Shown: positions 1 through 64,000 of the stretch, piece after piece
How positions within the stretch are numbered: the first letter of the stretch is position 1
Layout: the number at the start of each line of letters is the position of its first letter
Assembly (NCBI GenBank): GCA_050253255.1
Contig: JBFWJK010000001.1
Coordinates: 2,165 to 66,164 of the forward strand
DNA from: Desulfobacteraceae bacterium
GTDB taxonomy: Bacteria > Desulfobacterota > Desulfobacteria > Desulfobacterales > JACKCP01
Direction: 5' to 3'
DNA: 64,000 nt
The notes under the pieces: model-generated
Told to the model about the DNA's origin: nothing
The model's input: the letters and a program-made list of their open reading frames with translations, nothing else
Databases searched by the model: none
Made by a program: the position numbers and the translations under genes

Positions 1-195
1 GATGACCCTTCTGAAAGATGGCTTTCAGTATGTTTTTACGGAGATACAATAAATGATCCTGATGAGCAGGGTGACTTTGTTCCCGGAGGTCTTCTTGGTG
101 AAGACGGACACTGCTTTGACCTTGATGAAGGAACAGATGAAACTACATCATATATTAAAAAAAGAATTGAAGAAGCATACCAGCAGGCTAAATAA
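1..195 (+). CDS. 3' end of an unidentified CDS (5' end outside window)
   Basis: Frame 1 is open from base 1 to TAA at 193-195 (ends ...CFDLDEGTDETTSYIKKRIEEAYQQAK). No family recognised. Confidence 0.35.
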   Translation, partial: DDPSERWLSVCFYGDTINDPDEQGDFVPGGLLGEDGHCFDLDEGTDETTSYIKKRIEEAYQQAK

Positions 196-218
196 ACCAA
201 CCGGAGATTTTAATAACC

Positions 219-1085
219 ATGAAAATTAAAAAAGCTGTTTTTCCGGTTGCAGGTCTTGGAACAAGATTTCTTCCTGCAACAAAGGCCATGCCAAAGGAAA
301 TGCTTCCTGTAGTCGACAAGCCGCTTATTCAGTATGCAGTTGAAGAAGCCCTTCAAGCCGGAATAGAACAGATTATTTTTGTCACAGGACGCGGTAAAAG
401 CGCGCTTGAAGATCATTTCGACTATTCATACAGACTCCAGAATACCCTTCTTACCAAGGGAAAGGACAAGCTTCTTGAAAGTGTAATAAATCTTGTTCCT
501 GAATCAGGGACAATTATTTACACAAGACAAAATGAAGCAAAAGGGCTTGGACACGCAATCTGGTGCGCAAGGGATATTGTGGGTGATGAGCCTTTTGCAG
601 TTTTACTTGCAGACGACCTTATAAAATCTGAAAAACCTGTTTTAAAACAGATGATAAATGAGTTTGACAGGGTAAGGGCATCAATTGCAGCAGTTGAGGA
701 AGTTGATCCAAAACATACTGACAAATACGGAATAGTGGATGCCGATGAAATTGGAAACCGTCTTGTTCAGGTAAAAAAAATGGTTGAAAAACCAAAACCT
801 GAAGAGGCTCCTTCAAATCTTGCCATTATTGGAAGATATATTCTTACACCTAAAATTTTTGAAATTCTCCAAAATACTGAAAAAGGTGCAGGAGGAGAAA
901 TTCAGCTTACTGATGCAATGTCAAAACTTATGGAATATCAGCCTGTTTACGGATACAGATTTAAAGGGAGAAGATTTGACTGCGGAAGCAAGGCAGGCTT
1001 TCAAAAGGCAAATTTTGCATTCTGCATGGATCAGCCTGAAATCAAAGATGAACTTCTTGAGTTCATTAAAGATTATATAAAGTGA
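219..1085 (+). CDS. galU: UTP--glucose-1-phosphate uridylyltransferase
   Basis: 288 aa. The N-terminus KAVFPVAGLGTRFLPATKAMPKEMLPVVDKPLIQY is the canonical GalU nucleotidyltransferase signature, and length fits. Confidence 0.93.
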   Translation: MKIKKAVFPVAGLGTRFLPATKAMPKEMLPVVDKPLIQYAVEEALQAGIEQIIFVTGRGKSALEDHFDYSYRLQNTLLTKGKDKLLESVINLVPESGTIIYTRQNEAKGLGHAIWCARDIVGDEPFAVLLADDLIKSEKPVLKQMINEFDRVRASIAAVEEVDPKHTDKYGIVDADEIGNRLVQVKKMVEKPKPEEAPSNLAIIGRYILTPKIFEILQNTEKGAGGEIQLTDAMSKLMEYQPVYGYRFKGRRFDCGSKAGFQKANFAFCMDQPEIKDELLEFIKDYIK

Positions 1086-1111
1086 TTTAAAGAAATTAAA
1101 ATACAAAAAAA

Positions 1112-1148
1112 ACAGGGTGCTTTCTTAAAAAGAGCCACCCTGTTTTTC
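1112..1148. terminator. Bidirectional rho-independent terminator between convergent galU and ilvE
   Basis: Stem ACAGGGTG (1112-1119) pairs with CACCCTGT (1136-1143). It has an A-run upstream and a T-run downstream. Confidence 0.6.
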
Positions 1149-1181
1149 TTAAGCTGTATCAATTGTTTTTCAGCTGTTTTT

Positions 1182-2246
1182 TCAGCAGACTTTTATCATC
1201 CAGTTAAAAGGATCTGGCTTTCTTCCGTATTGAACATCAGTGAGAAGATCAAAAAACTTTGCTGATATTTCTCCTGTTTTTCCGTCACCCACAACTATTT
1301 TTTCATCACCGTATGCAATTTCTCCAACCGGAGATATAACAGCAGCTGTTCCGCTTCCGAAAACCTCATCGAGCTTTCCGCTCTTATGAGCCTTAATTAC
1401 ATCATCTATTGCAATTCTTTCCTCACGGACCTTGTATCCTTCTTTTTTTGCCATCGCGATTACAGAGTCCCTTGTTATTCCCGGAAGTATGCTTCCTGTG
1501 AGCTTTGGAGTCACAATTTCTCCGTCAATGACAAAGAAAATATTCATTGAGCCGACTTCTTCAATATATTTTTTTTCTATGCCGTCAAGCCATAAAACCT
1601 GGTTATATCCTTTTTTTGCCGCTTCTTCGGAAGCATAAAGACTTGCTGCATAGTTTCCGGCAGTTTTTGCTTCTCCCACCCCACCAGGAACGGCTCTTAC
1701 ATAATCCTTTGTAACCCATATTTTAACGGGATCAAAACCTGCTGAATAATAGGCGCCTACCGGGCACATTATTATAAAAAATCTGTAATGATCAGATGCT
1801 TTTATTCCCACATATTCATCTGTTGCAATAATTGCAGGTCTTATATACAGAGAAGTTCCTTCCTTTGATGGAACCCAGTCCTTATCAATATTTATGAGCT
1901 CTTTTAACGAATTTAAAACAAACTCACCGTCAAATTCAGGAATACACATTCTTTTTGCAGATCTGTTCATTCTCCTGAAATTTTCATCTGCTCTGAAAAG
2001 AACTATTTCGCCTTCGGGATTTTTATAAGCTTTGAGCCCTTCAAAAATTGCCTGGGCATAGTGAAAGACAGATGTTGCCGGAGAGACTGTAAAAGGGCCG
2101 AAAGGGACAATTCTTGGATCATGCCACCCAAGTCCTGTTTCATAATCCATAATAAACATGTGATCAGTGAAGATTTTTCCGAAACCAAGCTGGTCCTCAG
2201 CAGGTTTTTCCTTTAGTTGATTAGATTTGGTGATTTTTAAATCCAT
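1182..2246 (-). CDS. ilvE: Branched-chain amino acid aminotransferase
   Basis: 354 aa. Class IV aminotransferase pattern (FGKIFTDHMF, YIRP, GEAKTAGNYAAS, GTAAVISPV) typical of the long-form IlvE. Confidence 0.9.
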   Translation of the reverse strand: MDLKITKSNQLKEKPAEDQLGFGKIFTDHMFIMDYETGLGWHDPRIVPFGPFTVSPATSVFHYAQAIFEGLKAYKNPEGEIVLFRADENFRRMNRSAKRMCIPEFDGEFVLNSLKELINIDKDWVPSKEGTSLYIRPAIIATDEYVGIKASDHYRFFIIMCPVGAYYSAGFDPVKIWVTKDYVRAVPGGVGEAKTAGNYAASLYASEEAAKKGYNQVLWLDGIEKKYIEEVGSMNIFFVIDGEIVTPKLTGSILPGITRDSVIAMAKKEGYKVREERIAIDDVIKAHKSGKLDEVFGSGTAAVISPVGEIAYGDEKIVVGDGKTGEISAKFFDLLTDVQYGRKPDPFNWMIKVC

Positions 2247-2367
2247 GGCCGCTGCTCCGTTAATTGGGATTTGACTTAAATTTTATTAAAACAATATAAG
2301 TATTTTTTAAAAAAAATTTCAAGAGCTGATTTGACTTTTAGCGAATTAATGGTATTTTCACTTGAAC

Positions 2368-2415
2368 TGAGCGTTTCATATTTTTAATATTGAAATATTT
2401 ATAATGAATTAACGG
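2368..2415 (+). repeat. Copy a of a recurring intergenic element (core TGAGCGTTTCATATTTT)
   Basis: Shares the 17-nt core and a downstream AATGAAT(T/C)AA block with the copies at 26141-26211 and 62614-62684. It ends just before the RBS/ATG of the gene at 2426. Confidence 0.5.
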
Positions 2416-2425
2416 AGATACAAAA

Positions 2426-3232
2426 ATGACAGAAGATATAAAAGCCGAAATTAAACCTGTAGAACTGAATGAAAACAGCACATTTCAGTTCAGATGCCAT
2501 CCGGGAGTGAGCTGTTTTACAAACTGCTGCAGAAATATTAATATAATGCTTACCCCCTACGACATAATCAAACTGAAAAATAAAATGGAAATAGATTCTT
2601 CAGAGTTTCTTGCAGTTTATACTGAACCAAACCTTCTTGAAAAAACTGACCTTCCTGTAATTACAATGAGAATGCTTGATGATGAAAAAAAATCATGTCC
2701 TTTTGTAAGAGACGGTGAAGGCTGCATCATTTATGAGGAGAGACCGACAATCTGCAGATATTATCCTGTGGGATTTGGTGCCTTAAGCCACAAAATGCAG
2801 GAAAATGAAGACAAGGATTTCTTTTTTCTCATCAGGGAGCCGATGTGTAAAGGCCACCTTGAAAAAAATGAAATGACAGTAAAAGAATGGCGTCAGGATC
2901 AGGGAATTGAAGAAAGAGACAGAATTAATTCAGGATGGATGGATCTTGTTGTCAGAAAACAGACAACAACCACTACAATGAAGTTTACTGAAAAAAGTAA
3001 AAAGCTCTTTTTCATGGTCTGTTACAATATTGATGCATTCAGAAGATTTGTATTTGAAAGCGGATTCAAGGACATGTACAACCTCGATGAAACTCTTCTT
3101 GAAAAATTCAATGATGATATAGAACTTCTTCAGTTCGGATTTGCATGGCTGAAGGCAATGTTTTTTCAGATAGATCCTTCAGGTCTTTTCCAGGTTGACA
3201 ATGACAAGGCTGAAGAAAGATTAAAAAAATAA
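2426..3232 (+). CDS. YkgJ-family (CxxCxxCC-type) Zn/Fe-S cysteine-cluster protein
   Basis: 268 aa. N-terminal cluster CHPGVSCFTNCC plus a later CPF...GCIIYEERPTICRYYP, the pattern of the putative zinc/iron-chelating YkgJ family. Confidence 0.7.
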   Translation: MTEDIKAEIKPVELNENSTFQFRCHPGVSCFTNCCRNINIMLTPYDIIKLKNKMEIDSSEFLAVYTEPNLLEKTDLPVITMRMLDDEKKSCPFVRDGEGCIIYEERPTICRYYPVGFGALSHKMQENEDKDFFFLIREPMCKGHLEKNEMTVKEWRQDQGIEERDRINSGWMDLVVRKQTTTTTMKFTEKSKKLFFMVCYNIDAFRRFVFESGFKDMYNLDETLLEKFNDDIELLQFGFAWLKAMFFQIDPSGLFQVDNDKAEERLKK

Positions 3233-3282
3233 AATTTAAAGCTCCGGGCTTTTCAGGCATATCAAATACATAAAAATGAAAA

Positions 3283-3307
3283 AGCCGCAGATTCTGCGGC
3301 TTTTTTT
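3283..3307. terminator. Bidirectional rho-independent terminator
   Basis: AGCCGCAG (3283-3290) pairs with CTGCGGCT (3294-3301), followed by T7 and preceded by A5. It lies between convergent genes. Confidence 0.7.
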
Positions 3308-3332
3308 GTTATATGCAAGTAATTAAATACTG

Positions 3333-4685
3333 TTACTTGTTGTTGAAATAATCTTTTGTGGTTTTAACAATAACAGGTGTAAGAGCAATAAGAGCTATGA
3401 GGTTTGGAAATGCCATAAGACCATTGAAAACGTCTGCAATTGTCCAGACAAGGTTAAGTTTAAGCATTGCACCAATTCCTGCAAAAAGTACAAATACGGC
3501 TCTGTAAGGCATTATGGCCTTTTCTCCGAAAAGATATTCAATCGATTTCTCTCCGTAGTAGCACCATCCAAGAATTGTTGAAAAAGCAAAAAGAACAAGA
3601 CCTATTGTTACAATGTACTCGCCCCCGGGAACAGCTGAAAGCTGGAAGGAGTATGTTGTAAGGTCGGCACCGTTTTTGCCTGTTGTCCATGCGCCTTTGA
3701 GAACAATAACAAGACCGGTCATAGTACATACAATAATTGTATCAATAAAAGTCTGGGTCATTGAAACAAGAGCCTGTGTTACAGGATGTTTTGTCTTTGC
3801 AGCTGCAGCAGCAATAGGAGCACTACCAAGACCTGATTCGTTAGAGAAAACCCCTCTTGCAACACCCATTCTGATTGTAAGCATTACAGCAGAACCTGCA
3901 AAACCGCCTGTAGCAGCTGTAGGGTTGAATGCATGGTGAAAGATTATTCCAAATGCTGCAGGAATATCAGAAAAGTTAACTATAAGAACAATCAGACAGC
4001 TTATTACATAGAAAAGAACCATAAAGGGAACTATAAAACCGGTAACCCTTCCTATACTCTTGATACCTCCAATAACAACAAGTCCGACAAAAACCATTGT
4101 TACAAGACCTGTAACCCAGAAAGGTACATTGAAGTTTGCATTAAGGGCATCGGCCATGGAGTTGGACTGAACCATATTTCCAATACCAAAGGCTGCAACA
4201 GCTGCAAATATTGCAAAAAGAACGCCCATCCACTTCCAGCCGAGTCCGTTTGTAATATAATACATAGGACCGCCGCACATGTTTCCGTTGTCATCCTTTT
4301 CCCTGTACACAACAGCAAGAACAGCCTCGCCGTATTTGGTCGCCATACCGACAAGTCCTGTAATCCACATCCAGAACAGGGCTCCCGGTCCGCCAAGAGC
4401 GATTGCTGTAGCAACACCTGCGATGTTACCTGTACCGACTGTAGCAGACATGGCTGTCATCAGAGCCTGAAAATGAGAAATATCTCCTTCTTCGTCATCA
4501 TCATCTTCTTTTCTCTTGATAAAAGCCAGGTAAAGTGATTCTCCAAGAGTTGTAAACTGAAGTCCTTTTAATCTTACGGTAAGCCATAGACCTGTTCCAA
4601 CAAGCAGTACAAGAAGCGGTGCACCCCAGATCCATCCGCTGAGCATACCCATAAAATTTTCCAGAGATTTCAGAAAAGCGTCCAT
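3333..4685 (-). CDS. Alanine/glycine:cation symporter (AGCS family)
   Basis: 450 aa polytopic membrane protein with the AGCS signature [34 protein letters not shown]. Confidence 0.9.
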
Positions 4686-4931
4686 AAACCTCTCCCCTTT
4701 TTAATTTGGTTTACATTAATGTCAAATCTATTATCATAAGCAATTAACCTTCGGGAAAAAACAGTTCTTTTTTATCAAGTTTCAGAATATCAAAAAATTA
4801 AATTAAAAATATTAAATTTTTTGACTGAAACTAACTAAAAACACTGTTTTTGATCTCCAACTAAATAATATGCTCGAAACATATAGCTCTGTAAACTTTT
4901 TTTTAAAAAAATACACAATGAAAGGCTAACC

Positions 4932-6626
4932 ATGAAAAAAATTATTATTTCGTTTTTTATTATTGCACTTGCAGCAGGAGCAGGGGCTTACTTTTATTTG
5001 GCAAAAGCTCCGATACTTTTATCTTCAACCCCCGAACAGATGCTCCCAAATGATACAACATTTTTTGTGCAGATAAAAAATCTGGAAAAAAATATTGAAA
5101 AAATCCGTAACAATAATCTTGGGAAAAATATCGAAAAAATTGATTTTATTTCAACAGCTCAAAAAATGGAACTTCCTCAGGAAACCATAGAACAACTTGA
5201 AAAGCTCAAATCCGCTCTTGACTCAAAGGTAAATCAGAAAATATTTTATAATTTTTTCGGCAAAAATTTTTCCATTGCTCTTGTTTCGATTGATTTTGAA
5301 TCCCCTTCAGGTAAAGACTTCCGCCCCCAGGATGCTAAGGCAGCACTGCTGATAGAACCGAGAACAAATGCAAAATTTTCTCAGATGATATCCGAGACAA
5401 TACCTGAAATAAAGACAAAACAGGACTATGAATACAACGGTACTACGATTACCGGCGCATCATATAAAGATTCATTCGACTTTTACCATTTTGTAAAAAA
5501 TGAATATATAATACTTACTTTCAACCTTGAAACAGCTCAAAAAATTGCTGATGTAAAAAAAGATGAAAACTCTCTTGCCTCAACAAAAAGGTTTGCTGAC
5601 ATAAAAAATAAAATAAATTCTGATGAAAGAGATTTCTTTTTCTATGCTGATACACAAAAAGTATACTCAAAAATAGAAGAAGCCGCACAAAAAGAGGAGT
5701 TCGAATTTCTGGTAAATGTCAGAAAAAGACTGAATAAAGATCTCAAGTCTGTTGTTTTATGCGGTTTTAACAGATCGGACTCATACTATGAATCAATTTC
5801 TGATGTTGAGCTCAGTTATGAAAATACTGTCCCTGGAGAAAATGCAAAAAGATTTTTATCAATGGTTCCTCAAAATCCTGTTACATTTTCATGGCAGAAC
5901 AATTTTGATTTAGAAAAAATCATAAAGGACTTTTTAAACGACCAGGAAAAAATAGACAGTTTTGAACAAAGACTTTTAACTGAAGCTCAAATTGACCCGC
6001 AGGCTGTTTACAGCGGATTCAAAGGTGATCTGGGACTTATTTTCACAGATACAGATACCCAGGGAATGTTTCCGGTGCCTTATATAGCTTTTGTCTTTGA
6101 TAAAAAAGCAGGCCCTGTCTTTGAAATGTGCCTTGATTCAATACAGAGAGAAAAAAACAATTCCATTCCAGTTCAGGATAAAACATTAAACAATATTCAA
6201 ATCAAATCGGTTCCTCTTCCTCTTGGCAAGGCAATAGAGCCTTCATGGGGGTATTTTAACGATTATTTCATAGTTTCAATGAATACTTTGATTTTTCAGG
6301 AAATCATCGATGCGGCAGACTCCGAAAACTCAATAGAAAACAATAAAAATTTTCAGTTTGTCAAAAAACATCTTCCAGATGAATTCAACATGGTTTCATT
6401 TTTAAACACAGTAAAATTTCTTGATAATCTTAAATCTTCAGGAGAATCTCTTCTCAGATTTGCAGCCTTCAAAGCCCCTCACATGACAGAAAAAGGGAAC
6501 ATATTTCTAGATGAAGTTTTTGTTCCTGTCTGCGACGGACTTAAAGTTTACGAGGCCTTTGGTAATGCTTCAGTATTTGAAAAAGACAAACTTTACGGTA
6601 CAGGAATAACAAAAAAATCTGAATAA
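4932..6626 (+). CDS. Hypothetical exported or membrane-anchored protein
   Basis: 564 aa with a single N-terminal hydrophobic segment (IIISFFIIALAAGAGAYFYL). The rest is hydrophilic. No family confidently recognised (possibly DUF3352-like). Confidence 0.6.
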   Translation: MKKIIISFFIIALAAGAGAYFYLAKAPILLSSTPEQMLPNDTTFFVQIKNLEKNIEKIRNNNLGKNIEKIDFISTAQKMELPQETIEQLEKLKSALDSKVNQKIFYNFFGKNFSIALVSIDFESPSGKDFRPQDAKAALLIEPRTNAKFSQMISETIPEIKTKQDYEYNGTTITGASYKDSFDFYHFVKNEYIILTFNLETAQKIADVKKDENSLASTKRFADIKNKINSDERDFFFYADTQKVYSKIEEAAQKEEFEFLVNVRKRLNKDLKSVVLCGFNRSDSYYESISDVELSYENTVPGENAKRFLSMVPQNPVTFSWQNNFDLEKIIKDFLNDQEKIDSFEQRLLTEAQIDPQAVYSGFKGDLGLIFTDTDTQGMFPVPYIAFVFDKKAGPVFEMCLDSIQREKNNSIPVQDKTLNNIQIKSVPLPLGKAIEPSWGYFNDYFIVSMNTLIFQEIIDAADSENSIENNKNFQFVKKHLPDEFNMVSFLNTVKFLDNLKSSGESLLRFAAFKAPHMTEKGNIFLDEVFVPVCDGLKVYEAFGNASVFEKDKLYGTGITKKSE

Positions 6627-6632
6627 AACAAA

Positions 6633-6664
6633 AACCCTTCAGGTTTATCCCTGAAGGGTTTTTA
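6633..6664 (+). terminator. Rho-independent terminator
   Basis: AACCCTTCAGG (6633-6643) pairs with CCTGAAGGGTT (6650-6660), followed by a T-run. Confidence 0.7.
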
Positions 6665-6717
6665 ATTCCTGCAAAAATCAGTCTATAAAAATTCATACAA
6701 GACAGATAAGCAGAGTT

Positions 6718-7092
6718 TTACTTATCAGGGTAGTAAGTTGCAGCTGCATTGTCAGACTCCCAGACTGTAACCCTTGAAACACTTATATCATTATTGTCAA
6801 TTTTCTTTTCAATTTCATCTGCAATATATTTTGCAAGAATTTCTGAAGAAGCATTGACATTTTTAAAAGGTTCCAGCTCGTTCAGATACTTGTGGTCAAG
6901 ATAACCAAGAATTTCCCTTAAATATTTTTTTATTATCCCGAAATCTATAACAACTCCGAATTCATTGAGTTTGTCAGACTTTATATAAAGCTCTGTTCTC
7001 CAGTTATGGCCGTGAAGATTTTCACATTTTTCAGTAACGTTTGAAAGACGGTGCGCCGCTGCAAAACTTCCTGTAACTTTAAGTTCGTACAT
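6718..7092 (-). CDS. queD: 6-carboxy-5,6,7,8-tetrahydropterin synthase
   Basis: 124 aa. FAAAHRL...CENLHGHNW...LDHKYLNE motifs of the 6-pyruvoyl-tetrahydropterin synthase/QueD family. Confidence 0.85.
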   Translation of the reverse strand: MYELKVTGSFAAAHRLSNVTEKCENLHGHNWRTELYIKSDKLNEFGVVIDFGIIKKYLREILGYLDHKYLNELEPFKNVNASSEILAKYIADEIEKKIDNNDISVSRVTVWESDNAAATYYPDK

Positions 7093-7093
7093 A

Positions 7094-8191
7094 TTAAAAT
7101 CCCTTTAAAAGATTCTTTAATTTATTTGAAATCTTGTTTTCATCAAGCTTGTTAAATTCCTTTAAAAGCTTTTCCTGTTTCTTGTTTATGCCGGTGGGTG
7201 TCTTTATATGGAAAATTACAATCTGATCACCCCTTTGTCCTGTCCGGAGTGAAGGAACACCTTCATTTCTAAGTCTTATTTTATCGCCGAACTGGGTACC
7301 TCTGGGTATTTCAATTTCAAGCTCGCCGCTTATGGTTGGAATTGTAATCTTGTCTCCCAGAGCTGCCTGAATAAATGTAATATCAACATAACAGATCAGG
7401 TCAGAGCCTCTTCTTTCAAAATGTTTGTGAGACTTTACCCTTATAAAGATATAAAGATCTCCGTTTGGTCCACCACCTGTTCCTGCTTCACCTTCACCTG
7501 AAAGCCTCAGTTTTGAACCGTTATCAACCCCTTTTGGGATTTTTAATGAAACCTTTCTCTTTTTCTGAACAATTCCCCTTCCTCTGCATTCCCTGCACGG
7601 GTCCTTGATTATGGAGCCTTTACCCTTGCAATATGGACATGCTGACCTTACTGTGAAAAAGCCCTGTGATTCTGTATACTGCCCTGAGCCTCCGCAGCCC
7701 GGACATACTTCAGGAGAAGTTCCGGGTTCGCTTCCTGTTCCGGAACATCTTTCACATTTCTCATTCTTGAGAAGCTCAAGCTCCTTGTCTGCACCAAACA
7801 CAGCTTCTTCAAATTCTATTTCAAGATCATACCTTAAATCAGAACCTCTGGCTGCACCTGACCGCCTTCTTCTTCCTCTTCCAAAACCGAAAAATTCCTG
7901 AAAAATATCCCCGAAATCTGAAAAAATATCATTAAAATCTCCTGCTCCTGAAAAACCTGCACCGTTCAGACCTTCATGGCCGTACTGGTCGTAAATTTTT
8001 CTTTTTTCCACATCGGATAAAACAGCATACGCTTCGGATGCTTCCTTGAATTTTTCCTCTGCCTCACTGTCTCCGGGATTTCTGTCCGGATGATACTTCA
8101 TTGCAACTTTTCTGTATCTTTTTTTCAAGGTGTCGGAATCAACATCCTTTTCAACCCCTAAAATCTCGTAATAGTCTTTTTTTGTTGTCAT
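7094..8191 (-). CDS. dnaJ: Molecular chaperone DnaJ
   Basis: 365 aa. J domain (DYYEILGV...KYHPDRNP), G/F-rich linker, four CxxCxGxG zinc-finger repeats and a C-terminal substrate-binding domain. Confidence 0.95.
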   Translation of the reverse strand: MTTKKDYYEILGVEKDVDSDTLKKRYRKVAMKYHPDRNPGDSEAEEKFKEASEAYAVLSDVEKRKIYDQYGHEGLNGAGFSGAGDFNDIFSDFGDIFQEFFGFGRGRRRRSGAARGSDLRYDLEIEFEEAVFGADKELELLKNEKCERCSGTGSEPGTSPEVCPGCGGSGQYTESQGFFTVRSACPYCKGKGSIIKDPCRECRGRGIVQKKRKVSLKIPKGVDNGSKLRLSGEGEAGTGGGPNGDLYIFIRVKSHKHFERRGSDLICYVDITFIQAALGDKITIPTISGELEIEIPRGTQFGDKIRLRNEGVPSLRTGQRGDQIVIFHIKTPTGINKKQEKLLKEFNKLDENKISNKLKNLLKGF

Positions 8192-8338
8192 TATGAAAAA
8201 CCTGAGCTTTATGTTTGTTGTTTAAAGTTTAAGTTTGTGCTAAAGATTTTGCCGTTCTCAATTAAAATTGGCTTCCGACCTTAATTTTCCGGAAGCCAAA
8301 ATTTCATATAATAATTAATACATTAAACGGTATTGTCA

Positions 8339-9043
8339 ATGAATAAGAATGAACGACCATTTATAAAAAGCATGTTCGACAAAATTGCACCCTGGTATGA
8401 TTTCCTCAACAGATTCTTAAGCCTCAGACAGGATGTGTCATGGAGAAGAAAGGCTGTAAAGTCTCTAGAACTTGACCATAAAAACCCGAAAATACTTGAT
8501 ATGGCCTGCGGAACCTGTGATATAGGGCTTGAAATTTTAAGACAGAACAACAGTGCACATATAACAGGTGCGGATTTTTCATGGGAAATGCTTAAGTTTT
8601 CAAAGAAAAAAATACGTCTTAAAAATAAATCAGAAAATTTTTCCCTGATATCTTCAAACGCTCTTTTTTCTCCTTTTAAAAATGAAATTTTTGACGGAAT
8701 CACAATAGCATTCGGAATAAGAAATATTGTGAACAGACAAAAAGCCCTTGAAAATTTCTATTTATCACTAAAAAAAGGGGGAAAAATTGCAGTTCTGGAG
8801 CTGACAACTCCTGAAAACAGATTCTTGAAGACTCTTTACCTTTTGTATTTTTTAAAAATACTTCCTTTTATCGGAGGCCTTTTTTCAAAAAACTACCATG
8901 CATACTCGTATCTGCCTGAATCTGTCATAAATTTCCCGTCTTCAGGTGAATTTTTAAAAATTATGGAAAAAGCAGGTTTTAAAAATGTGGAATATAAGAA
9001 TTTTACATTCGGAATCTGTACTCTTTTTACCGGCGAAAAATAA
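8339..9043 (+). CDS. ubiE: Demethylmenaquinone/ubiquinone C-methyltransferase
   Basis: FDKIAPWYDFLNRFLSLRQDVSWRR and the SAM motif ILDMACGTCD are typical of UbiE/MenG. ATG at 8339 is preferred over the TTG at 8333 in the ORF track. Confidence 0.85.
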   Translation: MNKNERPFIKSMFDKIAPWYDFLNRFLSLRQDVSWRRKAVKSLELDHKNPKILDMACGTCDIGLEILRQNNSAHITGADFSWEMLKFSKKKIRLKNKSENFSLISSNALFSPFKNEIFDGITIAFGIRNIVNRQKALENFYLSLKKGGKIAVLELTTPENRFLKTLYLLYFLKILPFIGGLFSKNYHAYSYLPESVINFPSSGEFLKIMEKAGFKNVEYKNFTFGICTLFTGEK

Positions 9044-9048
9044 CAAAA

Positions 9049-9076
9049 CTGCCCGGAAACCGTTTTTTCCGGGCAG
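9049..9076. terminator. Hairpin between convergent ubiE and nadB (T-run on the minus strand)
   Basis: CTGCCCGGAAA (9049-9059) pairs with TTCCGGGCAG (9067-9076). Read on the minus strand it is followed by TTTTGTT. Confidence 0.55.
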
Positions 9077-9084
9077 CAGATTTA

Positions 9085-10698
9085 TCAGTTTTTCATCTTT
9101 ATGATTGTATTTTCAACATTTTTGTCGTTCTTAAAAGGATAATCTATTGAATAATGAAGCCCTCTGCTCTCTTTTCTTTTTCTTGCACACTTTATTATAA
9201 GCTCTGCAACAAGGGCAATATTTCTCAGCTCTATAAGGTCAGGAGTCACCTTGAAATCCCAGTAATATTCGTTAATCTCCTCCTGAATCGCCTTTATTCT
9301 TCTTTTTGCCCTTTCAAGTCTTTTGTCAGACCTCACTATTCCGACATAATTCCACATGAAGAGCCTGATTTCATCCCAGTTATGGGAAACCATTATTGCT
9401 TCGTCACTGTCTGTTGTTCCTGATTCATCCCATACAGGAACATCCTCAATGGGAATACTGAAATCAGTCGAACCAAGTGCATCTTTCGAAGACCTGTCGG
9501 CATAGACAAGAGCTTCGAGAAGAGAGTTGCTTGCAAGCCTGTTTGCTCCGTGAAGTCCGGTACATGCAGTTTCACCTACCGCATAGAGATTTTTTATGTC
9601 CGAGTGCCCGTTAAGGTCGGTTGCAACTCCTCCGCACATGTAATGTGCCGCCGGAACAACAGGAATATAATCCTTTGTCATGTCAATATTGTATTCAAGG
9701 CATTTCTCATAGAGATTTGGAAATCTTTTTTTCACAAAGTCAGGATCTTTATGAGTAATATCAAGAAAAACAGAATCATCTCCCGATTTTTTCATTTCAT
9801 GGTCTATTGCTCTTGCCACAACATCTCTGCACGCAAGATCTTCGAGAGGGCTGTATTCCTTCATGAATCTCTTTCCTCTTGCGTCCCTTAAAACAGCACC
9901 TTCTCCCCGCACAGCCTCCGATATGAGAAAGTTCTTTGCCTTCGGATGAAAAAGACAGGTCGGGTGAAACTGTACAAACTCCAGATTCGCAACACTTGCT
10001 CCGGCTCTGTATGCCATTGCAATTCCGTCACCTGTGGCTACATCTGGATTGCTTGTATAAAGATAAACCTTTCCGCTTCCTCCGCAGGCAAGAACAGTTT
10101 TTCTCGCACTGAAGCTTTTAACCTCATTTGTGTTCTTGTCTAGAATATATGCACCGCTGCATTCCCTTTCGCAGGTGGTTACAATTACGCCCCTGTTTAT
10201 TACTGTTGATTTTGTAATCAGATCTATTGCTATATGGTTTTCATAAACATCTATATTCGGGTGTTTTTTTACCTTTTCAACAAGCACATTCTGAATTTCC
10301 CTGCCTGTCATGTCAACTGAGTGGACTATCCTTTCCGCAGAATGCCCCCCTTCTCTGCCGAGATCCAGCTTTGTCTCATCTGTTTCAACCCGGTCAAATC
10401 TTACACCCATTTCTATGAGTTCCTGAATCATATGAGGACCCTCGGAAACAACCATTTCAGTAACTTCCCTGCTGCAGAGACCGTCGCCTGCCTCAAGGGT
10501 ATCCTTGACATGAAGCTCAAAGGAGTCCTTGTCATCAAAAACAGAGGCCACACCTCCCTGTGCCTTTGAAGTGTTTGTTTCAAAAATATCTTTCTTTGTT
10601 ACAATACTAACCTTTCCGCTGTCAGCTACCTTGAGAGCGAACATAAGACCGGCAACTCCGCTTCCTATAACAAGAAAATCTGTTTTTATCTCCATCAC
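9085..10698 (-). CDS. nadB: L-aspartate oxidase
   Basis: 537 aa. FAD-binding N-terminus DFLVIGSGVAGL, then AQGGVAS and HGANRLASNSLLE, typical of the NadB/succinate dehydrogenase flavoprotein family at NadB length. Confidence 0.93.
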   Translation of the reverse strand: MMEIKTDFLVIGSGVAGLMFALKVADSGKVSIVTKKDIFETNTSKAQGGVASVFDDKDSFELHVKDTLEAGDGLCSREVTEMVVSEGPHMIQELIEMGVRFDRVETDETKLDLGREGGHSAERIVHSVDMTGREIQNVLVEKVKKHPNIDVYENHIAIDLITKSTVINRGVIVTTCERECSGAYILDKNTNEVKSFSARKTVLACGGSGKVYLYTSNPDVATGDGIAMAYRAGASVANLEFVQFHPTCLFHPKAKNFLISEAVRGEGAVLRDARGKRFMKEYSPLEDLACRDVVARAIDHEMKKSGDDSVFLDITHKDPDFVKKRFPNLYEKCLEYNIDMTKDYIPVVPAAHYMCGGVATDLNGHSDIKNLYAVGETACTGLHGANRLASNSLLEALVYADRSSKDALGSTDFSIPIEDVPVWDESGTTDSDEAIMVSHNWDEIRLFMWNYVGIVRSDKRLERAKRRIKAIQEEINEYYWDFKVTPDLIELRNIALVAELIIKCARKRKESRGLHYSIDYPFKNDKNVENTIIKMKN

Positions 10699-10716
10699 AA
10701 TTCTTTCATCTAATAT

Positions 10717-11349
10717 TTAGTAGTAAAGATTTCTTTTTTTCTTTCTTGTACTCATTCCGATTATAAAACCAAGAAGAAGTACACCGGCTCCTGCAAGAAA
10801 TATTTTTATGTTTCTTTCCATCAGTTTTGACTTAAGTTCCGAGGCTGCATTATTTTTTTCTTCGAGAAGCTTTGACTTTTCCTCATATTCATTTTTGAGT
10901 TCAAGATAGTTTGCAGACTCTTCCTTGAGGCTTGTATATTTGACGTTAAGATCTTCAAATTCTTTTCTGACAGAATTGAGCTCTCTTTTTAATTCGGAAT
11001 TTTCCTCTCTCAGGCTATTGAGCTCCTCTTTGTTCTTTTCATTTTCCCTGGAAAGAGTTTCAAATTTAGATGTAAGTGAGGAAAGCTTCTGAAAATTTGG
11101 CTGCTCATCTTTTAAAAACCTTGTAAGAACATAGCCTTCCACTCCGTTTCTTCTTTTAACCTTTGTCCACTGATCTCCGTATTCAAGGACCTCAAGTCTT
11201 TCTCCTGAAGGTATCATTCCGACAATTTTATGTTCTGTTCCCATCCCTGTCCGCAATGTTATTTCAAAATTATCTGTAACATAAAGAGATGCTGCAATAA
11301 CTTCCGACGTCAACGAAAAAAATATTAAAAACAAAATAATTTTTTTCAT
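10717..11349 (-). CDS. SH3-domain protein with coiled coil and C-terminal membrane anchor (TIGR04211-like)
   Basis: 210 aa. Signal peptide, bacterial SH3 block (GERLEVLEYGDQWTKVKRRNGVEGYV), a long E/K/L-rich coiled coil and a terminal TM helix. Confidence 0.75.
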   Translation of the reverse strand: MKKIILFLIFFSLTSEVIAASLYVTDNFEITLRTGMGTEHKIVGMIPSGERLEVLEYGDQWTKVKRRNGVEGYVLTRFLKDEQPNFQKLSSLTSKFETLSRENEKNKEELNSLREENSELKRELNSVRKEFEDLNVKYTSLKEESANYLELKNEYEEKSKLLEEKNNAASELKSKLMERNIKIFLAGAGVLLLGFIIGMSTRKKKRNLYY

Positions 11350-11488
11350 GTTCTTTTCCTTTTTATTTTAAATTATTTTTCTTTTAAGTTTTTATTAAAA
11401 ATATAGAATTTCTTGAAAAAATTTTAATTGTCAATATGATATTATCGCTTTAAAACCAGAAATCAAAAAATTTATCAAGGTAATACAG

Positions 11489-11923
11489 ATGATAACTTAT
11501 GATTTGATTTGTGAAAACGGACATTCTTTTGAAGGCTGGTTTGAAACAGGCAGTGATTTCGACTCACAGCTTGAAGCAGGTCTTCTTATATGTCCATTAT
11601 GCGGTAACATATGTATTTCCAAACAGTTAACACCTGTAGGATATTTAAAAAAAACAAGTTCTTCTCTTTCTCAAAAAAAATCTGAGGCAGATGAAAACCT
11701 TAAATTAATAGAAGAATCTTTGCAAAAAATTTCTTCATATGTGGAAAAAAACTTTGAAAATGTAGGGCATGACTTTGCAAAAACTGCTTTAAAAATTCAT
11801 TACGGCGTCGAAGAACCTAAAAACATAAGAGGAAGTGCAACAGAAGAAGAGAAAAAAATACTTGAAAAAGAAGGTGTTCAGTTTTTAGATATACCCTTAA
11901 TTAAAAAGAATGATGTTATATGA
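11489..11923 (+). CDS. DUF1178-family zinc-ribbon protein
   Basis: 144 aa. N-terminus MITYDLICENGHSFEGWF...CPLCG matches my recollection of DUF1178. Confidence 0.65.
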   Translation: MITYDLICENGHSFEGWFETGSDFDSQLEAGLLICPLCGNICISKQLTPVGYLKKTSSSLSQKKSEADENLKLIEESLQKISSYVEKNFENVGHDFAKTALKIHYGVEEPKNIRGSATEEEKKILEKEGVQFLDIPLIKKNDVI

Positions 11924-12894
11924 CCAAAAAAAAAACAGCCAATAAAAGCGGCGGAAATTTAAAAAAATTTTTTATTTCCATTTTTGTACTGACTTTTTTT
12001 TGCATATTTTCTTTTATAAGTTTGTATCTTTTCTTTCCTCCTGAAAAAAAAGATCTTAAAGATAATTATTCAGCAAAAAAAACTTCAAAGAAAATCAGCG
12101 TAAAAAAACCTTTAAAAAACAGTATTGATAAAAAAGTTCTTAAAACAGACAATGGTTTTTTGTATGAAATTTATGACAAGGCTGAGGAAAAATCGATTCC
12201 TGACCAGAAAACAGATTATCAGGGTCTTCCCAGAATCTGCATAATTATTGATGATATCGGCTTTGACAAAAAAAATGCATACGAACTGTCAAATATGGGA
12301 ATAAACATTACGCTTTCAGTTCTTCCATTTACTCCGTTTGCAAAGGAAATCATAAAAAAAGCATCCAATTCAGATACTGAATTCATGGTTCATATTCCAA
12401 TGGAACCTGTAGAATATCCTGAAATTGACCCTGGGCCTGGAGCTCTTTTATCTACAATGAACCCTGATGAAATTATCAAAAATCTTAAAAGAGATCTCGA
12501 TTATCTGCCTTTTATAAAAGGAGTCAATAATCATATGGGTTCAAAACTTACTGCAAATTCCGATATAATGAATCAGGTCTTTACAATAATAAAAAAAAGA
12601 GATCTGTTTTTTGTTGACTCTCTTACAAACCCTGAAAGCAAATGCATGGGTGCAGCAAGAATGTTTAAAGTCGATTTTGCCAAGAGAGATGTCTTTCTCG
12701 ATAACATTCAAAATGTTGAATATATTGAAGGACAGATTCAAAAACTCAAGAAAATTGCTGTTCACAGAGGCTATGCAGTTGGAATAGGACATCCATACAA
12801 TTCAACAATAAAAGCTCTTAAAAAAAATATTTCCGAAATGAAAAAAGAGTTTGTATTTGTAAAAGCCTCATCTGTTGTGAAACAGATCCAATAG
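11920..12894 (+). CDS. Divergent polysaccharide deacetylase family protein (YibQ-like)
   Basis: 324 aa. N-terminal TM helix, then RICIIIDDIGFD...LSVLPFTPF...HIPMEP...NNHMGS motifs. The start overlaps the upstream stop (ATGA). Confidence 0.8.
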   Translation: MTKKKTANKSGGNLKKFFISIFVLTFFCIFSFISLYLFFPPEKKDLKDNYSAKKTSKKISVKKPLKNSIDKKVLKTDNGFLYEIYDKAEEKSIPDQKTDYQGLPRICIIIDDIGFDKKNAYELSNMGINITLSVLPFTPFAKEIIKKASNSDTEFMVHIPMEPVEYPEIDPGPGALLSTMNPDEIIKNLKRDLDYLPFIKGVNNHMGSKLTANSDIMNQVFTIIKKRDLFFVDSLTNPESKCMGAARMFKVDFAKRDVFLDNIQNVEYIEGQIQKLKKIAVHRGYAVGIGHPYNSTIKALKKNISEMKKEFVFVKASSVVKQIQ

Positions 12895-13004
12895 TGTTAT
12901 ATAGTTATCTGGCCGAAAATCTGACCACTTTTTTCTGGTCAGAAACGTCGTATAAGAATTTTTTAAACTTATATATTTAACTGATTTATTAAAGCAGATA
13001 AAAA

Positions 13005-14354
13005 ATGAAAAGACTTAAAATTAAAGAAATAAATTCAAACGACAATCCTCCTGAAAAAGCCCTTATCGGGGGCTGGGTAAGGACAAGAAGGGATTCAAAG
13101 ACTTTTTCATTCATCGAACTCAATGACGGATCCTGCCTTTCAAATATTCAGATAATTGCAGATTCATCCCTTGATGACTATGAAAACATAACAAAACTCA
13201 CAACCGGATCATGTATTTCGGTTTTTGGTAAAATAGTCGAATCACCCGGAAAAGGTCAGAAATGGGAAATTCAGGCAGAAAACATTGAAATTCACAACAA
13301 TGCCCCGGAAGATTTCCCTCTGCAGAAAAAGAGACATTCAGACGAATTCCTTAGAACAATAGCCCATTTAAGACCAAGAACCAATAAATTCGGTTCCGTT
13401 TTCAGAATCAGAGCCGAGCTTTCCCATGCAGTACACTCCTACTTTTACGAAAAGGGTTTTAAATATATCCATACTCCTGTTCTGACAGCTTCCGACTGTG
13501 AAGGTGCGGGTGAAATGTTTTCGGTTTCATCTGATGCCGTAAAAAACGGTTTTTTCTTCTCAAAACCAGCAAACCTGACAGTTTCTGGTCAGCTCGAAGC
13601 TGAAATGATGGCTCTTTCACTTGGAGATGTCTATACCTTCGGACCGACTTTTCGTGCAGAAAACTCAAATACATCAAGACATGCAGCGGAATTCTGGATG
13701 ATTGAACCGGAAATGGCTTTTTGCGATCTTGATCAGAACATGGACGTTGCAGAAGATTTTATAAAAAATATCATTACCAGAACAAGGAAGAATTGCAGTG
13801 AAGATCTTGAATTATTTAACAGATTTGTGGATAAAACTCTATTTGAAACTCTTGAAAACATACTGGAAAACGGATTTGTAAGGATCACTTACAAAGAGGC
13901 TGTGGAAATTTTAAAAAAATCAGGTAAAAAATTCGAGTATGACCCTGTTTACGGTGCCGACCTTCAGACAGAGCATGAAAGATTCATAACTGAGACAGAA
14001 TTTAAAAAACCTGTTTTTGTATACAATTACCCAAAAACAATAAAGCCTTTTTACATGAGGCTAAACAGCGATAATGAAACAGTTGCGGCTATGGATCTCC
14101 TTGTGCCTAAAATCGGAGAGCTTATTGGAGGAAGCCAGAGAGAAGAAAGGTATGATGTTCTCCTTAAAAGAATGGAAGAATGTTCTATAAACAGGGAGGA
14201 ATACTGGTGGTACCTTGATTCCAGAAAATACGGAAGTGTTTACCACAGCGGTTTCGGAATGGGGTTTGACAGAATAATGATGCTTGTTACAGGAGTTTCA
14301 AATATCAGAGACGTCATACCTTTTCCAAGGACACCCGGATCAATAGAATTTTAG
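13005..14354 (+). CDS. asnS: Asparagine--tRNA ligase
   Basis: 449 aa. Class IIb OB-fold N-terminus and FRAENSNTSRHAAEFWMIEPEMAF, GGSQRE and GFGMGFDR motifs. Confidence 0.95.
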   Translation: MKRLKIKEINSNDNPPEKALIGGWVRTRRDSKTFSFIELNDGSCLSNIQIIADSSLDDYENITKLTTGSCISVFGKIVESPGKGQKWEIQAENIEIHNNAPEDFPLQKKRHSDEFLRTIAHLRPRTNKFGSVFRIRAELSHAVHSYFYEKGFKYIHTPVLTASDCEGAGEMFSVSSDAVKNGFFFSKPANLTVSGQLEAEMMALSLGDVYTFGPTFRAENSNTSRHAAEFWMIEPEMAFCDLDQNMDVAEDFIKNIITRTRKNCSEDLELFNRFVDKTLFETLENILENGFVRITYKEAVEILKKSGKKFEYDPVYGADLQTEHERFITETEFKKPVFVYNYPKTIKPFYMRLNSDNETVAAMDLLVPKIGELIGGSQREERYDVLLKRMEECSINREEYWWYLDSRKYGSVYHSGFGMGFDRIMMLVTGVSNIRDVIPFPRTPGSIEF

Positions 14355-14482
14355 TCAGCTGCTGGATAATGAAACCGAGTTTTTGCCAATAAATGATTAA
14401 GTAATTTTTTATTTTTAGATATAATTTTTTTGTGATATAAAAAACAAAATGCCGTTTAGAATAACTCAGGAGGTCACCTAAA

Positions 14483-14857
14483 ATGGATGTTTCCAAAAAG
14501 GTTCTTATTGTAGATGATTTTTCAACAATGCGTAGGATATTGAAAAACATATTAAAACAGATCGGATTTACCAATATTTCCGAAGCAGACGACGGAAGTA
14601 CAGCATGGGAAGAGTTACAGAAAAACTCCTTTGATCTTATTATCTGTGACTGGAATATGCCCAAAATGAGCGGCATTGAGCTTCTTAAAAAAGTAAGAGC
14701 AGATGACACATATAAAGATATTCCTTTTCTTATGGTTACTGCTGAAGCACAGAAGCAGAATGTTATTGAAGCAGTTCAGGCAGGTGTTTCAAACTATGTT
14801 GTAAAACCTTTTACAGCTGAATCTATTTCAGAAAAACTTGAAAAAATTATCTCCTGA
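14483..14857 (+). CDS. cheY: Single-domain response regulator, CheY-like
   Basis: 124 aa. VLIVDDFSTMRR...DLIICDWNMPKMSG...MVTAEA...YVVKPF is the CheY pattern. Confidence 0.85.
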   Translation: MDVSKKVLIVDDFSTMRRILKNILKQIGFTNISEADDGSTAWEELQKNSFDLIICDWNMPKMSGIELLKKVRADDTYKDIPFLMVTAEAQKQNVIEAVQAGVSNYVVKPFTAESISEKLEKIIS

Positions 14858-14904
14858 TTAAATAGCTCAGAAATAATTAAACTTCTTAACTATCTGAAAT
14901 TATC

Positions 14905-14931
14905 AGGCCTTTATCTCAAAGGCCTTTTTTA
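14905..14931 (+). terminator. Rho-independent terminator after cheY
   Basis: AGGCCTT (14905-14911) pairs with AAGGCCT (14919-14925), followed by T6. Confidence 0.7.
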
Positions 14932-14999
14932 TTTATTAAAATTCAGCCTCCTGACATTTTTCAGTGTTTACTAAAAAAAAGATATCTGCTTTCCAAAGA

Positions 15000-15290
15000 T
15001 TATTCTTTGGTAAACTTAATACTTATTTTATAATTTCCGGTTTCAATGTCATCAGGAATCATATCTCCGTTTTCAATCAAAAGAGTAACCACCTTTGAAT
15101 TTGAAGGATCTCTGAACATTCTTTTTGTTCTTCTGTCTCTCAATCCTGTGTCAAGAACAACAGCATTTTTTCTGGAGTTTCTAAGGCCGATAACTTTTGC
15201 TTTGAGTTCTCCAGATTTAGGAGAACCTCTTCTTTTATCTCCATGCTCCATAAACCTCAAGTCAAGAGGTCTTCCAACCTTGATTTCCAT
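15000..15290 (-). CDS. Hypothetical basic 96-aa protein
   Basis: ORF only, Arg/Lys-rich, no family recognised. It sits downstream of the YrbL-like gene on the same strand. Confidence 0.4.
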   Translation of the reverse strand: MEIKVGRPLDLRFMEHGDKRRGSPKSGELKAKVIGLRNSRKNAVVLDTGLRDRRTKRMFRDPSNSKVVTLLIENGDMIPDDIETGNYKISIKFTKE

Positions 15291-15411
15291 TTTTATCCCC
15301 TTAAATATACTATATTATATAACTTTATGATTTCATTATCAATTAACATTATAATCGAATTTTTATTTTTAAGACTTAAATATAAAGTGAAAAATTGGAA
15401 GAAATTTTTTT

Positions 15412-15453
15412 GCTGAATTATGATTTATTTCAAAAATAAATCATAAATTCAGC
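15412..15453. repeat. 19-bp-arm inverted repeat (hairpin)
   Basis: GCTGAATTATGATTTATTT (15412-15430), loop CAAA, AATAAATCATAAATTCAGC (15435-15453). One bulged base. It lies between two minus-strand genes. Confidence 0.5.
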
Positions 15454-15562
15454 TTTTAGTATGTTCGGGGATATGCCGGGATGTTTTATTAAAAAAAAAT
15501 CAGATCCGCTATATTTAAAATTATCAAACCCGCAGGATTGAGATTAAAAAAATTTTTCTTTA

Positions 15563-16096
15563 TCATGGTTTTGAATTCTTCAATTTTCTTCTGATTTTCT
15601 TTTTTGCAAAAAACGAGCTGTAAAGTCCCACAGGTATTAATTCACTCGGGCCGATATCATCGATAAGTACAATTTCACCTGATTTTTCATTCAGTTTTTT
15701 GTATAAAAGATTTCTTTCCTTTAGCTTTCTTGTTATCAGAAGATCCTTTTCCATATTTCTTTCAAATTTTTGAAATGCTTTAATTAAACAGGGATGAATT
15801 TTTTTATTATTTACATAAAAATCAACAGATTTTGAAATACTGCCGTCAAAATCACGGACAAGGTCAAAAACATAGCCCTTTCCATAGTTTGTTTCTACTG
15901 ATCCATGATAATTTGAAATTATTGGTGAATCAATCCCTTTTTTTTGAAGATATCTGTAATATTTTATTTCCTTTTCAACAATTTTTTCTGCATATCTGCG
16001 GGAAATCTTGATGCACAATAACTCATTTGAAGGATGTACATAGCATTTCTTATAAGCTCCTTTACCAATAAAACTGTCTGAATTAAGATAAATCAT
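15563..16096 (-). CDS. YrbL-family (PhoP regulatory network) kinase-fold protein
   Basis: 177 aa. GKGAYKKCYVHP...CIKI...EIKYYRYL...YHGSVETNYGKGYVFDLVRDFDG aligns closely with my recollection of E. coli YrbL (GTGRHRKCYAHP...YHGTVETDCGTGYVYDVIADFDG). Confidence 0.8.
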   Translation of the reverse strand: MIYLNSDSFIGKGAYKKCYVHPSNELLCIKISRRYAEKIVEKEIKYYRYLQKKGIDSPIISNYHGSVETNYGKGYVFDLVRDFDGSISKSVDFYVNNKKIHPCLIKAFQKFERNMEKDLLITRKLKERNLLYKKLNEKSGEIVLIDDIGPSELIPVGLYSSFFAKKKIRRKLKNSKP

Positions 16097-16145
16097 TTAA
16101 TTTCTTTCAAAAAACTGAAACCTGACAAATTAATTTATAAAAAAG

Positions 16146-16961
16146 TTACTGATCTGCAAACTCGTCCTGCTGACCGATTTTAATAATTTCCTCTGTTTCA
16201 AACTTGAGGTAAGATTTAAGCTCATCTAAAGAGTAATTTGTCAGTCTTTTTGTACCTGACAAGGTTTTTTTATCAAGCATACCAAGCCTCTGAGAAACTG
16301 CAAGAGCAGAAATCTCAAGTTTTTCTGCAGGAACCACCAAATCCGCAATTTTATTTTCTAATGCTTCTTTTGCATCAATCACAGACTTTAAAAGTAAAAG
16401 CTCTTTAGTTTTACTCCAACCTATTGCTTTACTGAGAAAAAAAGGCGCCCCTCCCTTGGAAAGCATTCCTATTTCCTGATAAATATTATAAAAAACAGTA
16501 TCAGAAGAAATTATTCTGTAATCACATGCAAGGGAGATATTCATGAATACTGACAAGACATCTCCGCTGCAGACATGAATAACTAATGCATCCATGTTAA
16601 CTATGTCAAGTATTGTCTGGTCAATAATATTGCAGAAACGGTGAAGTTCGTACCTGTCCATTGTATTTGTAAATCCAAAATGTCCAAGACCCATTTTTGG
16701 ACATTCCATTAAAAAAAAACGGAGATATTCATCACTTCCTGATTCGCTGTATGAAGACTCAATAACAACTGTTTTAATTTCTTTATCTTTTGAAATTTCA
16801 GTAAAATAATCATGAAGAAAATCTCTGTTGTCAAAACTTATGAAGTTATGAAAAAAATTTCCTGAAAATTTAATCCAGAGACAGTTTTCTTTTAACTCAG
16901 AAACCATGAAATCAGGATAATTTACTCTGTAGCTGTTACTTTTCATCTTCCGCCACCCCAC
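16146..16961 (-). CDS. Divergent enoyl-CoA hydratase/isomerase (crotonase) superfamily protein
   Basis: 271 aa with crotonase-like length and C-terminal half (ACDYRIISSDTVF...G...LLLLKSVIDAKEALENKIADLVVP). The N-terminal half is atypical. Alternative ATG start at 16946. Confidence 0.6.
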   Translation of the reverse strand: MGWRKMKSNSYRVNYPDFMVSELKENCLWIKFSGNFFHNFISFDNRDFLHDYFTEISKDKEIKTVVIESSYSESGSDEYLRFFLMECPKMGLGHFGFTNTMDRYELHRFCNIIDQTILDIVNMDALVIHVCSGDVLSVFMNISLACDYRIISSDTVFYNIYQEIGMLSKGGAPFFLSKAIGWSKTKELLLLKSVIDAKEALENKIADLVVPAEKLEISALAVSQRLGMLDKKTLSGTKRLTNYSLDELKSYLKFETEEIIKIGQQDEFADQ

Positions 16962-17612
16962 TTATAATTTCTTTTTAAAAAAATTTTTTAATAAAATGAT
17001 TTTGTACCTGCAGAGAACTTAAAGTTCTTCAACCGAATCAGGATAACCTTAAATATTAAAATAAATGCTTTCTGTATGGTTAAGTATTTCTGTGGATCTA
17101 TAACTTGGAAATTACAGATTATTCCTGTTATAATCCAGTTTTTAGATTCCGCCGCTTAAATATCCGGACTTATCTTTTTTTATAAAATATTAGCCGGACG
17201 GCCTTAATTAAAACTTCGGCAGTATAATTGCTGGAAAAATAATTATAAGAATACCTGAAATTCTCTGTCTTCCGGCAGCTGAAAGTGCAGTTTTCTGCTA
17301 ACAGAACTTATGATCCATCTTTAACCATACATTGCTGTGTTTTTTTATTTTTTACACTCTCTTAAACACAGATAAGATTATAATATATTGAAATAATTTA
17401 TAGTACATAAATAGACAGGGTATTATAAAATTATTTTTTAAGTTTTTTTTATGATTTCTTTTAAAATAAATAATAAATGAAGTTAACCGGCTCATGAAAC
17501 TGGTTAACAATAATTTCCAATATAATTGACATAAAAAACCATGTTTAATATTATATAAACTGTTTTTTTAAATATCTTCAGCATTAATTCCCACAAATTA
17601 TAAAGGAAAAAC

Positions 17613-18020
17613 ATGGATATTTTTGAAGATAAAAAATTTTCAGAACTTACTCTCAGAATAATCAAAGTTCTCGAGAATATGAGTGAAGACCAAAAAAAAG
17701 AATTTCTTTTTTTTATAGGTGATCAGAGAAGATTCCTCAGAAAACCATATATGATCGAAGTCAGCTACAATACCAAAAACAATGAATACAAAGATTTTGT
17801 TCTTGATATAAGCCCCGGCGGAGTATTTATAGAAACAGAAAATAATTTTTTCACTGGCCAGGAACTTTTTTTAAAGCTCAGCTTCAATAATATTGATAAT
17901 CCTTTTGAAATAAAAGGATGTGTGGTCTGGCACAGTTCAAACGGTATTGGCGTAAGGTTTATATTTGAAACAAATGAACAGCAGCAGAAACTGAATAGTA
18001 TTATAGAAGAGATAGATTGA
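17613..18020 (+). CDS. PilZ-domain protein
   Basis: 135 aa. QRRFLRKPY...DISPGGVFIET is the RxxxR...D/NxSxxG c-di-GMP-binding PilZ pattern. Confidence 0.75.
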   Translation: MDIFEDKKFSELTLRIIKVLENMSEDQKKEFLFFIGDQRRFLRKPYMIEVSYNTKNNEYKDFVLDISPGGVFIETENNFFTGQELFLKLSFNNIDNPFEIKGCVVWHSSNGIGVRFIFETNEQQQKLNSIIEEID

Positions 18021-18117
18021 AATTATAAATTCAGATATTTATCAGGTAAAACTGGAATTTGTTCAATTTTTGTGTTCAGGAAATTTTTTCCTTAAGACCC
18101 TAATTCAAGGAAATTTT

Positions 18118-19455
18118 ATGGAATCAGTCTTGATAGCCGCCCGAGAAAGTAAAGATCTTGAAAAAATAAGCAGTGTACTCAAAAGGTATTATAAACCTGT
18201 TGTAATAACATCTCCTGATATGATGGAAAAAAACCACGCTGATTTTGATATTATGCTTCTCGATCACAATTTTACAGAAAACTCTGCAATAGATTTTTTA
18301 ATGGATATAAACATACACAAAAGCGTCCCTGTTCTTTTCCTTACCCCGGATAATGACCCCCAGTGCGCAGTTGAAGCCTTGAGAGCGGGAGCTTTCAATT
18401 ATATTGTAAAGGCCGGCGGTTATATTTCTATTTTGAATATTGCTATCAAGGATGCACTGAATAAGTTCAACGAAAGAATAATGCTCAAGGAAAAAATAAA
18501 TGAATTACAGAAAAAAATTTATCTTCTGGAAGAAAAAACAGGAAAAAATGTAAGAGAAGAAAATAATTATCCTGATAACAGTGAACAGAATAATAATGAG
18601 ACTCCTGTAAAAAAAGAACTTTCTCTGGTTGAAGAAATTATATCGAGATTCAAAAAAGGGGAAATAAACCTTCCTTCCCTTCCTCACATAAATATCGAAT
18701 TTAAAAAACTTATTTCAAAAGGGGCAAGCATAAATGAACTTGCAGCTTTGTTAAAAAAGGATATTGCAATATCTTCAACCCTCATAAATATATCCAATTC
18801 TACCTTTTATAAGGGAATTGAAGAAAACAAAACAATTGAAAACGCTATATCAAGACTTGGACTGAGCACCACAAGACAATATGTCGAAGTTATATCAAAC
18901 AGAAGCCTTTATACTTCAAAAAATAAAAAATATTCAGCTCTCATGGAAAAATTATGGCTTCATTCTCTTTCCTGCGCTTATGCTTCAGAGCTTGTTGCAA
19001 ACATTTTAAACATTAAAACAGAAAATGATACTTTTACCCTGGGTCTTATTCACGACATAGGAAAACTTGTTCTTCTGCAGATTGTCGGAGAGCTTGAAAT
19101 AAAAGGAAAGTTTACGAAAAGCCTGAGCCCTGAGGGACTTGAAGAAACTCTTAAGAACTATCATGAAAGGTTTGGAGCAGTACTTCTAAAAAGATGGTCA
19201 TTTCCTGAAGAATATATAAGAGTTGCAATGTTTCATGACTCAATAGATGAACTAAAAGATCCTTCAACAGACTTTTTTATTGTTCATTTTGCAAATCTTC
19301 TTGTTAATTCCATAGGCTTTTCAATGCACGATCATGTTTACACAGATATTGAAAATTCAAAATCCTGTTACCATCTCAGGCTTAGAACCTCTGAAATTGA
19401 GGACATCAAAGTAAAAGTCATGGACTATATGGGTGTTTTCAAAAACGTTTTATAA
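18118..19455 (+). CDS. Receiver-like domain plus HDOD domain signalling protein
   Basis: N-terminal CheY-like fold (DIMLLDHNF..., FNYIVKA) lacks the usual acidic DD pair. A coiled linker follows, then a C-terminal HDOD pattern (LPSLPHI...GLIHDIGKLVLL). ATG at 18118 has an AAGGAAA RBS. Confidence 0.8.
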   Translation: MESVLIAARESKDLEKISSVLKRYYKPVVITSPDMMEKNHADFDIMLLDHNFTENSAIDFLMDINIHKSVPVLFLTPDNDPQCAVEALRAGAFNYIVKAGGYISILNIAIKDALNKFNERIMLKEKINELQKKIYLLEEKTGKNVREENNYPDNSEQNNNETPVKKELSLVEEIISRFKKGEINLPSLPHINIEFKKLISKGASINELAALLKKDIAISSTLINISNSTFYKGIEENKTIENAISRLGLSTTRQYVEVISNRSLYTSKNKKYSALMEKLWLHSLSCAYASELVANILNIKTENDTFTLGLIHDIGKLVLLQIVGELEIKGKFTKSLSPEGLEETLKNYHERFGAVLLKRWSFPEEYIRVAMFHDSIDELKDPSTDFFIVHFANLLVNSIGFSMHDHVYTDIENSKSCYHLRLRTSEIEDIKVKVMDYMGVFKNVL

Positions 19456-20739
19456 CTTATATTTCCCTTTAGGCGGGTTAAAATATCCGTGATGAAGATT
19501 TTTATAATTTTTTTTAAGGTGTTTTATTAAATTTATAATTCCAAAAGGTATTAAATCATCTGCATCATTTTCAAACATCTGCCTGAAATAAAGTTTTGGA
19601 TCATAATTTAAATTTCTCCACTGAATAAAATCAATTTTTAAATCTTCAATTATTTTAAAAAGCTCTTTCATTTCAGGTTCAGTATCGGTAAATCCGGGCA
19701 TATTAAGATAATTTACAGAAACAAATTTATTTTTTTTCTTTGCCCTTCTTATGGTTTCAAGCACATCCTCAAAATCATATCCAGGCCTGAAATATTTCAT
19801 GTAATACTTTTTCTGAAATGAGTTCATACTTACTCTTATACTGTCAAGCCCTGCATCAAAAAGCTTTTCCATAATATCTGGAAGGCTTCCGTTCGTATTC
19901 ATGTTAAGTGTGCCTTTATCAGTTTTTGATCTTATTATTTTTACTGCAGGCAGAATGACCTCCCAGGCAAGAAGCGGATCGCCTTCACATCCCTGGCCGA
20001 AACTCAAGACGCAGTTTTCTACATTTTCTATATGACTTAAAGCAATTTCAGCAATTTCTTCAGGAGAAGGAGTAAAATCTATTCTGTTCTGACAGCTTGA
20101 AATAAATTCATCCTTTTGAAGCGAAATACATCCGAGACAGTTTGCATTACAGACCCTTGAAGTAGGAAGAGGGGCTTCATATCTTTTAAGAAAAAAATTT
20201 TTAGCAGCAGGACATCCCCATTCAAGAGCACATTTTTTTAAGTGGTAAACAAGTCTGTTTTTGGGAAATATTTTAATTTTTTCGTTTAACCCTTCTTCAA
20301 CTTTTTCTACAGGCATCAAGGAAAGATTTTGTCTGTCTTCTTTATCTACCTGATAAACAGCACTTACAAAATCATCATCAAGACCTCCAACTGCACCATA
20401 AGAAAAAAGCGGAAGAGGTTTTGCATCTTCATTTTCATCATAAGCGCAATTCAGAGTAATAACATATCCAGGAGAATTGAATGCCGCCACAGGAAAAATT
20501 TTTTCATTTTCTTCATAAGGGTTAAACTCAACTATTTCATAGCTTTTCGTTCTGTTGTTGAATAAAACAGGAGCCCTGTCAGGCAGAAACATAAGTTCAC
20601 TGTAATCAGGAATTTTAATTGAATTTTTTTCATTTAAAACATAAAGATCATTTCCTGCCATTCCAACAGCAGAATATCCTTCAAGTTCGAAAATTTCTCC
20701 TTTTTCATTGGCCACAACAGCGCAAGCTTTATACTTCAT
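19450..20739 (-). CDS. Radical SAM protein with uncharacterised ~190-aa N-terminal domain
   Basis: 429 aa. CNANCLGC (CxxxCxxC) cluster motif, GQGCEGDP and NTNG motifs. Its 3' end overlaps the convergent HDOD gene by 6 nt. Confidence 0.8.
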   Translation of the reverse strand: MKYKACAVVANEKGEIFELEGYSAVGMAGNDLYVLNEKNSIKIPDYSELMFLPDRAPVLFNNRTKSYEIVEFNPYEENEKIFPVAAFNSPGYVITLNCAYDENEDAKPLPLFSYGAVGGLDDDFVSAVYQVDKEDRQNLSLMPVEKVEEGLNEKIKIFPKNRLVYHLKKCALEWGCPAAKNFFLKRYEAPLPTSRVCNANCLGCISLQKDEFISSCQNRIDFTPSPEEIAEIALSHIENVENCVLSFGQGCEGDPLLAWEVILPAVKIIRSKTDKGTLNMNTNGSLPDIMEKLFDAGLDSIRVSMNSFQKKYYMKYFRPGYDFEDVLETIRRAKKKNKFVSVNYLNMPGFTDTEPEMKELFKIIEDLKIDFIQWRNLNYDPKLYFRQMFENDADDLIPFGIINLIKHLKKNYKNLHHGYFNPPKGKYKL

Positions 20740-20846
20740 TTATATCATCCTTAAATCAAATAAATAAAAACTATTCTTGTGCTTTATTAGAATAGTTTTA
20801 TTACTGCAATTAATTTTTAACTTTACCGGATTTTTATCTTTTATTT

Positions 20847-21815
20847 TTAAAAGTCAGGTGTTTCCTTCATGTCAGGAGGATCAAGCAGAGAAGGTTTTAT
20901 TTTTTTTATTTTCTTAAGAAGATCATCTGAAATTCTTGAGTTGTAAAATGAAAATACATTTTTTATCTGGTCTTCATCAAAACCTATGGCATCTTTTAAA
21001 TTTGAGTTCTGAAAATCCGTATTTTCCAGATCTGCCATATCAAAATCGGCTCTTTCAAGATCTGCCCCGGAAAAAACAGAATTTTTTAAACTCGAATTTA
21101 CAAAAGACGAATTGTTCATTTTTGAATCTGTAAAATCTGTTTCCGAAAGATCAGTTTCTATCATAACACAATTCATCATATTTGAGTTTCTTATATTACA
21201 GTTTGAAAGATCAGCCTTCCAGAAATATGCATCTTTTACGTCAGCTCCTGAAAGATTTGAAAATGAAAGATTTGCATCTTCAAAATTTCCCTTTGAAAGA
21301 TTTGAAAACCTCAGATCGGCCCAGCTTAAATCAGCCCCCCATGCATAGCATCCTGAAAGATTACTGTTTCTCAAATCCATATTTCTCAAAAAACAATTGC
21401 TTATATCTATTGAACTTACTCCGAAACTGTTGAGTCTTCTTAAATTTCCCCTTATTCTTCTCGAAGCTTCTTCGCTGTTCCATCCCCTGAAATCATCTAT
21501 TTCATCCTGGTATCTTCTTTTTTCAACCTTGTTTTTCCCTTTCTGCTGAAGCCAGAAAATAACAACACCAAGCATGAAAATATCAAACACAACACCATGG
21601 GCTTCTACCATCAGATCCCTTAAAAAACCTACATTATAAAAATCATAATAAAAAGTCAGTCCTGTTACAAAAAAAAGCGCAAAAACAAAAACAAAACCTG
21701 TTATAAGTATGGGATTTGTAATTATTCCTTCATATACATGATAGATATTTTTTATTCTTTCTGTCTGAAAAATAATTATAAGTAATTTAACTAAGCGATT
21801 TTTTCTTTTTATCAT
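20847..21815 (-). CDS. Membrane-anchored pentapeptide-repeat protein
   Basis: 322 aa. N-terminal TM helices followed by ~35 A(D/N)LxX pentapeptide repeats (DLRNSNLSGCYAWGADLSWADLRFSNLSKGNFEDANLSFSNLSGADV...). Confidence 0.85.
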   Translation of the reverse strand: MIKRKNRLVKLLIIIFQTERIKNIYHVYEGIITNPILITGFVFVFALFFVTGLTFYYDFYNVGFLRDLMVEAHGVVFDIFMLGVVIFWLQQKGKNKVEKRRYQDEIDDFRGWNSEEASRRIRGNLRRLNSFGVSSIDISNCFLRNMDLRNSNLSGCYAWGADLSWADLRFSNLSKGNFEDANLSFSNLSGADVKDAYFWKADLSNCNIRNSNMMNCVMIETDLSETDFTDSKMNNSSFVNSSLKNSVFSGADLERADFDMADLENTDFQNSNLKDAIGFDEDQIKNVFSFYNSRISDDLLKKIKKIKPSLLDPPDMKETPDF

Positions 21816-21914
21816 CTATTTTCTTCTTTATAGTTTGAAATTAAAATAAATATTGTATTTTATAATATTAACCTATATTGTGTACTGCTTTTAATTTAAC
21901 AAAAAGAGAAGGTT

Positions 21915-22229
21915 ATGAAAGAACTTAAAAATTTTCAGAAAAAGTATCTAAAAGGGCTGGCACACAATCTAAAACCCGTCGTTTTTTTAGGCCAGAACGG
22001 CGTTACACTTAATTTTCTCGAATCTGTAAACCAGGCTCTTGAAAAACACGAACTTATAAAAATAAAATTCATTGATTACAAAGAAAAAGAATTTAAAACT
22101 AAAATATGCGAATCAATAGTTAAGGAAACAAAGGCTTATTATGTATCTCTTATAGGTCATACTCTTATTTTATACAGAAAAAGCAGCGACGAAAAAAACC
22201 GTAAAATAAAACTTCCGCAAAACGAATAA
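21915..22229 (+). CDS. yhbY: YhbY/CRM-domain RNA-binding protein
   Basis: 104 aa. LKGLAHNLKPVVFLGQNGVT...HELIKIKF matches the YhbY family. Confidence 0.8.
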   Translation: MKELKNFQKKYLKGLAHNLKPVVFLGQNGVTLNFLESVNQALEKHELIKIKFIDYKEKEFKTKICESIVKETKAYYVSLIGHTLILYRKSSDEKNRKIKLPQNE

Positions 22230-22253
22230 TATAATCTGAATTGAGAAGATAAC

Positions 22254-22841
22254 TCAATTCAGATGCTGCTCTTTTTTATACCTGAAATAGTATGAATTCA
22301 CTTTTTTTATATAATTTCTGGTTTCTGAAAACGGCGGAATTCCGTTATATCTGCTGACGTTTCCAGGTCCTGCATTATATGCTGCAAGAGCAAGATTTAC
22401 GTCGCCTTTATATATATCCAAAAGTTTTTTCAGGTATTTTGAACCGGCCATTATGTTTTCTGAAGGGTCAAAAGGGTTTTTTACCTTGTATTTTTTTATC
22501 ACCGAAGGCATCAGCTGCATCAGACCCTTTGCTCCTTTTTTTGAAACAGCATTTTTTATAAAACTTGATTCAGCTTTAATAACAGCCTTTATAAGTTCCT
22601 TTTCAACAGAAGTCACTACAGAAACGTATTTCAAAATATTGTTAAGATGAGTATCCGTAACAAAAAATCCGTATCCATCTTTTGAATCCGACTCCTTCAT
22701 GTAAAATTTATAATCAGGTGATGTCGGAGTATTTGTAAAAGACAGAATTCCGTTTTCATCCACATAAACATAAATATCCGAATATGCCTGTGAATAAATT
22801 ATCAACATAAAAAAAACAATAAAATACAAACACTTAACCAT
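22254..22841 (-). CDS. Lytic transglycosylase (SLT domain)
   Basis: 195 aa. Signal peptide, then ESSF...[10 protein letters not shown]...[13 protein letters not shown] catalytic motifs. Confidence 0.85.
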
Positions 22842-22865
22842 TTTATAAACAACCTCTCCAAATAA

Positions 22866-25800
22866 TCAGAAAAACTTTAGCTGATTATCCCTTTTTACAC
22901 TATTTTTAATAATATTTTTAACAGTTTTTTTATTTTTCAGATTATCTTCTAGATCATTTAAAAAAACCGAAGGAGAAGTTTTTTCAGTTTTACCGAAAAA
23001 TTTAATCTGACCGGGTCTTAAAACATAAAGTCTTTGTTTTGCTCTGGTAAGACCTACATAAAAAAGTCTTCTTTCTTCATCTGATTTTTCTGACTCACCA
23101 TTTTTTATAAAAGGAATATTTCCGTTAAAACAGTTCGGAATAAAAACAGCTTCAAATTCAAGTCCTTTTGAAGCATGAAGAGTCATAAGCCTCACCTTTT
23201 CACCTTTGATTCCAATATCTGATATTTTCATAAGTTTAATTTTTGTCAAAAAATCACTTATACCACTAAATTCATTAGAAAATTTAACAATATAATCAAT
23301 TTTATCCATAAACGAATAATCTTTTTTAAATTTCTCAAGATCAGTATTTTCCATAAGATAATAAATTATTTCATTAATTTTTTTGTTCTCTGCATCAACT
23401 CTTATTTTATTTAATTTATTATAAATTTTTTCATTTACTCTAATATTTTCCTCAATATTCATAATCTCATTTTTTATGTTAAAAGGTCTTAAAACAAGAT
23501 CTGAAATATCAGGCTCCCTAACAATCATTTTCAAGTATGAAAAAAGTTTTTTAAGACCTGTTTCTTCACTTAAATTTTTTTCATTAATACTGGAAAAAGG
23601 AATGGAATTTTCTTCCAGAACAGATGAAATTACAGACATTTCCTTTTTTGTTCTGCATAAAACTGCAATATCAGAAAATGAAAAACTGCTTATATCCTTG
23701 AAGTTTTTTTTGTAGGTAATTAAAGAGTCAGTTCCTCCCACAAGATTTTGAATTTCATCTGCTATAAATTTAGCCTGGAGTTTTTCAGAATCTGACACAA
23801 TAATATTTATAAATTTTTCACCTTTGATGCCGGAATAGACCTTATTTCTTTTATTTTCAGAATCAATTTTTTCTATTACCTGAAAAGAGGCATCAATGAT
23901 TGTCTCACTTGATCTGTAGTTTTTTACAAGATTAATTTTTTCAACATCTTCAAAATCTTTTGAAAACCTTGTTATAAAGTCAGTCAAAGCACCTCTGAAT
24001 CCATATACAGACTGATCAGGATCTCCTATAGCGAATACAGAAGAAGAATTGTCTGTTAATTTTTTTATTATTTCGTACTGAATTTCATTGAGATCCTGAT
24101 ATTCATCTATTAAAAAGCAATTGTATTTTTTCTTTACCAAATTTCTAAATTCTTCATTTTCATTTTTTTTGAGAAAATTTATCAAAATATCATCATAATC
24201 TATTAAATTATTTATTCTTTTTATTTGTTCATATTTACTGATTATTTCATAAAAATCGTAATCTTTTTGTATAAAAAAATCAGATGACTGTTTTATTTTT
24301 GAAAGAAAGGCTTCCACTTCAGTGTATTTTGTTGTTTCAGAGTATTTTTTACAAAGATTTTTAAGAATATATTTTTTGGAAGTATCGTCTATAATATTGA
24401 AATCATTATCTTCTTCAAAACTTAATGCAAAACTGTGAAAAGTTCCTGTAAAAGGTTTTTTATCGTATTTCCTCTTTGCTATTCTTTCCTTCATTTCATT
24501 GGCTGCCTTTACTGTAAATGTTATTGCAGCAATATTTTCGGGATTGAATTTTTCTTTTTCACAAAGATGAAAAAATCTGTTTGTAAGACATGTTGTTTTT
24601 CCGGTTCCAGGACCTGCGGTTACGACAATATTTTTTGATTTTGAAGTAACAGCCTTTAACTGCTGGGTGTTAAGTTCTTTATTTTCAGTAATTTCTTTTT
24701 TTTCATCTTTTTTTTCATTGAAAAGATTTTTTGCTTTTGAAAAATGATCTTCATTTTTTTTATATTCAAAAACTTTTGAATCTTTATTTATTTTTTTGAA
24801 AAAGCTTTTCTGTCCTTTTGAAAGAAATGAATCCAGCTCCTTTTCATCGAAAATTTTTACCTTTCCAAATTCTCCGTCATATCCCGGGCTGATATTTAAA
24901 TTTTTATTTCTCATTCTTGATATTGCTTCAGATAAAAGAGGAATATCTGTCCTGTCCAGAATTTCCTTTTCACAGTTCCACAGAGCATCAAATTCTGAGC
25001 CTGCTTCTTTTATAACCTTTTCATAAAGAGACTGAACCTTTTTTGTATTGGGACCTGTTTTTGATATTTCTGACAATATATCTGTAAGAGGGACAATGCT
25101 CTTAAATGAAGGCGAGTCAATTTTTATCTGTTCAATATCCTTTCTGTCTGAAAGTTCAATTATCCTGTAATAAACACCAAGAGTTAGATTTTTACCGCAT
25201 ACAGGACAAATTCCCTTATTTTTTAATGTTTCCATCGGAGAAAGGCATATATTGCATTTTCTGTGGCCGTCAAAATGATATTTTCCCTCTTCAGGAAAAA
25301 ACTCATAGGTTCCCTTAAACCTGCTTTTATCCTTGTTTTTAAGAGCATTTTTCATTTCAAAAAAAGACATTTCACAGTCAAAAATATTTGCTTCTCTTCC
25401 AAGTTTTCCGGGTGAATGTGCATCGGAATTTGAAATAAGACTGTATTTATCGAGATCAGAAATAAAAAAATTCATGTCCGGGTCAGAAGAAAGTCCTGTT
25501 TCGAGAGCAAAAATTTCTGAGCTAAGATCTTCGTAGCATTCTTCTATTTTATCAAAGCCCGATTTTGATCCGAACAGCGAAAACCATGGAGTCCATATAT
25601 GTGCAGGAACAAGAAAACCCCTTTCATCTGTTTCAAGTACTATTTCAAGAAGATCCCTTGAATCAAGGCCAAGTATAGGCCTTCCGTCTGATTTTATGTT
25701 TCCTATTGCATCCAGTTTTGAATTGAATTTTTTCACTGATTCAAGTGACGGAAAATATACGAGGTTGTGAATTTTTCTTACTTTTCCGTTTTTTTTGTAA

Positions 25801-26093
25801 ATAGAGCTTATTTCAGCCTGAAGCATAAATCTTATTGTATGGTTAAAAGATTTGTTAACTTCATCCTTTAAATTTTTTTCAATATCTTTTTTTAATACAA
25901 AAAGACCTGAAGATTTATCCTCCAAAAGTTTTGATTCGAGCTCCTCAAACCATGCAGGATGTGTAAAATCACCTGTTCCGACAACGTTTATCCCTTTTTT
26001 TGAAGCATAAATATAATTTGTTTCAAGATCGGAATTTTTTGCTGTCGCCATTGAATATTTTGAATGTATGTGAAGATCTGCCAGAAATTTCAT
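22866..26093 (-). CDS. PHP-domain (endonuclease Q / TIGR00375-like) nuclease fused to a UvrD/PcrA-type SF1 helicase
   Basis: 1075 aa. aa 1-415 carry PHP motifs (DLHIHSKYS, GTGDFTHP, SNSDAHSP), a Zn ribbon (CNIC...CPVCG) and GYDGEFGKV. aa ~480-1060 carry helicase motifs: Walker A AGPGTGKT (aa 494-500), IDEYQD, MTLHASKGLEF and YVGLTRAKQRL. Confidence 0.85.
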   Translation of the reverse strand: MKFLADLHIHSKYSMATAKNSDLETNYIYASKKGINVVGTGDFTHPAWFEELESKLLEDKSSGLFVLKKDIEKNLKDEVNKSFNHTIRFMLQAEISSIYKKNGKVRKIHNLVYFPSLESVKKFNSKLDAIGNIKSDGRPILGLDSRDLLEIVLETDERGFLVPAHIWTPWFSLFGSKSGFDKIEECYEDLSSEIFALETGLSSDPDMNFFISDLDKYSLISNSDAHSPGKLGREANIFDCEMSFFEMKNALKNKDKSRFKGTYEFFPEEGKYHFDGHRKCNICLSPMETLKNKGICPVCGKNLTLGVYYRIIELSDRKDIEQIKIDSPSFKSIVPLTDILSEISKTGPNTKKVQSLYEKVIKEAGSEFDALWNCEKEILDRTDIPLLSEAISRMRNKNLNISPGYDGEFGKVKIFDEKELDSFLSKGQKSFFKKINKDSKVFEYKKNEDHFSKAKNLFNEKKDEKKEITENKELNTQQLKAVTSKSKNIVVTAGPGTGKTTCLTNRFFHLCEKEKFNPENIAAITFTVKAANEMKERIAKRKYDKKPFTGTFHSFALSFEEDNDFNIIDDTSKKYILKNLCKKYSETTKYTEVEAFLSKIKQSSDFFIQKDYDFYEIISKYEQIKRINNLIDYDDILINFLKKNENEEFRNLVKKKYNCFLIDEYQDLNEIQYEIIKKLTDNSSSVFAIGDPDQSVYGFRGALTDFITRFSKDFEDVEKINLVKNYRSSETIIDASFQVIEKIDSENKRNKVYSGIKGEKFINIIVSDSEKLQAKFIADEIQNLVGGTDSLITYKKNFKDISSFSFSDIAVLCRTKKEMSVISSVLEENSIPFSSINEKNLSEETGLKKLFSYLKMIVREPDISDLVLRPFNIKNEIMNIEENIRVNEKIYNKLNKIRVDAENKKINEIIYYLMENTDLEKFKKDYSFMDKIDYIVKFSNEFSGISDFLTKIKLMKISDIGIKGEKVRLMTLHASKGLEFEAVFIPNCFNGNIPFIKNGESEKSDEERRLFYVGLTRAKQRLYVLRPGQIKFFGKTEKTSPSVFLNDLEDNLKNKKTVKNIIKNSVKRDNQLKFF

Positions 26094-26140
26094 ATTATTA
26101 TTGCCTTATAAGCCTGTTATTATATATTCTTAATGTTTGT

Positions 26141-26211
26141 ACCTAAATTGGGTGTTTCATATTTTTAAATAGAAATTTTTTCAATTATTCAAGGTCTTTA
26201 TATTTAAAAAT
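26141..26211 (+). repeat. Copy b of the recurring intergenic element
   Basis: 55/71 ungapped identities with 62614-62684 by hand alignment, including a 25-nt core with two mismatches. It lies in the divergent region between the PHP-UvrD and RdgC-like genes. Confidence 0.55.
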
Positions 26212-26265
26212 CACTCAGTTCAGGCTGTGTCTAATAATCGTACTCACCTGTAAAAGGAGTTAACC

Positions 26266-26886
26266 ATGGGTCTTCTAACCTCAACATCTTCCTTTTTAAG
26301 ATATAAGATTGATGATGAATCACAAGAACTTTCTTTGGAAAAAATAAGACTCTGTCTTAAAGAAAACCAGTTTCCAGAAATTGCAGATTCAGAAATATCA
26401 GAACCTGTTTCAGGATGGACAAGCTATGAAAATCATTTTGATCCAGACTTTGAATCAGACCATATAAAATATGGGAATTATATAGTTTTCTGTTTAAGAA
26501 TAGATAAAAAATCAGTTCCTAAAAAAATAATTGACAAACACATGGTCCTTGAATCAAAAAAAATAATGCAGGAAACAAACAAGGATTATCTTTCAAAAAA
26601 TGAAAAAAGAAAATTAAAAGAAGATATTCTTTTAAGACTGAGCCTTCAGATGCCTTCTGTTCCGGACGTTTATGATGTTTTATGGATGCCTGAAAAAAAG
26701 GAGGTTATTTTTTTTACCACCCAGAAGAGCGTTAATGAAATTTTTGAAACACTTTTCAGACTTACATTCAAAACTTCAATTGTTCGTCTTTTCCCATACA
26801 CAAGGGTTTATTTCGATGACGGTATTTCTGATGTTAAAAAAGATTTATTTTACTCTTCATCACATATAAATATTCAGGAGTCTTAA
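26266..26886 (+). CDS. RdgC-like recombination-associated protein, N-terminal part
   Basis: 206 aa. Recalled co-linear similarity to the E. coli RdgC N-terminal two thirds (FLRYKI / GWTS / CLRIDKKSVPKKII...KLKEDILLRL...IFFTTQKSVNEIFETLFRLTF). It ends at TAA 26884-26886. Confidence 0.6.
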   Translation: MGLLTSTSSFLRYKIDDESQELSLEKIRLCLKENQFPEIADSEISEPVSGWTSYENHFDPDFESDHIKYGNYIVFCLRIDKKSVPKKIIDKHMVLESKKIMQETNKDYLSKNEKRKLKEDILLRLSLQMPSVPDVYDVLWMPEKKEVIFFTTQKSVNEIFETLFRLTFKTSIVRLFPYTRVYFDDGISDVKKDLFYSSSHINIQES

Positions 26887-27429
26887 ATGATAGATATTGC
26901 TGTTGCATACAACAAATACAAATTTGCAGGTTTTGAATTTTTGACATGGCTCTGGTTTGTAACTGAAACAAAACCTGGAATAATTGAAGATATTTCACCT
27001 GAAATTAAAGATTTCTCTATAAATGATAAAATTGTAATTGAAAATTTCAAAGAGGATTCAACAGAAAAAATAACTATAAACGGTGACAAGGCCAACCTTG
27101 ATGAAGGAATCCTTGCAATCAAGAAAGGAGCTCTTGTTACAGAGCTTAAAATTATTTTTAAGACAGGAGATGATATTGAGGTAAAATCTCTTATAAAAGG
27201 TGAAAGTCTCGATATTTCAGGATTCAATGTTTTAAAATACAAATTTTCAACTGCACCTGAGGAAATTGAAGGATCTGTGATTGAAAAGGTATACTTTTTA
27301 GAGTTATTGACAAACCTTGTTGATAAACTTTTCCAGAAATTCATTTTACTAAGAATTTCAGACGAATGGAAAAATGGTGAATTGTCAAAAATAAGTCAGT
27401 GGATTGAAAAAAGAACCGGTAGTTATTGA
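26887..27429 (+). CDS. RdgC-like protein, C-terminal part (separate ORF, same frame as upstream ORF)
   Basis: 180 aa. The ATG directly follows the upstream TAA, in frame. GFEFLTWLWF and later blocks loosely resemble the RdgC C-terminal third. Weaker call. Confidence 0.45.
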   Translation: MIDIAVAYNKYKFAGFEFLTWLWFVTETKPGIIEDISPEIKDFSINDKIVIENFKEDSTEKITINGDKANLDEGILAIKKGALVTELKIIFKTGDDIEVKSLIKGESLDISGFNVLKYKFSTAPEEIEGSVIEKVYFLELLTNLVDKLFQKFILLRISDEWKNGELSKISQWIEKRTGSY

Positions 27430-27560
27430 CATAAAAAAATTGGTTATAAAAAAAGTTCAAATTTTAATAAATTTATTGTAAATAAAATAGCAAATAAAAA
27501 CAAAGATTTAAAAGACTAATAGACAAGTTGACAAACCATATAAATAAAAGGTTTTAAAAT

Positions 27561-28682
27561 ATGAAAATAAAAATAGAAAAGAACAGAATAAAAAAGGTAC
27601 TTGAAAAAATACAGGGAATGACAAGTCAGAAAACTTCTCTTCAGATAACAAAAAATGTAATTATAGAAACTGTCTCTGATAAGGAAATTTCTGTTAAAGC
27701 AACTGATCTTACATCTGAATATTTCTGTACTATGGAAGCTGAAGTTGAAACTAAAGGTGTAATTGCAGTTAACTCAAAAAAATTTTTTGATATTGTCAAA
27801 TATTTTCCCGAAGATTTTATTCCTGTTGAAGAAATTGATTTTCAATGGATTAAAATTGGAACAGAAGATGTTTTTTTTCATCTGGTTGGAGCATCACCTG
27901 AAGATTTTCCAGGCATATCTTTGAAATTTGATTCTGATTTTTTTGAAACAGATTCAGTTTCATTTAAAAAAATGATTGGAGCAGGAAATTCAATACATCC
28001 TGAGGCAAATGAGCTGAGATCATTTATTTTGGGTATAAATATTTCTTTTTTAAACATGGATAACTCCTCCTCTCTTAAGATGTTTTCCACAGATACAAAA
28101 AGAATTGTAAAAACAGAAATTAGAAGTGAATCTTTAATCCCTGATGAACTTAATTCAAAATCAGTTCTTCTTCCTAAAAAAGTTATTCCTGATTTGATAA
28201 AATTTATTGACGAAGAAAAGGTAAAAATAAGTTTTACACCTGAATTATTAACTGTTAATCAGGATAGAGAATTTTATTCTGTCAATCTTCTTGAAGGAGA
28301 TTTTCCTGACTGCAGCGGTCTTATAGTTCCCGATGAACAGTATGGAATAGAAATAGATAAATATATTTTAAACGATATTCTTCAGAGGGTATCTATAGTT
28401 GCTGATGATAAGACCCCTATCGTTTTTTTTAAATTTTCAGACAATACTCTTACAATAGCCTCCAGCAACCCCGAACTTGGCGAAGCAAAAGAATCAACCG
28501 GAATAGTTTTCGAAAGAGAAGGTTTTGAAACAGCTTTCAATGCAAGATATATTCTGGATATACTGAAGGATATTCAGGATGATTCCATAATACTTTATTT
28601 GAAAAATAAAGATACTCATTGTATTATTAAGGGCTTGGAAAATACAGATTATGCAGCGGCCATAATGCCCATAAAAATTTAA
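27561..28682 (+). CDS. dnaN: DNA polymerase III beta sliding clamp
   Basis: 373 aa with three-domain clamp length and pattern (ITKNVIIET..., LLEGDFPD, NARYILDILK, AAIMPIK). Confidence 0.93.
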   Translation: MKIKIEKNRIKKVLEKIQGMTSQKTSLQITKNVIIETVSDKEISVKATDLTSEYFCTMEAEVETKGVIAVNSKKFFDIVKYFPEDFIPVEEIDFQWIKIGTEDVFFHLVGASPEDFPGISLKFDSDFFETDSVSFKKMIGAGNSIHPEANELRSFILGINISFLNMDNSSSLKMFSTDTKRIVKTEIRSESLIPDELNSKSVLLPKKVIPDLIKFIDEEKVKISFTPELLTVNQDREFYSVNLLEGDFPDCSGLIVPDEQYGIEIDKYILNDILQRVSIVADDKTPIVFFKFSDNTLTIASSNPELGEAKESTGIVFEREGFETAFNARYILDILKDIQDDSIILYLKNKDTHCIIKGLENTDYAAAIMPIKI

Positions 28683-28699
28683 ATATTTAAGGAAATAAA

Positions 28700-31135
28700 A
28701 TGTCCGAGTCAAAAAGAGAATATAACGCAGGAAGTATAAAAATACTTGAAGGTCTTGAAGCTGTAAGGAAGAGGCCTTCAATGTATATTGGTAATACAGA
28801 TGAGCCAGGTCTTCATCATCTGGTATATGAAGTTGTGGACAACAGTATAGATGAGGCAATGGCAGGATACTGCACTGATATAGATATTAAAATTCACACA
28901 GACAACAGTGTCACAGTAACAGACAACGGAAGAGGAATTCCTGTTGATCTTCATGAAAAGGAAGGTGTTCCTGCTGCAGAAGTTGTTCTTACAAAACTTC
29001 ACGCCGGAGGAAAATTTGATAATGACACATACAAGGTGTCAGGAGGTCTTCACGGGGTGGGTATTTCAGTTGTTAATGCTCTTTCTGAAAACCTTGACAT
29101 GACTATCTGGAAAAACGGAAACATATATAATCAGAAATTTTCCAAAGGTAAAAAAATCACTGAGCTTGAAATTATTGGTTCAACTGATCAAAACGGTACA
29201 AAAATTCATTTTTCTCCGGACATAACCATAATGTCCACCAATAATTTCAACTATGAAGTTCTGTCAAGAAGAATGAGGGAATTAGCCTTTCTTAACAAGG
29301 GAATAAAAATTTCCATTGAAGATGAAAGATCAGATGAAAAAAACAGTTTCATGTACGAAGGCGGAATTAAGACCTATGTCGAGTTTTTGAATAAACACTG
29401 CTCTGCCATTCATGATCCGATAATTATAGAAGGAACTGATGAAGATGTTTTTGTAGAGGTGGCAATTCAGTATAATGATACTTTCAACGAAAAAATCTAT
29501 ACTTTTGCAAACAATATCAATACTTCTGAAGGAGGATATCATTTAAGCGGATTTAAAGGTGCTCTTACAAGAACCTTGAATAATTATGCAAACAGCGACA
29601 GTCTTCCAAAAAATCAGAGAACCAAAATATCAGGGGATGATGTAAGGGAAGGACTTTCTGCAGTAATAAGTGTAAAACTCAAAGAGCCGAAATTTGAAGG
29701 CCAGACAAAAACAAAACTTGGAAACAGTGAAGTAAAGGGTATTGTAGAATCTCTTGTAAATGAAAAACTTGCAATCTATCTTGAAGAAAATCCTTCAAAT
29801 GCAAGAAAAATTATTGCAAAGGCTGTTGAGGCTGCAAGAGCAAGGGATGCTGCAAAAAGAGCAAGAGACCTTGCAAGAAGCAAGTCAAATATAGGAGACA
29901 CGACTCTTCCTGGAAAGCTTGCTGATTGTCAGTCCAACAAACCTGAAGAAAAAGAACTTTATCTTGTTGAGGGTGATTCTGCCGGAGGTTCTGCAAAGCA
30001 GGCAAGAGACAGAAGATTTCAGGCTATCCTTCCCCTTAAAGGAAAAATATTGAATGTTGAAAAAGCCAGGTTTGACAAGCTTTTAAAATCAGATGAAATA
30101 AAAAACATGATTACAGCCCTTGGAGCCGGCATAGGAAGAGACGATTATGAAATTGAAAAAATAAGATATCATAAAATTTTCATAATGACTGACGCCGATG
30201 TTGACGGTGCTCATATAAGAACTCTTCTTTTAACCTTTTTTTACAGACATATGCCTGAAATAATTGAAAATGGATATCTGTATATAGCTCAGCCTCCTCT
30301 CTACAGAATAGGCAAAGGGAAAAAGGGAATCTATCTCAAGAATGAATCAGGATTCAACGAATATCTTGTATCAAGATTCTGTGAATTCAAATATGTTGAA
30401 TCAGGAGAAGAAAACAAAAAACTTGAAGACAGTGAAGTCTTTGAATTTCTTCTAAAACTTATAAGCCTTTACGAAAACCTTTTATCTCTCGATAACATGG
30501 GATTTGAAAAAAGAATTGTTAAAATTCTTCTTGATGAAAAGGTTTCTGACAAAGACTATCTGAAAGATGAAGAGAAAATGAGTCTTTTAAGGGATAAGTT
30601 TGAGGAAAACAATTTTGTTATTGATGAATTTATCTGGAATGAAGAAAAGGATATTTTTGAACTGACTCTTACACCGCCTGAAGTTGAAGAAGATCATGAA
30701 TCAGAAGAGTCTTCAAGAGTAAGAGAAAAAAAACCGGTAAGAATTTCAAGAAGACTTGTTTTTTCAAAGGAATATCAGAGTATCCTGTCAGACTGGAGCA
30801 TAATTGAAAAATATTATCATCTCCCTTTTTATATAGGAACAAAGGAGGGAACTTCTGTTGTAAAATGTGAGACTTTAAGGGAATTTTACAACAAGGCAAT
30901 GGAAGAAGCCAAAAAAGGAGTATCAATTCAGAGATACAAGGGTCTTGGTGAAATGAACCCTGATCAGCTGTGGGAAACTACAATGGATCCTTCTACAAGA
31001 CAGCTTCTGCAGGTAAGAATAGAAGATGCGGAGGCTGCTGATGAAATTTTTTCTCTTCTTATGGGTGATGAAGTCGAACCCAGAAGAAATTTTATTAAAA
31101 CACATGCTTTGGAAGTGTCTACCCTGGACTTTTAG
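28700..31135 (+). CDS. gyrB: DNA gyrase subunit B
   Basis: 811 aa. [61 protein letters not shown] and [11 protein letters not shown] motifs. Confidence 0.97.
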
Positions 31136-31151
31136 TCTGCTGAGGTCGTAA

Positions 31152-33194
31152 ATGAAAAACTTGAAGCTTTCTTTAAAAATAGGCTTGAGCCTTGGAACTG
31201 TTCTTTTTATTGTCGCTGTTCTTTTTGGCGTAACAATAATTAAAATGAAGTCAATACAGACTGAGTCATTAATTCTTCAAAATGAGTTTATGCCTGATGT
31301 CTCAGTTTATACAAATATTGAAAGAAGCCTTAATAATACTGTTTATTCAATGAGAGGTTATATTTACACCAGGGATAAAAAATTTTTTAATGAAGTTGAA
31401 AATAACTTTTCCGCTGTAAAAGAATATATAAAAGAGGCTGTAAAATTATCTGAAAAAGCGGTTAATATACCGGGGGTTAAAGATTCTGTAAGAGTTCTTG
31501 ATCAGCAGATGAAAGCTTTTGAAGAAATAATTAATAACTCATCTGAAAAAATTGAAAATATAGAAATACACAAAAATAAACTTAACTCTGCATCAGAGGT
31601 ATACAGATCCAATTGTCTTGAATTTCTTGAGTCAGCTAAAAAAATGTATGCTGATGAAATATCAGGAAATAATCCTGATATAGATAAAATATCAGAATAT
31701 TTTGACAAGATTTCTTTAATCAATGACATTGTTTCCTTTGGCACCCTTCTTGAAAAAAAAGCTGAAAAGGCTTTTGCTGAGAGAAATATTTCACTTTTAA
31801 AAGAATCGGTAAATATATTTGACCTGATTTTAAATGATGTGGATATGCTTGAACTTTCAAGTTCTGACAATGAATCTCTTGAAAAAATAAAAGGTATAAA
31901 AAAAGGGGCGGTTGCATTCAAGGAATCTGCAAATATTCTGATTTCTAGTTTTGAATCTCTTGATGTTTTTGAATCAAGGCTAAACGATTCGGCTGAAAAA
32001 ATTCTTGAAACTGCAGCTTCATCAGTAAAAAAAGATATAAATAACACAATAAAGACAGTTGAAAATACTGCTTTAAAAATAAATCTTGCTTCAAAAAGAA
32101 TTATTATGGGGTTTATTTTAACCTTGCTTATAAGTATAGGTTTTGGTTTTTTTCTGACCAGAGCCATTACAAAACCGGTTTATGAAAGTCTTTCCTTTTC
32201 AGAAAAAATGGCTAAAGGAGATTTTACTGCAAGTTTAAATCTAGACAGAAAAGATGAGATTGGAAAGCTTATGATATCATTTGACAGGACAAAGAAAGAT
32301 CTTGGACAGATGATGTCTGAAATATCTGGCACAGCAAATTCATTATTCGAATCTTCAGATGAACTTAATAAAATATCTGATTCAGCTAAAGAAACAGTTG
32401 CAAGTCTTGTTGAAAAATCTAAATCTGTCACTTCAGCTGCGGGTAAAATGAGAGACAATATGTTAAACCTGACAGAGACAATGGACAATACTTCATCAAA
32501 TGTAAATATGGTTTCTGTAGCTGCCGAAGAAATGAGCTCCACTATCAATGAAATAGCCCTTAACACATCAAAGGCAAGAGATATAAGCAAAGAGGCGGTT
32601 GAATGCAGTGAAAAAACAGGTTATCAGGTTGTTCAGCTCAAAGAGGCTGCTGAAGAAATTGACAGAGTAATAGAGGTTATAACCGATATATCTGAACAGA
32701 CCAATCTTTTGGCTTTAAATGCCACAATAGAGGCTTCCAGAGCCGGCGAAGCAGGGAGAGGGTTTGCTGTTGTAGCTTCTGAAATAAAAGAGCTTGCATC
32801 ACAGACTGTAAAGGCTACAGAAGAGATAAAATCTAAAATTTCCGGAATTCAGACAAATACAGATATTACGGTTAAGGGTATAAATGATATTGGCTCAATC
32901 ATATCCGGTATTGACGAAATTGTTTCCACAATAGCATCAGCTGTAGAAGAACAGTCTGTATCAACCAGCGAAATTGCAAACAATATTTCCAAAGCTTCCA
33001 GAGGTCTTGATAAGGTAAATGAAAATATAAAGCAGAGCTCTGATTTTGCCAGATCAATAGCAAATGATATTTCTGAAGTAGACGGTTTTGCAGATATGAT
33101 AACAAACAGAACAAACAGACTGTCAGACAGCGCAGAAGTCCTCGGTAAATTTGCAGTAAAGCTTCAGCAGGCAGTTGGAAAATTCAGGTTTTAA
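31152..33194 (+). CDS. Methyl-accepting chemotaxis protein
   Basis: 680 aa. N-terminal TM, ~290-aa periplasmic sensor, second TM, HAMP, and the conserved signalling hairpin [35 protein letters not shown]. Confidence 0.9.
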
Positions 33195-33737
33195 TATTTT
33201 TGTTCTATAGCAGATTTTGTTTTTGAAATTATAAGGCTGATAAAGGTAATATAAAACTTTGAATAGAGGGTTTTTGTATTCTTTTATTTTTAATGAAATT
33301 TCATAAATCATTATAATTTATCCTTTATGTTAAGCCAGAACTGATTAACAGATTCTTTCCATCCTGAAACAATTTTAATAATGTCAGAATTTTTCCCTCC
33401 ATTATTTTTTTGTTTTAATATAAGGATCTTTATAAATTATTTCCAGGCTTTTCATCTAAAGTAATATCTTTACCAATCTTTATTTAATGCATAAATCAAA
33501 TAAGAATAATGAAGTGATTTGGACCATTAAGGACCTGGTTTTTTGCCATTAGTACCTCCGTATAAAAAAAATTAAACGTATTAAAATTCTGGTATGTAAT
33601 ATTTACCAGAAGAAAAAGCTATGATCAGTACTGATGAACTGGTATATGAATAAATTTTAAAATTTAAATAACAATTTTATATAAAAAAATGATAATGAAT
33701 TTAGCTGTTTATATTGTGATGAAAAGGATGTTTAAAT

Positions 33738-34646
33738 ATGAATAAACTTAAAGAGTTAAAAATTGTCTTTGAATCTGAAAATGATCCGGAAATGATATCT
33801 GAGCTGATTGCAGACTGTTTTTACAGAAACAATATAACCGGAGTTGTAATAGAAACTCCTGTAGAACTTACTGATGAATGGGGAGAAGACCCGGTTGTGA
33901 GTGATAATTTTTCAGTTTCAGGTTATATAAGCTCCCTGGAATCTGAAAAAATTGAATTAATTAGAAAAGATGTTTCAGACATTTTAAGAGATTTTAATGT
34001 TAATACAGATTTTCAAATAAAAGATATTTTAGAGGAAGACTGGTCCAGTTCATGGAAAGAGTTTTTCTATCCAGTTGAAATTTCTGAAAATATTGTAATA
34101 AAGCCGACCTGGAGGGAACTGGAAAAGGATTATAAAATAGTTATAAATATTGATCCTGGGATGGCTTTTGGCAGCGGATCGCACGCAACTACAAGTCTTT
34201 GTGTAAAAATGATTGAGGAAACAGTTAAAAAAAATGATAAGGTTCTTGATATTGGATGCGGATCCGGAATTTTGATGATTGCCGCAGAAAAATGCGGAGC
34301 CTCTTTTGTTACAGGAATTGACAATGATGTAACAGCTGTGGAAATTTCAAAAGAAAATATGAAACTGAACAATACAGATCCTTCAAAATATGTTGTATTC
34401 AGCTCCAACCTTTTAAGTTCTGTAAAAGGGAAGTTTGATGTAGTCACTGCCAATATTCTTGCTGAGGTAATAGTTGAACTCATTCCCGATCTTTTATTTG
34501 TTTCAAAGGAAAATACAAAATTTATTTTTTCAGGAATAATTGAAGATAAAAAGGATATGGTAATAAAAAAAATGGAAGAATTTAATATAAAGCCTGAAAA
34601 AATATACAATGATAATGGATGGATTGCAATCAGAGGATCTTTTTGA
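33738..34646 (+). CDS. prmA: Ribosomal protein L11 methyltransferase
   Basis: 302 aa. DWSSSWKEFFYP, IDPGMAFGSGSHATT and VLDIGCGSGIL motifs of PrmA. Confidence 0.9.
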   Translation: MNKLKELKIVFESENDPEMISELIADCFYRNNITGVVIETPVELTDEWGEDPVVSDNFSVSGYISSLESEKIELIRKDVSDILRDFNVNTDFQIKDILEEDWSSSWKEFFYPVEISENIVIKPTWRELEKDYKIVINIDPGMAFGSGSHATTSLCVKMIEETVKKNDKVLDIGCGSGILMIAAEKCGASFVTGIDNDVTAVEISKENMKLNNTDPSKYVVFSSNLLSSVKGKFDVVTANILAEVIVELIPDLLFVSKENTKFIFSGIIEDKKDMVIKKMEEFNIKPEKIYNDNGWIAIRGSF

Positions 34647-34775
34647 ATAATATCTTTTGGCTGAACCAAAACGGTCTTTTTTGTCGGTTTTCGGATGTCA
34701 ATAATTTGGTAATGTTTAAAAATTTTGTTTGATTCTGTTTTTATAAAAAAGAAATTTAATAATCGGAAAAAATAA

Positions 34776-37271
34776 ATGAGATATAAAAATTTGTATTTAA
34801 ATATTAACAACCCGGGAACTTATCTTGGAAATGAAGTAAATGCTGTAAAAAAAAATGATGAAGAAGTTCTTTTAAATTTTGCTCTTGCATTTCCAGACCT
34901 CTACGAGATCGGATCATCACACTTCGGAATTCAGATTCTTTACGATATTTTAAACAGTCACAAGGATATTTATGCTCAAAGGGTTTTTGTTCCGTCACCC
35001 GACATGAGAGATCAGCTGATAGAAAATAATATTTCAATCGGAGGACTTGAAACCAAGAAACCATTAAAAGAATTTGATATTATAGGTTTTTCTCTTTTAT
35101 ATGAACTAAACTATACAGGAGTTCTCGAAATTCTGGATCTTGGAAATATACCTTTTTATTCCTCACAAAGGGATGAAAGTTTTCCCCTTGTAATTGCAGG
35201 TGGACCTTGCATGGTGAATCCTGAGCCTGTTGCAGATTTTTTTGATTTCGTGCTCGTAGGTGACGGAGAAGAGGCAATACTTGAAATATCAGAAAAAATA
35301 ATTGAATGGAAAAAAAACACCAGCAGAAAAAAATACGATCTGTTGTATTCGGTAAAAGATATAAAAGGTGTTTATGTTCCTTTGTTTTTTGAAGATAAAA
35401 AAAATAAAAATCTGTTTATTGATTATAAATATGACGAATATTCAAAGGTTGAAAAAAGAAAAATAACAGATCTGGAAGATGCGCCTTTTCCTGTAGCACC
35501 TGTAATACCATACGGAAGGCCTGTTCATGACAGATTAAGACTGGAAATTTCAAGGGGATGCACAAGAGGCTGCAGATTTTGCCAGGCTGGAATGATTTAC
35601 AGGCCAGTAAGGGAAAGAAGCGTTAAAAAGCTTCTGGAAATTGCAGAAAAATCGATTGAAAACACCGGGTATGAGGATTTATCTCTGTTATCTCTGAGTA
35701 CGGGAGACTACACATGTTTTCCTGAATTATTGTTTTTTCTCATGAAAAGATACATGAAAGAGGCAAGGTCTGTTTCTCTTCCTTCTATAAGAGCCGGAAG
35801 GCTTACAAAAGAGCTGATGGAAGAAATTCAGAAGGTCAGAAAAACCGGTTTTACTATTGCACCCGAAGCTGGCTCACAAAGACTGAGAGACGTCATTAAC
35901 AAGGACCTCAGTGAGGAAGAAATTGTAAATACTGTAAAAAGTGCCTTTGACATGGGGTGGCAGATAATAAAGCTTTATTTCATGACAGGTCTTCCAACTG
36001 AGACAAGGGAAGATCTTGATGAACTGATTATGCTGGTAAAAAAACTCAAGTTTCTTCCTGAAGCGAGAAGATGTCAGATTAATGTAAGTCTCACAACTTT
36101 TATACCAAAACCCCATACTCCTTTTCAATGGGAAAGACTGTTAAGCCGTGAAGAGTCGATGGAAAACTTTCTTTATCTTAAAAACAACCTTAAAATAAAG
36201 GGAGTGAGTGTAAAGTGGCAGGATCCTGAACATACAAGACTTGAAGGTCTTTTTTCAAGAGGCGACAGATCTCTTGCTCCTCTTATAGTGAAGGCTTATG
36301 AATCAGGATGTCATCTTGACGGATGGACAGAGCATTTTAATTATGAAAAATGGATAGAGTGTGTTGAAAGTCTTGGAATTGATATAGACAGATTTATAGA
36401 TAAAAGAGATACCAAATCAACCCTACCCTGGGATAAAATAGATATTGGAGTTACAAAAAAATATTTATTGAGAGAACTTGAAAATTCAAAAAAAGCTGTT
36501 GTTACAAAAGACTGCCGAATTTCTGACTGCAGCGGATGCGGTGTATGTGACTTTAAAAAAATATATCCGAAAATTTTTGATAAATCAGGTGTTATTGAAG
36601 AAATTAATGAAACAGAACGGTTATCGGATGAAATAGAAAAAAATATTTACAGACTTAAAATTTTATTTGAAAAAAGAGGAAATGCGGCATATTTCGGGCA
36701 TCTTGAGTTAATAGGTATATTTCAGAGAGCTTTTGACAGATGCAGATTGAAATTTGATTTTACCAAAGGTTTTCATCCAAAACCTAAAATGAATTTCAAA
36801 GATGCTCTCCCCCTTGGAATGGAAAGCTTTTGTGAGGTAATGACTGTTGACTGTTACGATACTGATATTGAAAAACTTCTTTTTAATCTCAATAAAACCC
36901 TTCCTGAGGGTTTATATGTAAAAGATATCGAAAAAAGAGATAAAAAATTCAAATTTTATCCCGATTATATATCTATATATGAAGTTAACTTGAATAATAT
37001 AGAAAATTATGTAAATAAGATAAGTGAATTCAATTTGTTAAATAAATTTGAAATAACTCTTTTAAAAAAGAAAAAACCACGGGTATATGACCTTAAATCC
37101 TGGTTTGATAAAGTTGAAATAACAGACACAGATAAAATAAAAATGAAAATTTTATCTGAAAATGGTAAAACATTAAGACCAGAAGTTTTTCTTACCCATG
37201 TTTTAAGTTTGAATAAAGAAGATACAAGAAAATTAAAAATATATAAAATTCAAGAAATGGACAAAGTTTAA
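34776..37271 (+). CDS. Fused radical SAM protein (TIGR03960-type N-terminal part plus TIGR03936/DUF2344-type C-terminal part)
   Basis: 831 aa. B12-binding-like N-terminus, cluster motif CTRGCRFC, then a C-terminal ~200-aa DUF2344-like region (AAYFGHLELIGIFQRAFDR). The stop overlaps the rng start by 1 nt (TAATG). Confidence 0.8.
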   Translation: MRYKNLYLNINNPGTYLGNEVNAVKKNDEEVLLNFALAFPDLYEIGSSHFGIQILYDILNSHKDIYAQRVFVPSPDMRDQLIENNISIGGLETKKPLKEFDIIGFSLLYELNYTGVLEILDLGNIPFYSSQRDESFPLVIAGGPCMVNPEPVADFFDFVLVGDGEEAILEISEKIIEWKKNTSRKKYDLLYSVKDIKGVYVPLFFEDKKNKNLFIDYKYDEYSKVEKRKITDLEDAPFPVAPVIPYGRPVHDRLRLEISRGCTRGCRFCQAGMIYRPVRERSVKKLLEIAEKSIENTGYEDLSLLSLSTGDYTCFPELLFFLMKRYMKEARSVSLPSIRAGRLTKELMEEIQKVRKTGFTIAPEAGSQRLRDVINKDLSEEEIVNTVKSAFDMGWQIIKLYFMTGLPTETREDLDELIMLVKKLKFLPEARRCQINVSLTTFIPKPHTPFQWERLLSREESMENFLYLKNNLKIKGVSVKWQDPEHTRLEGLFSRGDRSLAPLIVKAYESGCHLDGWTEHFNYEKWIECVESLGIDIDRFIDKRDTKSTLPWDKIDIGVTKKYLLRELENSKKAVVTKDCRISDCSGCGVCDFKKIYPKIFDKSGVIEEINETERLSDEIEKNIYRLKILFEKRGNAAYFGHLELIGIFQRAFDRCRLKFDFTKGFHPKPKMNFKDALPLGMESFCEVMTVDCYDTDIEKLLFNLNKTLPEGLYVKDIEKRDKKFKFYPDYISIYEVNLNNIENYVNKISEFNLLNKFEITLLKKKKPRVYDLKSWFDKVEITDTDKIKMKILSENGKTLRPEVFLTHVLSLNKEDTRKLKIYKIQEMDKV

Positions 37272-38830
37272 TGGAAAAAGAGCTGATTATTAATGCATCT
37301 TTGCATGAAACAAGAGTAGCTCTTCTGGAAAACGGTATTTTATCGGAACTTTTTATTGAAAGGGGAATTGACGAAAACATTGTCGGAAGCATTTACAAGG
37401 GGAAAATACAAAGAGTACTTCCCGGAATGCAGGCAGCTTTTGTTGAAATAGGACTTGAAAAAGCGGCTTTTCTTTATGTAGACGATGTTATTCAGACAGA
37501 TAATCTAAACCTTGAAAGCGAAGAATTCTTAGAAAAATTCAGCGGTGATACAGCCGATGAAAACTATGATTCAGACGGTTTCGCAGTATCAGATCCGGAA
37601 GAGGAAAATTTTAAAATTCAGTCTGTGTTAAAGGAAGGGCAGGAAATAGTTGTCCAGGTATCCAAAGGTCCTATGGGAACCAAAGGTGCAAGGGTAACAA
37701 CTCATATTTCCATACCGGGACGTTATCTTGTCCTTATGCCCACAATAAACCACATAGGTGTTTCAAGAAGAATAGGAGATTCCTCGGAAAGGGAAAGATT
37801 AAGAAAAGTTCTTGAAACTGAAAGAATGAACAATTACGGGTTTATTTTAAGAACAGCAGCTGAAGGCATAGAGGAAGAAGCAGTTATAAGAGAAATGAGA
37901 TTTCTTGAAAAACTCTGGAAATCGATTGTGGAAAAAAATAAGATAAAGTCTCCTCCTGTATGTCTTCACAGAGATCTTTCAGTCACTTTAAGAGCAGTAA
38001 GAGACCTTCTTACACACGAAGTAAACAAGGTTGTTATTGACATAAAGGACGGATACAAGGCTGTAAAGAATTTCTTAAAAAAGCATATGGTTGATTTTCC
38101 TGTCAAAGTCGAGCTTTTTCAGGGTAAGGAACCTATTTTTGATGCCTACAATATTGAAGGTGATATTCAAAGAGCATTAAAAAAGAAAGTATGGCTGAAA
38201 TCGGGCGGATATCTGATAATTGAACATACTGAAGCTCTTGTTGCAATAGATGTCAATACCGGAAGATATGTAGGAAAGCAGAATTTTGAAGAAACTATTT
38301 TAAAGACAAATCTTGAAGCTGTTAAGGAAATTTCATATCAGATCAGACTTAGAAACTTATGCGGAATAATTATTATTGATTTTATTGATATGGAAGAGAC
38401 TGAAAATCAGGAAAGGGTTTTCAGAGCCCTGAAGGAAGCTCTCAAGAAGGATAAGACAAAAACCTATGTCCTTCCAATGACAGAGCTTGGTCTTATTCAG
38501 ATGACAAGAAAAAGGGAAAGAAGGTCTCTTAATTCGACTCTTTGTCAGTCCTGCCCTTATTGTGAAGGAAGAGGGTTTTTAAACTCAGGAAAAACAATAT
38601 GTTATAATATTGTAAGAGATGTGAAAAGAAAAGCTGTTGATATGCAGGGAGAATCATTTACAATAAGATGCAATCCTGAAATTGCTGCCCTTCTTCATGG
38701 AGAGGAAGCAAAAATACTTCAGATTATTGAAGAGTTCACTGATAAACCTGTTGTTGTTTATCCTGTTTCAACCTATTTCAGAGAACAATTCGATATTATA
38801 GAAAATTTGAGAAAACCGGAATCCTGGTAG
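37271..38830 (+). CDS. rng: Ribonuclease G/E family endoribonuclease
   Basis: 519 aa. S1 domain (GSIYKGKIQRVLPGMQAAFVEIG), TEALVAIDVNTG and IIIIDFIDM catalytic motifs. Confidence 0.9.
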   Translation: MEKELIINASLHETRVALLENGILSELFIERGIDENIVGSIYKGKIQRVLPGMQAAFVEIGLEKAAFLYVDDVIQTDNLNLESEEFLEKFSGDTADENYDSDGFAVSDPEEENFKIQSVLKEGQEIVVQVSKGPMGTKGARVTTHISIPGRYLVLMPTINHIGVSRRIGDSSERERLRKVLETERMNNYGFILRTAAEGIEEEAVIREMRFLEKLWKSIVEKNKIKSPPVCLHRDLSVTLRAVRDLLTHEVNKVVIDIKDGYKAVKNFLKKHMVDFPVKVELFQGKEPIFDAYNIEGDIQRALKKKVWLKSGGYLIIEHTEALVAIDVNTGRYVGKQNFEETILKTNLEAVKEISYQIRLRNLCGIIIIDFIDMEETENQERVFRALKEALKKDKTKTYVLPMTELGLIQMTRKRERRSLNSTLCQSCPYCEGRGFLNSGKTICYNIVRDVKRKAVDMQGESFTIRCNPEIAALLHGEEAKILQIIEEFTDKPVVVYPVSTYFREQFDIIENLRKPESW

Positions 38831-38964
38831 ATTTATAATCTATTTTATTTTATCTGATGGAAAAAATTGACAAATCCAATATATTATGGTTATTTGTTCA
38901 GGTTAATGTTGATGATAAATGATTTAAATGTAACAAATATTAGAAATTACAAGGAAAGTTAATT

Positions 38965-39099
38965 ATGAAACGCACATTTCAGCCCAGCAAAATTAAAAGA
39001 GCAAGAAGACACGGATTCAGACACAGAATGTCTACAGTTGGGGGAAGGGCCATTATAAGAAGAAGAAGAGCTAAAGGCCGCAAAAGACTCTCAGCTTAA
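38965..39099 (+). CDS. rpmH: 50S ribosomal protein L34
   Basis: Not in the ORF track (44 aa). Hand translation gives [44 protein letters not shown], and an AAGGAAAG RBS lies upstream. Confidence 0.95.
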
Positions 39100-39117
39100 T
39101 AAAGCAAAATTTGAAAA

Positions 39118-39152
39118 ACTGGTATTTTTGTAAAACAGATACCAGTTTTCTT
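39118..39152 (+). terminator. Hairpin plus T-run between rpmH and rnpA (terminator/attenuator)
   Basis: ACTGGTAT (39118-39125) pairs with ATACCAGT (39139-39146), followed by TTTTCTT. Confidence 0.5.
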
Positions 39153-39190
39153 ATATCTGAAGATAAAAATTTAAATATTTAAGATATACT

Positions 39191-39553
39191 TTGGCAGAAT
39201 ACAAATTTGATAAATCCCGGCGTCTTTTAAAGAGACATGATTTTCTAAAACTTGCAGATTTCGGAAATGTCAGTCATTCCAAATACTTTATTGGTGTTTA
39301 CGGAAAAAAGGACAAAACCTCCGATTTGGGCAGGATAGGTATTACTGTGTCAAAAAAAGTGGGGAATTCTGTTGAAAGAAACAGAATAAAACGTCTTGTC
39401 AGGGAATACTGGAGGCTTAATCAGCACGCATTGGAATCTATTCCGGATATAAATATAATTGCCAAAAAAAATGCCTCTTCCAAGGATTCCAGAGAAATTT
39501 TCAAATCTCTTTTTATTCTTTTCAAAAAAATAGGTGAAAGTAAAAATGGCTAA
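39191..39553 (+). CDS. rnpA: Ribonuclease P protein component
   Basis: 120 aa. Position after rpmH, and the basic RNR-like motif ([23 protein letters not shown]). TTG start. Confidence 0.85.
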
Positions 39554-39758
39554 GAAATTTTTTCTTTTGCTGATACGTTTCTATCAGCTGGCAATATCCC
39601 CTTATCTTGGAAATAACTGCAGATTTTACCCAACCTGTTCTGCATACTCATATCAGGCCATAGAAAAATACGGGATAATCAAGGGTTTGTTTTTATCTGT
39701 AAAACGAATACTGAAATGCAATCCTTTTCACCCTGGAGGATATGATCCTCTTTTATAA
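39546..39758 (+). CDS. yidD: Membrane protein insertion efficiency factor YidD
   Basis: [37 protein letters not shown]...[15 protein letters not shown] is the YidD signature. ATG at 39546 is preferred over GTG at 39534. Confidence 0.9.
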
Positions 39759-39799
39759 GGATTGTTTTATTAAAACTTTAAAAATTTTGATGAGGAAAT

Positions 39800-41494
39800 A
39801 TGGAACAGCTTCGTCTTTTACTCGCTGTAGTTTTGTCTTTTATTGTTTTTTTCGGATGGAATTATTTTTATTCGAAAAATCAGGTTCCGTCAGAAAATGG
39901 GGCTTATGTTGAAAATATTGTCAAAGGTGACACCAATAATGGAAAAAAATTAAATGAGACCAAGCCAAATACTGGTGTTGTAAGCAGCTTAAGTTCTGAA
40001 GAAGAAAAAAATATTATTAGAAGTCTTCCTGTTGATGAAAAAAAATATATAATAGAAACAGATAATTATATTGCTGAAATTTCCAGTGTCGGTGCAAAGC
40101 TTACAAGCTTCAGGCTTAAAAATTACAAAGAAAGAAACAAAGATAATTCACCTCTGAAAGAAATGATTGATGAAGATTTTTTGTCGGGAAGTTTTTTTTC
40201 TGAATTAAAAACTGGATCCGGCATAGATCTTGTTAATGCAAATTTTTATTCAAAACAGAATTCAGGTAATACTATTGTTTCTGAAGATAAATATGATCTT
40301 GTTTTTGAATATCAGACAGAGTCAGGATTCAAGATAAGGAAAAAATATGTTTTCTATAAAGACTCTTACCTTTTTGACTGCGATATTGCATTAATAAACA
40401 ATACCGGAAATCCTTTTTCAAATCAGCTCAGCGTTTCAATAAACTCTGAAAAACCTGAAGCTATGCAGATAGGTTTTGTAGGACCCACAGTGTACAGAAA
40501 CAACCAGCTTGATCAGATTAAAATTAAAAATCTTGATGAAGAAGGGAATTTCAATTCAAAGATAGAATGGGGGGCTTTGGAGTCTGTTTACTTTATAACA
40601 GCTGTTGTTCCATCATTTGATGAAAGCATTGTCTGTGATTTTTCTGTTTTAAAAGACAGATATTCCGGTTCAAAAAAAGAATATATAAAAGCCGATTTTA
40701 TTTCAAATCCGTTTAATCTTCAAAACGGTGAAAAAAAGATATTTAATTATCATTTCTATGTTGGCCCCAAAAGTATGGATACTTTAAAAGCAGCAGGTTT
40801 TAATCTTGAAAAATCAGTTGACTTTGGGTTTTTTGATTCCATTTCAAAGCCGTGTTTATGGGTTCTGAATTATATCTATAAAGTTCTTCCAAATTATGGT
40901 GTTTCAATTATTATTCTCACCCTTCTGGTTAAAATTATTTTCTGGCCGCTTGGAACTAAAAGTGCAAAATCCATGGAGCAAATGAAAAAAATACAGCCTC
41001 TTATGAAGGAGATAAGAGAAAAGTATAAAAATGATAAACAAAAGATGAACCAGGAAGTGATGAATTTATACAAAGTTTATAAAGTAAATCCCCTGAGCGG
41101 ATGTTTACCTATTCTCGTTCAGATACCTATATTTTTCGGGCTTTACAGAATGCTTTTCAGTGCCATTGAGTTGAGACACGCCCCTTTTATGCTCTGGATT
41201 CAGGATCTGTCGGCACCTGACAGACTTTTTGATCTGAATTTTGCCATACCGTTTATGAAGGAACCTTATGGTCTTCCTCTTCTTACAATAATAATGGGTG
41301 CGTCAATGTTCTTACAGCAGAAAATGACTCCTTCTGGAGGAGATCCCACACAGGCTAAAATAATGCTTTTTATGCCTGTTTTTATAACAGTGATTTTTGT
41401 CAATCTTCCTGCAGGACTTGTTCTTTACATGCTTGTTAACAATATTTTCTCAATGGGGCAGCAGTATTATGTATCCCGTTCCCTTTCTAAATGA
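39800..41494 (+). CDS. yidC: Membrane protein insertase YidC
   Basis: 564 aa. N-terminal TM, large periplasmic domain, and conserved C-terminal core (GVSIIILTLLVKIIFWPL, NPLSGCLPILVQIPIFFGLY). Confidence 0.95.
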   Translation: MEQLRLLLAVVLSFIVFFGWNYFYSKNQVPSENGAYVENIVKGDTNNGKKLNETKPNTGVVSSLSSEEEKNIIRSLPVDEKKYIIETDNYIAEISSVGAKLTSFRLKNYKERNKDNSPLKEMIDEDFLSGSFFSELKTGSGIDLVNANFYSKQNSGNTIVSEDKYDLVFEYQTESGFKIRKKYVFYKDSYLFDCDIALINNTGNPFSNQLSVSINSEKPEAMQIGFVGPTVYRNNQLDQIKIKNLDEEGNFNSKIEWGALESVYFITAVVPSFDESIVCDFSVLKDRYSGSKKEYIKADFISNPFNLQNGEKKIFNYHFYVGPKSMDTLKAAGFNLEKSVDFGFFDSISKPCLWVLNYIYKVLPNYGVSIIILTLLVKIIFWPLGTKSAKSMEQMKKIQPLMKEIREKYKNDKQKMNQEVMNLYKVYKVNPLSGCLPILVQIPIFFGLYRMLFSAIELRHAPFMLWIQDLSAPDRLFDLNFAIPFMKEPYGLPLLTIIMGASMFLQQKMTPSGGDPTQAKIMLFMPVFITVIFVNLPAGLVLYMLVNNIFSMGQQYYVSRSLSK

Positions 41495-41505
41495 TGGAGG
41501 TTTTT

Positions 41506-42441
41506 ATGGCTGTTTATAAAGAATATGAAGGCAAAAATGTCGAATCAGCAATTGAAGCTGCTTCAAAAAGTCTGGGTATCCCGGCAGATAAACTGGATTA
41601 TGAAGTAATTGAATACGGAAATAGCGGTTTATTCGGTTTTATTGGAGTAAAAAAGGCTAAAATCAGAGTTAAAGTCTCTTCGGGCGATGATTCGTCAGAC
41701 GGTAATGTTACTTCTCTTGTGGATGAGGCCTTTTCATCAGGAGAGACCAAAGAAAAGAAAAAATCTTATTTTTCTAAACCTGATAAAAAGAAAAAGCCGG
41801 AAGTTAAAAAAGAACAGATAGAAAAAAAACAGGCTCCTGAACCTGAAGAACCAAAGGAAAAAATTGTAAAAAAATATGATGAGGAGCCTGAAGAGGAATT
41901 CTTTGATTCTTATGAAGATGAAGATGAGAATGAATCTTTAGCTGTAGAAGTATCCGAAGAAGCTGTAGAAAAAGGTAGAGAAGCTTTGGAAAAAATACTT
42001 CCTCTTCTCACAGAGAGCTTTGAAATTTCTCCTGAAATACGTCAGAATGAAGTTTTATATAATTTAAAAGCAGAAAATCCCGGAGTGGTAATAGGAAAAA
42101 AAGGACAGAATCTTGAAGCAATGCAGTTTCTGATAGATAAGATTGTCAATAAGCTGTCTGAGGGCCGGGTAAGGGTTCTGATTGATATAGAAGATTACCT
42201 TGAAAGAAGAAAACAGAATCTTCATTCTATCGCTTTAAGATATGCAGACAAAGTAAAAAAATCAGGAAAACCTGCAACAATAGGTCAGTTGTCAGCATAT
42301 GAAAGAAGATTCATTCATATAGCACTTCGTGATGACAGGCGTGTACGAACCCAGAGTATGGGTGAGGGTTACTATAGAAAACTTGTTGTTTTCCCTTCAA
42401 GAAGGCCTAAGGGTAAACGCCGCATTCCAAAAAACAGATAG
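41506..42441 (+). CDS. jag: Jag/KhpB-type RNA-binding protein (Jag_N, KH, R3H)
   Basis: N-terminal YEGKNVESAIEAASKSLGI, an E/K-rich linker, then a KH-like region (VVIGKKGQNLEAMQFL) and R3H region (ERRFIHIAL). ATG at 41506 has a GGAGG RBS. Confidence 0.85.
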   Translation: MAVYKEYEGKNVESAIEAASKSLGIPADKLDYEVIEYGNSGLFGFIGVKKAKIRVKVSSGDDSSDGNVTSLVDEAFSSGETKEKKKSYFSKPDKKKKPEVKKEQIEKKQAPEPEEPKEKIVKKYDEEPEEEFFDSYEDEDENESLAVEVSEEAVEKGREALEKILPLLTESFEISPEIRQNEVLYNLKAENPGVVIGKKGQNLEAMQFLIDKIVNKLSEGRVRVLIDIEDYLERRKQNLHSIALRYADKVKKSGKPATIGQLSAYERRFIHIALRDDRRVRTQSMGEGYYRKLVVFPSRRPKGKRRIPKNR

Positions 42442-42448
42442 AAAACTG

Positions 42449-42481
42449 AACCGGAATTTTTTGCTCAGGAAAATTCCGGTT
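42449..42481 (+). terminator. Hairpin between jag and mnmE
   Basis: AACCGGAATTTT (42449-42460) pairs with AAAATTCCGGTT (42470-42481), a 12-bp perfect stem. The downstream T-run is weak. Confidence 0.45.
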
Positions 42482-42495
42482 TAAAAGTTTATTAA

Positions 42496-43905
42496 ATGAT
42501 AAATTCCTTTTCAAATAATCATACAATTGCCGCTATATCTACTCCTCCCGGAAACGGAGGAATAGGGATAATTAGAATTTCCGGATCAGCATCCTTTGAC
42601 ATTGGATTGTCTCTTTTTAAAAGAAAAAAATCAAAAGGAAGCTTTTTTCCTCTTTCCAGAGATAATATCAATTACAGGTATCTTTACTATGGATTTATTA
42701 CAGAACCAGAAACTGGTCTTGTAGTTGATGAAGTTATGATTGTTTTTATGAAATCTCCTTTTTCATATACTGCGGAAGATGTTGTTGAAATTCAGTCTCA
42801 CTCAGGCAGATTTGTCCTTGATAAGATTTTGTCTCTAGTTTTAAATCTGGGTGCAGAAATTGCTTCTCCCGGAGAATTTACGAAAAGAGCGTTTCTTAAT
42901 GGAAGAATCGATCTTACTGAGGCAGAATCTGTTATGGATATTATAAAATCTTCCAGTGAGGCATCCCATAGAATTGCTTCAAGCCTTGCATCCGGTAATT
43001 TAAAGGAAAAAATTATCAGCACAAGAAATGCTTTGATTGATATGGAATCGCATATTACTGCTTTTGTGGACTTTCCTGATGATATGGATGATAATTTTGA
43101 TCTTTCTTACTTTTCCGAAGCTGTTAATAAAATAAGTGAAGATATAGATTCATTAATTTTAAATTATAATAATTCCCATCAGGTAAGAGACGGGTATAAA
43201 ATCACAATTGCGGGTCCGCCAAATGCAGGTAAATCGAGTTTGCTAAACAGACTTATTTCTAAGGACAGGGCTATTGTTACATCAATTCCCGGCACGACCA
43301 GAGATGTTATTGAAGAGTCCCTTAATCTTGACGGTTTTCCTTTTGTTTTATCAGATACTGCCGGTATAAGAGATACAGACAATGAAATTGAAAAAATAGG
43401 GGTTTTAAAATCCAGGGAACTTTTAGAAAAATCCGATTTGATTATTTTTGTTGTAGACGCTACAAAGTCTTTTAATTCAGAAGAGGATCTATTATTTGCT
43501 GAAATAAGTAACTACCCTTTTATTCTTGTTATAAATAAAATTGATCTTTTAGAGTTTGATGTTTCACGTGAAACATTAAAATTAAAAAAAATTGAACCGG
43601 TGTTTATTTCTGCATCCAAAAACAAAGGAATAGATAATCTTAAAAAAAGGATAATAGATTTTTTTAAAACAAATTTTAAGTCTTCGGAATCTTACCTGGT
43701 TCCAAATCAAAGACAGTATAATATTTTAAAAAAAATAAAGATAAACCTGGATTCTGTAAAATCATCTCTTAATAATGACTGTGATATTGAATTGATTTCC
43801 TATGACATAAAATCAAATATTGATCTTTGTTCAGAAATTCTTGGAGAAACAGTATCTCCTGATGTACTTGATAAGGTTTTTGGCGATTTTTGTATTGGTA
43901 AGTAG
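42496..43905 (+). CDS. mnmE: tRNA modification GTPase MnmE
   Basis: 469 aa. TIAAISTPPGNGGIGIIRISG, the G-domain GPPNAGKSSLLN...DTAGIR...NKIDL, and the C-terminal CIGK tail. Confidence 0.95.
   Translation: MINSFSNNHTIAAISTPPGNGGIGIIRISGSASFDIGLSLFKRKKSKGSFFPLSRDNINYRYLYYGFITEPETGLVVDEVMIVFMKSPFSYTAEDVVEIQSHSGRFVLDKILSLVLNLGAEIASPGEFTKRAFLNGRIDLTEAESVMDIIKSSSEASHRIASSLASGNLKEKIISTRNALIDMESHITAFVDFPDDMDDNFDLSYFSEAVNKISEDIDSLILNYNNSHQVRDGYKITIAGPPNAGKSSLLNRLISKDRAIVTSIPGTTRDVIEESLNLDGFPFVLSDTAGIRDTDNEIEKIGVLKSRELLEKSDLIIFVVDATKSFNSEEDLLFAEISNYPFILVINKIDLLEFDVSRETLKLKKIEPVFISASKNKGIDNLKKRIIDFFKTNFKSSESYLVPNQRQYNILKKIKINLDSVKSSLNNDCDIELISYDIKSNIDLCSEILGETVSPDVLDKVFGDFCIGK
43560..43575. repeat. 16-bp perfect palindrome TGTTTCACGTGAAACA (copy inside mnmE)
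   Basis: Exact string read at 43560-43575. It is identical to the intergenic copy at 44501-44516. Confidence 0.6.
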
Positions 43906-43923
43906 TTTTTTAATTCAACAAAG

Positions 43924-44415
43924 TTATGTGTTTTGAAAAAGGAAGGACAGCTGGTTTCTTTTTTCATTACCCATATCAATGAATTTTACACCGAATCCGG
44001 GAATGATAATTTTTTTTTCGGGCATACCAGTATTTGACCAAACAACTTTTGCATCAAGTGAAATATTGTTTTTGTTTTTTATGAAAAAATTTATCTGTAC
44101 TTTTTCATTAACTTCAATTCTTTTTCTGCATATAATAAACGCACCCATAAAGCTTATGTCTTTTGTCCGACCTTTGAATATTTCCTCTGATCCATTGTTT
44201 CTTTTTATTTCAACAGTCAGATTTTTCATTTTTCTGTCGTAAAGTCTTTTGTTAATCGATTGTCCTGAGTTGTTTTCGATTTCTTCGTCCTTTTCATTTT
44301 CGGGGCTTTGGAGGGATAAAAATTTTTTTATCCCTTCAATCAGATTGGAGATAAGCCAGATAAATATTACGAGAAAAAAAATATAGGTAAATATTTCTAA
44401 AATTAGAGAATTCAT
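43924..44415 (-). CDS. Membrane-anchored PilZ-domain protein
   Basis: N-terminal TM helix (LILEIFTYIFFLVIFIWLI), then RLYDRK...DISFMGAFI (PilZ RxxxR / DxSxxG). ATG at 44415 has an AGGAGA RBS and is preferred over the TTG at 44463. Confidence 0.7.
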   Translation of the reverse strand: MNSLILEIFTYIFFLVIFIWLISNLIEGIKKFLSLQSPENEKDEEIENNSGQSINKRLYDRKMKNLTVEIKRNNGSEEIFKGRTKDISFMGAFIICRKRIEVNEKVQINFFIKNKNNISLDAKVVWSNTGMPEKKIIIPGFGVKFIDMGNEKRNQLSFLFQNT

Positions 44416-44500
44416 ATTTCTCCTCTTAAAAATATATTTTTGGATATATGAAGAGCCTATCAAAAATCAGGTTTCATTACTATAAATAAATAATAAATTT

Positions 44501-44516
44501 TGTTTCACGTGAAACA
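44501..44516. promoter_or_regulatory. Candidate operator: 16-bp perfect palindrome TGTTTCACGTGAAACA
   Basis: Located in the divergent intergenic region, 86 nt upstream of the PilZ gene ATG (44415) and 213 nt upstream of the YkgJ-like gene (44729). Confidence 0.4.
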
Positions 44517-44728
44517 ATAGAAACTTGAATAAAGACAGTCTGTCTGATAAAAACTCAAGTGGAGGTTTTAGCGGAAAAAGGAATGTTGACTAAAATAGAA
44601 TAACTGTAACAAGCAGTGTTTAGAAAACAGAGAATCTTTAAATACAAGAACTAAGCTGTTGCAATAAATATAAAAATTTATTTAAATGGCAGTTGTGTTT
44701 TTATTTATAAAATTTTAAGGAGTTTAAT

Positions 44729-45397
44729 TTGGATTTTACAAAATATTTTACAGCCTATGAAGAGCTGGCCGGTTCAGTCAATAAGGCATTCAAACAGATA
44801 GCAAATGATTTCCCAAAGGAAGTGAACTGCAGACCAGGGTGTTCTGACTGCTGTCATGCCTTGTTTGATCTGACTCTGATAGAAGCAATATATATCAGCA
44901 AAAAGTTCAGGGAAACATATACTGATGATATTAAAAGGCATCAAATTATTGACAGAGCGGCCGCAGCTGACAGGGAAATTTACAGGCTGAAGAAAAAAGC
45001 TTTTGATGACCAGAAAAACGGAGCATCAGATATTGAAATAATAGGCAAGATGGCTATGGAAAGGGTAAGATGCCCATTACTGAATAAAAATAATGAGTGC
45101 GATCTTTATGAATACAGACCGCTTAACTGCAGAGTCTATGGTGTTCCTACAGAAACAAGCGGAGCAAGCCATATATGCGGAAGAACAGGTTTTGTTCAGG
45201 GTGAGAAATACCCGACAATAAAGATGGACAGGCTTTATGAATACCTCTATAAGATCTCCAGTGAAATGGTGAAAAATATGAATACAAAGTTCACCCGCAT
45301 GGGAGATATGCTGATGCCTGTTTCTATGGCTATTATGACAGATTTTGATGACAGATATCTTGGAATAGAAGAACCGGAAAAAAAAGCGGAAGAATAA
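44729..45397 (+). CDS. YkgJ-family cysteine-cluster protein (second paralogue)
   Basis: 222 aa. CRPGCSDCC plus CPLL...ECDLYEYRPLNCRVYG. TTG start, 6 nt after an AAGGAG RBS. Confidence 0.7.
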   Translation: MDFTKYFTAYEELAGSVNKAFKQIANDFPKEVNCRPGCSDCCHALFDLTLIEAIYISKKFRETYTDDIKRHQIIDRAAAADREIYRLKKKAFDDQKNGASDIEIIGKMAMERVRCPLLNKNNECDLYEYRPLNCRVYGVPTETSGASHICGRTGFVQGEKYPTIKMDRLYEYLYKISSEMVKNMNTKFTRMGDMLMPVSMAIMTDFDDRYLGIEEPEKKAEE

Positions 45398-45408
45398 AAG
45401 ATTTTATA

Positions 45409-45443
45409 AAGAACTGACAGATATTTGTAATCTGTCAGTTCTT
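45409..45443. terminator. 13-bp-stem hairpin between convergent genes
   Basis: AAGAACTGACAGA (45409-45421) pairs with TCTGTCAGTTCTT (45431-45443). Confidence 0.55.
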
Positions 45444-45489
45444 ATGAATAACAATATAATTCTATTATAAGTCTGATCAGAAAAAAATA

Positions 45490-46098
45490 TTAGTCCTTAA
45501 ACACAAATTTTCCCCCAATATGACCTGCAATACCAGCAGCTCCAAGCATTATCAGATGAAGAACAAGATAAAATCCACCGCCAGCATCAGGAGAAAAACT
45601 CTTCCATAAAGTGAGAATACAGCTTAAGCCAGCAACAAAGGCAGCAGAAGCTATTTTAGCCTTGAAAATTCCAGTAAAGGCCTTTCTGTATCTGTTTATC
45701 CACTCAACATAACCTGTGTAAAGAACAACCGGCATAAAAATGAAAACAAGACTGATGTTGTAATATGCAGCTGTGACAAGCGATTCATTTCCAAAAAGAG
45801 AACCTGCAAAAAGAAGAAAAACAGCTACAGGTATTACACCATTTGGAATATGAACAGAAATTGGGTGGAGATGGTGATCCAGTATGGCCTGATCTATTAT
45901 TGCTCTAAAACCGGAAGCTCTGTTTTCTTCAGAACTTTCCTGATTAACGCTTTGTTCTGGTTCAGAAGATACTTTTTCTTCATTATCATTTTTGATCAAA
46001 GTAAAAGCAGATTTGTCAGCACCGCATACAGGACAGGTTTCCGGAGGCTCTTCTCCGGTGTGGACATAACCGCAGACCGAACATTCCCATTGTTTCAT
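45490..46098 (-). CDS. Rubredoxin-like zinc-ribbon fused to a polytopic membrane domain
   Basis: 202 aa. WECSVCGYVHTGEEPPETCPVCG (rubredoxin-type CxxC...CxxC), then 3-4 predicted TM helices (possibly DUF2231-like). Confidence 0.7.
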   Translation of the reverse strand: MKQWECSVCGYVHTGEEPPETCPVCGADKSAFTLIKNDNEEKVSSEPEQSVNQESSEENRASGFRAIIDQAILDHHLHPISVHIPNGVIPVAVFLLFAGSLFGNESLVTAAYYNISLVFIFMPVVLYTGYVEWINRYRKAFTGIFKAKIASAAFVAGLSCILTLWKSFSPDAGGGFYLVLHLIMLGAAGIAGHIGGKFVFKD

Positions 46099-46372
46099 TG
46101 AATAAACTCCTTATTAAATTTTTAAATTCCAGCAAATATAAAAATAAATTTGATAAATTTTACTTTATCAGTTTTGTTTCAGCAAAGAAATTTATTGCAA
46201 ATACGGAATCATAAATAAACTGAAATTCAGGACTGAGTTCATAAAAAAGAAGAATAAATTTCTGGTTTTCAGATGATTATTATATTATGTTCCAATAAAA
46301 AATTAATGATTTATGTAAAATTATAATCATTGATTTTTCTTAACAATAACTATTCAAAAATTCAAAGTAAAA

Positions 46373-46792
46373 ATGAAAGAAATAATTTCAGCCTTCAGAA
46401 ACAACGACATATTCAAAGACTTTAACAACAATGAACTGTGGCAGCTCGCAGGTGAAATGGAAAAAGAGGTTTATGTTTCCGGCGAAAAGCTTTTCAGTGC
46501 AGATGAAAAGGCTTCAAATATATATATTCTGATAGACGGCCATTTTCTGGTTCATCTTCCCGATAAAAGAGCATTTACTCTTATGAATCCGGGTGACATT
46601 ATAGGAACAGAACCTTTTCTTGATAAAAGTTTTTATGTGACCACATGCACATGTCTTTCGAAAAAAGGAGTCTGCGGAGTTCTTACAGGAAAGACACTTG
46701 TTAATGTGGAAAAAAGATATGCATCGATAAATTCGAAACTCATACGATTGAAAAACGAATTTTTATCCAAAACCAAATATTTTAAGAGATAA
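46373..46792 (+). CDS. Cyclic-nucleotide-binding-domain protein
   Basis: 139 aa with the cNMP-binding beta-barrel pattern (GEKLFSADEKASNIYILIDGHF...GDIIGTEPFL). No output domain. Confidence 0.65.
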   Translation: MKEIISAFRNNDIFKDFNNNELWQLAGEMEKEVYVSGEKLFSADEKASNIYILIDGHFLVHLPDKRAFTLMNPGDIIGTEPFLDKSFYVTTCTCLSKKGVCGVLTGKTLVNVEKRYASINSKLIRLKNEFLSKTKYFKR

Positions 46793-46793
46793 A

Positions 46794-47186
46794 ATGGAAA
46801 TAAACCCTTTTTTATTTGCAGCTTCAGGATTGTTTATCGTTTTTTCGGGGCTGACATTTTTATCCTTTGCGGTTTCAAAGATTCATAAAATTTTATTTTT
46901 TTTTGAAAATATAAGTTTGAAAAAGATTAAGGAAAAAAAAATAAAGGCACCTGCTCTTACTAAAAACATCACTACGGAAACAAAAAAATTATTTTATCTT
47001 TCAGGGGATAAAAAAGATTCGTTTTATCTTCCTGATCTGATAGAAAAAGCCTTGATGAACGGCCAGGAAAATCCATGGATAATCATAGATTTTCTGATCA
47101 AAAAAAATCTAATATGCGCTGATGAGACAGGAAAGTTTTTCTGGAACGATAAATCATCTTGCTGGAAACAAATTTTTAAAAAGTGA
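46794..47186 (+). CDS. OadG-like small membrane subunit of a Na+-translocating decarboxylase (with C-terminal extension)
   Basis: 130 aa with an N-terminal TM helix like OadG/GcdD (FAASGLFIVFSGLTFLSFAV). It starts 1 nt after the upstream stop and lies directly upstream of the beta subunit. Confidence 0.5.
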   Translation: MEINPFLFAASGLFIVFSGLTFLSFAVSKIHKILFFFENISLKKIKEKKIKAPALTKNITTETKKLFYLSGDKKDSFYLPDLIEKALMNGQENPWIIIDFLIKKNLICADETGKFFWNDKSSCWKQIFKK

Positions 47187-47192
47187 AGAAAA

Positions 47193-48329
47193 TTGGAAAA
47201 TATTTTATTCTCGTTTATAGAAAACACAGGATTGTATTATCTGACATACAAGCATTTTATAATGCTTTTGATAGCGTTTTTTTTTCTTTATCTGGGCATT
47301 TTCAGAAAATATGAACCACTGCTTCTGGTGCCCATATCCTTTGGAATGATAATAGGGAATCTTCCGGCTCCTGCATCAATGTCGCTTGGGGTATATAATG
47401 AAGGAAGCGTTCTTTATTATCTTTATCAGGGAGTATCTCAGGGAGTATATCCTCCTCTGATATTTATCGGCATAGGCGCAATGGCAGATTTTTCCTATAT
47501 ACTTTCAAGGCCGGTACTTATTTTGCTTGGAGCGGCTGCACAGGCTGGAATTTTCATTACTTTTTTAGGGGCATATTTTCTTGGCTTTTCTCCCCAGGAA
47601 TCTGCTGCAATAGGGATAATCGGAGGAGCGGACGGGCCGACAGCAATTTTTCTTACTTCAAAGCTTGCTCCCGAACTTATAGGTCCTATAGCTGTTGCAG
47701 CTTATTCGTATATGGCTCTTGTCCCGGTAATTCAGCCTCCGGTAATGAAGCTTCTCACCAGTAAAAAAGAGAGAATGATTACAATGAGGTCTGATTTCAG
47801 GGAAATTTCAAAAAAGGAAAAAGTTATTTTTCCGGTTGCAGCTCTCGTTCTTTGCTGTCTTATAGCTCCGGGTGCTCTTCCTCTGCTTGGAATGCTCTTT
47901 CTTGGAAACCTGTTAAAAGAAGCGGAAGTGACAAACAGACTTGCTGAAGCAGCAAAAGGTCCGTTAATCGATATAGTAACCATTCTTCTTGGAATAAGCG
48001 TAGGGGCAAGCACTCAGGCAGATGTTTTTCTCACAAAAAAATCTGTTGTAATATTTATATTGGGAGTTATTTCCTTTGCAATTGCAACAATGTGCGGAAT
48101 TTTGTTTGCAAAATTGATGAATATGTTTTTAAAAGAAAAGATAAATCCATTGATCGGTGCTGCAGGGGTCTCAGCAGTACCTGACTCTGCAAGGGTTGCT
48201 CAGATGGTTGCATCAAAGGAAAATCCGGGAAACTATATTTTAATGCATGCAATGGCACCAAATATTTCCGGTGTAATTGGCTCGGCCATAGCAGCCGGAG
48301 TTATGTGGAGTCTGATTGGTAAGTTTTAA
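47193..48329 (+). CDS. Sodium-ion-translocating decarboxylase beta subunit (OadB/GcdB/MmdB family)
   Basis: 378 aa polytopic protein. N-terminus and EPLLLVPISFGMIIGNLP, GIIGGADGPTAIF and AGVSAVPDSARV match the OadB family. TTG start. Confidence 0.9.
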   Translation: MENILFSFIENTGLYYLTYKHFIMLLIAFFFLYLGIFRKYEPLLLVPISFGMIIGNLPAPASMSLGVYNEGSVLYYLYQGVSQGVYPPLIFIGIGAMADFSYILSRPVLILLGAAAQAGIFITFLGAYFLGFSPQESAAIGIIGGADGPTAIFLTSKLAPELIGPIAVAAYSYMALVPVIQPPVMKLLTSKKERMITMRSDFREISKKEKVIFPVAALVLCCLIAPGALPLLGMLFLGNLLKEAEVTNRLAEAAKGPLIDIVTILLGISVGASTQADVFLTKKSVVIFILGVISFAIATMCGILFAKLMNMFLKEKINPLIGAAGVSAVPDSARVAQMVASKENPGNYILMHAMAPNISGVIGSAIAAGVMWSLIGKF

Positions 48330-48367
48330 ATATAAACATAAAAATAAATAAGTCTGGAGGATTTTAA

Positions 48368-49132
48368 ATGATTAAAGAAAGAATTGAAGACAATATTCTT
48401 ATAGCTGTTTTAACAGACGGTAAAACTAACTCAATTGATTTTGAAACTTTAAAGCAGATCGATGCCTGCGTTGAAAAAGTCAATAATGATGACAATATAA
48501 AAGGTCTTGTTCTGACAGGGGAAGGAAAGTTTTTTTCAAGCGGATTTAATCTTCCAATGTTTCTTGGATTCAAGGATGTGGATGAAGCAGTTGATTTTTT
48601 CAATCAGGAAGAAGAAATGCTTGTCAACTATTTCATGTGCAAAAAACCTGTTGTATGTGCAATGAACGGACATTCTGCTGCTGCAGGCATGATCTTTGCC
48701 ATGGCTTCAGATTACAGAATTGTTTCAGATCATCCAAAAATCAAGCTTGGAATGAGTGAAATAAAAATCGGACTTCCTCTTACTCTTGCACAGTCGCAGA
48801 TAATGAGGTTTGGTCTTGATACAGATAAAAAATTCAGAGATATAATGTATTTTGGTGAAATGTACGGACCTGAAAAATCAAAGGAAATGGGTCTTGTTGA
48901 TGAGGTTGTTGCTGCAGATGAGCTTCTCAACAGAGCCAAGGCTATTGTCTCCTTATGGATTGATACTCCAAACCGTCCTTTCATAAGAATGAAAGAAGTT
49001 CTTAAAAAAGAATTTGCGGAAAAAATTCAGAAAAGACTCAAGGAAGAAAACTGGCAGGAGGGAATGACCTGCTTTTTTGAAAAAGATGTAAGAGATATTC
49101 TTTCTTTTGTTCAGGCAGGTCTTGATAGATAA
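48368..49132 (+). CDS. Enoyl-CoA hydratase/isomerase (crotonase) family protein
   Basis: 254 aa. VLTGEGKFFSSGFNL, PVVCAMNGHSAAAGMIFAMASDYRI and GLVDEVV motifs. Confidence 0.85.
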   Translation: MIKERIEDNILIAVLTDGKTNSIDFETLKQIDACVEKVNNDDNIKGLVLTGEGKFFSSGFNLPMFLGFKDVDEAVDFFNQEEEMLVNYFMCKKPVVCAMNGHSAAAGMIFAMASDYRIVSDHPKIKLGMSEIKIGLPLTLAQSQIMRFGLDTDKKFRDIMYFGEMYGPEKSKEMGLVDEVVAADELLNRAKAIVSLWIDTPNRPFIRMKEVLKKEFAEKIQKRLKEENWQEGMTCFFEKDVRDILSFVQAGLDR

Positions 49133-49247
49133 TTTATTATTCTGTGCAGGAAATTTATCAAACCAAGTTGTCAATGGTGATTTTTCCTGCACTTTTTCAA
49201 CTTAATTTCTGCCTTATCAAGGTAAAAAAAACATTGCGGAGCATTAA

Positions 49248-49676
49248 ATGGATTTACAGGATTGCATAGTTTTTCTTCTGGCAAAAAACTCTCAGGCCGG
49301 CTACAAATTCTGGGCTGATTATATTTCCGAATATAATGTGACAACAGTTCAGGCAATGTTTCTTATTCTTCTTAACAGGCAGGACGGAATAACTTCACGT
49401 GAAATGAGCTCTCTGGTCAGGCTGGACAGTGCAACGGTTTCAGGAATAGTGGACAGACTGGCAGCCCTTGAACTTGTTGAAAGAAGACCAAGTCCGACAG
49501 ACAGACGTTCCACTCTTATTTACCTGAAAGAAGACGGCAGAAAAAAAGGAGCTGTCCTTGACAGGCTTTTCGAACAGGCTCATAAAGATTTTTTATCCTC
49601 ACTTACAGATGAAGAAGAAAGTTTTTTAAGAAATATTTTGAAAAGACTTTTGGAGAAGCATTCAGGTCTTGTATAG
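49248..49676 (+). CDS. MarR-family transcriptional regulator
   Basis: 142 aa. Winged-helix pattern ITSREMSSLVRLDSATVSGIVDRLAALELVERRPSPTDRRS. Confidence 0.85.
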   Translation: MDLQDCIVFLLAKNSQAGYKFWADYISEYNVTTVQAMFLILLNRQDGITSREMSSLVRLDSATVSGIVDRLAALELVERRPSPTDRRSTLIYLKEDGRKKGAVLDRLFEQAHKDFLSSLTDEEESFLRNILKRLLEKHSGLV

Positions 49677-49827
49677 AATCAGTACTCAGCAGATTTAATC
49701 AATCAGGTTTTTAAAAAAAAACAAAAAAATCAATTTCTAATATTGATTTTATATTAATTTATCTTGTATACAAGTTAATTGTATGGAAGATAATTTTTTA
49801 AACCAATATATAAAAGGGGAGATAAAA

Positions 49828-51531
49828 ATGATTCTTTTCAATCCCAAAGAGCACAACATAAAATACAGTGATGAAAAAACACGAGACATGATGCAGAAGG
49901 TAATTGACTATTTTGAAGACAAGGGTCTCAAGTCAATTAAAAAAGACTGGCATGAAAAGGTCTGGAACCATGATTTTGTAAAATTCATGAAAGAAAACCA
50001 GGTCATGGCAACTCTTATGACTCCTTCAGGATACGGAGCTGAAGATTCAAGATGGGATACTTTCAGGAACTCCATGTTTGCTGAAGTTTCCGCATTTTAC
50101 GGGATCACATACTGGTATACATTCCAGGTTTCAATGCTTGGACTTGGACCAATCTGGATGGGATCGAACGAAGAAGTAAAAAACAAGACAGCAAAACTTC
50201 TTCAGGACGGTGAAGTATTTGCTTTCGGACTTTCAGAAAAAGAGCACGGAGCTGACATCTATTCATCTGATATGATGCTTTATCCTCAGGAAGACGGAAC
50301 ATACAAGGCAAACGGGGATAAGTACTACATTGGAAACGGAAACGAAGCAGCCATTGCTTCAACATTTGGTAAAATTGCAGACAGCGGTGAATATGTATTT
50401 TTTGCTGCAAACAGCAAGCATGAAAAATATGAGTGCGTTAAAAATACAGTTAATGAGCAAAATTATGTTGCTGAGTATGTTCTTCACGATTATCCGATCA
50501 CAGAAGCAGACATAATGGAAAAAGGCCCTAAAGCCTGGGATAACATGCTCAACACCATCAACGTATGTAAATTCAACCTTGGATGGGGTTCTCTTGGACT
50601 TGCAACCCATGCATTCTATGAAGCCATCTCCCATGCTGCGGGAAGAAATCTTTACGGCAAATATGTAACAGACTTTCCACATGTAAAAAGAATTTTTGTG
50701 GATTCCTACAGCCGTCTTATTGCAATGAAAGTATTTTCTGAAAGAGCAATAGACTACATGAGATCAGGAAGCGAAAAAGACAGAAGATATCTTCTTTTCA
50801 ACCCAATGGTTAAGATGAAGGTTACAAGAGAAGGTGAAGGGGTTGTTCAGGCTCTGTGGGATGTTATTGCAGCCAAGGGATTTGAGGCAGAGCCTTTCTT
50901 TGAAATTGCGGCCCATGAAACCCCAATGCTTCCAAAACTTGAAGGTACTGTTCATGTGAATATGGCTCTTATCGTAAAATTTATGAACAACTACCTCTTT
51001 AATCCTGGTGAGTTCCCTGAAATCGGAAAAAGACACGATACTGTAAATGACGATTTTCTTTTCAATCAGGGACCAACAAAAGGTCTTGGTTCAATTCAGT
51101 TCCATGATTACAGCAAGGCTTATGATTCAGCTGATACTCCAAACCTTGCAGTTTTCAAAGAGCAGATAAAGGCATTCAGAAATTTCCTTATCAAGGCAAC
51201 TCCTGATAAAAATCAGGCAAAAGATATTGATTATCTTCTTAATCTCGGAGATATTTTCTGCCTTATTCCTTATGGTCAGCTTATCCTTGAAAACAAGGAT
51301 CATATGGGAGTAACAGATGAGATGCTCGATCAGATTTTTGATTTCATGATAAGAGATTTTTCAAAATATGCTACAGATCTTATGATGAAGCCAAGCAACA
51401 GTGATGATCAGAGAGAGCTTGCAAAAGCAATCTTGAGATCACCTGTTCCAAACCCGGAAAGATTCAATAAAATCTGGGATGAAGTATACAGCCTTAAAGA
51501 TGCATACAGAATGAAAGATCAGGATTTTTAA
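49828..51531 (+). CDS. Long-form acyl-CoA dehydrogenase family protein
   Basis: 567 aa from the ATG at 49828 (GGGGAG RBS). ACAD middle-domain pattern (FAFGLSEKEHGADIYSSDM...YYIGNG). Substrate unknown. Confidence 0.8.
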   Translation: MILFNPKEHNIKYSDEKTRDMMQKVIDYFEDKGLKSIKKDWHEKVWNHDFVKFMKENQVMATLMTPSGYGAEDSRWDTFRNSMFAEVSAFYGITYWYTFQVSMLGLGPIWMGSNEEVKNKTAKLLQDGEVFAFGLSEKEHGADIYSSDMMLYPQEDGTYKANGDKYYIGNGNEAAIASTFGKIADSGEYVFFAANSKHEKYECVKNTVNEQNYVAEYVLHDYPITEADIMEKGPKAWDNMLNTINVCKFNLGWGSLGLATHAFYEAISHAAGRNLYGKYVTDFPHVKRIFVDSYSRLIAMKVFSERAIDYMRSGSEKDRRYLLFNPMVKMKVTREGEGVVQALWDVIAAKGFEAEPFFEIAAHETPMLPKLEGTVHVNMALIVKFMNNYLFNPGEFPEIGKRHDTVNDDFLFNQGPTKGLGSIQFHDYSKAYDSADTPNLAVFKEQIKAFRNFLIKATPDKNQAKDIDYLLNLGDIFCLIPYGQLILENKDHMGVTDEMLDQIFDFMIRDFSKYATDLMMKPSNSDDQRELAKAILRSPVPNPERFNKIWDEVYSLKDAYRMKDQDF

Positions 51532-51554
51532 GTAAATCTTCTCCATAAAGAAAT

Positions 51555-51581
51555 AAGGCTTCTGAAAAAATCAGAAGCCTT
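51555..51581 (+). terminator. Terminator hairpin after the acyl-CoA dehydrogenase gene
   Basis: AAGGCTTCTGA (51555-51565) pairs with TCAGAAGCCTT (51571-51581), followed by ATTTACTTT. Confidence 0.6.
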
Positions 51582-51613
51582 ATTTACTTTGCCTGTGGTT
51601 AGCAATTAATGCC

Positions 51614-52510
51614 TTATTCCTGAAAAAGATTTGTTCTTGCAAGATTTCTGACCGCAAGAACAGCAGGGTGCTTAAGACGCCGCTCATGCGAGACAGCGAA
51701 AAATTTTATGGTTTCAACCCTTGAGCTTCCTAAGACCATAACCCCGTACTGTCTGACAACTTCCTCTGCAATTACAGACGGAACCGGAAAAACCCCAAGC
51801 CCTGAATGTCCAAAAGCCTTAAGAAGAGAAGTGTCTTCAAATTCTGCAACAATTTTGGGTCTGAGCTGATTTTTTGAAAGCCACTGGTTTACAACAGCTC
51901 TTAAAGATGTTCCTTCTGAGGGCATAAGGAAAGGTGCGTTTTGAAGTGATTGCGGAAAATTTTCCTTTAAAGCTTTGTAAAGAGAAGGACTAGCGCAAAA
52001 ACTCACACCTGACTGCCCCAGCTCATGATTGTAAGCCTTTACTCCAAGTTCCCTGGGCAGAGTCTGATCTGCAATTACAAGGTCAAGATGATGAATTGCA
52101 AGCTCGCCGAAAAGCCGGTCAGGCTTGTCATTATGGCAGATAAGCCGGATTGGCTCTGAAAGATTAACTGCTGCACTCAGCAGCTGATATGCCATGGATT
52201 TTGGAACAGTATCCACAACTCCGACTCTGAAAAAAAAACCTTCACTTACAGCACCGTCCCTTACAAGAACTTCTATTTCATTGCCTATCTGAAAGATGTC
52301 ATCGGCACGGGATAAAACAACTTCGCCCGCCTGTGTAAGTTCAAGCCTTTTCCCTACCCTTCTGAAAAGATGGGTATCCAGTGATTTTTCCAGTTCACCA
52401 ACCTGGTGACTGATAGTCTGGGGAGTTATATTGAGCCGTTCGGAAGCGCGGATTACTCCCCCTGATTTAACGACATTCCAGAAATAATAAAGCTGTTTGT
52501 AGTTTAACAT
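51614..52510 (-). CDS. LysR-family transcriptional regulator
   Basis: 298 aa. HTH N-terminus LNYKQLYYFWNVVKSGGVIRASERLNITPQTISHQVGELE plus the LysR substrate-binding domain. It is divergent from purE. Confidence 0.9.
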   Translation of the reverse strand: MLNYKQLYYFWNVVKSGGVIRASERLNITPQTISHQVGELEKSLDTHLFRRVGKRLELTQAGEVVLSRADDIFQIGNEIEVLVRDGAVSEGFFFRVGVVDTVPKSMAYQLLSAAVNLSEPIRLICHNDKPDRLFGELAIHHLDLVIADQTLPRELGVKAYNHELGQSGVSFCASPSLYKALKENFPQSLQNAPFLMPSEGTSLRAVVNQWLSKNQLRPKIVAEFEDTSLLKAFGHSGLGVFPVPSVIAEEVVRQYGVMVLGSSRVETIKFFAVSHERRLKHPAVLAVRNLARTNLFQE

Positions 52511-52714
52511 TTTGTGAACCCGTTAGTAATTATCAGTTTATATCGAACAATATATCAAAATAATACGACTTTTATTTTATATTGGCAAGGTGTATAAAAA
52601 TTTTCTCAAAACCTAAGAATGCTAATAAACAAGGTATACAGCATTTTAAAAGCTGAATGTCGAAAAATATCGAAAAGACATGAAACTTATTATCAGTACA
52701 ATGAAAGGATTGAG

Positions 52715-53410
52715 ATGGAGTTAATTGTCATAGTTTTAATTTATGGATCAGCAGCTTTATTTTTAAGTTCAAATCTCTGTCTTTCTGCCGTTTTAAGCGG
52801 CATATCAAAGTCTGAAAGCTTTTCATGCGGGTGCGGCTCTTCCGGAACCGAAAAAAAGGATATGAAACCATCCCCGGAACAGGAAATGCCGGCCTGCATG
52901 AAAAACTCAAATACAAAGACCCCACTGGTTGGAATAATCATGGGTTCCAGATCAGACTGGGAAACAATGATCCACGCTGCCAAAACACTTGAAAAGCTCG
53001 GTATTTCCCATGAAGTGGAAATTGTTTCAGCACACCGGACTCCTGACAGACTTTTTTCCTATGTGGAATCTGCGGAAGAAAGAGGAATGGATATCATTAT
53101 TGCAGGTGCAGGCGGTGCAGCCCATCTGCCGGGTATGGCTGCATCAAAATGCATTCTTCCTGTACTTGGAGTGCCCGTTCAGTCAAAGGCTTTGAATGGG
53201 ATGGATTCCCTTTTGTCCATAGTGCAGATGCCGGCCGGAATTCCAGTTGGAACTCTTGCAATAGGAAGAGCCGGAGCTGTGAATGCAGCTCTTCTTGCTG
53301 CAGGCATGCTTGGAAGATTTTATCCGGAAATTCGTCAGTCTCTTATTGATTACAGGAAAAATCAAACCGAGGAAGTACTGGCACAAAGTGATCCTGGAAG
53401 GGATTACTGA
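52715..53410 (+). CDS. purE: N5-carboxyaminoimidazole ribonucleotide mutase (class I PurE), start uncertain
   Basis: The core [13 protein letters not shown]...[11 protein letters not shown]...[16 protein letters not shown]...VLGVPV...[17 protein letters not shown] is nearly co-linear with E. coli PurE. The frame is open back to 52619. Candidate starts are 52715 (best RBS, GAAAGGA), 52862, 52886 and 52898. Confidence 0.85.
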
Positions 53411-54498
53411 TGAAAACAGGTATACTTGGCGGAGGCCAGCTTGCAGGAATGCTTGTCATGGCAGGAATACCCCTTGGGTTTGATTTTACAGTACTTGCAC
53501 CGGACAGCGAGTCCTGCGCAGCACAGTATGGAAAACTGCTGCGGTCAGATTACAGTGATAAAAAGGCTCTGCATGATCTGGCGGACTGGTCTGATCTGAT
53601 AACCTTTGAGTTTGAAAATATTCCGGCTGAGTCAATAAATTATCTTGAGCGGTATACTATTGTACGCCCTGGGCTAAAAGCACTCAAGACGGCCCAGGAC
53701 AGACTCCATGAAAAAGAATTTTTTTCCGGTCTTGGAATACCCTGTGTACCTTTTTATCCGGTAAACTCTCTAAAAGATCTTTATAAGGCTGCTGATATAA
53801 TTGGACTTCCTGCAGTATTAAAATGCCGCACCCATGGATATGACGGAAAAGGTCAGATTGTTTTACGTCATATTGAAGAATCTGAATCAGCCTTTAATCT
53901 TCTTGGCGGTCAGCCGGGAATTCTTGAAAAGCTTATTGATTTTGACAGAGAGATTTCAGTTGTTGCTGCCCGGAGCATATCCGGGGAAACAGCTTTCTAC
54001 ACTATATCAGAAAACATTCATCATAATGGAATTCTTCGTCTTGCCATGAGTCATCCTTGTGATCCTGTTCAGTCAAGGGCTGAATTCTATGCCGGACTTC
54101 TGCTGGAGAAGCTCAATTATGCAGGAGTGCTGGCTCTTGAATTTTTTCAGACTGGAGACAGTCTGATTGCAAATGAATACGCTCCAAGGGTTCATAATTC
54201 AGGACACTGGACCATAGAAGGAGCAAAGACAAGTCAGTTTGAAAATCATTTAAGGGCCATATCAGGGATGCGCCTTGGCTCAACAGCTCTGAAGAGTGTT
54301 GCAGCCACTGTAAACCTTATTGGTTCTGTTCCGGATAGAGCACAGATACCTGGAAACAGCAATATTTATCTGCATGATTACGGCAAGGCCCCAAGACCAG
54401 GTAGGAAAGTGGGCCATATCACTGTATGTGCAGACAACATGAGGGATCTTGGTAAGCTTGTGCCGGAATTTTTAATCCGGCAGGAACTGATGAAGTGA
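53410..54498 (+). CDS. purK: N5-carboxyaminoimidazole ribonucleotide synthase (ATP-grasp)
   Basis: 362 aa. GILGGGQLAGML N-terminus, ATP-grasp core (GYDGKGQ), and NEYAPRVHNSGHWTIEG. Its start overlaps the purE stop (TGATG). Confidence 0.9.
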   Translation: MKTGILGGGQLAGMLVMAGIPLGFDFTVLAPDSESCAAQYGKLLRSDYSDKKALHDLADWSDLITFEFENIPAESINYLERYTIVRPGLKALKTAQDRLHEKEFFSGLGIPCVPFYPVNSLKDLYKAADIIGLPAVLKCRTHGYDGKGQIVLRHIEESESAFNLLGGQPGILEKLIDFDREISVVAARSISGETAFYTISENIHHNGILRLAMSHPCDPVQSRAEFYAGLLLEKLNYAGVLALEFFQTGDSLIANEYAPRVHNSGHWTIEGAKTSQFENHLRAISGMRLGSTALKSVAATVNLIGSVPDRAQIPGNSNIYLHDYGKAPRPGRKVGHITVCADNMRDLGKLVPEFLIRQELMK

Positions 54499-54549
54499 TT
54501 GTTTTTTCCTGAATTGGTCATAATCAGAATTTTAAAAAGGAGGAGATGG

Positions 54550-55134
54550 ATGAGAGATTCAACTTACAAGGTAGCTGCAGGACCGGAAGGTTACTTACCG
54601 CCTGCTGCCGCTGTAATGGGTGTTGAGCTTCCCGACCCGGGACAGGCTATTATGGAAGGTGAGTGTGTTGATCAGGATACTGCCATGAAGGCAATAGCCA
54701 GCAAGCTTGTTTCTGCTGAAAATCCGGTTTTTTTCCCGGGCCCGCTTATTTTATGGGACTGGAAACCCGGTGTAGCGGAAAAGGCGGCGGCACTTAAAGC
54801 TCTTGCCGAAGCAGTGGGTGCGAAGATGATACCTATGCCAGATTATCGGCCAAAATATCCGATGATTAATCCTGCTATTGAAGTCAATCCGAATCATCCG
54901 AACCTGACAATAGTCCATAACAAGATAGATGTATGCCTGTTTATTGGTGTTCACTGTCATTACGCAAACATTGCATTGAAGATAATCAGGGGAGGAACAG
55001 ACTGCTATACAATTGCGGTTTGTGCCGAGGCAGGTCATGAGGAAGCCATGATATCACTGCGTGACGCAGGTATCTGTGAACTTCAGCGTTTGCGTGAACT
55101 TGTAATTGAACTGAAAGGCGGGATGAGCAGATGA
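54550..55134 (+). CDS. Unknown ~194-aa protein translationally coupled to the OFOR alpha gene (possible extra OFOR subunit)
   Basis: ATG at 54550 is preceded by AGGAGG, and the stop overlaps the alpha-subunit ATG (ATGA 55131-55134). From memory it loosely resembles CdhB (ACS/CODH epsilon)-type or DHS-like folds (ENPVFFPGP...DVCLFIGVHCHY). Unverified. Confidence 0.5.
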   Translation: MRDSTYKVAAGPEGYLPPAAAVMGVELPDPGQAIMEGECVDQDTAMKAIASKLVSAENPVFFPGPLILWDWKPGVAEKAAALKALAEAVGAKMIPMPDYRPKYPMINPAIEVNPNHPNLTIVHNKIDVCLFIGVHCHYANIALKIIRGGTDCYTIAVCAEAGHEEAMISLRDAGICELQRLRELVIELKGGMSR

Positions 55135-56270
55135 TAGAACAGAAAATTGTCGATCCGGATTACCTTTTTTTTGAGGCGCAAAGAACAAGTCAGTACATTA
55201 CCGGAAGTGAGGCTGTGAGAGAAGCTATAAAAAGAGCCAATGTGGATATGGCCATAGCCTATCCAATCACTCCCCAGTCTGAAAGCATGCATCTGGTTGG
55301 AGACATTTATGCAGAAGGCTATGTAAAGGAATATTTGAGAGGTGAAAACGAGTTTGCAGTAATGTCGGCTGTTGCAGGTGCATCAATGGCAGGAGTGAGG
55401 GTTTTCACGGCAACAGGAGGTCCGGGAACCATGAGGGCCTTTGAAGTATTTCCAACCTGGGCAGGAGCAAGGCTTCCTGTTGTATGTGCCTTCATGACCC
55501 GGGGAATCAACTCTCCTCTTACAATTCAGCCTGACACCATTGAAATGGCATATCTCCTTGAGACAGGTATTTTAATGCTCCATGCTGAAAATGCACAGGA
55601 TCTGCATGATATGCTTTTAATGGCCTTTATGGTGGCTGAAAAAACAGACGTGCATATTCCTGTGGGAGTGTTTGCAGACGGTTTTTTTGTAACCCATACA
55701 AGGGACAGGGTTGATATTCTTCCTGAGGACGTAAAGCTTCCGGGATATGATCCTTATACAGCCCCGGTTCCTGTCATGGATATGGAAAATGTTCCTGTAA
55801 GACAGATGCGCGATCCCTTTGTAATGAAGAGTAACTTCATGAGCTATGCCTGTCATGCTTCCTGGCAGCAGGAGATAGATGCGGCAGCAGAACGCTCACG
55901 TAAATACCTGAGACAGTATCTTGGCTCTCTTATAGATGTTGAAAATGAGGACTCAGACATCCTTGTCATAACTTCTGGTACAGCAGTGAGCCAGAGTCGT
56001 GAAGCCATAATTACAGCCCGTGAACAGGGACTTGATGCGGGTCTTGTGAAGATAAAAACAATACGCCCTTTCCCGGGAGAAGAAATTCGCGCTCTTGCAT
56101 CAAAGGCAAAGAAAATAATTGTACCCGAATTCAACAGGGCAGGCTGGCTTGCAAAGGAAATCCGCAATGTTATAGACGAACCCCGCAAGGTTGTCGGTGC
56201 ACCAAGAGTTTTCGGAGGAATGACAATGCCGCCGGAGCTTATACTCGATGAAATAAGGAGGATCAGATAA
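55131..56270 (+). CDS. 2-oxoacid:ferredoxin oxidoreductase alpha subunit
   Basis: 379 aa. GSEAV...AIAYPITPQSE...FTATGGPGT motifs of Por/Vor/Kor alpha subunits. Confidence 0.9.
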   Translation: MIEQKIVDPDYLFFEAQRTSQYITGSEAVREAIKRANVDMAIAYPITPQSESMHLVGDIYAEGYVKEYLRGENEFAVMSAVAGASMAGVRVFTATGGPGTMRAFEVFPTWAGARLPVVCAFMTRGINSPLTIQPDTIEMAYLLETGILMLHAENAQDLHDMLLMAFMVAEKTDVHIPVGVFADGFFVTHTRDRVDILPEDVKLPGYDPYTAPVPVMDMENVPVRQMRDPFVMKSNFMSYACHASWQQEIDAAAERSRKYLRQYLGSLIDVENEDSDILVITSGTAVSQSREAIITAREQGLDAGLVKIKTIRPFPGEEIRALASKAKKIIVPEFNRAGWLAKEIRNVIDEPRKVVGAPRVFGGMTMPPELILDEIRRIR

Positions 56271-57124
56271 TGAAAACCGGAATGCTTAAAATATCTCCGG
56301 GATTTGAGGATATCATGCCTGAGGAATACCGGGAACTTGTGGACAACGGTCCCTACGGTAAAAACTACGGCATAGGTGATCTTGGATCTTTCAAGGAGCT
56401 TCTTGAAGAACATCCCCTTTGTGCAGGCTGCGGCCTTGCCCTTTCCTTAAGACTTACACTTGCTTCACTTCCCATGCCTGAAGAAACCGTGATTGTAGGT
56501 TCAACAGGATGCAGTGCCCTTGCCTTTCCACAGGTGGCCCTTCACAATATTCATTCTCTGTTTGGTAACCAGAATGCTGTTGCTACCGGAGTGAAGCGTG
56601 CCTTAAAGCTTCGTTTCCCGGACAAGGAAAAAGATGTGGTTGTTATTGCAGGAGACGGAGCCACGGCAGACATAGGTCTTGATATGGTTATGCAGTCCTG
56701 GCTGAGAAGGGAGAACATCACCACAATAATGCTTGATAATGAGGCCTATGCAAACACAGGCGGTCAGGAAAGCGGAATGTCCATGCCTGGAACCGTTCTT
56801 AATATGGCGCCAACCGGTAAAAAATTTCCCAAGCTTTCCCTTCCTGAAATTGCACATACTTCAGGCTGTGACTATGTAGCAGCAGTTTCACCTGCAAAGC
56901 CAAAACAGCTTGCAAAGGCTGTCAGGCGTGCAATTCTTGTGGCCCGTAAAATCGGACCCACCTATGTACAGATATTCAGCCCGTGTCCGACAAATTACAA
57001 GTTAAACCCCAAAGAAACCGTTTCTGTAATCAGACAGAGGGAAAAAGACGGCCTTTATCAGACAAAAGAGTTTGTATCAGAGGAAGCACAGGCATTTCTC
57101 AATACTGTTGAGGAGAAAAAATGA
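56270..57124 (+). CDS. 2-oxoacid:ferredoxin oxidoreductase beta (TPP-binding) subunit
   Basis: 284 aa. CAGCG, GSTGCS and the TPP motif IAGDGATADIGLD...LDNEAYANTGGQ. The start overlaps the alpha stop (TAATG). Confidence 0.9.
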   Translation: MKTGMLKISPGFEDIMPEEYRELVDNGPYGKNYGIGDLGSFKELLEEHPLCAGCGLALSLRLTLASLPMPEETVIVGSTGCSALAFPQVALHNIHSLFGNQNAVATGVKRALKLRFPDKEKDVVVIAGDGATADIGLDMVMQSWLRRENITTIMLDNEAYANTGGQESGMSMPGTVLNMAPTGKKFPKLSLPEIAHTSGCDYVAAVSPAKPKQLAKAVRRAILVARKIGPTYVQIFSPCPTNYKLNPKETVSVIRQREKDGLYQTKEFVSEEAQAFLNTVEEKK

Positions 57125-57810
57125 AATCAATAGAAAAAAACTTTATACGTATGTCCGGCCTTGGAGGCCAGGGTGCAGTGACAGCGGCACATATACTTGG
57201 AAGCGCAGCCAATAAAGACGGACTGGAAAGTACTGTCAATCCCTTTTTCGGTGCTGAAAAGCGTCTTGCTCCTGCGGAAAGTTATGTGCGCATATCTTCA
57301 CAAAAGGTTTATGAAAAGGGAGAGGTGCTTTATCCCAATACAATAATGATTTTTCATCCCCATGTCATCACCATGGGCAAGTGCTACACCATGCCTTTTT
57401 TTGACGGTCTTCAGGAAGGCGGAGTTCTGCTTATAAATTCTGATGAACCGCTTTCTCTTCGTGATGAGGATCTCAGACTTCTTGCAGATCTGAAAGCAAA
57501 AATCTACTACGTGCCTGCAACAAAAATTGCAACCGAAGTTGCAGGATCAGAGCTTTCTACAAACATAGCAATGCTTGGAGGACTTTACGGTATAAAAAAA
57601 CTTACCTCGATTAAATCTCTTAAAGAATCCATGATGGAGCGTTTTGGCGGAGGAAAGTTTGTAGCTTCGGGAAGTACAGCAGCTCTTGATGATGCAGTAA
57701 AGGGAAAATTTGCAAAGGTAAGTCAGATGATTGAGAAAAATATGGAGCTGATTGAAGCAGCAGGCGCGGCTTTGACTGAGTTTTGCCCAGCAGAAGAAAA
57801 GGAGGACTGA
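57121..57810 (+). CDS. 2-oxoacid:ferredoxin oxidoreductase gamma subunit
   Basis: 229 aa. GLGGQGAVTAAHILGSAA, typical of gamma subunits. The start overlaps the beta stop (ATGA). Confidence 0.85.
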   Translation: MKSIEKNFIRMSGLGGQGAVTAAHILGSAANKDGLESTVNPFFGAEKRLAPAESYVRISSQKVYEKGEVLYPNTIMIFHPHVITMGKCYTMPFFDGLQEGGVLLINSDEPLSLRDEDLRLLADLKAKIYYVPATKIATEVAGSELSTNIAMLGGLYGIKKLTSIKSLKESMMERFGGGKFVASGSTAALDDAVKGKFAKVSQMIEKNMELIEAAGAALTEFCPAEEKED

Positions 57811-57813
57811 TTT

Positions 57814-58002
57814 ATGTATTTATCAGCCAGAGTTGATAAAGAAAAGTGTATTGGATGCAGACTTTGCATTACAAGTTGTCCGGAACCCAATGTATTTAAA
57901 TTTCTGCCGGAAGAAAAGCTTGTGGAAGTAAATGACAGCCGATGCAAGGCATGCGGTCTGTGCACCACAGTTTGTCCAAAGGACGCCCTGAAAATCAGCT
58001 GA
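57814..58002 (+). CDS. 2-oxoacid:ferredoxin oxidoreductase delta subunit (2x[4Fe-4S] ferredoxin)
   Basis: 62 aa. CIGCRLCITSCP and CKACGLCTTVCP. It starts 3 nt after the gamma stop. Confidence 0.8.
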   Translation: MYLSARVDKEKCIGCRLCITSCPEPNVFKFLPEEKLVEVNDSRCKACGLCTTVCPKDALKIS

Positions 58003-58038
58003 TCAGTCAGTTTATAAGTGTGTTTTTATTTGTTCCGG

Positions 58039-58058
58039 GGGCGGCACTGATGCCGCCC
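58039..58058 (+). terminator. GC-rich hairpin between the two OFOR gene sets (weak terminator)
   Basis: GGGCGGCA (58039-58046) pairs with TGCCGCCC (58051-58058). Only TT follows. Confidence 0.35.
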
Positions 58059-58127
58059 TTCAAAAATTTGAATGCACATTAATTTAATGCTGCTTTTATA
58101 AGTGCAGCTGGGGTTAGGAGACTCAAC

Positions 58128-59297
58128 ATGTGTTCAGATAATAATTTTGACGATCCTGGTGCAATGCTGCTTCACGGCCCGCGCACCAGGGCCTTTATTA
58201 CAGGAAGTGAAGCTGTCTGCGAGGCTGTGAAACGTGCCTGTGTTGACATGGCAATTGCTTATCCCATTACTCCCCAGTCAGAGAGTATGCATCTGATCGG
58301 TGATCTGTATGCAAAGGGTTATATAAAAGACTATTACAGGGCTGAAAATGAATTTGCGGTAATGGCCGCAGTTCACGGTGCAGCTCTTGGGGGCGGAAGG
58401 GTATTTACGGCAACAAGCGGACCCGGAACGCTCAGGGCCATGGAAATGTTTCCTGTCTGGGCAGGAGCAAGGCAGCCCATAGTCTGTGCATTCATGTGCC
58501 GGGGTGTTTCTCTTCCTCCTTCAATTCAGCCTGAAAATATTGAAATGGGAATGCTTCTGGATACAGGAATGCTCATGTTCCACGCAGAAAACGGTCAGGA
58601 TTTTCATGACATGATTCTGCAGGCCTATCTTATTGCGGAACAGACAGATGTTCACCTTCCTGCAGGTGTTTTTGCAGACGGCTTTTTTGTAACCCATACA
58701 AGAGAAGAAATGATGCTTCCTCCGGAAGACTTCAGGCTTTTGCCCTATGATTCAAATCTTGCTCCGGTTCCAACCTTTGATATGGAAACTCCGCCTATGC
58801 GAATTACAAGAGATCCTCTGCTTAACAAAAGCAATTTCATAAGCAGCAGTGCCAATGCAAGCTGGCATCAGGAGATTCTTGCTGCGGCAGAAAGGGCAAG
58901 AAAGCATATAAGGCGTTTCATGGGAGGACTTATTGAAGTTGAAAATCCAGGTTCAAAGGTATTTATCGCTGCTTCAGGAACAGCTGTTTCACAGTCAAGG
59001 GAAGCCATCCGTATTCTTCAAGGAGAAGGAATTGATGCAGGGCTTATCAAGATAAAATCCATTCGTCCTTTTCCTGAACAGGAACTCAAGGATGCAGTTG
59101 AAGGAGCAGATCACATAATAGTTCCGGAATTCAATGCCGGAGGCTGGCTTGCAAGGGAGATCAGGGCCTCTCTGGATCGAAATACCAGAGTAACAGCCGG
59201 GCCAAGGGTTTTCGGGGGTATGACCATGCCTCCCTGGCTGATTGCAGATGAAGTTAAATCGGCTATTCAGGCCGCACAGTTAAAGGGAGGGAACTGA
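58128..59297 (+). CDS. 2-oxoacid:ferredoxin oxidoreductase alpha subunit, second paralogue
   Basis: 389 aa, co-linear with the 55131-56270 product (by eye roughly two thirds identical, e.g. DMAIAYPITPQSESMHL, GVFADGFFVTHTR). AGGAG RBS. Confidence 0.9.
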   Translation: MCSDNNFDDPGAMLLHGPRTRAFITGSEAVCEAVKRACVDMAIAYPITPQSESMHLIGDLYAKGYIKDYYRAENEFAVMAAVHGAALGGGRVFTATSGPGTLRAMEMFPVWAGARQPIVCAFMCRGVSLPPSIQPENIEMGMLLDTGMLMFHAENGQDFHDMILQAYLIAEQTDVHLPAGVFADGFFVTHTREEMMLPPEDFRLLPYDSNLAPVPTFDMETPPMRITRDPLLNKSNFISSSANASWHQEILAAAERARKHIRRFMGGLIEVENPGSKVFIAASGTAVSQSREAIRILQGEGIDAGLIKIKSIRPFPEQELKDAVEGADHIIVPEFNAGGWLAREIRASLDRNTRVTAGPRVFGGMTMPPWLIADEVKSAIQAAQLKGGN

Positions 59298-59893
59298 TAA
59301 TGTCAAAAAAAATAATAACTCCGGTCCCTTCTCTGGCAGATATTCTGCCTGATGATTACAAGGCTCTTGTATCAGACGGTCCACACGGCAGATCTCTTGG
59401 AGTCAAAGATCTTGGAAGCTTCAAGGAAATTACCGAGGAACACCCCCACTGTGCAGGATGCGGTGTGTCCTTAGGTGTGCGTCTTTGTCTGGCTTCACTT
59501 CCTTTACCTGAGGATACAATAGTTGTCGGCACTCCAGGGTGCTCATTTTTTGCATTGTCACAGTCTGCTCTGAATTATTCAAATACTGCTTTCGGCAATC
59601 AGAACTCGGTTGCATCAGGTCTTAAGCGAATGCTGAAGATCCGCTATCCGGAAAGAATAAAGGACGTTGTTGTCATTGCCGGAGACGGAGGCATAGCTGA
59701 TATCGGTCTTGACATGACCCTTCATTCCTGGCTGAGAAAAGAAAATATTACAACCATAATGCTTGATAATGAGGTTTACGGAAATACCGGCGGTCAGGAA
59801 AGCGGAATGTCACCCCATGGTCAGGTTCTGAACATGGCTCCAAAGGGTAAAAACTTTGAAAAGATTCCCATGTTTGAAATGGCAAAGACATCT

Positions 59894-59902
59894 GGCTGCG
59901 CC
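59894..59902. repeat. Left copy of the 9-bp target-site duplication GGCTGCGCC
   Basis: Identical 9-mer immediately flanks both IS ends (59894-59902 and 62320-62328). Confidence 0.85.
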
Positions 59903-62319
59903 CTGCCCTTTACCCACAATTTTTTACTCAGGGATATTCTTTCAAGGAATATCCCTCGCACATAATCTGTAAAAGATTATAGCCTTTCCAAATTAGTTGA
60001 TGTCCAACTGGAGGATCACTTTTCCTGTTCAAATATCCTCCAAGTTTTCCCACCATAACTACCATTTCACCAAGGCTGACAGGTTTTTTTAAGTTTTTTT
60101 TTGAGCATAACCTTGAAGTACTTTTATTTCAATATCGGAAAATAATATTTCAGGTGAAAGCTCCGGAGTTTGCCTTCCCAAAAGAGTCATGAGCATAATT
60201 CGCCAGGCAACTACAATATTTATTGCAATAGCTCTTTTTAATCTTGCTGCTTTTTTCATTGAAAGCTCTTCGATTTTACAACCTGATTTTAAAACTCTAT
60301 GCCAATCTTCAATACGCCATCTCAAACAATACCATTTTATGCATTCCAATGCTGTTTCTGGAGATTCTATATTAATTGTTGTCAATAAAAACCATTCTAC
60401 AGGGTCAATATTTTCAGGTGGATTTTCTTCCCTTAAATGTATTGCCCAAAGTTCTACAGATGTTTTACTTTTGCTGTATGACGGTGGTTTTAAGCTTATT
60501 TTTTCAAAACTTACCAATGCTTTTGCTGTTCGTCTTTCTTTTTTGGGTTTTGCCTTTTGAGTTCCTCTTCTTAATCTCTGACTTTGACGAGGTATCTCTA
60601 TTTCAATGGAAGTTGATGCTGGGGTATTTCTTAATTTATCAAAAAGTTTATTATCTCCATTTATTTTTCTGTCAAAGGCAGCTCTTACAAGCAAATCAAT
60701 TTTAATGCATTCATTTCTATGAGTATCAAAAAGTTCATAAAAATCTCCTTCTCTATCCATTACATTAACCAAAGCTGTTTCAGGAGTAAGTTTTTTTATT
60801 GACATGCAGTCACGGATGCCTTTTATCCATGAAAATATTTTTTTTGTTTCTATGGAACTGTTTCTTTCTTCATTTTTAGTTCTTTTTATTTTTTGGATTT
60901 TTGGCGATGTTATTTCTGAGCTTAATATCCCAAGAGGTAGTCCATCAGTTGTCACTGCCATGGTTGAATGCATGTGAAAGCCTTTTGTAACGGCTTTTGT
61001 CTGATTTTTGCCGATTTCTCCAAGTCCGGTGCAGTTATTGAGATTATCATAATTAATTTTGGTTCCGTCCTGAATACACAAAACGGTTTTTTGAGCTTTA
61101 ATTCTTTGGATTGTTCTTGTTCTGTGAGGCTTTAATATATTTTCAACTGAAACTGCTGAATCATCTGGTTTGTCAATCAACCTGTAAAAACCTTTTACTT
61201 TTTTCCAGTCCCCTCCAACACATGCACTGTATGAAGCAGAGGGGTTTTTGTATATTTCTTCAGCAGCCTGAATAAGTCTTTCATCCAGGCGTTTATCTCC
61301 AATATCTACTCCTGAAAATTCCTCTTTTGCCCAGTCTTCAACATTAAAGGATTCAATAGGCAGGGGCTGTAAATATTGAGGTGCCTTTGTACCAAATTTT
61401 TCCCTGAAAAAATCATCAAGCTTGTAAATATAAATATCTTTGATTGTCTCTTTGTATTCGCATAATGAATCCTGACGGCCCCGGCCTTTTGTTTTTCCAA
61501 CAAGCTCCCAGTTTGCAGCTTTGTAGCAAGTTCCTGAATGGCTTGTTGTATCAACAAAACTTTCAAGAAGTAATGGTCTGTAATTGTATTTTTTATAAAA
61601 ATCTTCAGGAAACTGCCTTACTGCCATTCCAAGAATATGGGAGGCCAGATTTTTACATTTTACACACGGCCTGATTAAAAATCTGCTTAAATTAACAATA
61701 TAATGAAGTAATGTCTGACGCTTTGGCCAATCCCAGCCAACCCATTTATCTCTGTCTTCAACATGTAAAGCAGCAGAGCTGAAAGCAAGGCCTCCAAGAC
61801 ATCCATGGTCTGAACTTATGAGATACTTTATCTGTCTGCCTACAAGGTGACCTGCTTTTCTGGGATGTTCGTTTATCATCAGCTCATTCCAGATACACCT
61901 TTGCTCAGTGGTTTCTACAGGAATTAATTTGAGACTTTTTATTTTGCCTGCTGTATCAGGCACATTCTGAGGTTCAGGCACACTTTTGTCCAAACGAAGA
62001 TTTACTTTCTCTGTTTTATTAGTTTTTGGCTTGAAATTGTAAAAAGTTTCCAGACCAGCCTGCTTTTCAATCGTTGACAGAGCTTTTATGCAGCCGGCTG
62101 CCTGCATTTTACCCGCAGGATCAAAAAAATTATACTCCTTACAGAGATAATGTGCTAATTTAGCTCTGCTTTTCCCATGTTCTGTTTTAAGAAGCTCTTT
62201 TATGTGAGCAATAACTTTAGCCTGTGATAATGTTTTTTTGATTTCATTTTGTTTTTTCATAATCACAGATTAAATTATTTTTTTTACACAGTCCAGACTT
62301 TTTTTGGGGTAAAGGGCAG
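59903..62319 (-). mobile_element. IS4-family (Tn5/IS50-like) insertion sequence, 2417 bp
   Basis: Terminal inverted repeats: CTGCCCTTTACCC at 59903-59915 and its reverse complement at 62307-62319 (13/13, with partial extension). A 9-bp TSD as for IS50-type elements. One transposase gene fills the element. Confidence 0.88.
60089..62266 (-). CDS. Tn5-like DDE transposase with ~310-aa N-terminal extra domain; C-terminus in the -1 frame
   Basis: aa ~310-725 are co-linear with recalled Tn5 Tnp (WAKEEFSGVDIGDKRLDERL..., YCLRWRIEDWHRVLKSGCKIEE = YREK region). The ORF stops right after an A9 run. The -1 frame continues 57 codons to TGA at 59928-59930 and encodes the conserved ...GKLGGYLNRKSDPPVGHQLIWKGYNLLQ tail. 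Confidence 0.85.
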   Translation of the reverse strand: MIMKKQNEIKKTLSQAKVIAHIKELLKTEHGKSRAKLAHYLCKEYNFFDPAGKMQAAGCIKALSTIEKQAGLETFYNFKPKTNKTEKVNLRLDKSVPEPQNVPDTAGKIKSLKLIPVETTEQRCIWNELMINEHPRKAGHLVGRQIKYLISSDHGCLGGLAFSSAALHVEDRDKWVGWDWPKRQTLLHYIVNLSRFLIRPCVKCKNLASHILGMAVRQFPEDFYKKYNYRPLLLESFVDTTSHSGTCYKAANWELVGKTKGRGRQDSLCEYKETIKDIYIYKLDDFFREKFGTKAPQYLQPLPIESFNVEDWAKEEFSGVDIGDKRLDERLIQAAEEIYKNPSASYSACVGGDWKKVKGFYRLIDKPDDSAVSVENILKPHRTRTIQRIKAQKTVLCIQDGTKINYDNLNNCTGLGEIGKNQTKAVTKGFHMHSTMAVTTDGLPLGILSSEITSPKIQKIKRTKNEERNSSIETKKIFSWIKGIRDCMSIKKLTPETALVNVMDREGDFYELFDTHRNECIKIDLLVRAAFDRKINGDNKLFDKLRNTPASTSIEIEIPRQSQRLRRGTQKAKPKKERRTAKALVSFEKISLKPPSYSKSKTSVELWAIHLREENPPENIDPVEWFLLTTINIESPETALECIKWYCLRWRIEDWHRVLKSGCKIEELSMKKAARLKRAIAINIVVAWRIMLMTLLGRQTPELSPEILFSDIEIKVLQGYAQKKT

Positions 62320-62328
62320 GGCTGCGCC
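62320..62328. repeat. Right copy of the 9-bp target-site duplication GGCTGCGCC
   Basis: See the left copy at 59894-59902. Confidence 0.85.
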
Positions 62329-62613
62329 TACGGAGCCAGAGTAACCATTGCAGATTCAAAAAAACTTGGCGATGCTGTCTGTAAAGCGGTTTTGATTGCA
62401 AGGGAAATTGGACCGACCTATGTTCAGATATTTACACCCTGCCCCACAAATATGAAGTTTGATCCTTCAGACACCATAAAAGTTGCACGTGAAGCAAAAA
62501 ATGGGGCCTATGCTTTTGAGGAGTTTGTTTCTGATGAGGCTGGTAAGTTTTTGAAATCTGTAAATGCTGAAGAGAAAACTGCATAGGATAAGAATTTTCA
62601 AATAAAATATTTG

Positions 62614-62684
62614 ACCTAAATTGAGCGTTTCATATTTTGAAAGTAACAAATACTCAATGAATCAAGCTTATTATATTTAAAAAT
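62614..62684 (+). repeat. Copy c of the recurring intergenic element (orphan copy)
   Basis: ACCTAAATTGAGCGTTTCATATTTT... has 55/71 identities with 26141-26211. It lies 28 nt after the interrupted beta gene's stop, and no tracked ORF follows on either strand. Confidence 0.55.
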
Positions 62685-62873
62685 ATGAAACCCTGTGTTC
62701 TTTCCAATTTTGCTGCATCTATGGCGTTAAATTGCATCACGCATAGTAAAAGTATAGCCTGATACAATTGTCGTTATATGCAGCAAACTTGAAAATCGCT
62801 CCATTCAGGTTTGATTATAGGCTTTTTTGTCAAAATACTGTTATGTCCCCTTCAACAAGTGAAGGGGGGTAAT

Positions 62874-63935
62874 CTATTTGTCAGAATTATTCTTATGTTC
62901 AAGCTCTTTTAGCATACGGTCAAAGTCGCTTTCAAATAGCCGATCCTGAATGATCCTGTATTTTTCAAATTCACTTTCCGCGTGTGCCCTGGCAATTTCT
63001 GCTGTGACCTTGCCTGCATCCTGTAATATTTCTCTGTCAGTTGCTTCAATGAACTTATTCAGTCTGATTTCCCAATCCTCCATGGTCATAGGTATTTGTC
63101 TTATCGCCATATCTTCTGCAATGTCCAGATAGGCAGAGACAAGTCGCTGGAGTTGTGCCATTTCGCTTTGGGATAGATAATTTTTGGCTATGCAGACATC
63201 AAATTTTTGAATTTTACCCTTTGGAGCATCTTTCCATGTGGTCAGTCCCATATTTTTTTTCTGATGGTCAGCTCTGTCTAAAATCATTTCAGCAGCTGTC
63301 TGACCATGAATTGCCCAGTGCAATTTGTTTTGAACAGTTGCAAAAAAACGCTTTGTTGCCCGGGCAGTTACATCATAATCAATGGATGTGGCATAAATAT
63401 CTGTGATTTTTTGATAAAATTTCCGTTCACTCAGCCGTATTTCCCGAATACGTTCAAGCTGTTCTTCAAAATATTTTTTACCAAGGATAGTGCCGTCATT
63501 TTTAAGACGTTCATCATCCATGGTATAGCCTTTAATGGTAAATTCCTGAATAATATGGGTTGCCCATTTACGGAATTGAACAGCTCGTTCAGAATTGACT
63601 TTATAGCCAACCGCAATAATTGCTGAAAGATTATAGTGCTTTGTATTGTAATTTTTACCATCTGAGGCAGTTATCCGAAAATTTCGGATAACTGAATTAT
63701 CTTCAAGCTCGCTGTCACTGAAAATTTTTTTTAGGTGATAATTAATGGTTCTAACATCAATATTATAAAGGACTGCCATCATTTTCTGAGTAAGCCAGAT
63801 ATTTTCATCTGCATAAACAGCCTCAACACCTCCTTCGCCACTTGCCGCTATAAAAGTCAGATATTCTGCTGCAGAGGAGCGGGGATTTATTATATTTTTT
63901 TTAAAGGAGTTTTGTATCTCATTATTTTTCTTCAT
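62874..63935 (-). CDS. RhuM-family virulence-associated protein
   Basis: 353 aa. AEYLTF...VYADENIWLTQKMMAVLYNIDVRTINYHLKKIF...NYNTKHYNLSAIIAVGYKVNSERAVQFRKWAT matches my recollection of the RhuM family. Confidence 0.8.
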   Translation of the reverse strand: MKKNNEIQNSFKKNIINPRSSAAEYLTFIAASGEGGVEAVYADENIWLTQKMMAVLYNIDVRTINYHLKKIFSDSELEDNSVIRNFRITASDGKNYNTKHYNLSAIIAVGYKVNSERAVQFRKWATHIIQEFTIKGYTMDDERLKNDGTILGKKYFEEQLERIREIRLSERKFYQKITDIYATSIDYDVTARATKRFFATVQNKLHWAIHGQTAAEMILDRADHQKKNMGLTTWKDAPKGKIQKFDVCIAKNYLSQSEMAQLQRLVSAYLDIAEDMAIRQIPMTMEDWEIRLNKFIEATDREILQDAGKVTAEIARAHAESEFEKYRIIQDRLFESDFDRMLKELEHKNNSDK

Positions 63936-64000
63936 TGAATCTCCTGTTTTATACTTCCTCTGGATTATTGCCTGAAAAATAAGAGCAAAATTTTTCCAAC

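Follow-up and report, generated by a model that had tools for sequence, protein, structure and literature searches.

A single-chain fusion of an EndoQ-like nuclease and a UvrD-like helicase, with putative clamp-binding motifs, in a Desulfobacteraceae bacterium

A 64,000-nucleotide stretch of DNA from a Desulfobacteraceae bacterium, referred to here as the window, raises the question of whether a nuclease resembling endonuclease Q (EndoQ) and a helicase of the UvrD/PcrA type are truly joined in one protein, and what such a protein might do. Analysis of the open reading frames of the window revealed a complete CDS at 22866..26093 on the minus strand, which is one uninterrupted ATG-to-stop ORF of 1075 aa plus the stop codon and encodes an EndoQ-like nuclease, a linker, a UvrD-like helicase and a tail with a clamp-binding-type motif. 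A frameshift, a chimeric assembly or read-through of two genes might have produced such a fusion artificially, and the modules are indeed split as adjacent ORFs in two of 80 related loci (L052 and L023), but an independent contig carries the identical 1075-aa protein, each of the best 120 database matches (40–97% identity) spans 98–100% of the query, the N-terminus agrees with those of the homologues, and 59 of the best 80 genome loci have the same architecture in one ORF of at least 950 aa, which together rule out an artefact and leave it a practically negligible probability. The single polypeptide that a sequence-only reading had described, with no artificial join, is therefore confirmed, at the level of the predicted protein, as one chain that joins an EndoQ-like nuclease to a UvrD-like helicase.

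The AF2 model of this chain consists of two confident modules separated by a disordered linker and followed by a disordered tail, in a beads-on-a-string arrangement whose inter-domain geometry is without confident prediction (pTM 0.55). The Lys/Glu-rich linker noted earlier is present at about aa 418–472 (24678..24842, minus strand); it comprises ~55 residues in the query and 48–77 aa across the family, is poorly conserved, and has stretches with pLDDT below 50 (aa 428–451, 453–455 and 461–470). When the query was compared with distant members, the EndoQ module, the helicase and the linker showed 59%, 34% and 21% identity, respectively, and the alignments indicate that purifying selection acts on both modules and not on the linker.

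Does the N-terminal module represent an EndoQ, or a generic PHP phosphoesterase? For aa 1–417 (24843..26093, minus strand), the NCBIfam model TIGR00375 matched aa 6–412 over model positions 3–374 of 374, with a score of 193.3 bits against a curated cut-off of 326.6; a score below the cut-off with the whole model covered is what a divergent bacterial subfamily outside the seed group would be expected to give. A phmmer comparison with the PDB aligned aa 5–417 with residues 5–385 of PfuEndoQ (E 1e-49; chains 5zb8, 7k30 and 7k31), running through the PHP, Zn-binding and C-terminal helical domains, and a Foldseek comparison of the predicted fold gave TM-scores of 0.87 with 5zb8 and 0.86 with 7k30, a complex with dU-DNA. 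The PfuEndoQ chains are the only credible PDB matches: just three others reach E≤1 (E 0.19–0.68), all three being unrelated proteins outside the PHP enzymes, and neither Pol X nor histidinol-phosphatase is represented in this range. A generic PHP phosphoesterase is thus ruled out by EndoQ being the sole PHP enzyme among these matches, and the earlier placement of the domain with EndoQ/TIGR00375 is upheld by the PDB matches, the end-to-end TIGR00375 alignment and a set of invariant residues. As judged from sequence and predicted fold, aa 1–417 is a bona fide EndoQ.

The PHP motifs on which that placement had drawn are all present (HIHSKYS at aa 8–14, GDFTHP at 41–46 and SDAHSP at 223–228), as is the GYDGEFG block at aa 404–410. 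In PfuEndoQ, the metal ligands are His8, His10, Glu76, His84, His139 and Asp193, and mutations at H8, H10, E76, H84, H139, D193, W144, G169 and L170 abolish or reduce activity (PMC5961232). The equivalents of these activity-critical residues, including the PHP Zn ligands H8, H10, E94, H109, H165 and D224, are invariant in 119–120 of 120 fused homologues. All lesion-pocket and wedge residues are likewise invariant in 119–120 of the 120 homologues, namely T168, W170, E198, G200, L201, S202 and N222, whose counterparts in PfuEndoQ are Thr142, Trp144, Glu167, Gly169, Leu170, Ser171 and Asn191, while K351, the counterpart of the DNA-binding K320 of PfuEndoQ, is conserved in 118 of 120, and PfuEndoQ Leu168, which makes a main-chain contact, is replaced by an invariant Thr. 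The claim of a CxxC...CxxC zinc ribbon stood in part: CNIC and CPVC do occur at aa 280–283 and 296–299, but the ligands of the family are H277, C280, C296 and C299, all of them invariant, and C283 of the query is found in just 54 of 120 homologues. The fused homologues are thus predicted to carry an H-C-C-C variant of the PfuEndoQ C4 site (Cys249, Cys252, Cys268 and Cys271), in which an invariant His takes the place of the first Cys.

Overall, the query shares the PHP, Zn-binding and C-terminal helical domains with the known EndoQ proteins (PfuEndoQ PF1551, TkoEndoQ, MacEndoQ and Bacillus pumilus EndoQ; PDB 5zb8 and 7k30–7k33), is identical to them in Zn ligands, lesion pocket, wedge Trp and DNA-binding Lys, and also appears to have a clamp-docking-type motif after the helical domain. 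It differs in being only ~31% identical to PfuEndoQ, in the His at the first Zn-finger position, and in a chain that goes on into a 600-aa helicase and a second clamp motif.

The second module, aa 473–1040 (22974..24677, minus strand), is an SF1A helicase of the UvrD/PcrA/Rep type, with Pfam matches to UvrD-helicase at 474–714 (E 8e-60) and UvrD_C at 880–1024 (E 1e-39). The earlier description of an SF1 helicase region with all motifs is borne out by these matches and by motif conservation: motifs Q, I (AGPGTGKT, 493–500), Ia (523–534), II (DEYQD, 663–667, of the DExQD form), III (690–702), IV (NYRS, 725–728), V (971–980) and VI (1007–1019) are present, and conserved in about 120 of 120 homologues. 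The closest solved relatives are PcrA, Rep and UvrD, and Foldseek aligned the model over ~650 columns with the UvrD-DNA complexes 2is4 and 2is6 (TMt 0.78–0.80, rmsd 3.8 A); this near-complete coverage of the UvrD chains implies that the four subdomains 1A, 1B, 2A and 2B, taken together, are all represented in the predicted structure. The NCBIfam equivalog scores are far below their cut-offs for PcrA (289 vs 911 bits), Rep (266 vs 951) and UvrD (254 vs 1144), which places the helicase in a separate subfamily, and polarity and loading at nicks are for this reason assumed from the superfamily. The query thus keeps all SF1 motifs and aligns with full UvrD chains, whereas it differs from UvrD, PcrA and Rep in ~35 aa after the helicase core, in which Pfam, NCBIfam and AF2 detected no additional domain and which end in a clamp motif, and in being covalently preceded by its own nicking enzyme, UvrD being recruited by UvrB/UvrC or MutL.

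QL[S/D]LF or QxxLF is the established beta-clamp-binding consensus (PMC12309361), and archaeal EndoQ has a C-terminal PIP box that binds PCNA, which stimulates EndoQ (PMC4858679). The fused protein has only two conserved Qxx[LF]F sites, at aa 428 and aa 1071. The C-terminal one, QLKFF (aa 1071–1075; 22869..22883, minus strand), ends a basic tail that is predicted to be disordered (AF2 pLDDT below 50); it is present in 120 of 120 homologues by the general Qxx[LF]F pattern, and the stricter Q[LM]x[LFM]F falls within the last 10 residues in 114 of 120, exactly at the C-terminus in 102, with 0 matches elsewhere in the 133,867 residues of the homologues. The internal motif, QKSFF (aa 428–432; 24798..24812, minus strand), lies in a predicted disordered region, has the family consensus GQKxLF (97 of 120 homologues), and directly follows the EndoQ module at a spacing similar to that of the clamp motif in the short bacterial EndoQs listed in 2016. 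By analogy with these systems, both motifs would attach the protein to DnaN, the beta sliding clamp, and the sequences suggest that clamp docking is common to archaeal EndoQ, through the PIP box, and bacterial EndoQ, through Qxx[LF]F. Neither motif had been mentioned in the sequence-only reading.

How widespread is this architecture? Close relatives of the EndoQ domain were found in at least 600 species-representative genomes from many phyla, and 129 of 149 representative clusters of close relatives are at least 940 aa long; in addition, among the 80 closest genomic relatives there are 11 for which neither the ORF nor the surrounding DNA examined encodes a helicase. These helicase-less relatives sit scattered inside the fused clade, which indicates that the helicase is evidently not an obligatory companion of the nuclease. 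Members of the family are annotated merely as "UvrD-helicase domain-containing protein". Earlier, Shiraishi et al. (2016; Sci Rep, Suppl. Fig. S1) had listed ~36 bacterial "EndoQ homologs" of 945–1244 aa with a C-terminal clamp motif, including Desulfobacter curvatus WP_020586011 and Geobacter metallireducens WP_004512662, and the helicase of these long homologs goes unmentioned in the parts of that text available to us. The query matches them in length class, in the C-terminal QLxLF and in phyla, and differs in nothing essential, these homologs having been catalogued by sequence only; from length, motif and taxa, it very likely belongs to them, and one of the two families described for bacterial EndoQ by Shiraishi et al. 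(2017) is probably the counterpart of this group. The sequence-only reading was unaware that long bacterial homologues were already listed in the EndoQ literature. Their presence in the 2016 list lowers the novelty of the protein, which is a typical member of a catalogued, uncharacterised family and represents a confirmation rather than a discovery. Our literature search found no biochemical or genetic work on any fused member, in agreement with the earlier remark that no biochemical characterisation of such a fusion was known to that reader.

The genomic context of the fusion gene is lineage-specific. Downstream, an SLT-domain lytic transglycosylase gene (22254..22841, minus strand) starts 24 nt past the stop codon and is probably co-transcribed with the fusion gene, and a bidirectional terminator-like hairpin lies at 22234–22264; this gene adjacency occurs in only part of the Desulfobacterales (8 loci including the window). 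The divergent neighbours, all on the plus strand, are an RdgC-like gene (26266–26886), an unknown 180-aa gene (26887–27429), dnaN (27561–28682) and gyrB (28700–31135), an order that recurs in 9 other Desulfobacterales-type loci (10 with the window). The strand-switch position beside RdgC-like genes and dnaN was therefore correctly recognised from the sequence, with a divergent RdgC-like pair followed by dnaN and gyrB. The neighbours of the fusion gene also include yhbY. Gene order revealed no functional partner conserved across phyla, just the lineage-specific dnaN–gyrB and SLT synteny. The fusion gene sits at the cumulative GC-skew minimum. A DnaA-box origin in the 172-bp divergent intergenic region was considered and rejected, with 0 DnaA-box-like sites at 26094–26265; the window as a whole contains 25 such sites vs 18.6 ± 4.2 expected and shows no enrichment, and a sigma-70 promoter scan performed no better than on shuffled sequence.

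What might the protein do? The domain identities, the intact active sites, the conserved fusion and motifs and the beads-on-a-string architecture are observed, and we propose, as a reading that we hold to be reasonably probable, that it is a self-contained repair enzyme, tethered to the clamp, that would "nick and unwind" DNA with deaminated bases or abasic sites. Its substrate range would be that of EndoQ: a rigid pocket of the EndoQ module would receive the flipped dU, dI, dX or AP site, and the PHP-bound Zn ions would cut the phosphodiester immediately 5' of the lesion, which would yield a 3'-OH and a lesion-bearing 5'-phosphate. In the order of events that we infer, the UvrD/PcrA-type SF1A helicase, tethered to the EndoQ module by the flexible linker, would then load at the nick, move 3'-to-5' on the undamaged strand and peel off the strand that begins with the lesion, a role like the one ascribed to UvrD at the 5' incision during nucleotide excision repair. 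A flap or 5' exonuclease, a polymerase and a ligase could then process the 5' flap or gap left behind. Clamp binding through both Qxx[LF]F motifs, in the way that archaeal EndoQ is anchored to PCNA by its PIP box, would bring the repair activity to replication forks or to the DNA behind them. The original EndoQ papers proposed a helicase step after incision (PMC4357722, PMC8438529), the alternative models for the events after the nick being polymerase plus flap endonuclease, or helicase. Several findings count against the proposed mechanism, namely the restriction of the dnaN link by gene order to a single bacterial order, the 11 relatives that lack a helicase, the replacement of the first Zn-finger Cys by His, the low pTM and the helicase scores below the cut-offs.

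UvrD-family motors are known protein-displacement translocases, and a different, rather unlikely reading has the helicase act as a lesion-scanning translocase, or strip the EndoQ module off its nicked product for turnover, with Pol I or a flap endonuclease removing the strand. PfuEndoQ remains bound to its own nicked product (PMC5961232), as such a role would have it, and the standalone EndoQ forms inside the fused clade indicate that a fused helicase is evidently not needed for excision. The retention of all helicase motifs and the ~650 columns aligned with UvrD-DNA unwinding complexes argue against this reading, but this evidence does not separate the two readings, since a protein that only translocates would use these motifs as well. 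It seems quite improbable that the protein instead restricts phage or other foreign DNA, with nicking and unwinding directed at phage DNA that contains uracil or is otherwise non-canonical. For Bacillus EndoQ, a role in defence has been put forward (review PMC8307549), and the high scores of the helicase part against PADLOC GajB models would fit it were these not generic UvrD models; the neighbours are housekeeping genes (dnaN, gyrB and yhbY) whose arrangement is shared across one bacterial order, and motifs of the clamp-binding type suggest a part in the replication and repair of the host. Gabija and other defence systems were rejected, the PADLOC matches being generic GajB only, with no GajA or other defence partner adjacent: GajB adjoins GajA, an OLD-family ATPase/TOPRIM nuclease, whereas the query adjoins the SLT transglycosylase, YhbY, RdgC-like genes and dnaN. 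Very improbable, finally, is an end-resection helicase-nuclease like AddA or RecB, with the PHP domain cutting unwound strands without specificity, as an exo- or endonuclease, which the SF1A helicase and nuclease on a single chain and weak matches to AddA and RecB models might recall, but these matches span the helicase core only, Pfam and NCBIfam show no PD-(D/E)xK nuclease domain, and the nuclease is N-terminal with a complete EndoQ lesion pocket, Zn-binding and duplex-clamping helical domains.

A protein that nicks at a lesion and unwinds from the nick while tethered to the clamp, as we propose, would resemble MutL plus UvrD in mismatch repair and UvrC plus UvrD in nucleotide excision repair, in that a dedicated nick is followed by SF1A unwinding, and by analogy with MutL the beta clamp would serve as the platform. 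In contrast to these systems, the query fuses the components, its sensor would be a base-flipping PHP nuclease, and its nuclease is not homologous to theirs. AddA, RecB and AdnAB also combine an SF1A motor and a nuclease within one chain, whereas their nuclease is a C-terminal PD-(D/E)xK domain acting on unwound ends and that of the query is an N-terminal PHP domain, predicted to be lesion-specific.

The conserved covalent fusion of EndoQ-type and UvrD-type modules provides a "Rosetta stone" argument for unwinding as the step after the nick. More tentatively, and with some doubt, the fused protein may be an autonomous replication-coupled machine, in which the two clamp motifs engage both protomers of a beta clamp loaded on DNA and the orientation of the clamp directs unwinding of the lesion strand from the EndoQ nick. 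If true, this would reveal the step downstream of EndoQ incision, and for deaminated bases bacteria would have a counterpart of MutL plus UvrD in a single polypeptide. As the fused form outnumbers the short forms (129 of the 149 clusters), it could be the predominant mode of EndoQ in nature, and because the family is large and its annotation generic, one biochemical study would re-annotate thousands of genes. Such biochemistry would also establish a further way of carrying out excision repair in sulfate reducers, Geobacter, Myxococcota, Planctomycetota, Bacteroidota and other groups.

The gene at 22866-26093 (-) is one ATG-to-stop ORF of 1075 aa, so that the single polypeptide described in the sequence-only reading is confirmed, and the motifs quoted there were all found where it had placed them. 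TIGR00375 of NCBIfam matches aa 6-412 along positions 3-374 of the 374-position model (193 bits, E 8e-57), and Pfam places UvrD-helicase at aa 474-714 (E 8e-60) and UvrD_C further downstream (E 1e-39, best stretch aa 880-1024); the PcrA, Rep, and UvrD models of NCBIfam match over the C-terminal part. The domain-level interpretation, an EndoQ-like nuclease joined to a UvrD-like helicase, is correct and the finding is real. A frameshift or assembly error joining two genes is ruled out by an independent contig (Logan SRR27751818) that encodes an identical 1075-aa protein and, after it, the same SLT-domain lytic transglycosylase and YhbY genes, and by full-length homologs: all 120 best database matches are 1055-1162 aa long, cover 98-100% of the query, and are 40-97% identical to it.

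With the EndoQ domain alone as query, species-representative genomes gave at least 600 matches, and among the 80 best loci 59 carry a single ORF of at least 950 aa that includes the helicase, which further upholds the fusion. In eight more, the ORF runs on into the helicase but is truncated, mostly by a contig end; in two, the modules are adjacent ORFs; and in 11, a helicase is absent from both the ORF and the surrounding DNA covered. Similarly, a HMMER search with aa 1-418 returned 1022 clusters (50% identity) at E<=1e-30, and 129 of the 149 best cluster representatives are at least 940 aa long. The family spans many phyla; outside Desulfobacterota, the genome scan found EndoQ-domain matches in Planctomycetota, Bacteroidota, Chloroflexota, Gemmatimonadota, Myxococcota, Spirochaetota, Fibrobacterota, Acidobacteriota, Melainabacteria, and others. 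In a neighbor-joining tree of EndoQ domains, helicase-less forms are scattered within the fused clade beside fused sisters (for example, helicase-less locus L015 at a distance of 0.12 from fused locus L004), which suggests that the helicase was lost secondarily and repeatedly. Two helicase-less loci from Desulfobacteraceae genomes, L013 (8001-9299) and L042, have EndoQ genes of 432-441 aa that adjoin the dnaN-gyrB cluster just as the window gene does, followed in L013 by the same SLT gene; both proteins lack the terminal clamp motif described below. All-against-all clustering of the 80 loci also returned "conserved" ORFs of 107-214 aa antisense to the fusion gene in 17-36 loci; these are shadow ORFs, as the gene opposite them is strongly conserved, and they show no sign of being genes.

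[quoted passage not shown] Unrelated proteins account for the remaining three matches at E<=1 (E 0.19-0.68), and Pol X, histidinol phosphatase, and all other PHP enzymes are absent at this threshold; with PfuEndoQ as the sole PHP enzyme matched, and the TIGR00375 model covered nearly end to end, a generic PHP enzyme is ruled out. In an alignment of the 120 full-length homologs with PfuEndoQ, the Zn ligands (PfuEndoQ H8, H10, E76, H84, H139, and D193), the PHP-motif residue H195, and the pocket and wedge residues T142, W144, E167, G169, L170, S171, and N191 are invariant in 119-120 of 120, and the K320 equivalent is kept in 118; mutating these residues lowers or abolishes the activity or DNA binding of PfuEndoQ (PMC5961232). 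Two differences from PfuEndoQ were observed: Thr invariably replaces L168, which makes a main-chain contact, in the fused homologs, and the first Zn-finger Cys, C249, is a His in 120/120 (the His-to-Cys stretch lies at 25254-25263, aa 277-280), which predicts an H-C-C-C site. The zinc ribbon proposed earlier as CxxC...CxxC is present in the window protein, but its first CxxC is partly fortuitous, as C283 occurs in just 54 of the 120 homologs.

The full set of SF1 motifs claimed for the C-terminal part (Walker A AGPGTGKT, Ia, DEYQD, III, IV, V, and VI) is present and kept in ~120/120 homologs. The closest solved proteins are PcrA (1e-57), Rep, and UvrD; scores far under the NCBIfam equivalog cut-offs for all three indicate, at the level of sequence, a distinct UvrD-like subfamily that is not the canonical UvrD or PcrA of the cell. 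PADLOC gave generic GajB (UvrD) matches alone, with no partner gene nearby.

Two clamp-binding-type motifs, neither of them in the sequence-only reading, are conserved in the family. Q[LM]x[LFM]F occurs in the last 10 residues of 114/120 homologs (exactly C-terminal in 102; QLKFF in the window protein) and nowhere else in their 133,867 residues, and GQKxLF directly follows the EndoQ module in 97/120 (QKSFF, aa 428-432, in the window protein); the general pattern Qxx[LFM]F has just these two conserved sites per protein. The established beta-clamp-binding motif is QL[S/D]LF, more broadly QxxLF (PMC12309361). In an AlphaFold2 model from a 72-sequence alignment (mean pLDDT 82.7, pTM 0.55), both modules fold confidently and match PfuEndoQ (TM 0.87) and UvrD-DNA complexes (TM 0.78-0.80), and pLDDT falls below 50 in the linker (428-451, 453-455, and 461-470) and the tail (1059-1075), so that both motifs are predicted to sit in low-confidence, disordered segments.

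Archaeal EndoQ binds PCNA via a C-terminal PIP box and is stimulated thereby (Shiraishi et al., 2016; PMC4858679). The same study noted that bacterial homologs carry beta-clamp consensus motifs at their C-termini, and the terminal motif is therefore not new. Its Suppl. Fig. S1 shows ~36 bacterial proteins, 945-1244 aa long, that end in QLxLF (including those of Desulfobacter curvatus, Desulfobacterium autotrophicum, Geobacter metallireducens, Caldilinea, Rhodothermus, and Sorangium) and ~10 short proteins of 405-464 aa (e.g., Thermodesulfatator, QKSLF at 421-425), whose motif lies, by position, roughly as far from the EndoQ module as the internal motif of the fused proteins does. As EndoQs were also sorted "based on the domain organization", giving one archaeal family and two bacterial ones, according to Miyazono et al. 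(2018; PMC5961232, citing Shiraishi et al., 2017), the long form has been catalogued since 2015-2017. The accessible texts of the EndoQ literature do not name the helicase.

The cut made by EndoQ lies immediately 5' of the lesion, and the enzyme remains on the product (PMC4357722; PMC5961232). In the fused enzyme, the EndoQ module would make this nick and the SF1A motor would start there, moving 3'-5' on the intact strand and so 5'-to-3' with respect to the damaged strand, which would displace the strand with the lesion at its 5' end. In nucleotide excision repair, UvrD is generally accepted to act with the same geometry once the 5' incision has been made. The flexible linker of 48-77 aa would permit direct hand-off, and the clamp motifs would give recruitment and perhaps orientation. 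We consider it reasonably probable that the fused enzyme nicks at a lesion and then displaces the damaged strand, recruited by the clamp; a helicase step was proposed earlier for archaeal EndoQ pathways (PMC4357722; PMC8438529). The main alternative, that the motor works in scanning for lesions or in releasing the product and not in excision, appears unlikely.

The SLT gene (22254-22841 (-)) begins 24 nt past the fusion gene and is followed by a terminator-like hairpin. On the other side, as noted earlier, the strand switches: the divergent neighbors are two small genes (26266-27429 (+)), the first (206 aa) with a weak RdgC match (E 1.6e-7) and the second (180 aa) with no Pfam or PADLOC match, then dnaN (27561-28682) and gyrB. 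This order recurs in nine other loci (10 with the window), all Desulfobacterales-type, and in no other phylum among the loci compared; it probably reflects inherited synteny and not function. The small-gene pair itself is found, apart from the window, in nine Desulfobacterales-type loci, and wherever the flank is covered it lies upstream of dnaN-gyrB. The cumulative GC-skew minimum (~26000) coincides with the strand switch in the divergent intergenic region; DnaA boxes form no cluster (25 near-matches in 64 kb, 18.6 expected), and no dnaA gene lies beside dnaN in the window. Elsewhere, G+C is 43-46% at 52000-60000 vs. ~28-35% around the fusion gene; this segment includes purE- and purK-like genes and two 2-oxoacid:ferredoxin oxidoreductase alpha-like genes, and the shift may reflect gene content or horizontal acquisition. 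At the edge of this block, a 725-aa ORF (60089-62266 (-)) with Pfam DruA (Druantia) and Tnp_DNA_bind matches may encode a transposase-related or defense-related protein. No tRNA genes or Rfam families were detected at threshold across 1-64000.

The large bacterial family to which the window protein belongs, as an ordinary member, is catalogued but not characterized by experiment; consistent with the sequence-only reading, whose author knew of no biochemical characterization, the literature searched contained no biochemistry or genetics of the fused enzyme. The fusion is neither a new kind of system nor new to the EndoQ field, but it points usefully to the downstream step of EndoQ repair, and the fused enzyme is an easy target for biochemistry.

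Follow-up and report, generated by a model that had tools for sequence, protein, structure and literature searches.

In the window, our term for the whole 64,000-nt stretch of contig that was analyzed from a sulfate-reducer-type member of the Desulfobacteraceae, a LysR-type regulator gene faces purE and purK, which are followed by the genes of a five-subunit-type 2-oxoacid:ferredoxin oxidoreductase (OFOR) and by a second alpha-beta pair (alpha2-beta2). These genes probably form one chromosomal operon under LysR control. The enzyme is of a known type, here in an operon combination that is new to the literature searched, where we found no description of purEK linked to OFOR genes; the preliminary description had likewise known of no such operon. 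Based on gene context, we favor the view, with some confidence, that the region is a LysR-regulated inorganic-carbon assimilation operon.

All genes and junctions of the preliminary description were present at matching coordinates, and the gene identities were backed by Pfam and NCBIfam. The seven co-directional genes that it had ended at 58002 are real, but the string continues with alpha2 and with a beta2 gene split by an insertion sequence (IS). The features, in window coordinates, are as follows.

51614-52510, minus strand: lysR, LysR-type transcriptional regulator, divergent from purE; HTH_1 and LysR_substrate domains
52511-52714, no strand: lysR-purE control region, including a conserved ~60-nt box at about 52531-52600
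52715-53410, plus strand: purE, class I N5-CAIR mutase; PF00731, TIGR01162
53410-54498, plus strand: purK, N5-CAIR synthetase; preATP-grasp, ATP-grasp and PurK_C domains
54550-55134, plus strand: delta, CdhB-like (ForD/PorD type); PF02552, E 5e-41
55131-56270, plus strand: OFOR alpha1; POR_N and PFOR_II domains
56270-57124, plus strand: OFOR beta1, binding TPP and a [4Fe-4S] cluster; TPP_enzyme_C domain
57121-57810, plus strand: OFOR gamma; PF01558, TIGR02175
57814-58002, plus strand: OFOR epsilon, 2x[4Fe-4S] ferredoxin-like; Fer4 families
58037-58060, plus strand: GC-rich stem-loop in the epsilon-alpha2 spacer; 10-bp stem
58128-59297, plus strand: OFOR alpha2, paralogue of alpha1; POR_N and PFOR_II domains
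59300-59902, plus strand: OFOR beta2, N-terminal part; TPP_enzyme_C match truncated by the IS
59903-62319, minus strand: IS4/Tn5-like insertion sequence; transposase at 60089-62266
62320-62577, plus strand: OFOR beta2, C-terminal remnant beyond the IS, found by tblastn

We inspected all gene junctions base by base. Neighbors in the purEK-OFOR string overlap by 1 to 4 nt (purE/purK, TGATG, 53408-53412; delta/alpha1, ATGA, 55131-55134; alpha1/beta1, TAATG, 56268-56272; beta1/gamma, ATGA, 57121-57124) or lie 3 nt apart (gamma and epsilon). The exception is the 51-nt spacer between purK and delta, which carries the ribosome-binding site AAAGGAGGAG and in which we found no terminator-like site and no stable hairpin, in keeping with the earlier expectation that no terminator separates purK from the OFOR genes. 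In two relatives, Desulfobotulus mexicanus and locus L092, purK runs 4 nt into delta, which indicates an integrated operon.

The ORF at 54550-55134 is the defining delta subunit of a five-subunit OFOR class that has already been described (PMC10052474). Under the Aquificaceae naming, the CdhB-like subunit is delta and the ferredoxin subunit is epsilon (PMC10052474). The ORF had been put forward as a candidate fifth subunit of CdhB type, which stands, and as an unknown addition to a four-subunit enzyme, which does not; a novel protein on a four-subunit OFOR was ruled out by its identity as the known delta. Besides the Pfam match, its best Foldseek hits were the CdhB epsilon chains 9c0s_C and 3cf4_G (E about 1e-6, TM about 0.5), with 14 to 16% identity in the structural alignment; a sequence search of the PDB gave no sequence-level match. 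We found 1824 delta homologues, and at practically all loci whose flanks are long enough they adjoin alpha-beta-gamma-ferredoxin genes, so the anticipated linkage to OFOR genes extends to other genomes. Desulfobacterota and Bacillota homologues are 67 to 90% identical to the window protein. Residues H116, H135-C136-H137, C152, C158, and H163 are invariant across 85 sequences, which suggests a putative metal or ligand site.

Among the remaining subunits, alpha1 has the PFOR alpha chain 9bt4_B as its best solved relative (E 5e-40), and gamma scores 110 bits against TIGR02175 (cut-off, 81). The beta1 translation shows a GDG...DNE.Y.NTGGQ motif and cysteines arranged as CxxC, C, C, and that of epsilon shows two CxxCxxCxxxCP motifs. 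Neither alpha1-beta1 nor alpha2-beta2 reached an NCBIfam equivalog cut-off. The substrate class that was to be read from an alpha/beta phylogeny did not emerge: in a neighbor-joining tree the alpha1 and alpha2 clades are sister to each other and not to labelled POR or OGOR.

Alpha2 is 62% identical to alpha1 and belongs to the conserved alpha2 clade. Both pairs are encoded at 17 loci, alpha1 only at 20, and alpha2 only at 4; judging by gene content only, alpha2-beta2 would share delta, gamma, and epsilon with alpha1-beta1. The epsilon-alpha2 spacer folds with z = -2.4, and the spacers of L006, L086, L092, L093, L025, and L008 hold equivalent hairpins of differing sequence. In the window strain, beta2 is knocked out by the 2.4-kb IS, which is missing from ~98% identical sibling contigs and is flanked by a target duplication of ~9 to 10 bp, with 16-nt perfect terminal inverted repeats and a transposase carrying Tnp_DNA_bind and a DruA-like N-terminal domain. 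Collinearity with sibling contigs L001-L003, where beta2 is intact (275 to 288 aa), and with L006 stops at 59902; it resumes with L001-L003 at 62320, where the remnant aligns to beta residues 199 to 283 at 55% identity.

By sequence, the window purE and purK are ordinary, with both products above NCBIfam equivalog cut-offs. PurE scores 208 bits against PF00731 and 211.8 bits against TIGR01162 (cut-off, 149.6), and its translation contains the class I motif SAHRTP and a second class I motif; PurK scores 397.7 bits against NF004679 (cut-off, 326). The annotated PurE ORF (52619-53410, 263 aa) reaches too far at its 5' end: the PurE domain runs from ~residue 104, with the catalytic part from about 52925 on, and the possible starts are the ATG at 52715, which gives a hydrophobic N-terminal extension, and the ATG at 52862, which gives a shorter protein. 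This in-frame extension, which D. mexicanus and L092 lack, is conserved between the window, L006, and L093. Five PurK and two PurE sequences linked to OFOR genes (L012, L024, L007, and L057) also exceed the equivalog cut-offs, and the nearest unlinked PurKs, about 55 to 58% identical, are housekeeping enzymes.

The extension, the purK-delta translational coupling in two taxa, and the invariant His/Cys residues of delta would all suit a metabolon in which PurK and PurE, possibly membrane-anchored, pass ATP-activated bicarbonate or CO2 together with delta to the OFOR active site. We give this idea very little credence. The PurE and PurK proteins tested (window, L007, L012, L024, and L057) are canonical by equivalog models with no sign of neofunctionalization, two relatives lack the extension, and adjacent purEK are missing from most such OFOR clusters, including nearly all Nitrospirota, Nitrospinota, and Aquificaceae loci. 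Moreover, we know of no chemistry by which CO2 moves from N5-CAIR to another enzyme.

The regulator is closest to the NCBIfam model NhaR (204.5 bits, under the 219-bit cut-off). It is 78% identical to the LysR of D. mexicanus and 52% identical to that of Desulfomicrobium baculatum, and each of these two genes likewise faces away from purEK. The box TCAGTTT..CGAACAAT..ATC.A...AATACGA..CTT is invariant in the four aligned sequences (window, D. mexicanus, a Thermodesulfobacteriota MAG, and D. baculatum) and contains the promoter-like hexamers of lysR, TTGCCA-17-TATTAT, on the minus strand; the control region had no Rfam match. In D. baculatum the LysR-purEK divergon is present without OFOR, and the regulator may therefore respond to a purine-related signal rather than to inorganic carbon.

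The standalone divergon also fits a neutral juxtaposition, in which a mobile OFOR cluster landed behind a housekeeping LysR-purEK divergon and is read through without adaptive meaning. The ordinary purE and purK, the housekeeping nature of the nearest unlinked PurKs, the IS inside the cluster, and a cross-phylum OFOR similarity far above that of PurK, consistent with lateral transfer, point the same way. We nevertheless consider this account unlikely, given the purK-delta overlap in two taxa and how the linkage recurs. Among 44 loci of an anaerobe clade (delta identity of at least 62.5%), 14 have purE-purK within 10 kb, where a random gene pair is expected at a few per thousand; at the other 30, purEK are not within the available flank. 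At least five arrangements occur, with purEK ahead of the OFOR genes, behind them on the same strand, behind them on the other strand, as a PurK-PurE fusion (545 aa, adjoining the OFOR cluster, in L024), or between two clusters; L021 and L034 have the order purK-purE. The linked taxa are Desulfobacterota, Bacillota, and one actinobacterium. OFOR-linked PurKs fall into five or more lineages with identities of ≤45%, whereas alpha1 is 70 to 84% identical (window versus L007: alpha1, 84%; PurK, 32%). Since the linked PurKs come from different lineages, the linkage arose more than once. The concern that purEK might be ordinary genes with no conserved linkage was therefore half right: they are ordinary by their scores, and the linkage is conserved.

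The same neighborhoods, in several phyla, hold other genes of bicarbonate use or transport. In the clade, SbtA occurs at 9 loci, PII at 10, and MpsC-like genes at 16, and at least one of purEK, SbtA, PII, or MpsC-like is found at 27 of 44 loci, compared with 1 of 39 more distant loci. L092 encodes SbtA-PII-purE-purK-delta-alpha-beta-gamma-epsilon-alpha2-beta2 as one coupled string, with Sua5/TsaC, which also uses bicarbonate, ahead of it. The order in L057 is LysR, SbtA-delta-alpha-beta-gamma-epsilon-purE-purK-delta-alpha-beta-gamma-epsilon-PII. No SbtA, PII, or MpsC gene is present in the window.

The pairing of purEK with OFOR, often with a bicarbonate transporter, in unrelated anaerobes suggests that they respond alike to a scarcity of inorganic carbon. 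Under inorganic-carbon limitation, LysR would turn on both purEK and the OFOR. The latter would act as an acyl-CoA carboxylating synthase (pyruvate and/or 2-oxoglutarate synthase), a direction suggested by the neighboring genes only, and would be co-expressed with the ATP- and bicarbonate-dependent route of AIR carboxylation, which would be needed specifically at scarce CO2. PurK is an ATP-grasp enzyme that uses bicarbonate, and it has been treated elsewhere as a low-CO2 adaptation (PMC10880623). In rTCA autotrophs, genes for dissolved inorganic carbon (DIC) transporters are reported to lie together with those for OFORs (PMC13147460). The SbtA/PII, MpsC, and Sua5 neighbors favor the carboxylation-oriented module proposed earlier, whose functional link would follow from gene context. 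Against this reading stand the lack of those transporter genes in the window, the 30 clade loci with no purEK in the available flank, and the origin of the nearest named MAG in activated sludge, where carbon is not obviously limiting.

Alternatively, the OFOR could be an oxygen-tolerant isoenzyme that oxidizes pyruvate, 2-oxoglutarate, or another 2-oxoacid during fatty-acid or amino-acid breakdown, with purEK as passengers. The reaction is reversible, the literature mainly treats five-subunit OFORs as oxygen-tolerant variants (bioRxiv 10.64898/2026.09.02.748891), and genes for an acyl-CoA dehydrogenase, an OAD-beta decarboxylase subunit, and an enoyl-CoA hydratase-like protein (named from its translation only) lie just upstream in the window. 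Those genes, however, lie past the divergent LysR and a MarR-like ORF (also named from translation only) and are not conserved with the cluster; the recurrent neighbors import or consume bicarbonate, and catabolic genes do not recur. The characterized five-subunit enzymes are carboxylating enzymes of the rTCA cycle (PMC10052474). We judge a catabolic role improbable.

The closest known systems to the proposed inorganic-carbon operon are the five-subunit OFORs For (OGOR; forDABGE) and Por (porEDABG) of Hydrogenobacter thermophilus and Aquifex aeolicus (PMC10052474), with others predicted in Nitrospira, Nitrospina, Leptospirillum, and some Campylobacterota. The window matches them in all five gene types, the CdhB-like delta among them, follows the D-A-B-G-E order of the for cluster, and shares the TPP motif and four Cys of beta and the 2x[4Fe-4S] ferredoxin epsilon. 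Its delta is 55 to 62% identical to homologues from Aquificaceae, Nitrospirota, and Nitrospinota loci. The order is the same in Aquificaceae locus L067 (240, 389, 292, 230, and 74 aa), and by our own mass estimate these lengths fit the MS-verified Aquifex OGOR subunits (PMC10052474). Unlike For and Por, which form two complete clusters in microaerophilic or aerobic rTCA autotrophs, the window system belongs to strict-anaerobe lineages (Desulfobacterota and many Bacillota), has one delta-gamma-epsilon set followed by a second alpha-beta pair, and shares its operon with purEK. The window delta (194 aa) lacks the C-terminal tail of the 240-aa Aquificaceae protein.

The POR and VOR of Pyrococcus and Thermococcus reportedly share one gamma subunit gene, a finding attributed to Kletzin and Adams in 1996. 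The window likewise combines two paralogous catalytic modules with single-copy accessory subunits, but three (delta, gamma, and epsilon) would be shared, judging by gene content, and its delta is CdhB-like. With CdhB, the epsilon subunit of archaeal CO dehydrogenase/acetyl-CoA decarbonylase-synthase, delta has the Pfam family PF02552 and the fold in common, but its partners are OFOR subunits and no CODH alpha gene is nearby. Cyanobacteria have SbtA/SbtB with the LysR-type regulators CmpR and CcmR. As in such DIC toolkits and CO2-concentrating regulons, an SbtA and PII-like pair, a LysR, and a carboxylase are co-located at relative loci, whereas the window has no transporter and its NhaR-like LysR falls under the model cut-off. 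The work on DIC transporters (PMC13147460) deals with rTCA/roTCA autotrophs, not with these anaerobe lineages, and neither it nor the other papers searched mention a purEK-OFOR co-location. In the window, purE and purK are separate and in the usual bacterial order. L024 instead has a PurK-PurE fusion, an ADE2-type arrangement that occurs in fungi and plants.

The preliminary description read the locus as a LysR-controlled, translationally coupled array of purE, purK, a ∼194-aa open reading frame (ORF), and a four-subunit 2-oxoacid:ferredoxin oxidoreductase (OFOR). The ORF list and a base-by-base check of the junctions reproduced all of its coordinates, and its gene content up to 58002 stands; the cluster does not end there, but continues after a 125-nt spacer with a second catalytic pair, alpha2-beta2. 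The genes are as follows.

51614-52510, minus strand: lysR, with HTH_1 and LysR_substrate domains (Pfam)
5' of purK, plus strand: purE (TIGR01162, 211.8 bits)
53410-54498, plus strand: purK (NF004679, 397.7 bits; PF22660, PF02222, PF17769)
54550-55134, plus strand: delta ORF (PF02552, E = 5e-41)
55131-56270, plus strand: alpha1 (POR_N/PFOR_II)
56270-57124, plus strand: beta1 (TPP_enzyme_C)
57121-57810, plus strand: gamma (POR domain)
57814-58002, plus strand: epsilon, ferredoxin-like, 62 aa (Fer4)
58128-59297, plus strand: alpha2, 62% identical to alpha1
Frame broken at 59902 and resumed at 62320-62577, plus strand: beta2, split (ORF list and comparison with relatives)
59903-62319: IS4/Tn5-like element inside beta2

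The junctions are, in order, TGATG, a 51-nt spacer with a strong ribosome-binding site (RBS), ATGA, TAATG, ATGA, and a 3-nt gap. A terminator between purK and the OFOR genes had been named as counting against a single operon; we searched the purK-delta spacer of the window for a terminator-like site and found none, nor does the spacer fold better than shuffled sequence (z = +0.84).

The element within beta2 is 2,417 bp long, with 16-nt perfect terminal inverted repeats and, relative to uninterrupted sibling contigs, a ∼9- to 10-bp target duplication. It encodes a 725-aa transposase with a DruA-like N-terminal domain (PF14236) followed by a Tn5-type DNA-binding domain (PF14706). Judged by its transposase domain, repeats, and duplication, it is an IS4/Tn5-like insertion sequence. 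Three JGI metagenome contigs and the metagenome-assembled genome (MAG) “Desulfobacteraceae bacterium HK-STAS-DESU-1,” all ∼98% identical to the window, lack the element at this site, and we conclude that the insertion is recent and strain specific. The JGI contigs encode a complete beta2 of 275 to 288 aa; the MAG contig stops inside the gene.

The chromosomal replication origin region seems to fall within the window, since dnaN (27561) and gyrB (28700) lie just past the cumulative GC-skew minimum (∼24 to 26 kb), with yidC, jag, and mnmE nearby at ∼40 to 44 kb; the OFOR operon would then lie ∼25 to 30 kb away on the leading strand. We rejected a genomic island at 52 to 60 kb, where G+C content is raised. 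The rise is mostly in codon positions 1 and 2, and GC3 is only 0.35 to 0.41 versus 0.29 to 0.35 in neighboring regions, making it weak evidence for horizontal acquisition. About 4 kb upstream of lysR, a gene for a Na+-translocating decarboxylase beta subunit (OAD_beta, E = 1e-151; 47193-49132) adjoins an enoyl-CoA hydratase-like ORF near an acyl-CoA dehydrogenase gene; this other (de)carboxylase is not conserved with the OFOR cluster.

The ∼194-aa ORF had been proposed as a candidate fifth OFOR subunit resembling CdhB. Its Pfam family (CO dehydrogenase beta/ACS epsilon, CdhB), synteny, and predicted fold bear this out, but it is not a new protein: it is the delta subunit, the hallmark of an enzyme type that is already known. 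Aquifex aeolicus has CdhB-like delta subunits in both its 2-oxoglutarate (OGOR; delta aq_1166) and pyruvate (PFOR; delta aq_1192) enzymes, with a ferredoxin-like epsilon, and both delta subunits were detected by mass spectrometry in activity-stained bands (PMC10052474; on the extra CdhB-like subunit, see also PMC2607301). The window has the arrangement of the For/Por class, in which the CdhB-like gene clusters with POR_N/PFOR_II, TPP_enzyme_C, POR, and Fer4 genes, here consecutive and coupled. We detected 1824 delta homologues, and a locus scan with one genome per species found 592 delta loci, 80 of which were kept for comparison. Linkage to OFOR genes in other genomes, on which the proposal had been made to depend, is nearly universal: in essentially all loci whose flanks are long enough, alpha, beta, gamma, and ferredoxin genes come after the delta homologue. 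The window protein is 55 to 62% identical over ∼190 aa to homologues from the classical five-subunit lineages (Nitrospirota, Nitrospinota, and an Aquificaceae MAG), and the delta-alpha-beta-gamma-epsilon order is common to the window, relative loci L046 to L082, and the Aquificaceae locus L067, as expected of orthologs in synteny. The L067 ORFs (240, 389, 292, 230, and 74 aa in this order) fit the reported Aquifex OGOR subunit masses (our mass estimate versus PMC10052474).

An AlphaFold model of delta (pLDDT 68) best matched the CdhB epsilon chains of Methanosarcina CODH/ACS in the PDB (9c0s_C and 3cf4_G; E of ∼1e-6, TM score of ∼0.5), followed by the middle domains of ThDP enzymes. Searches of the PDB by sequence and by profile found no relative of delta, and the five-subunit enzyme class therefore appears to be without a solved structure. 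We rejected delta as a CODH/ACS epsilon subunit proper: whereas CdhB/ACDS epsilon pairs with CdhA, the CODH alpha subunit, within the CODH/ACS cluster, the genes adjacent to delta encode OFOR subunits, and no CODH/ACS genes adjoin it in the window or in annotated related loci. In an alignment of 85 delta sequences spanning Desulfobacterota, Bacillota, Nitrospirota, Nitrospinota, Aquificaceae, and others, H116, H135-C136-H137, C152, C158, H163, and the motifs DYRPKYP and NPNHPNLTI are (near-)invariant, which points to a candidate metal- or ligand-binding site in what is commonly regarded as a scaffold subunit.

The union of purEK with this OFOR recurs well beyond the window. The cultured isolate Desulfobotulus mexicanus carries a minus-strand lysR facing purE-purK-delta-alpha-beta-gamma-epsilon-alpha2-beta2, with a 4-nt purK/delta overlap, and a Thermodesulfobacteriota MAG (L093) matches this layout until its contig ends inside beta2. 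A metagenome contig from a close relative (L092) reads Sua5, SbtA, PII, purE, purK, and delta through beta2, and its PII/purE, purE/purK, and purK/delta junctions are all 4-nt overlaps; the Sua5/TsaC gene (3110-4102), of a family that consumes bicarbonate and uses ATP, lies directly upstream of the SbtA-PII-purE-purK-OFOR array. SbtA/SbtB are a Na+-dependent bicarbonate importer and its PII-like regulator, and MpsC belongs to a system for inorganic carbon (DIC) uptake. In the close clade (44 loci; delta identity of 62.5% or more), purEK is linked in 14, SbtA in 9, a PII-like gene in 10, an MpsC-like gene in 16, and any of these in 27; the corresponding counts for the distant group (39 loci, mostly Nitrospirota and Nitrospinota) are 1, 1, 1, 0, and 1. 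The conserved linkage demanded by the preliminary description thus exists, and in several arrangements. The purEK pair may precede the OFOR cluster on the same strand, SbtA-PII may separate purK from delta, and purEK may follow the cluster in purK-purE order, as a single fused protein, or on the opposite strand; in an actinobacterial MAG, purEK has a complete five-gene cluster on each side. Some Bacillota relatives (L021, L034, and L024) have purK-purE reversed beside the OFOR cluster; in L024 (15633-17201), the two are fused into a 545-aa PurK-PurE protein resembling eukaryotic ADE2.

At least five lineages, at 45% identity or less, are represented among the linked PurKs, yet the neighboring alpha1 proteins are 70 to 84% identical; between the window and locus L007, alpha is 84% and PurK 32% identical. 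Judging from these identities, the OFOR cluster evidently moved between phyla and joined different purEK pairs repeatedly, a pattern that is difficult to account for unless the linkage is under selection. A neutral juxtaposition of purEK and OFOR after lateral transfer would fit both the ordinary character of purEK and the existence of a stand-alone LysR-purEK unit in Desulfomicrobium baculatum, but we consider it unlikely given the recurrence across lineages. Three SulP-family genes or fragments (Sulfate_transp plus STAS) flank the D. mexicanus operon (L086; 7032-7756, 17206-18783, and 19593-21146), and a SulP gene directly follows the OFOR cluster in an Ignavibacteriae-labelled MAG (L048); some SulP proteins transport bicarbonate. 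Soda-lake and serpentinite sites are the source of many relatives, but the MAG closest to the window is from activated sludge; we therefore rejected an alkaliphile-specific module and regard the association as an anecdotal trend.

The D. baculatum unit consists of a homologous LysR (52% identity) divergent from purEK, without a five-subunit OFOR. A ∼60-nt box by the lysR start (52531-52600) hardly differs among the window, D. mexicanus, L093, and D. baculatum, although the regulators of these four taxa are only 52 to 84% identical. Because the unit stands alone in D. baculatum and the box is kept in all four taxa, the LysR-purEK unit is older than its union with the OFOR. The box, which overlaps promoter-like hexamers for lysR, is a likely candidate for the LysR operator. 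The window regulator is a LysR-family protein of uncertain subfamily; its closest NCBIfam model is NhaR (NF008284), a Na+-responsive activator, an identity we rejected since the score of 204.5 bits misses the cut-off of 219. A riboswitch or leader RNA 5' of purE was likewise rejected, with no Rfam match at an E value of 1 or less across 51000-63000. One kilobase downstream of the D. baculatum LysR-purEK (L088), an 832-aa fused OFOR-like gene (12057-14555) with POR_N, TPP_enzyme_C, and POR domains places a second, different kind of OFOR beside purEK.

PurE passes its equivalog cut-off (149.6 bits) and contains both class I loops, SAHRTP and AGGAAHLPG, and PurK passes its own (326 bits) with an ATP-grasp architecture and PurK C-terminal domain. 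By sequence, they are a bona fide class I N5-CAIR mutase and a bona fide N5-CAIR synthetase, respectively. The five linked PurKs and two linked PurEs scanned from L012, L024, L007, and L057 also all pass equivalog cut-offs. The purE frame is open 5' of the catalytic domain (52715-52924); translation from ATG 52715, preceded at 5 nt by the RBS AAAGGA, would give a hydrophobic stretch (...SFSCG). The protein sequences of L006 and L093 (in L093, MNLIIILFLFGGLAVVLL...SFPCG) keep this in-frame extension, which is absent from D. mexicanus and L092. Based on its conservation in the window, L006, and L093, PurE of this lineage may be membrane anchored.

The best-supported reading of this gene context is an inorganic-carbon assimilation unit, in which a pyruvate and/or 2-oxoglutarate synthase would be co-expressed with a bicarbonate-dependent purine step under the LysR regulator. 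The preliminary description had offered a carboxylation-oriented module as one of two options, and linkage with bicarbonate-related genes agrees with it. Gene identities, coupling, and comparative linkage are established by the sequence comparisons; the carboxylating direction, substrate, regulation, and inducing signal we infer from gene context. Characterized five-subunit OFORs are carboxylating enzymes of the reverse TCA (rTCA) cycle (PMC10052474), DIC transporters are co-located with OFOR genes in rTCA autotrophs in a study that leaves purK unmentioned (PMC13147460), and a recent review treats purK as a low-CO2 adaptation (PMC10880623). PurK consumes bicarbonate and ATP and can be dispensed with when CO2 is abundant. 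Our literature search found no paper on a purEK-OFOR operon or on five-subunit OFORs in these anaerobes. The bicarbonate-related neighbors argue against a catabolic, robust isoenzyme, which would suit the fatty-acid genes upstream and the “oxygen-tolerant” narrative for five-subunit OFORs and which we regard as quite improbable. Translational coupling, the conserved hydrophobic extension on PurE, and the invariant His/Cys residues of delta would also be compatible with a physical PurK/PurE-OFOR metabolon, a very remote prospect in our estimation. It is similarly far-fetched that CO2 delivery for reductive carboxylation is ATP assisted and physically coupled, with bicarbonate captured by PurK/PurE, tethered to the membrane through the hydrophobic segment, and/or processed at the invariant His/Cys site of delta before passing to the TPP active site; delta would then be a CO2/bicarbonate-handling module instead of a passive scaffold.

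New here, relative to the known enzyme type, are a large five-subunit OFOR clade in strict anaerobes, a seven-gene architecture with two catalytic pairs, and the recurrent operonic union with purEK, plus sbtAB in relatives. Within the anaerobe clade, delta is 63 to 90% identical across Desulfobacterota, Bacillota, and other phyla. Current discussion treats five-subunit OFORs as a means by which rTCA autotrophs tolerate oxygen. So large and conserved a clade in strict anaerobes, which would surprise specialists holding that view, argues that the CdhB-like subunit serves another purpose. The independent joins with purEK and SbtA/SbtB lead to the testable hypothesis of a scarce-inorganic-carbon regulon in anaerobes, including Wood-Ljungdahl pathway users, in which no known DIC transporters were found by a review from 2024 (PMC10880623). 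Since D. mexicanus is cultured and carries the same operon, this hypothesis is directly testable.

The beta subunit has the TPP motif GDGATADIG...DNEAYANTGGQ and four cluster-binding cysteines (C51/C54/C81/C239), and epsilon has two CxxCxxCxxxCP motifs, CIGCRLCITSCP and CKACGLCTTVCP, all read from the translations. The alpha, beta, gamma, and ferredoxin-like subunits were recognized, but none reached an NCBIfam equivalog cut-off for a defined substrate class, and the subunit sizes of both catalytic pairs are ambiguous between POR and OGOR. In a neighbor-joining (NJ) tree, alpha1 and alpha2 form sister clades with Nitrospirota/Nitrospinota and Aquificaceae outside; no labelled enzyme clusters with either of them. 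In the close clade, the seven-gene form delta-alpha1-beta1-gamma-epsilon-alpha2-beta2 is a conserved arrangement: 17 of the 44 loci have both pairs, 20 only the alpha1 type, and 4 only the alpha2 type. The epsilon-alpha2 spacer holds a GC-rich stem-loop (58037-58060; z = -2.4) with no clear U-tract 3' of the hairpin, and the same spacer in L006, L086, L092, L093, L025, and L008 also forms hairpins, conserved in structure and differing in sequence. This hairpin may act as an intra-operon attenuator or transcript stabilizer between the core five genes and alpha2-beta2.

The presence of one delta-gamma-epsilon set per two catalytic pairs suggests that these three subunits are shared, a question relevant to engineering CO2-fixing OFORs. 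Pyrococcus POR and VOR share one gamma subunit, so that there, as in the window cluster, accessory protein would serve two catalytic modules; in Pyrococcus the common part is gamma, whereas here it would be delta, gamma, and epsilon together.
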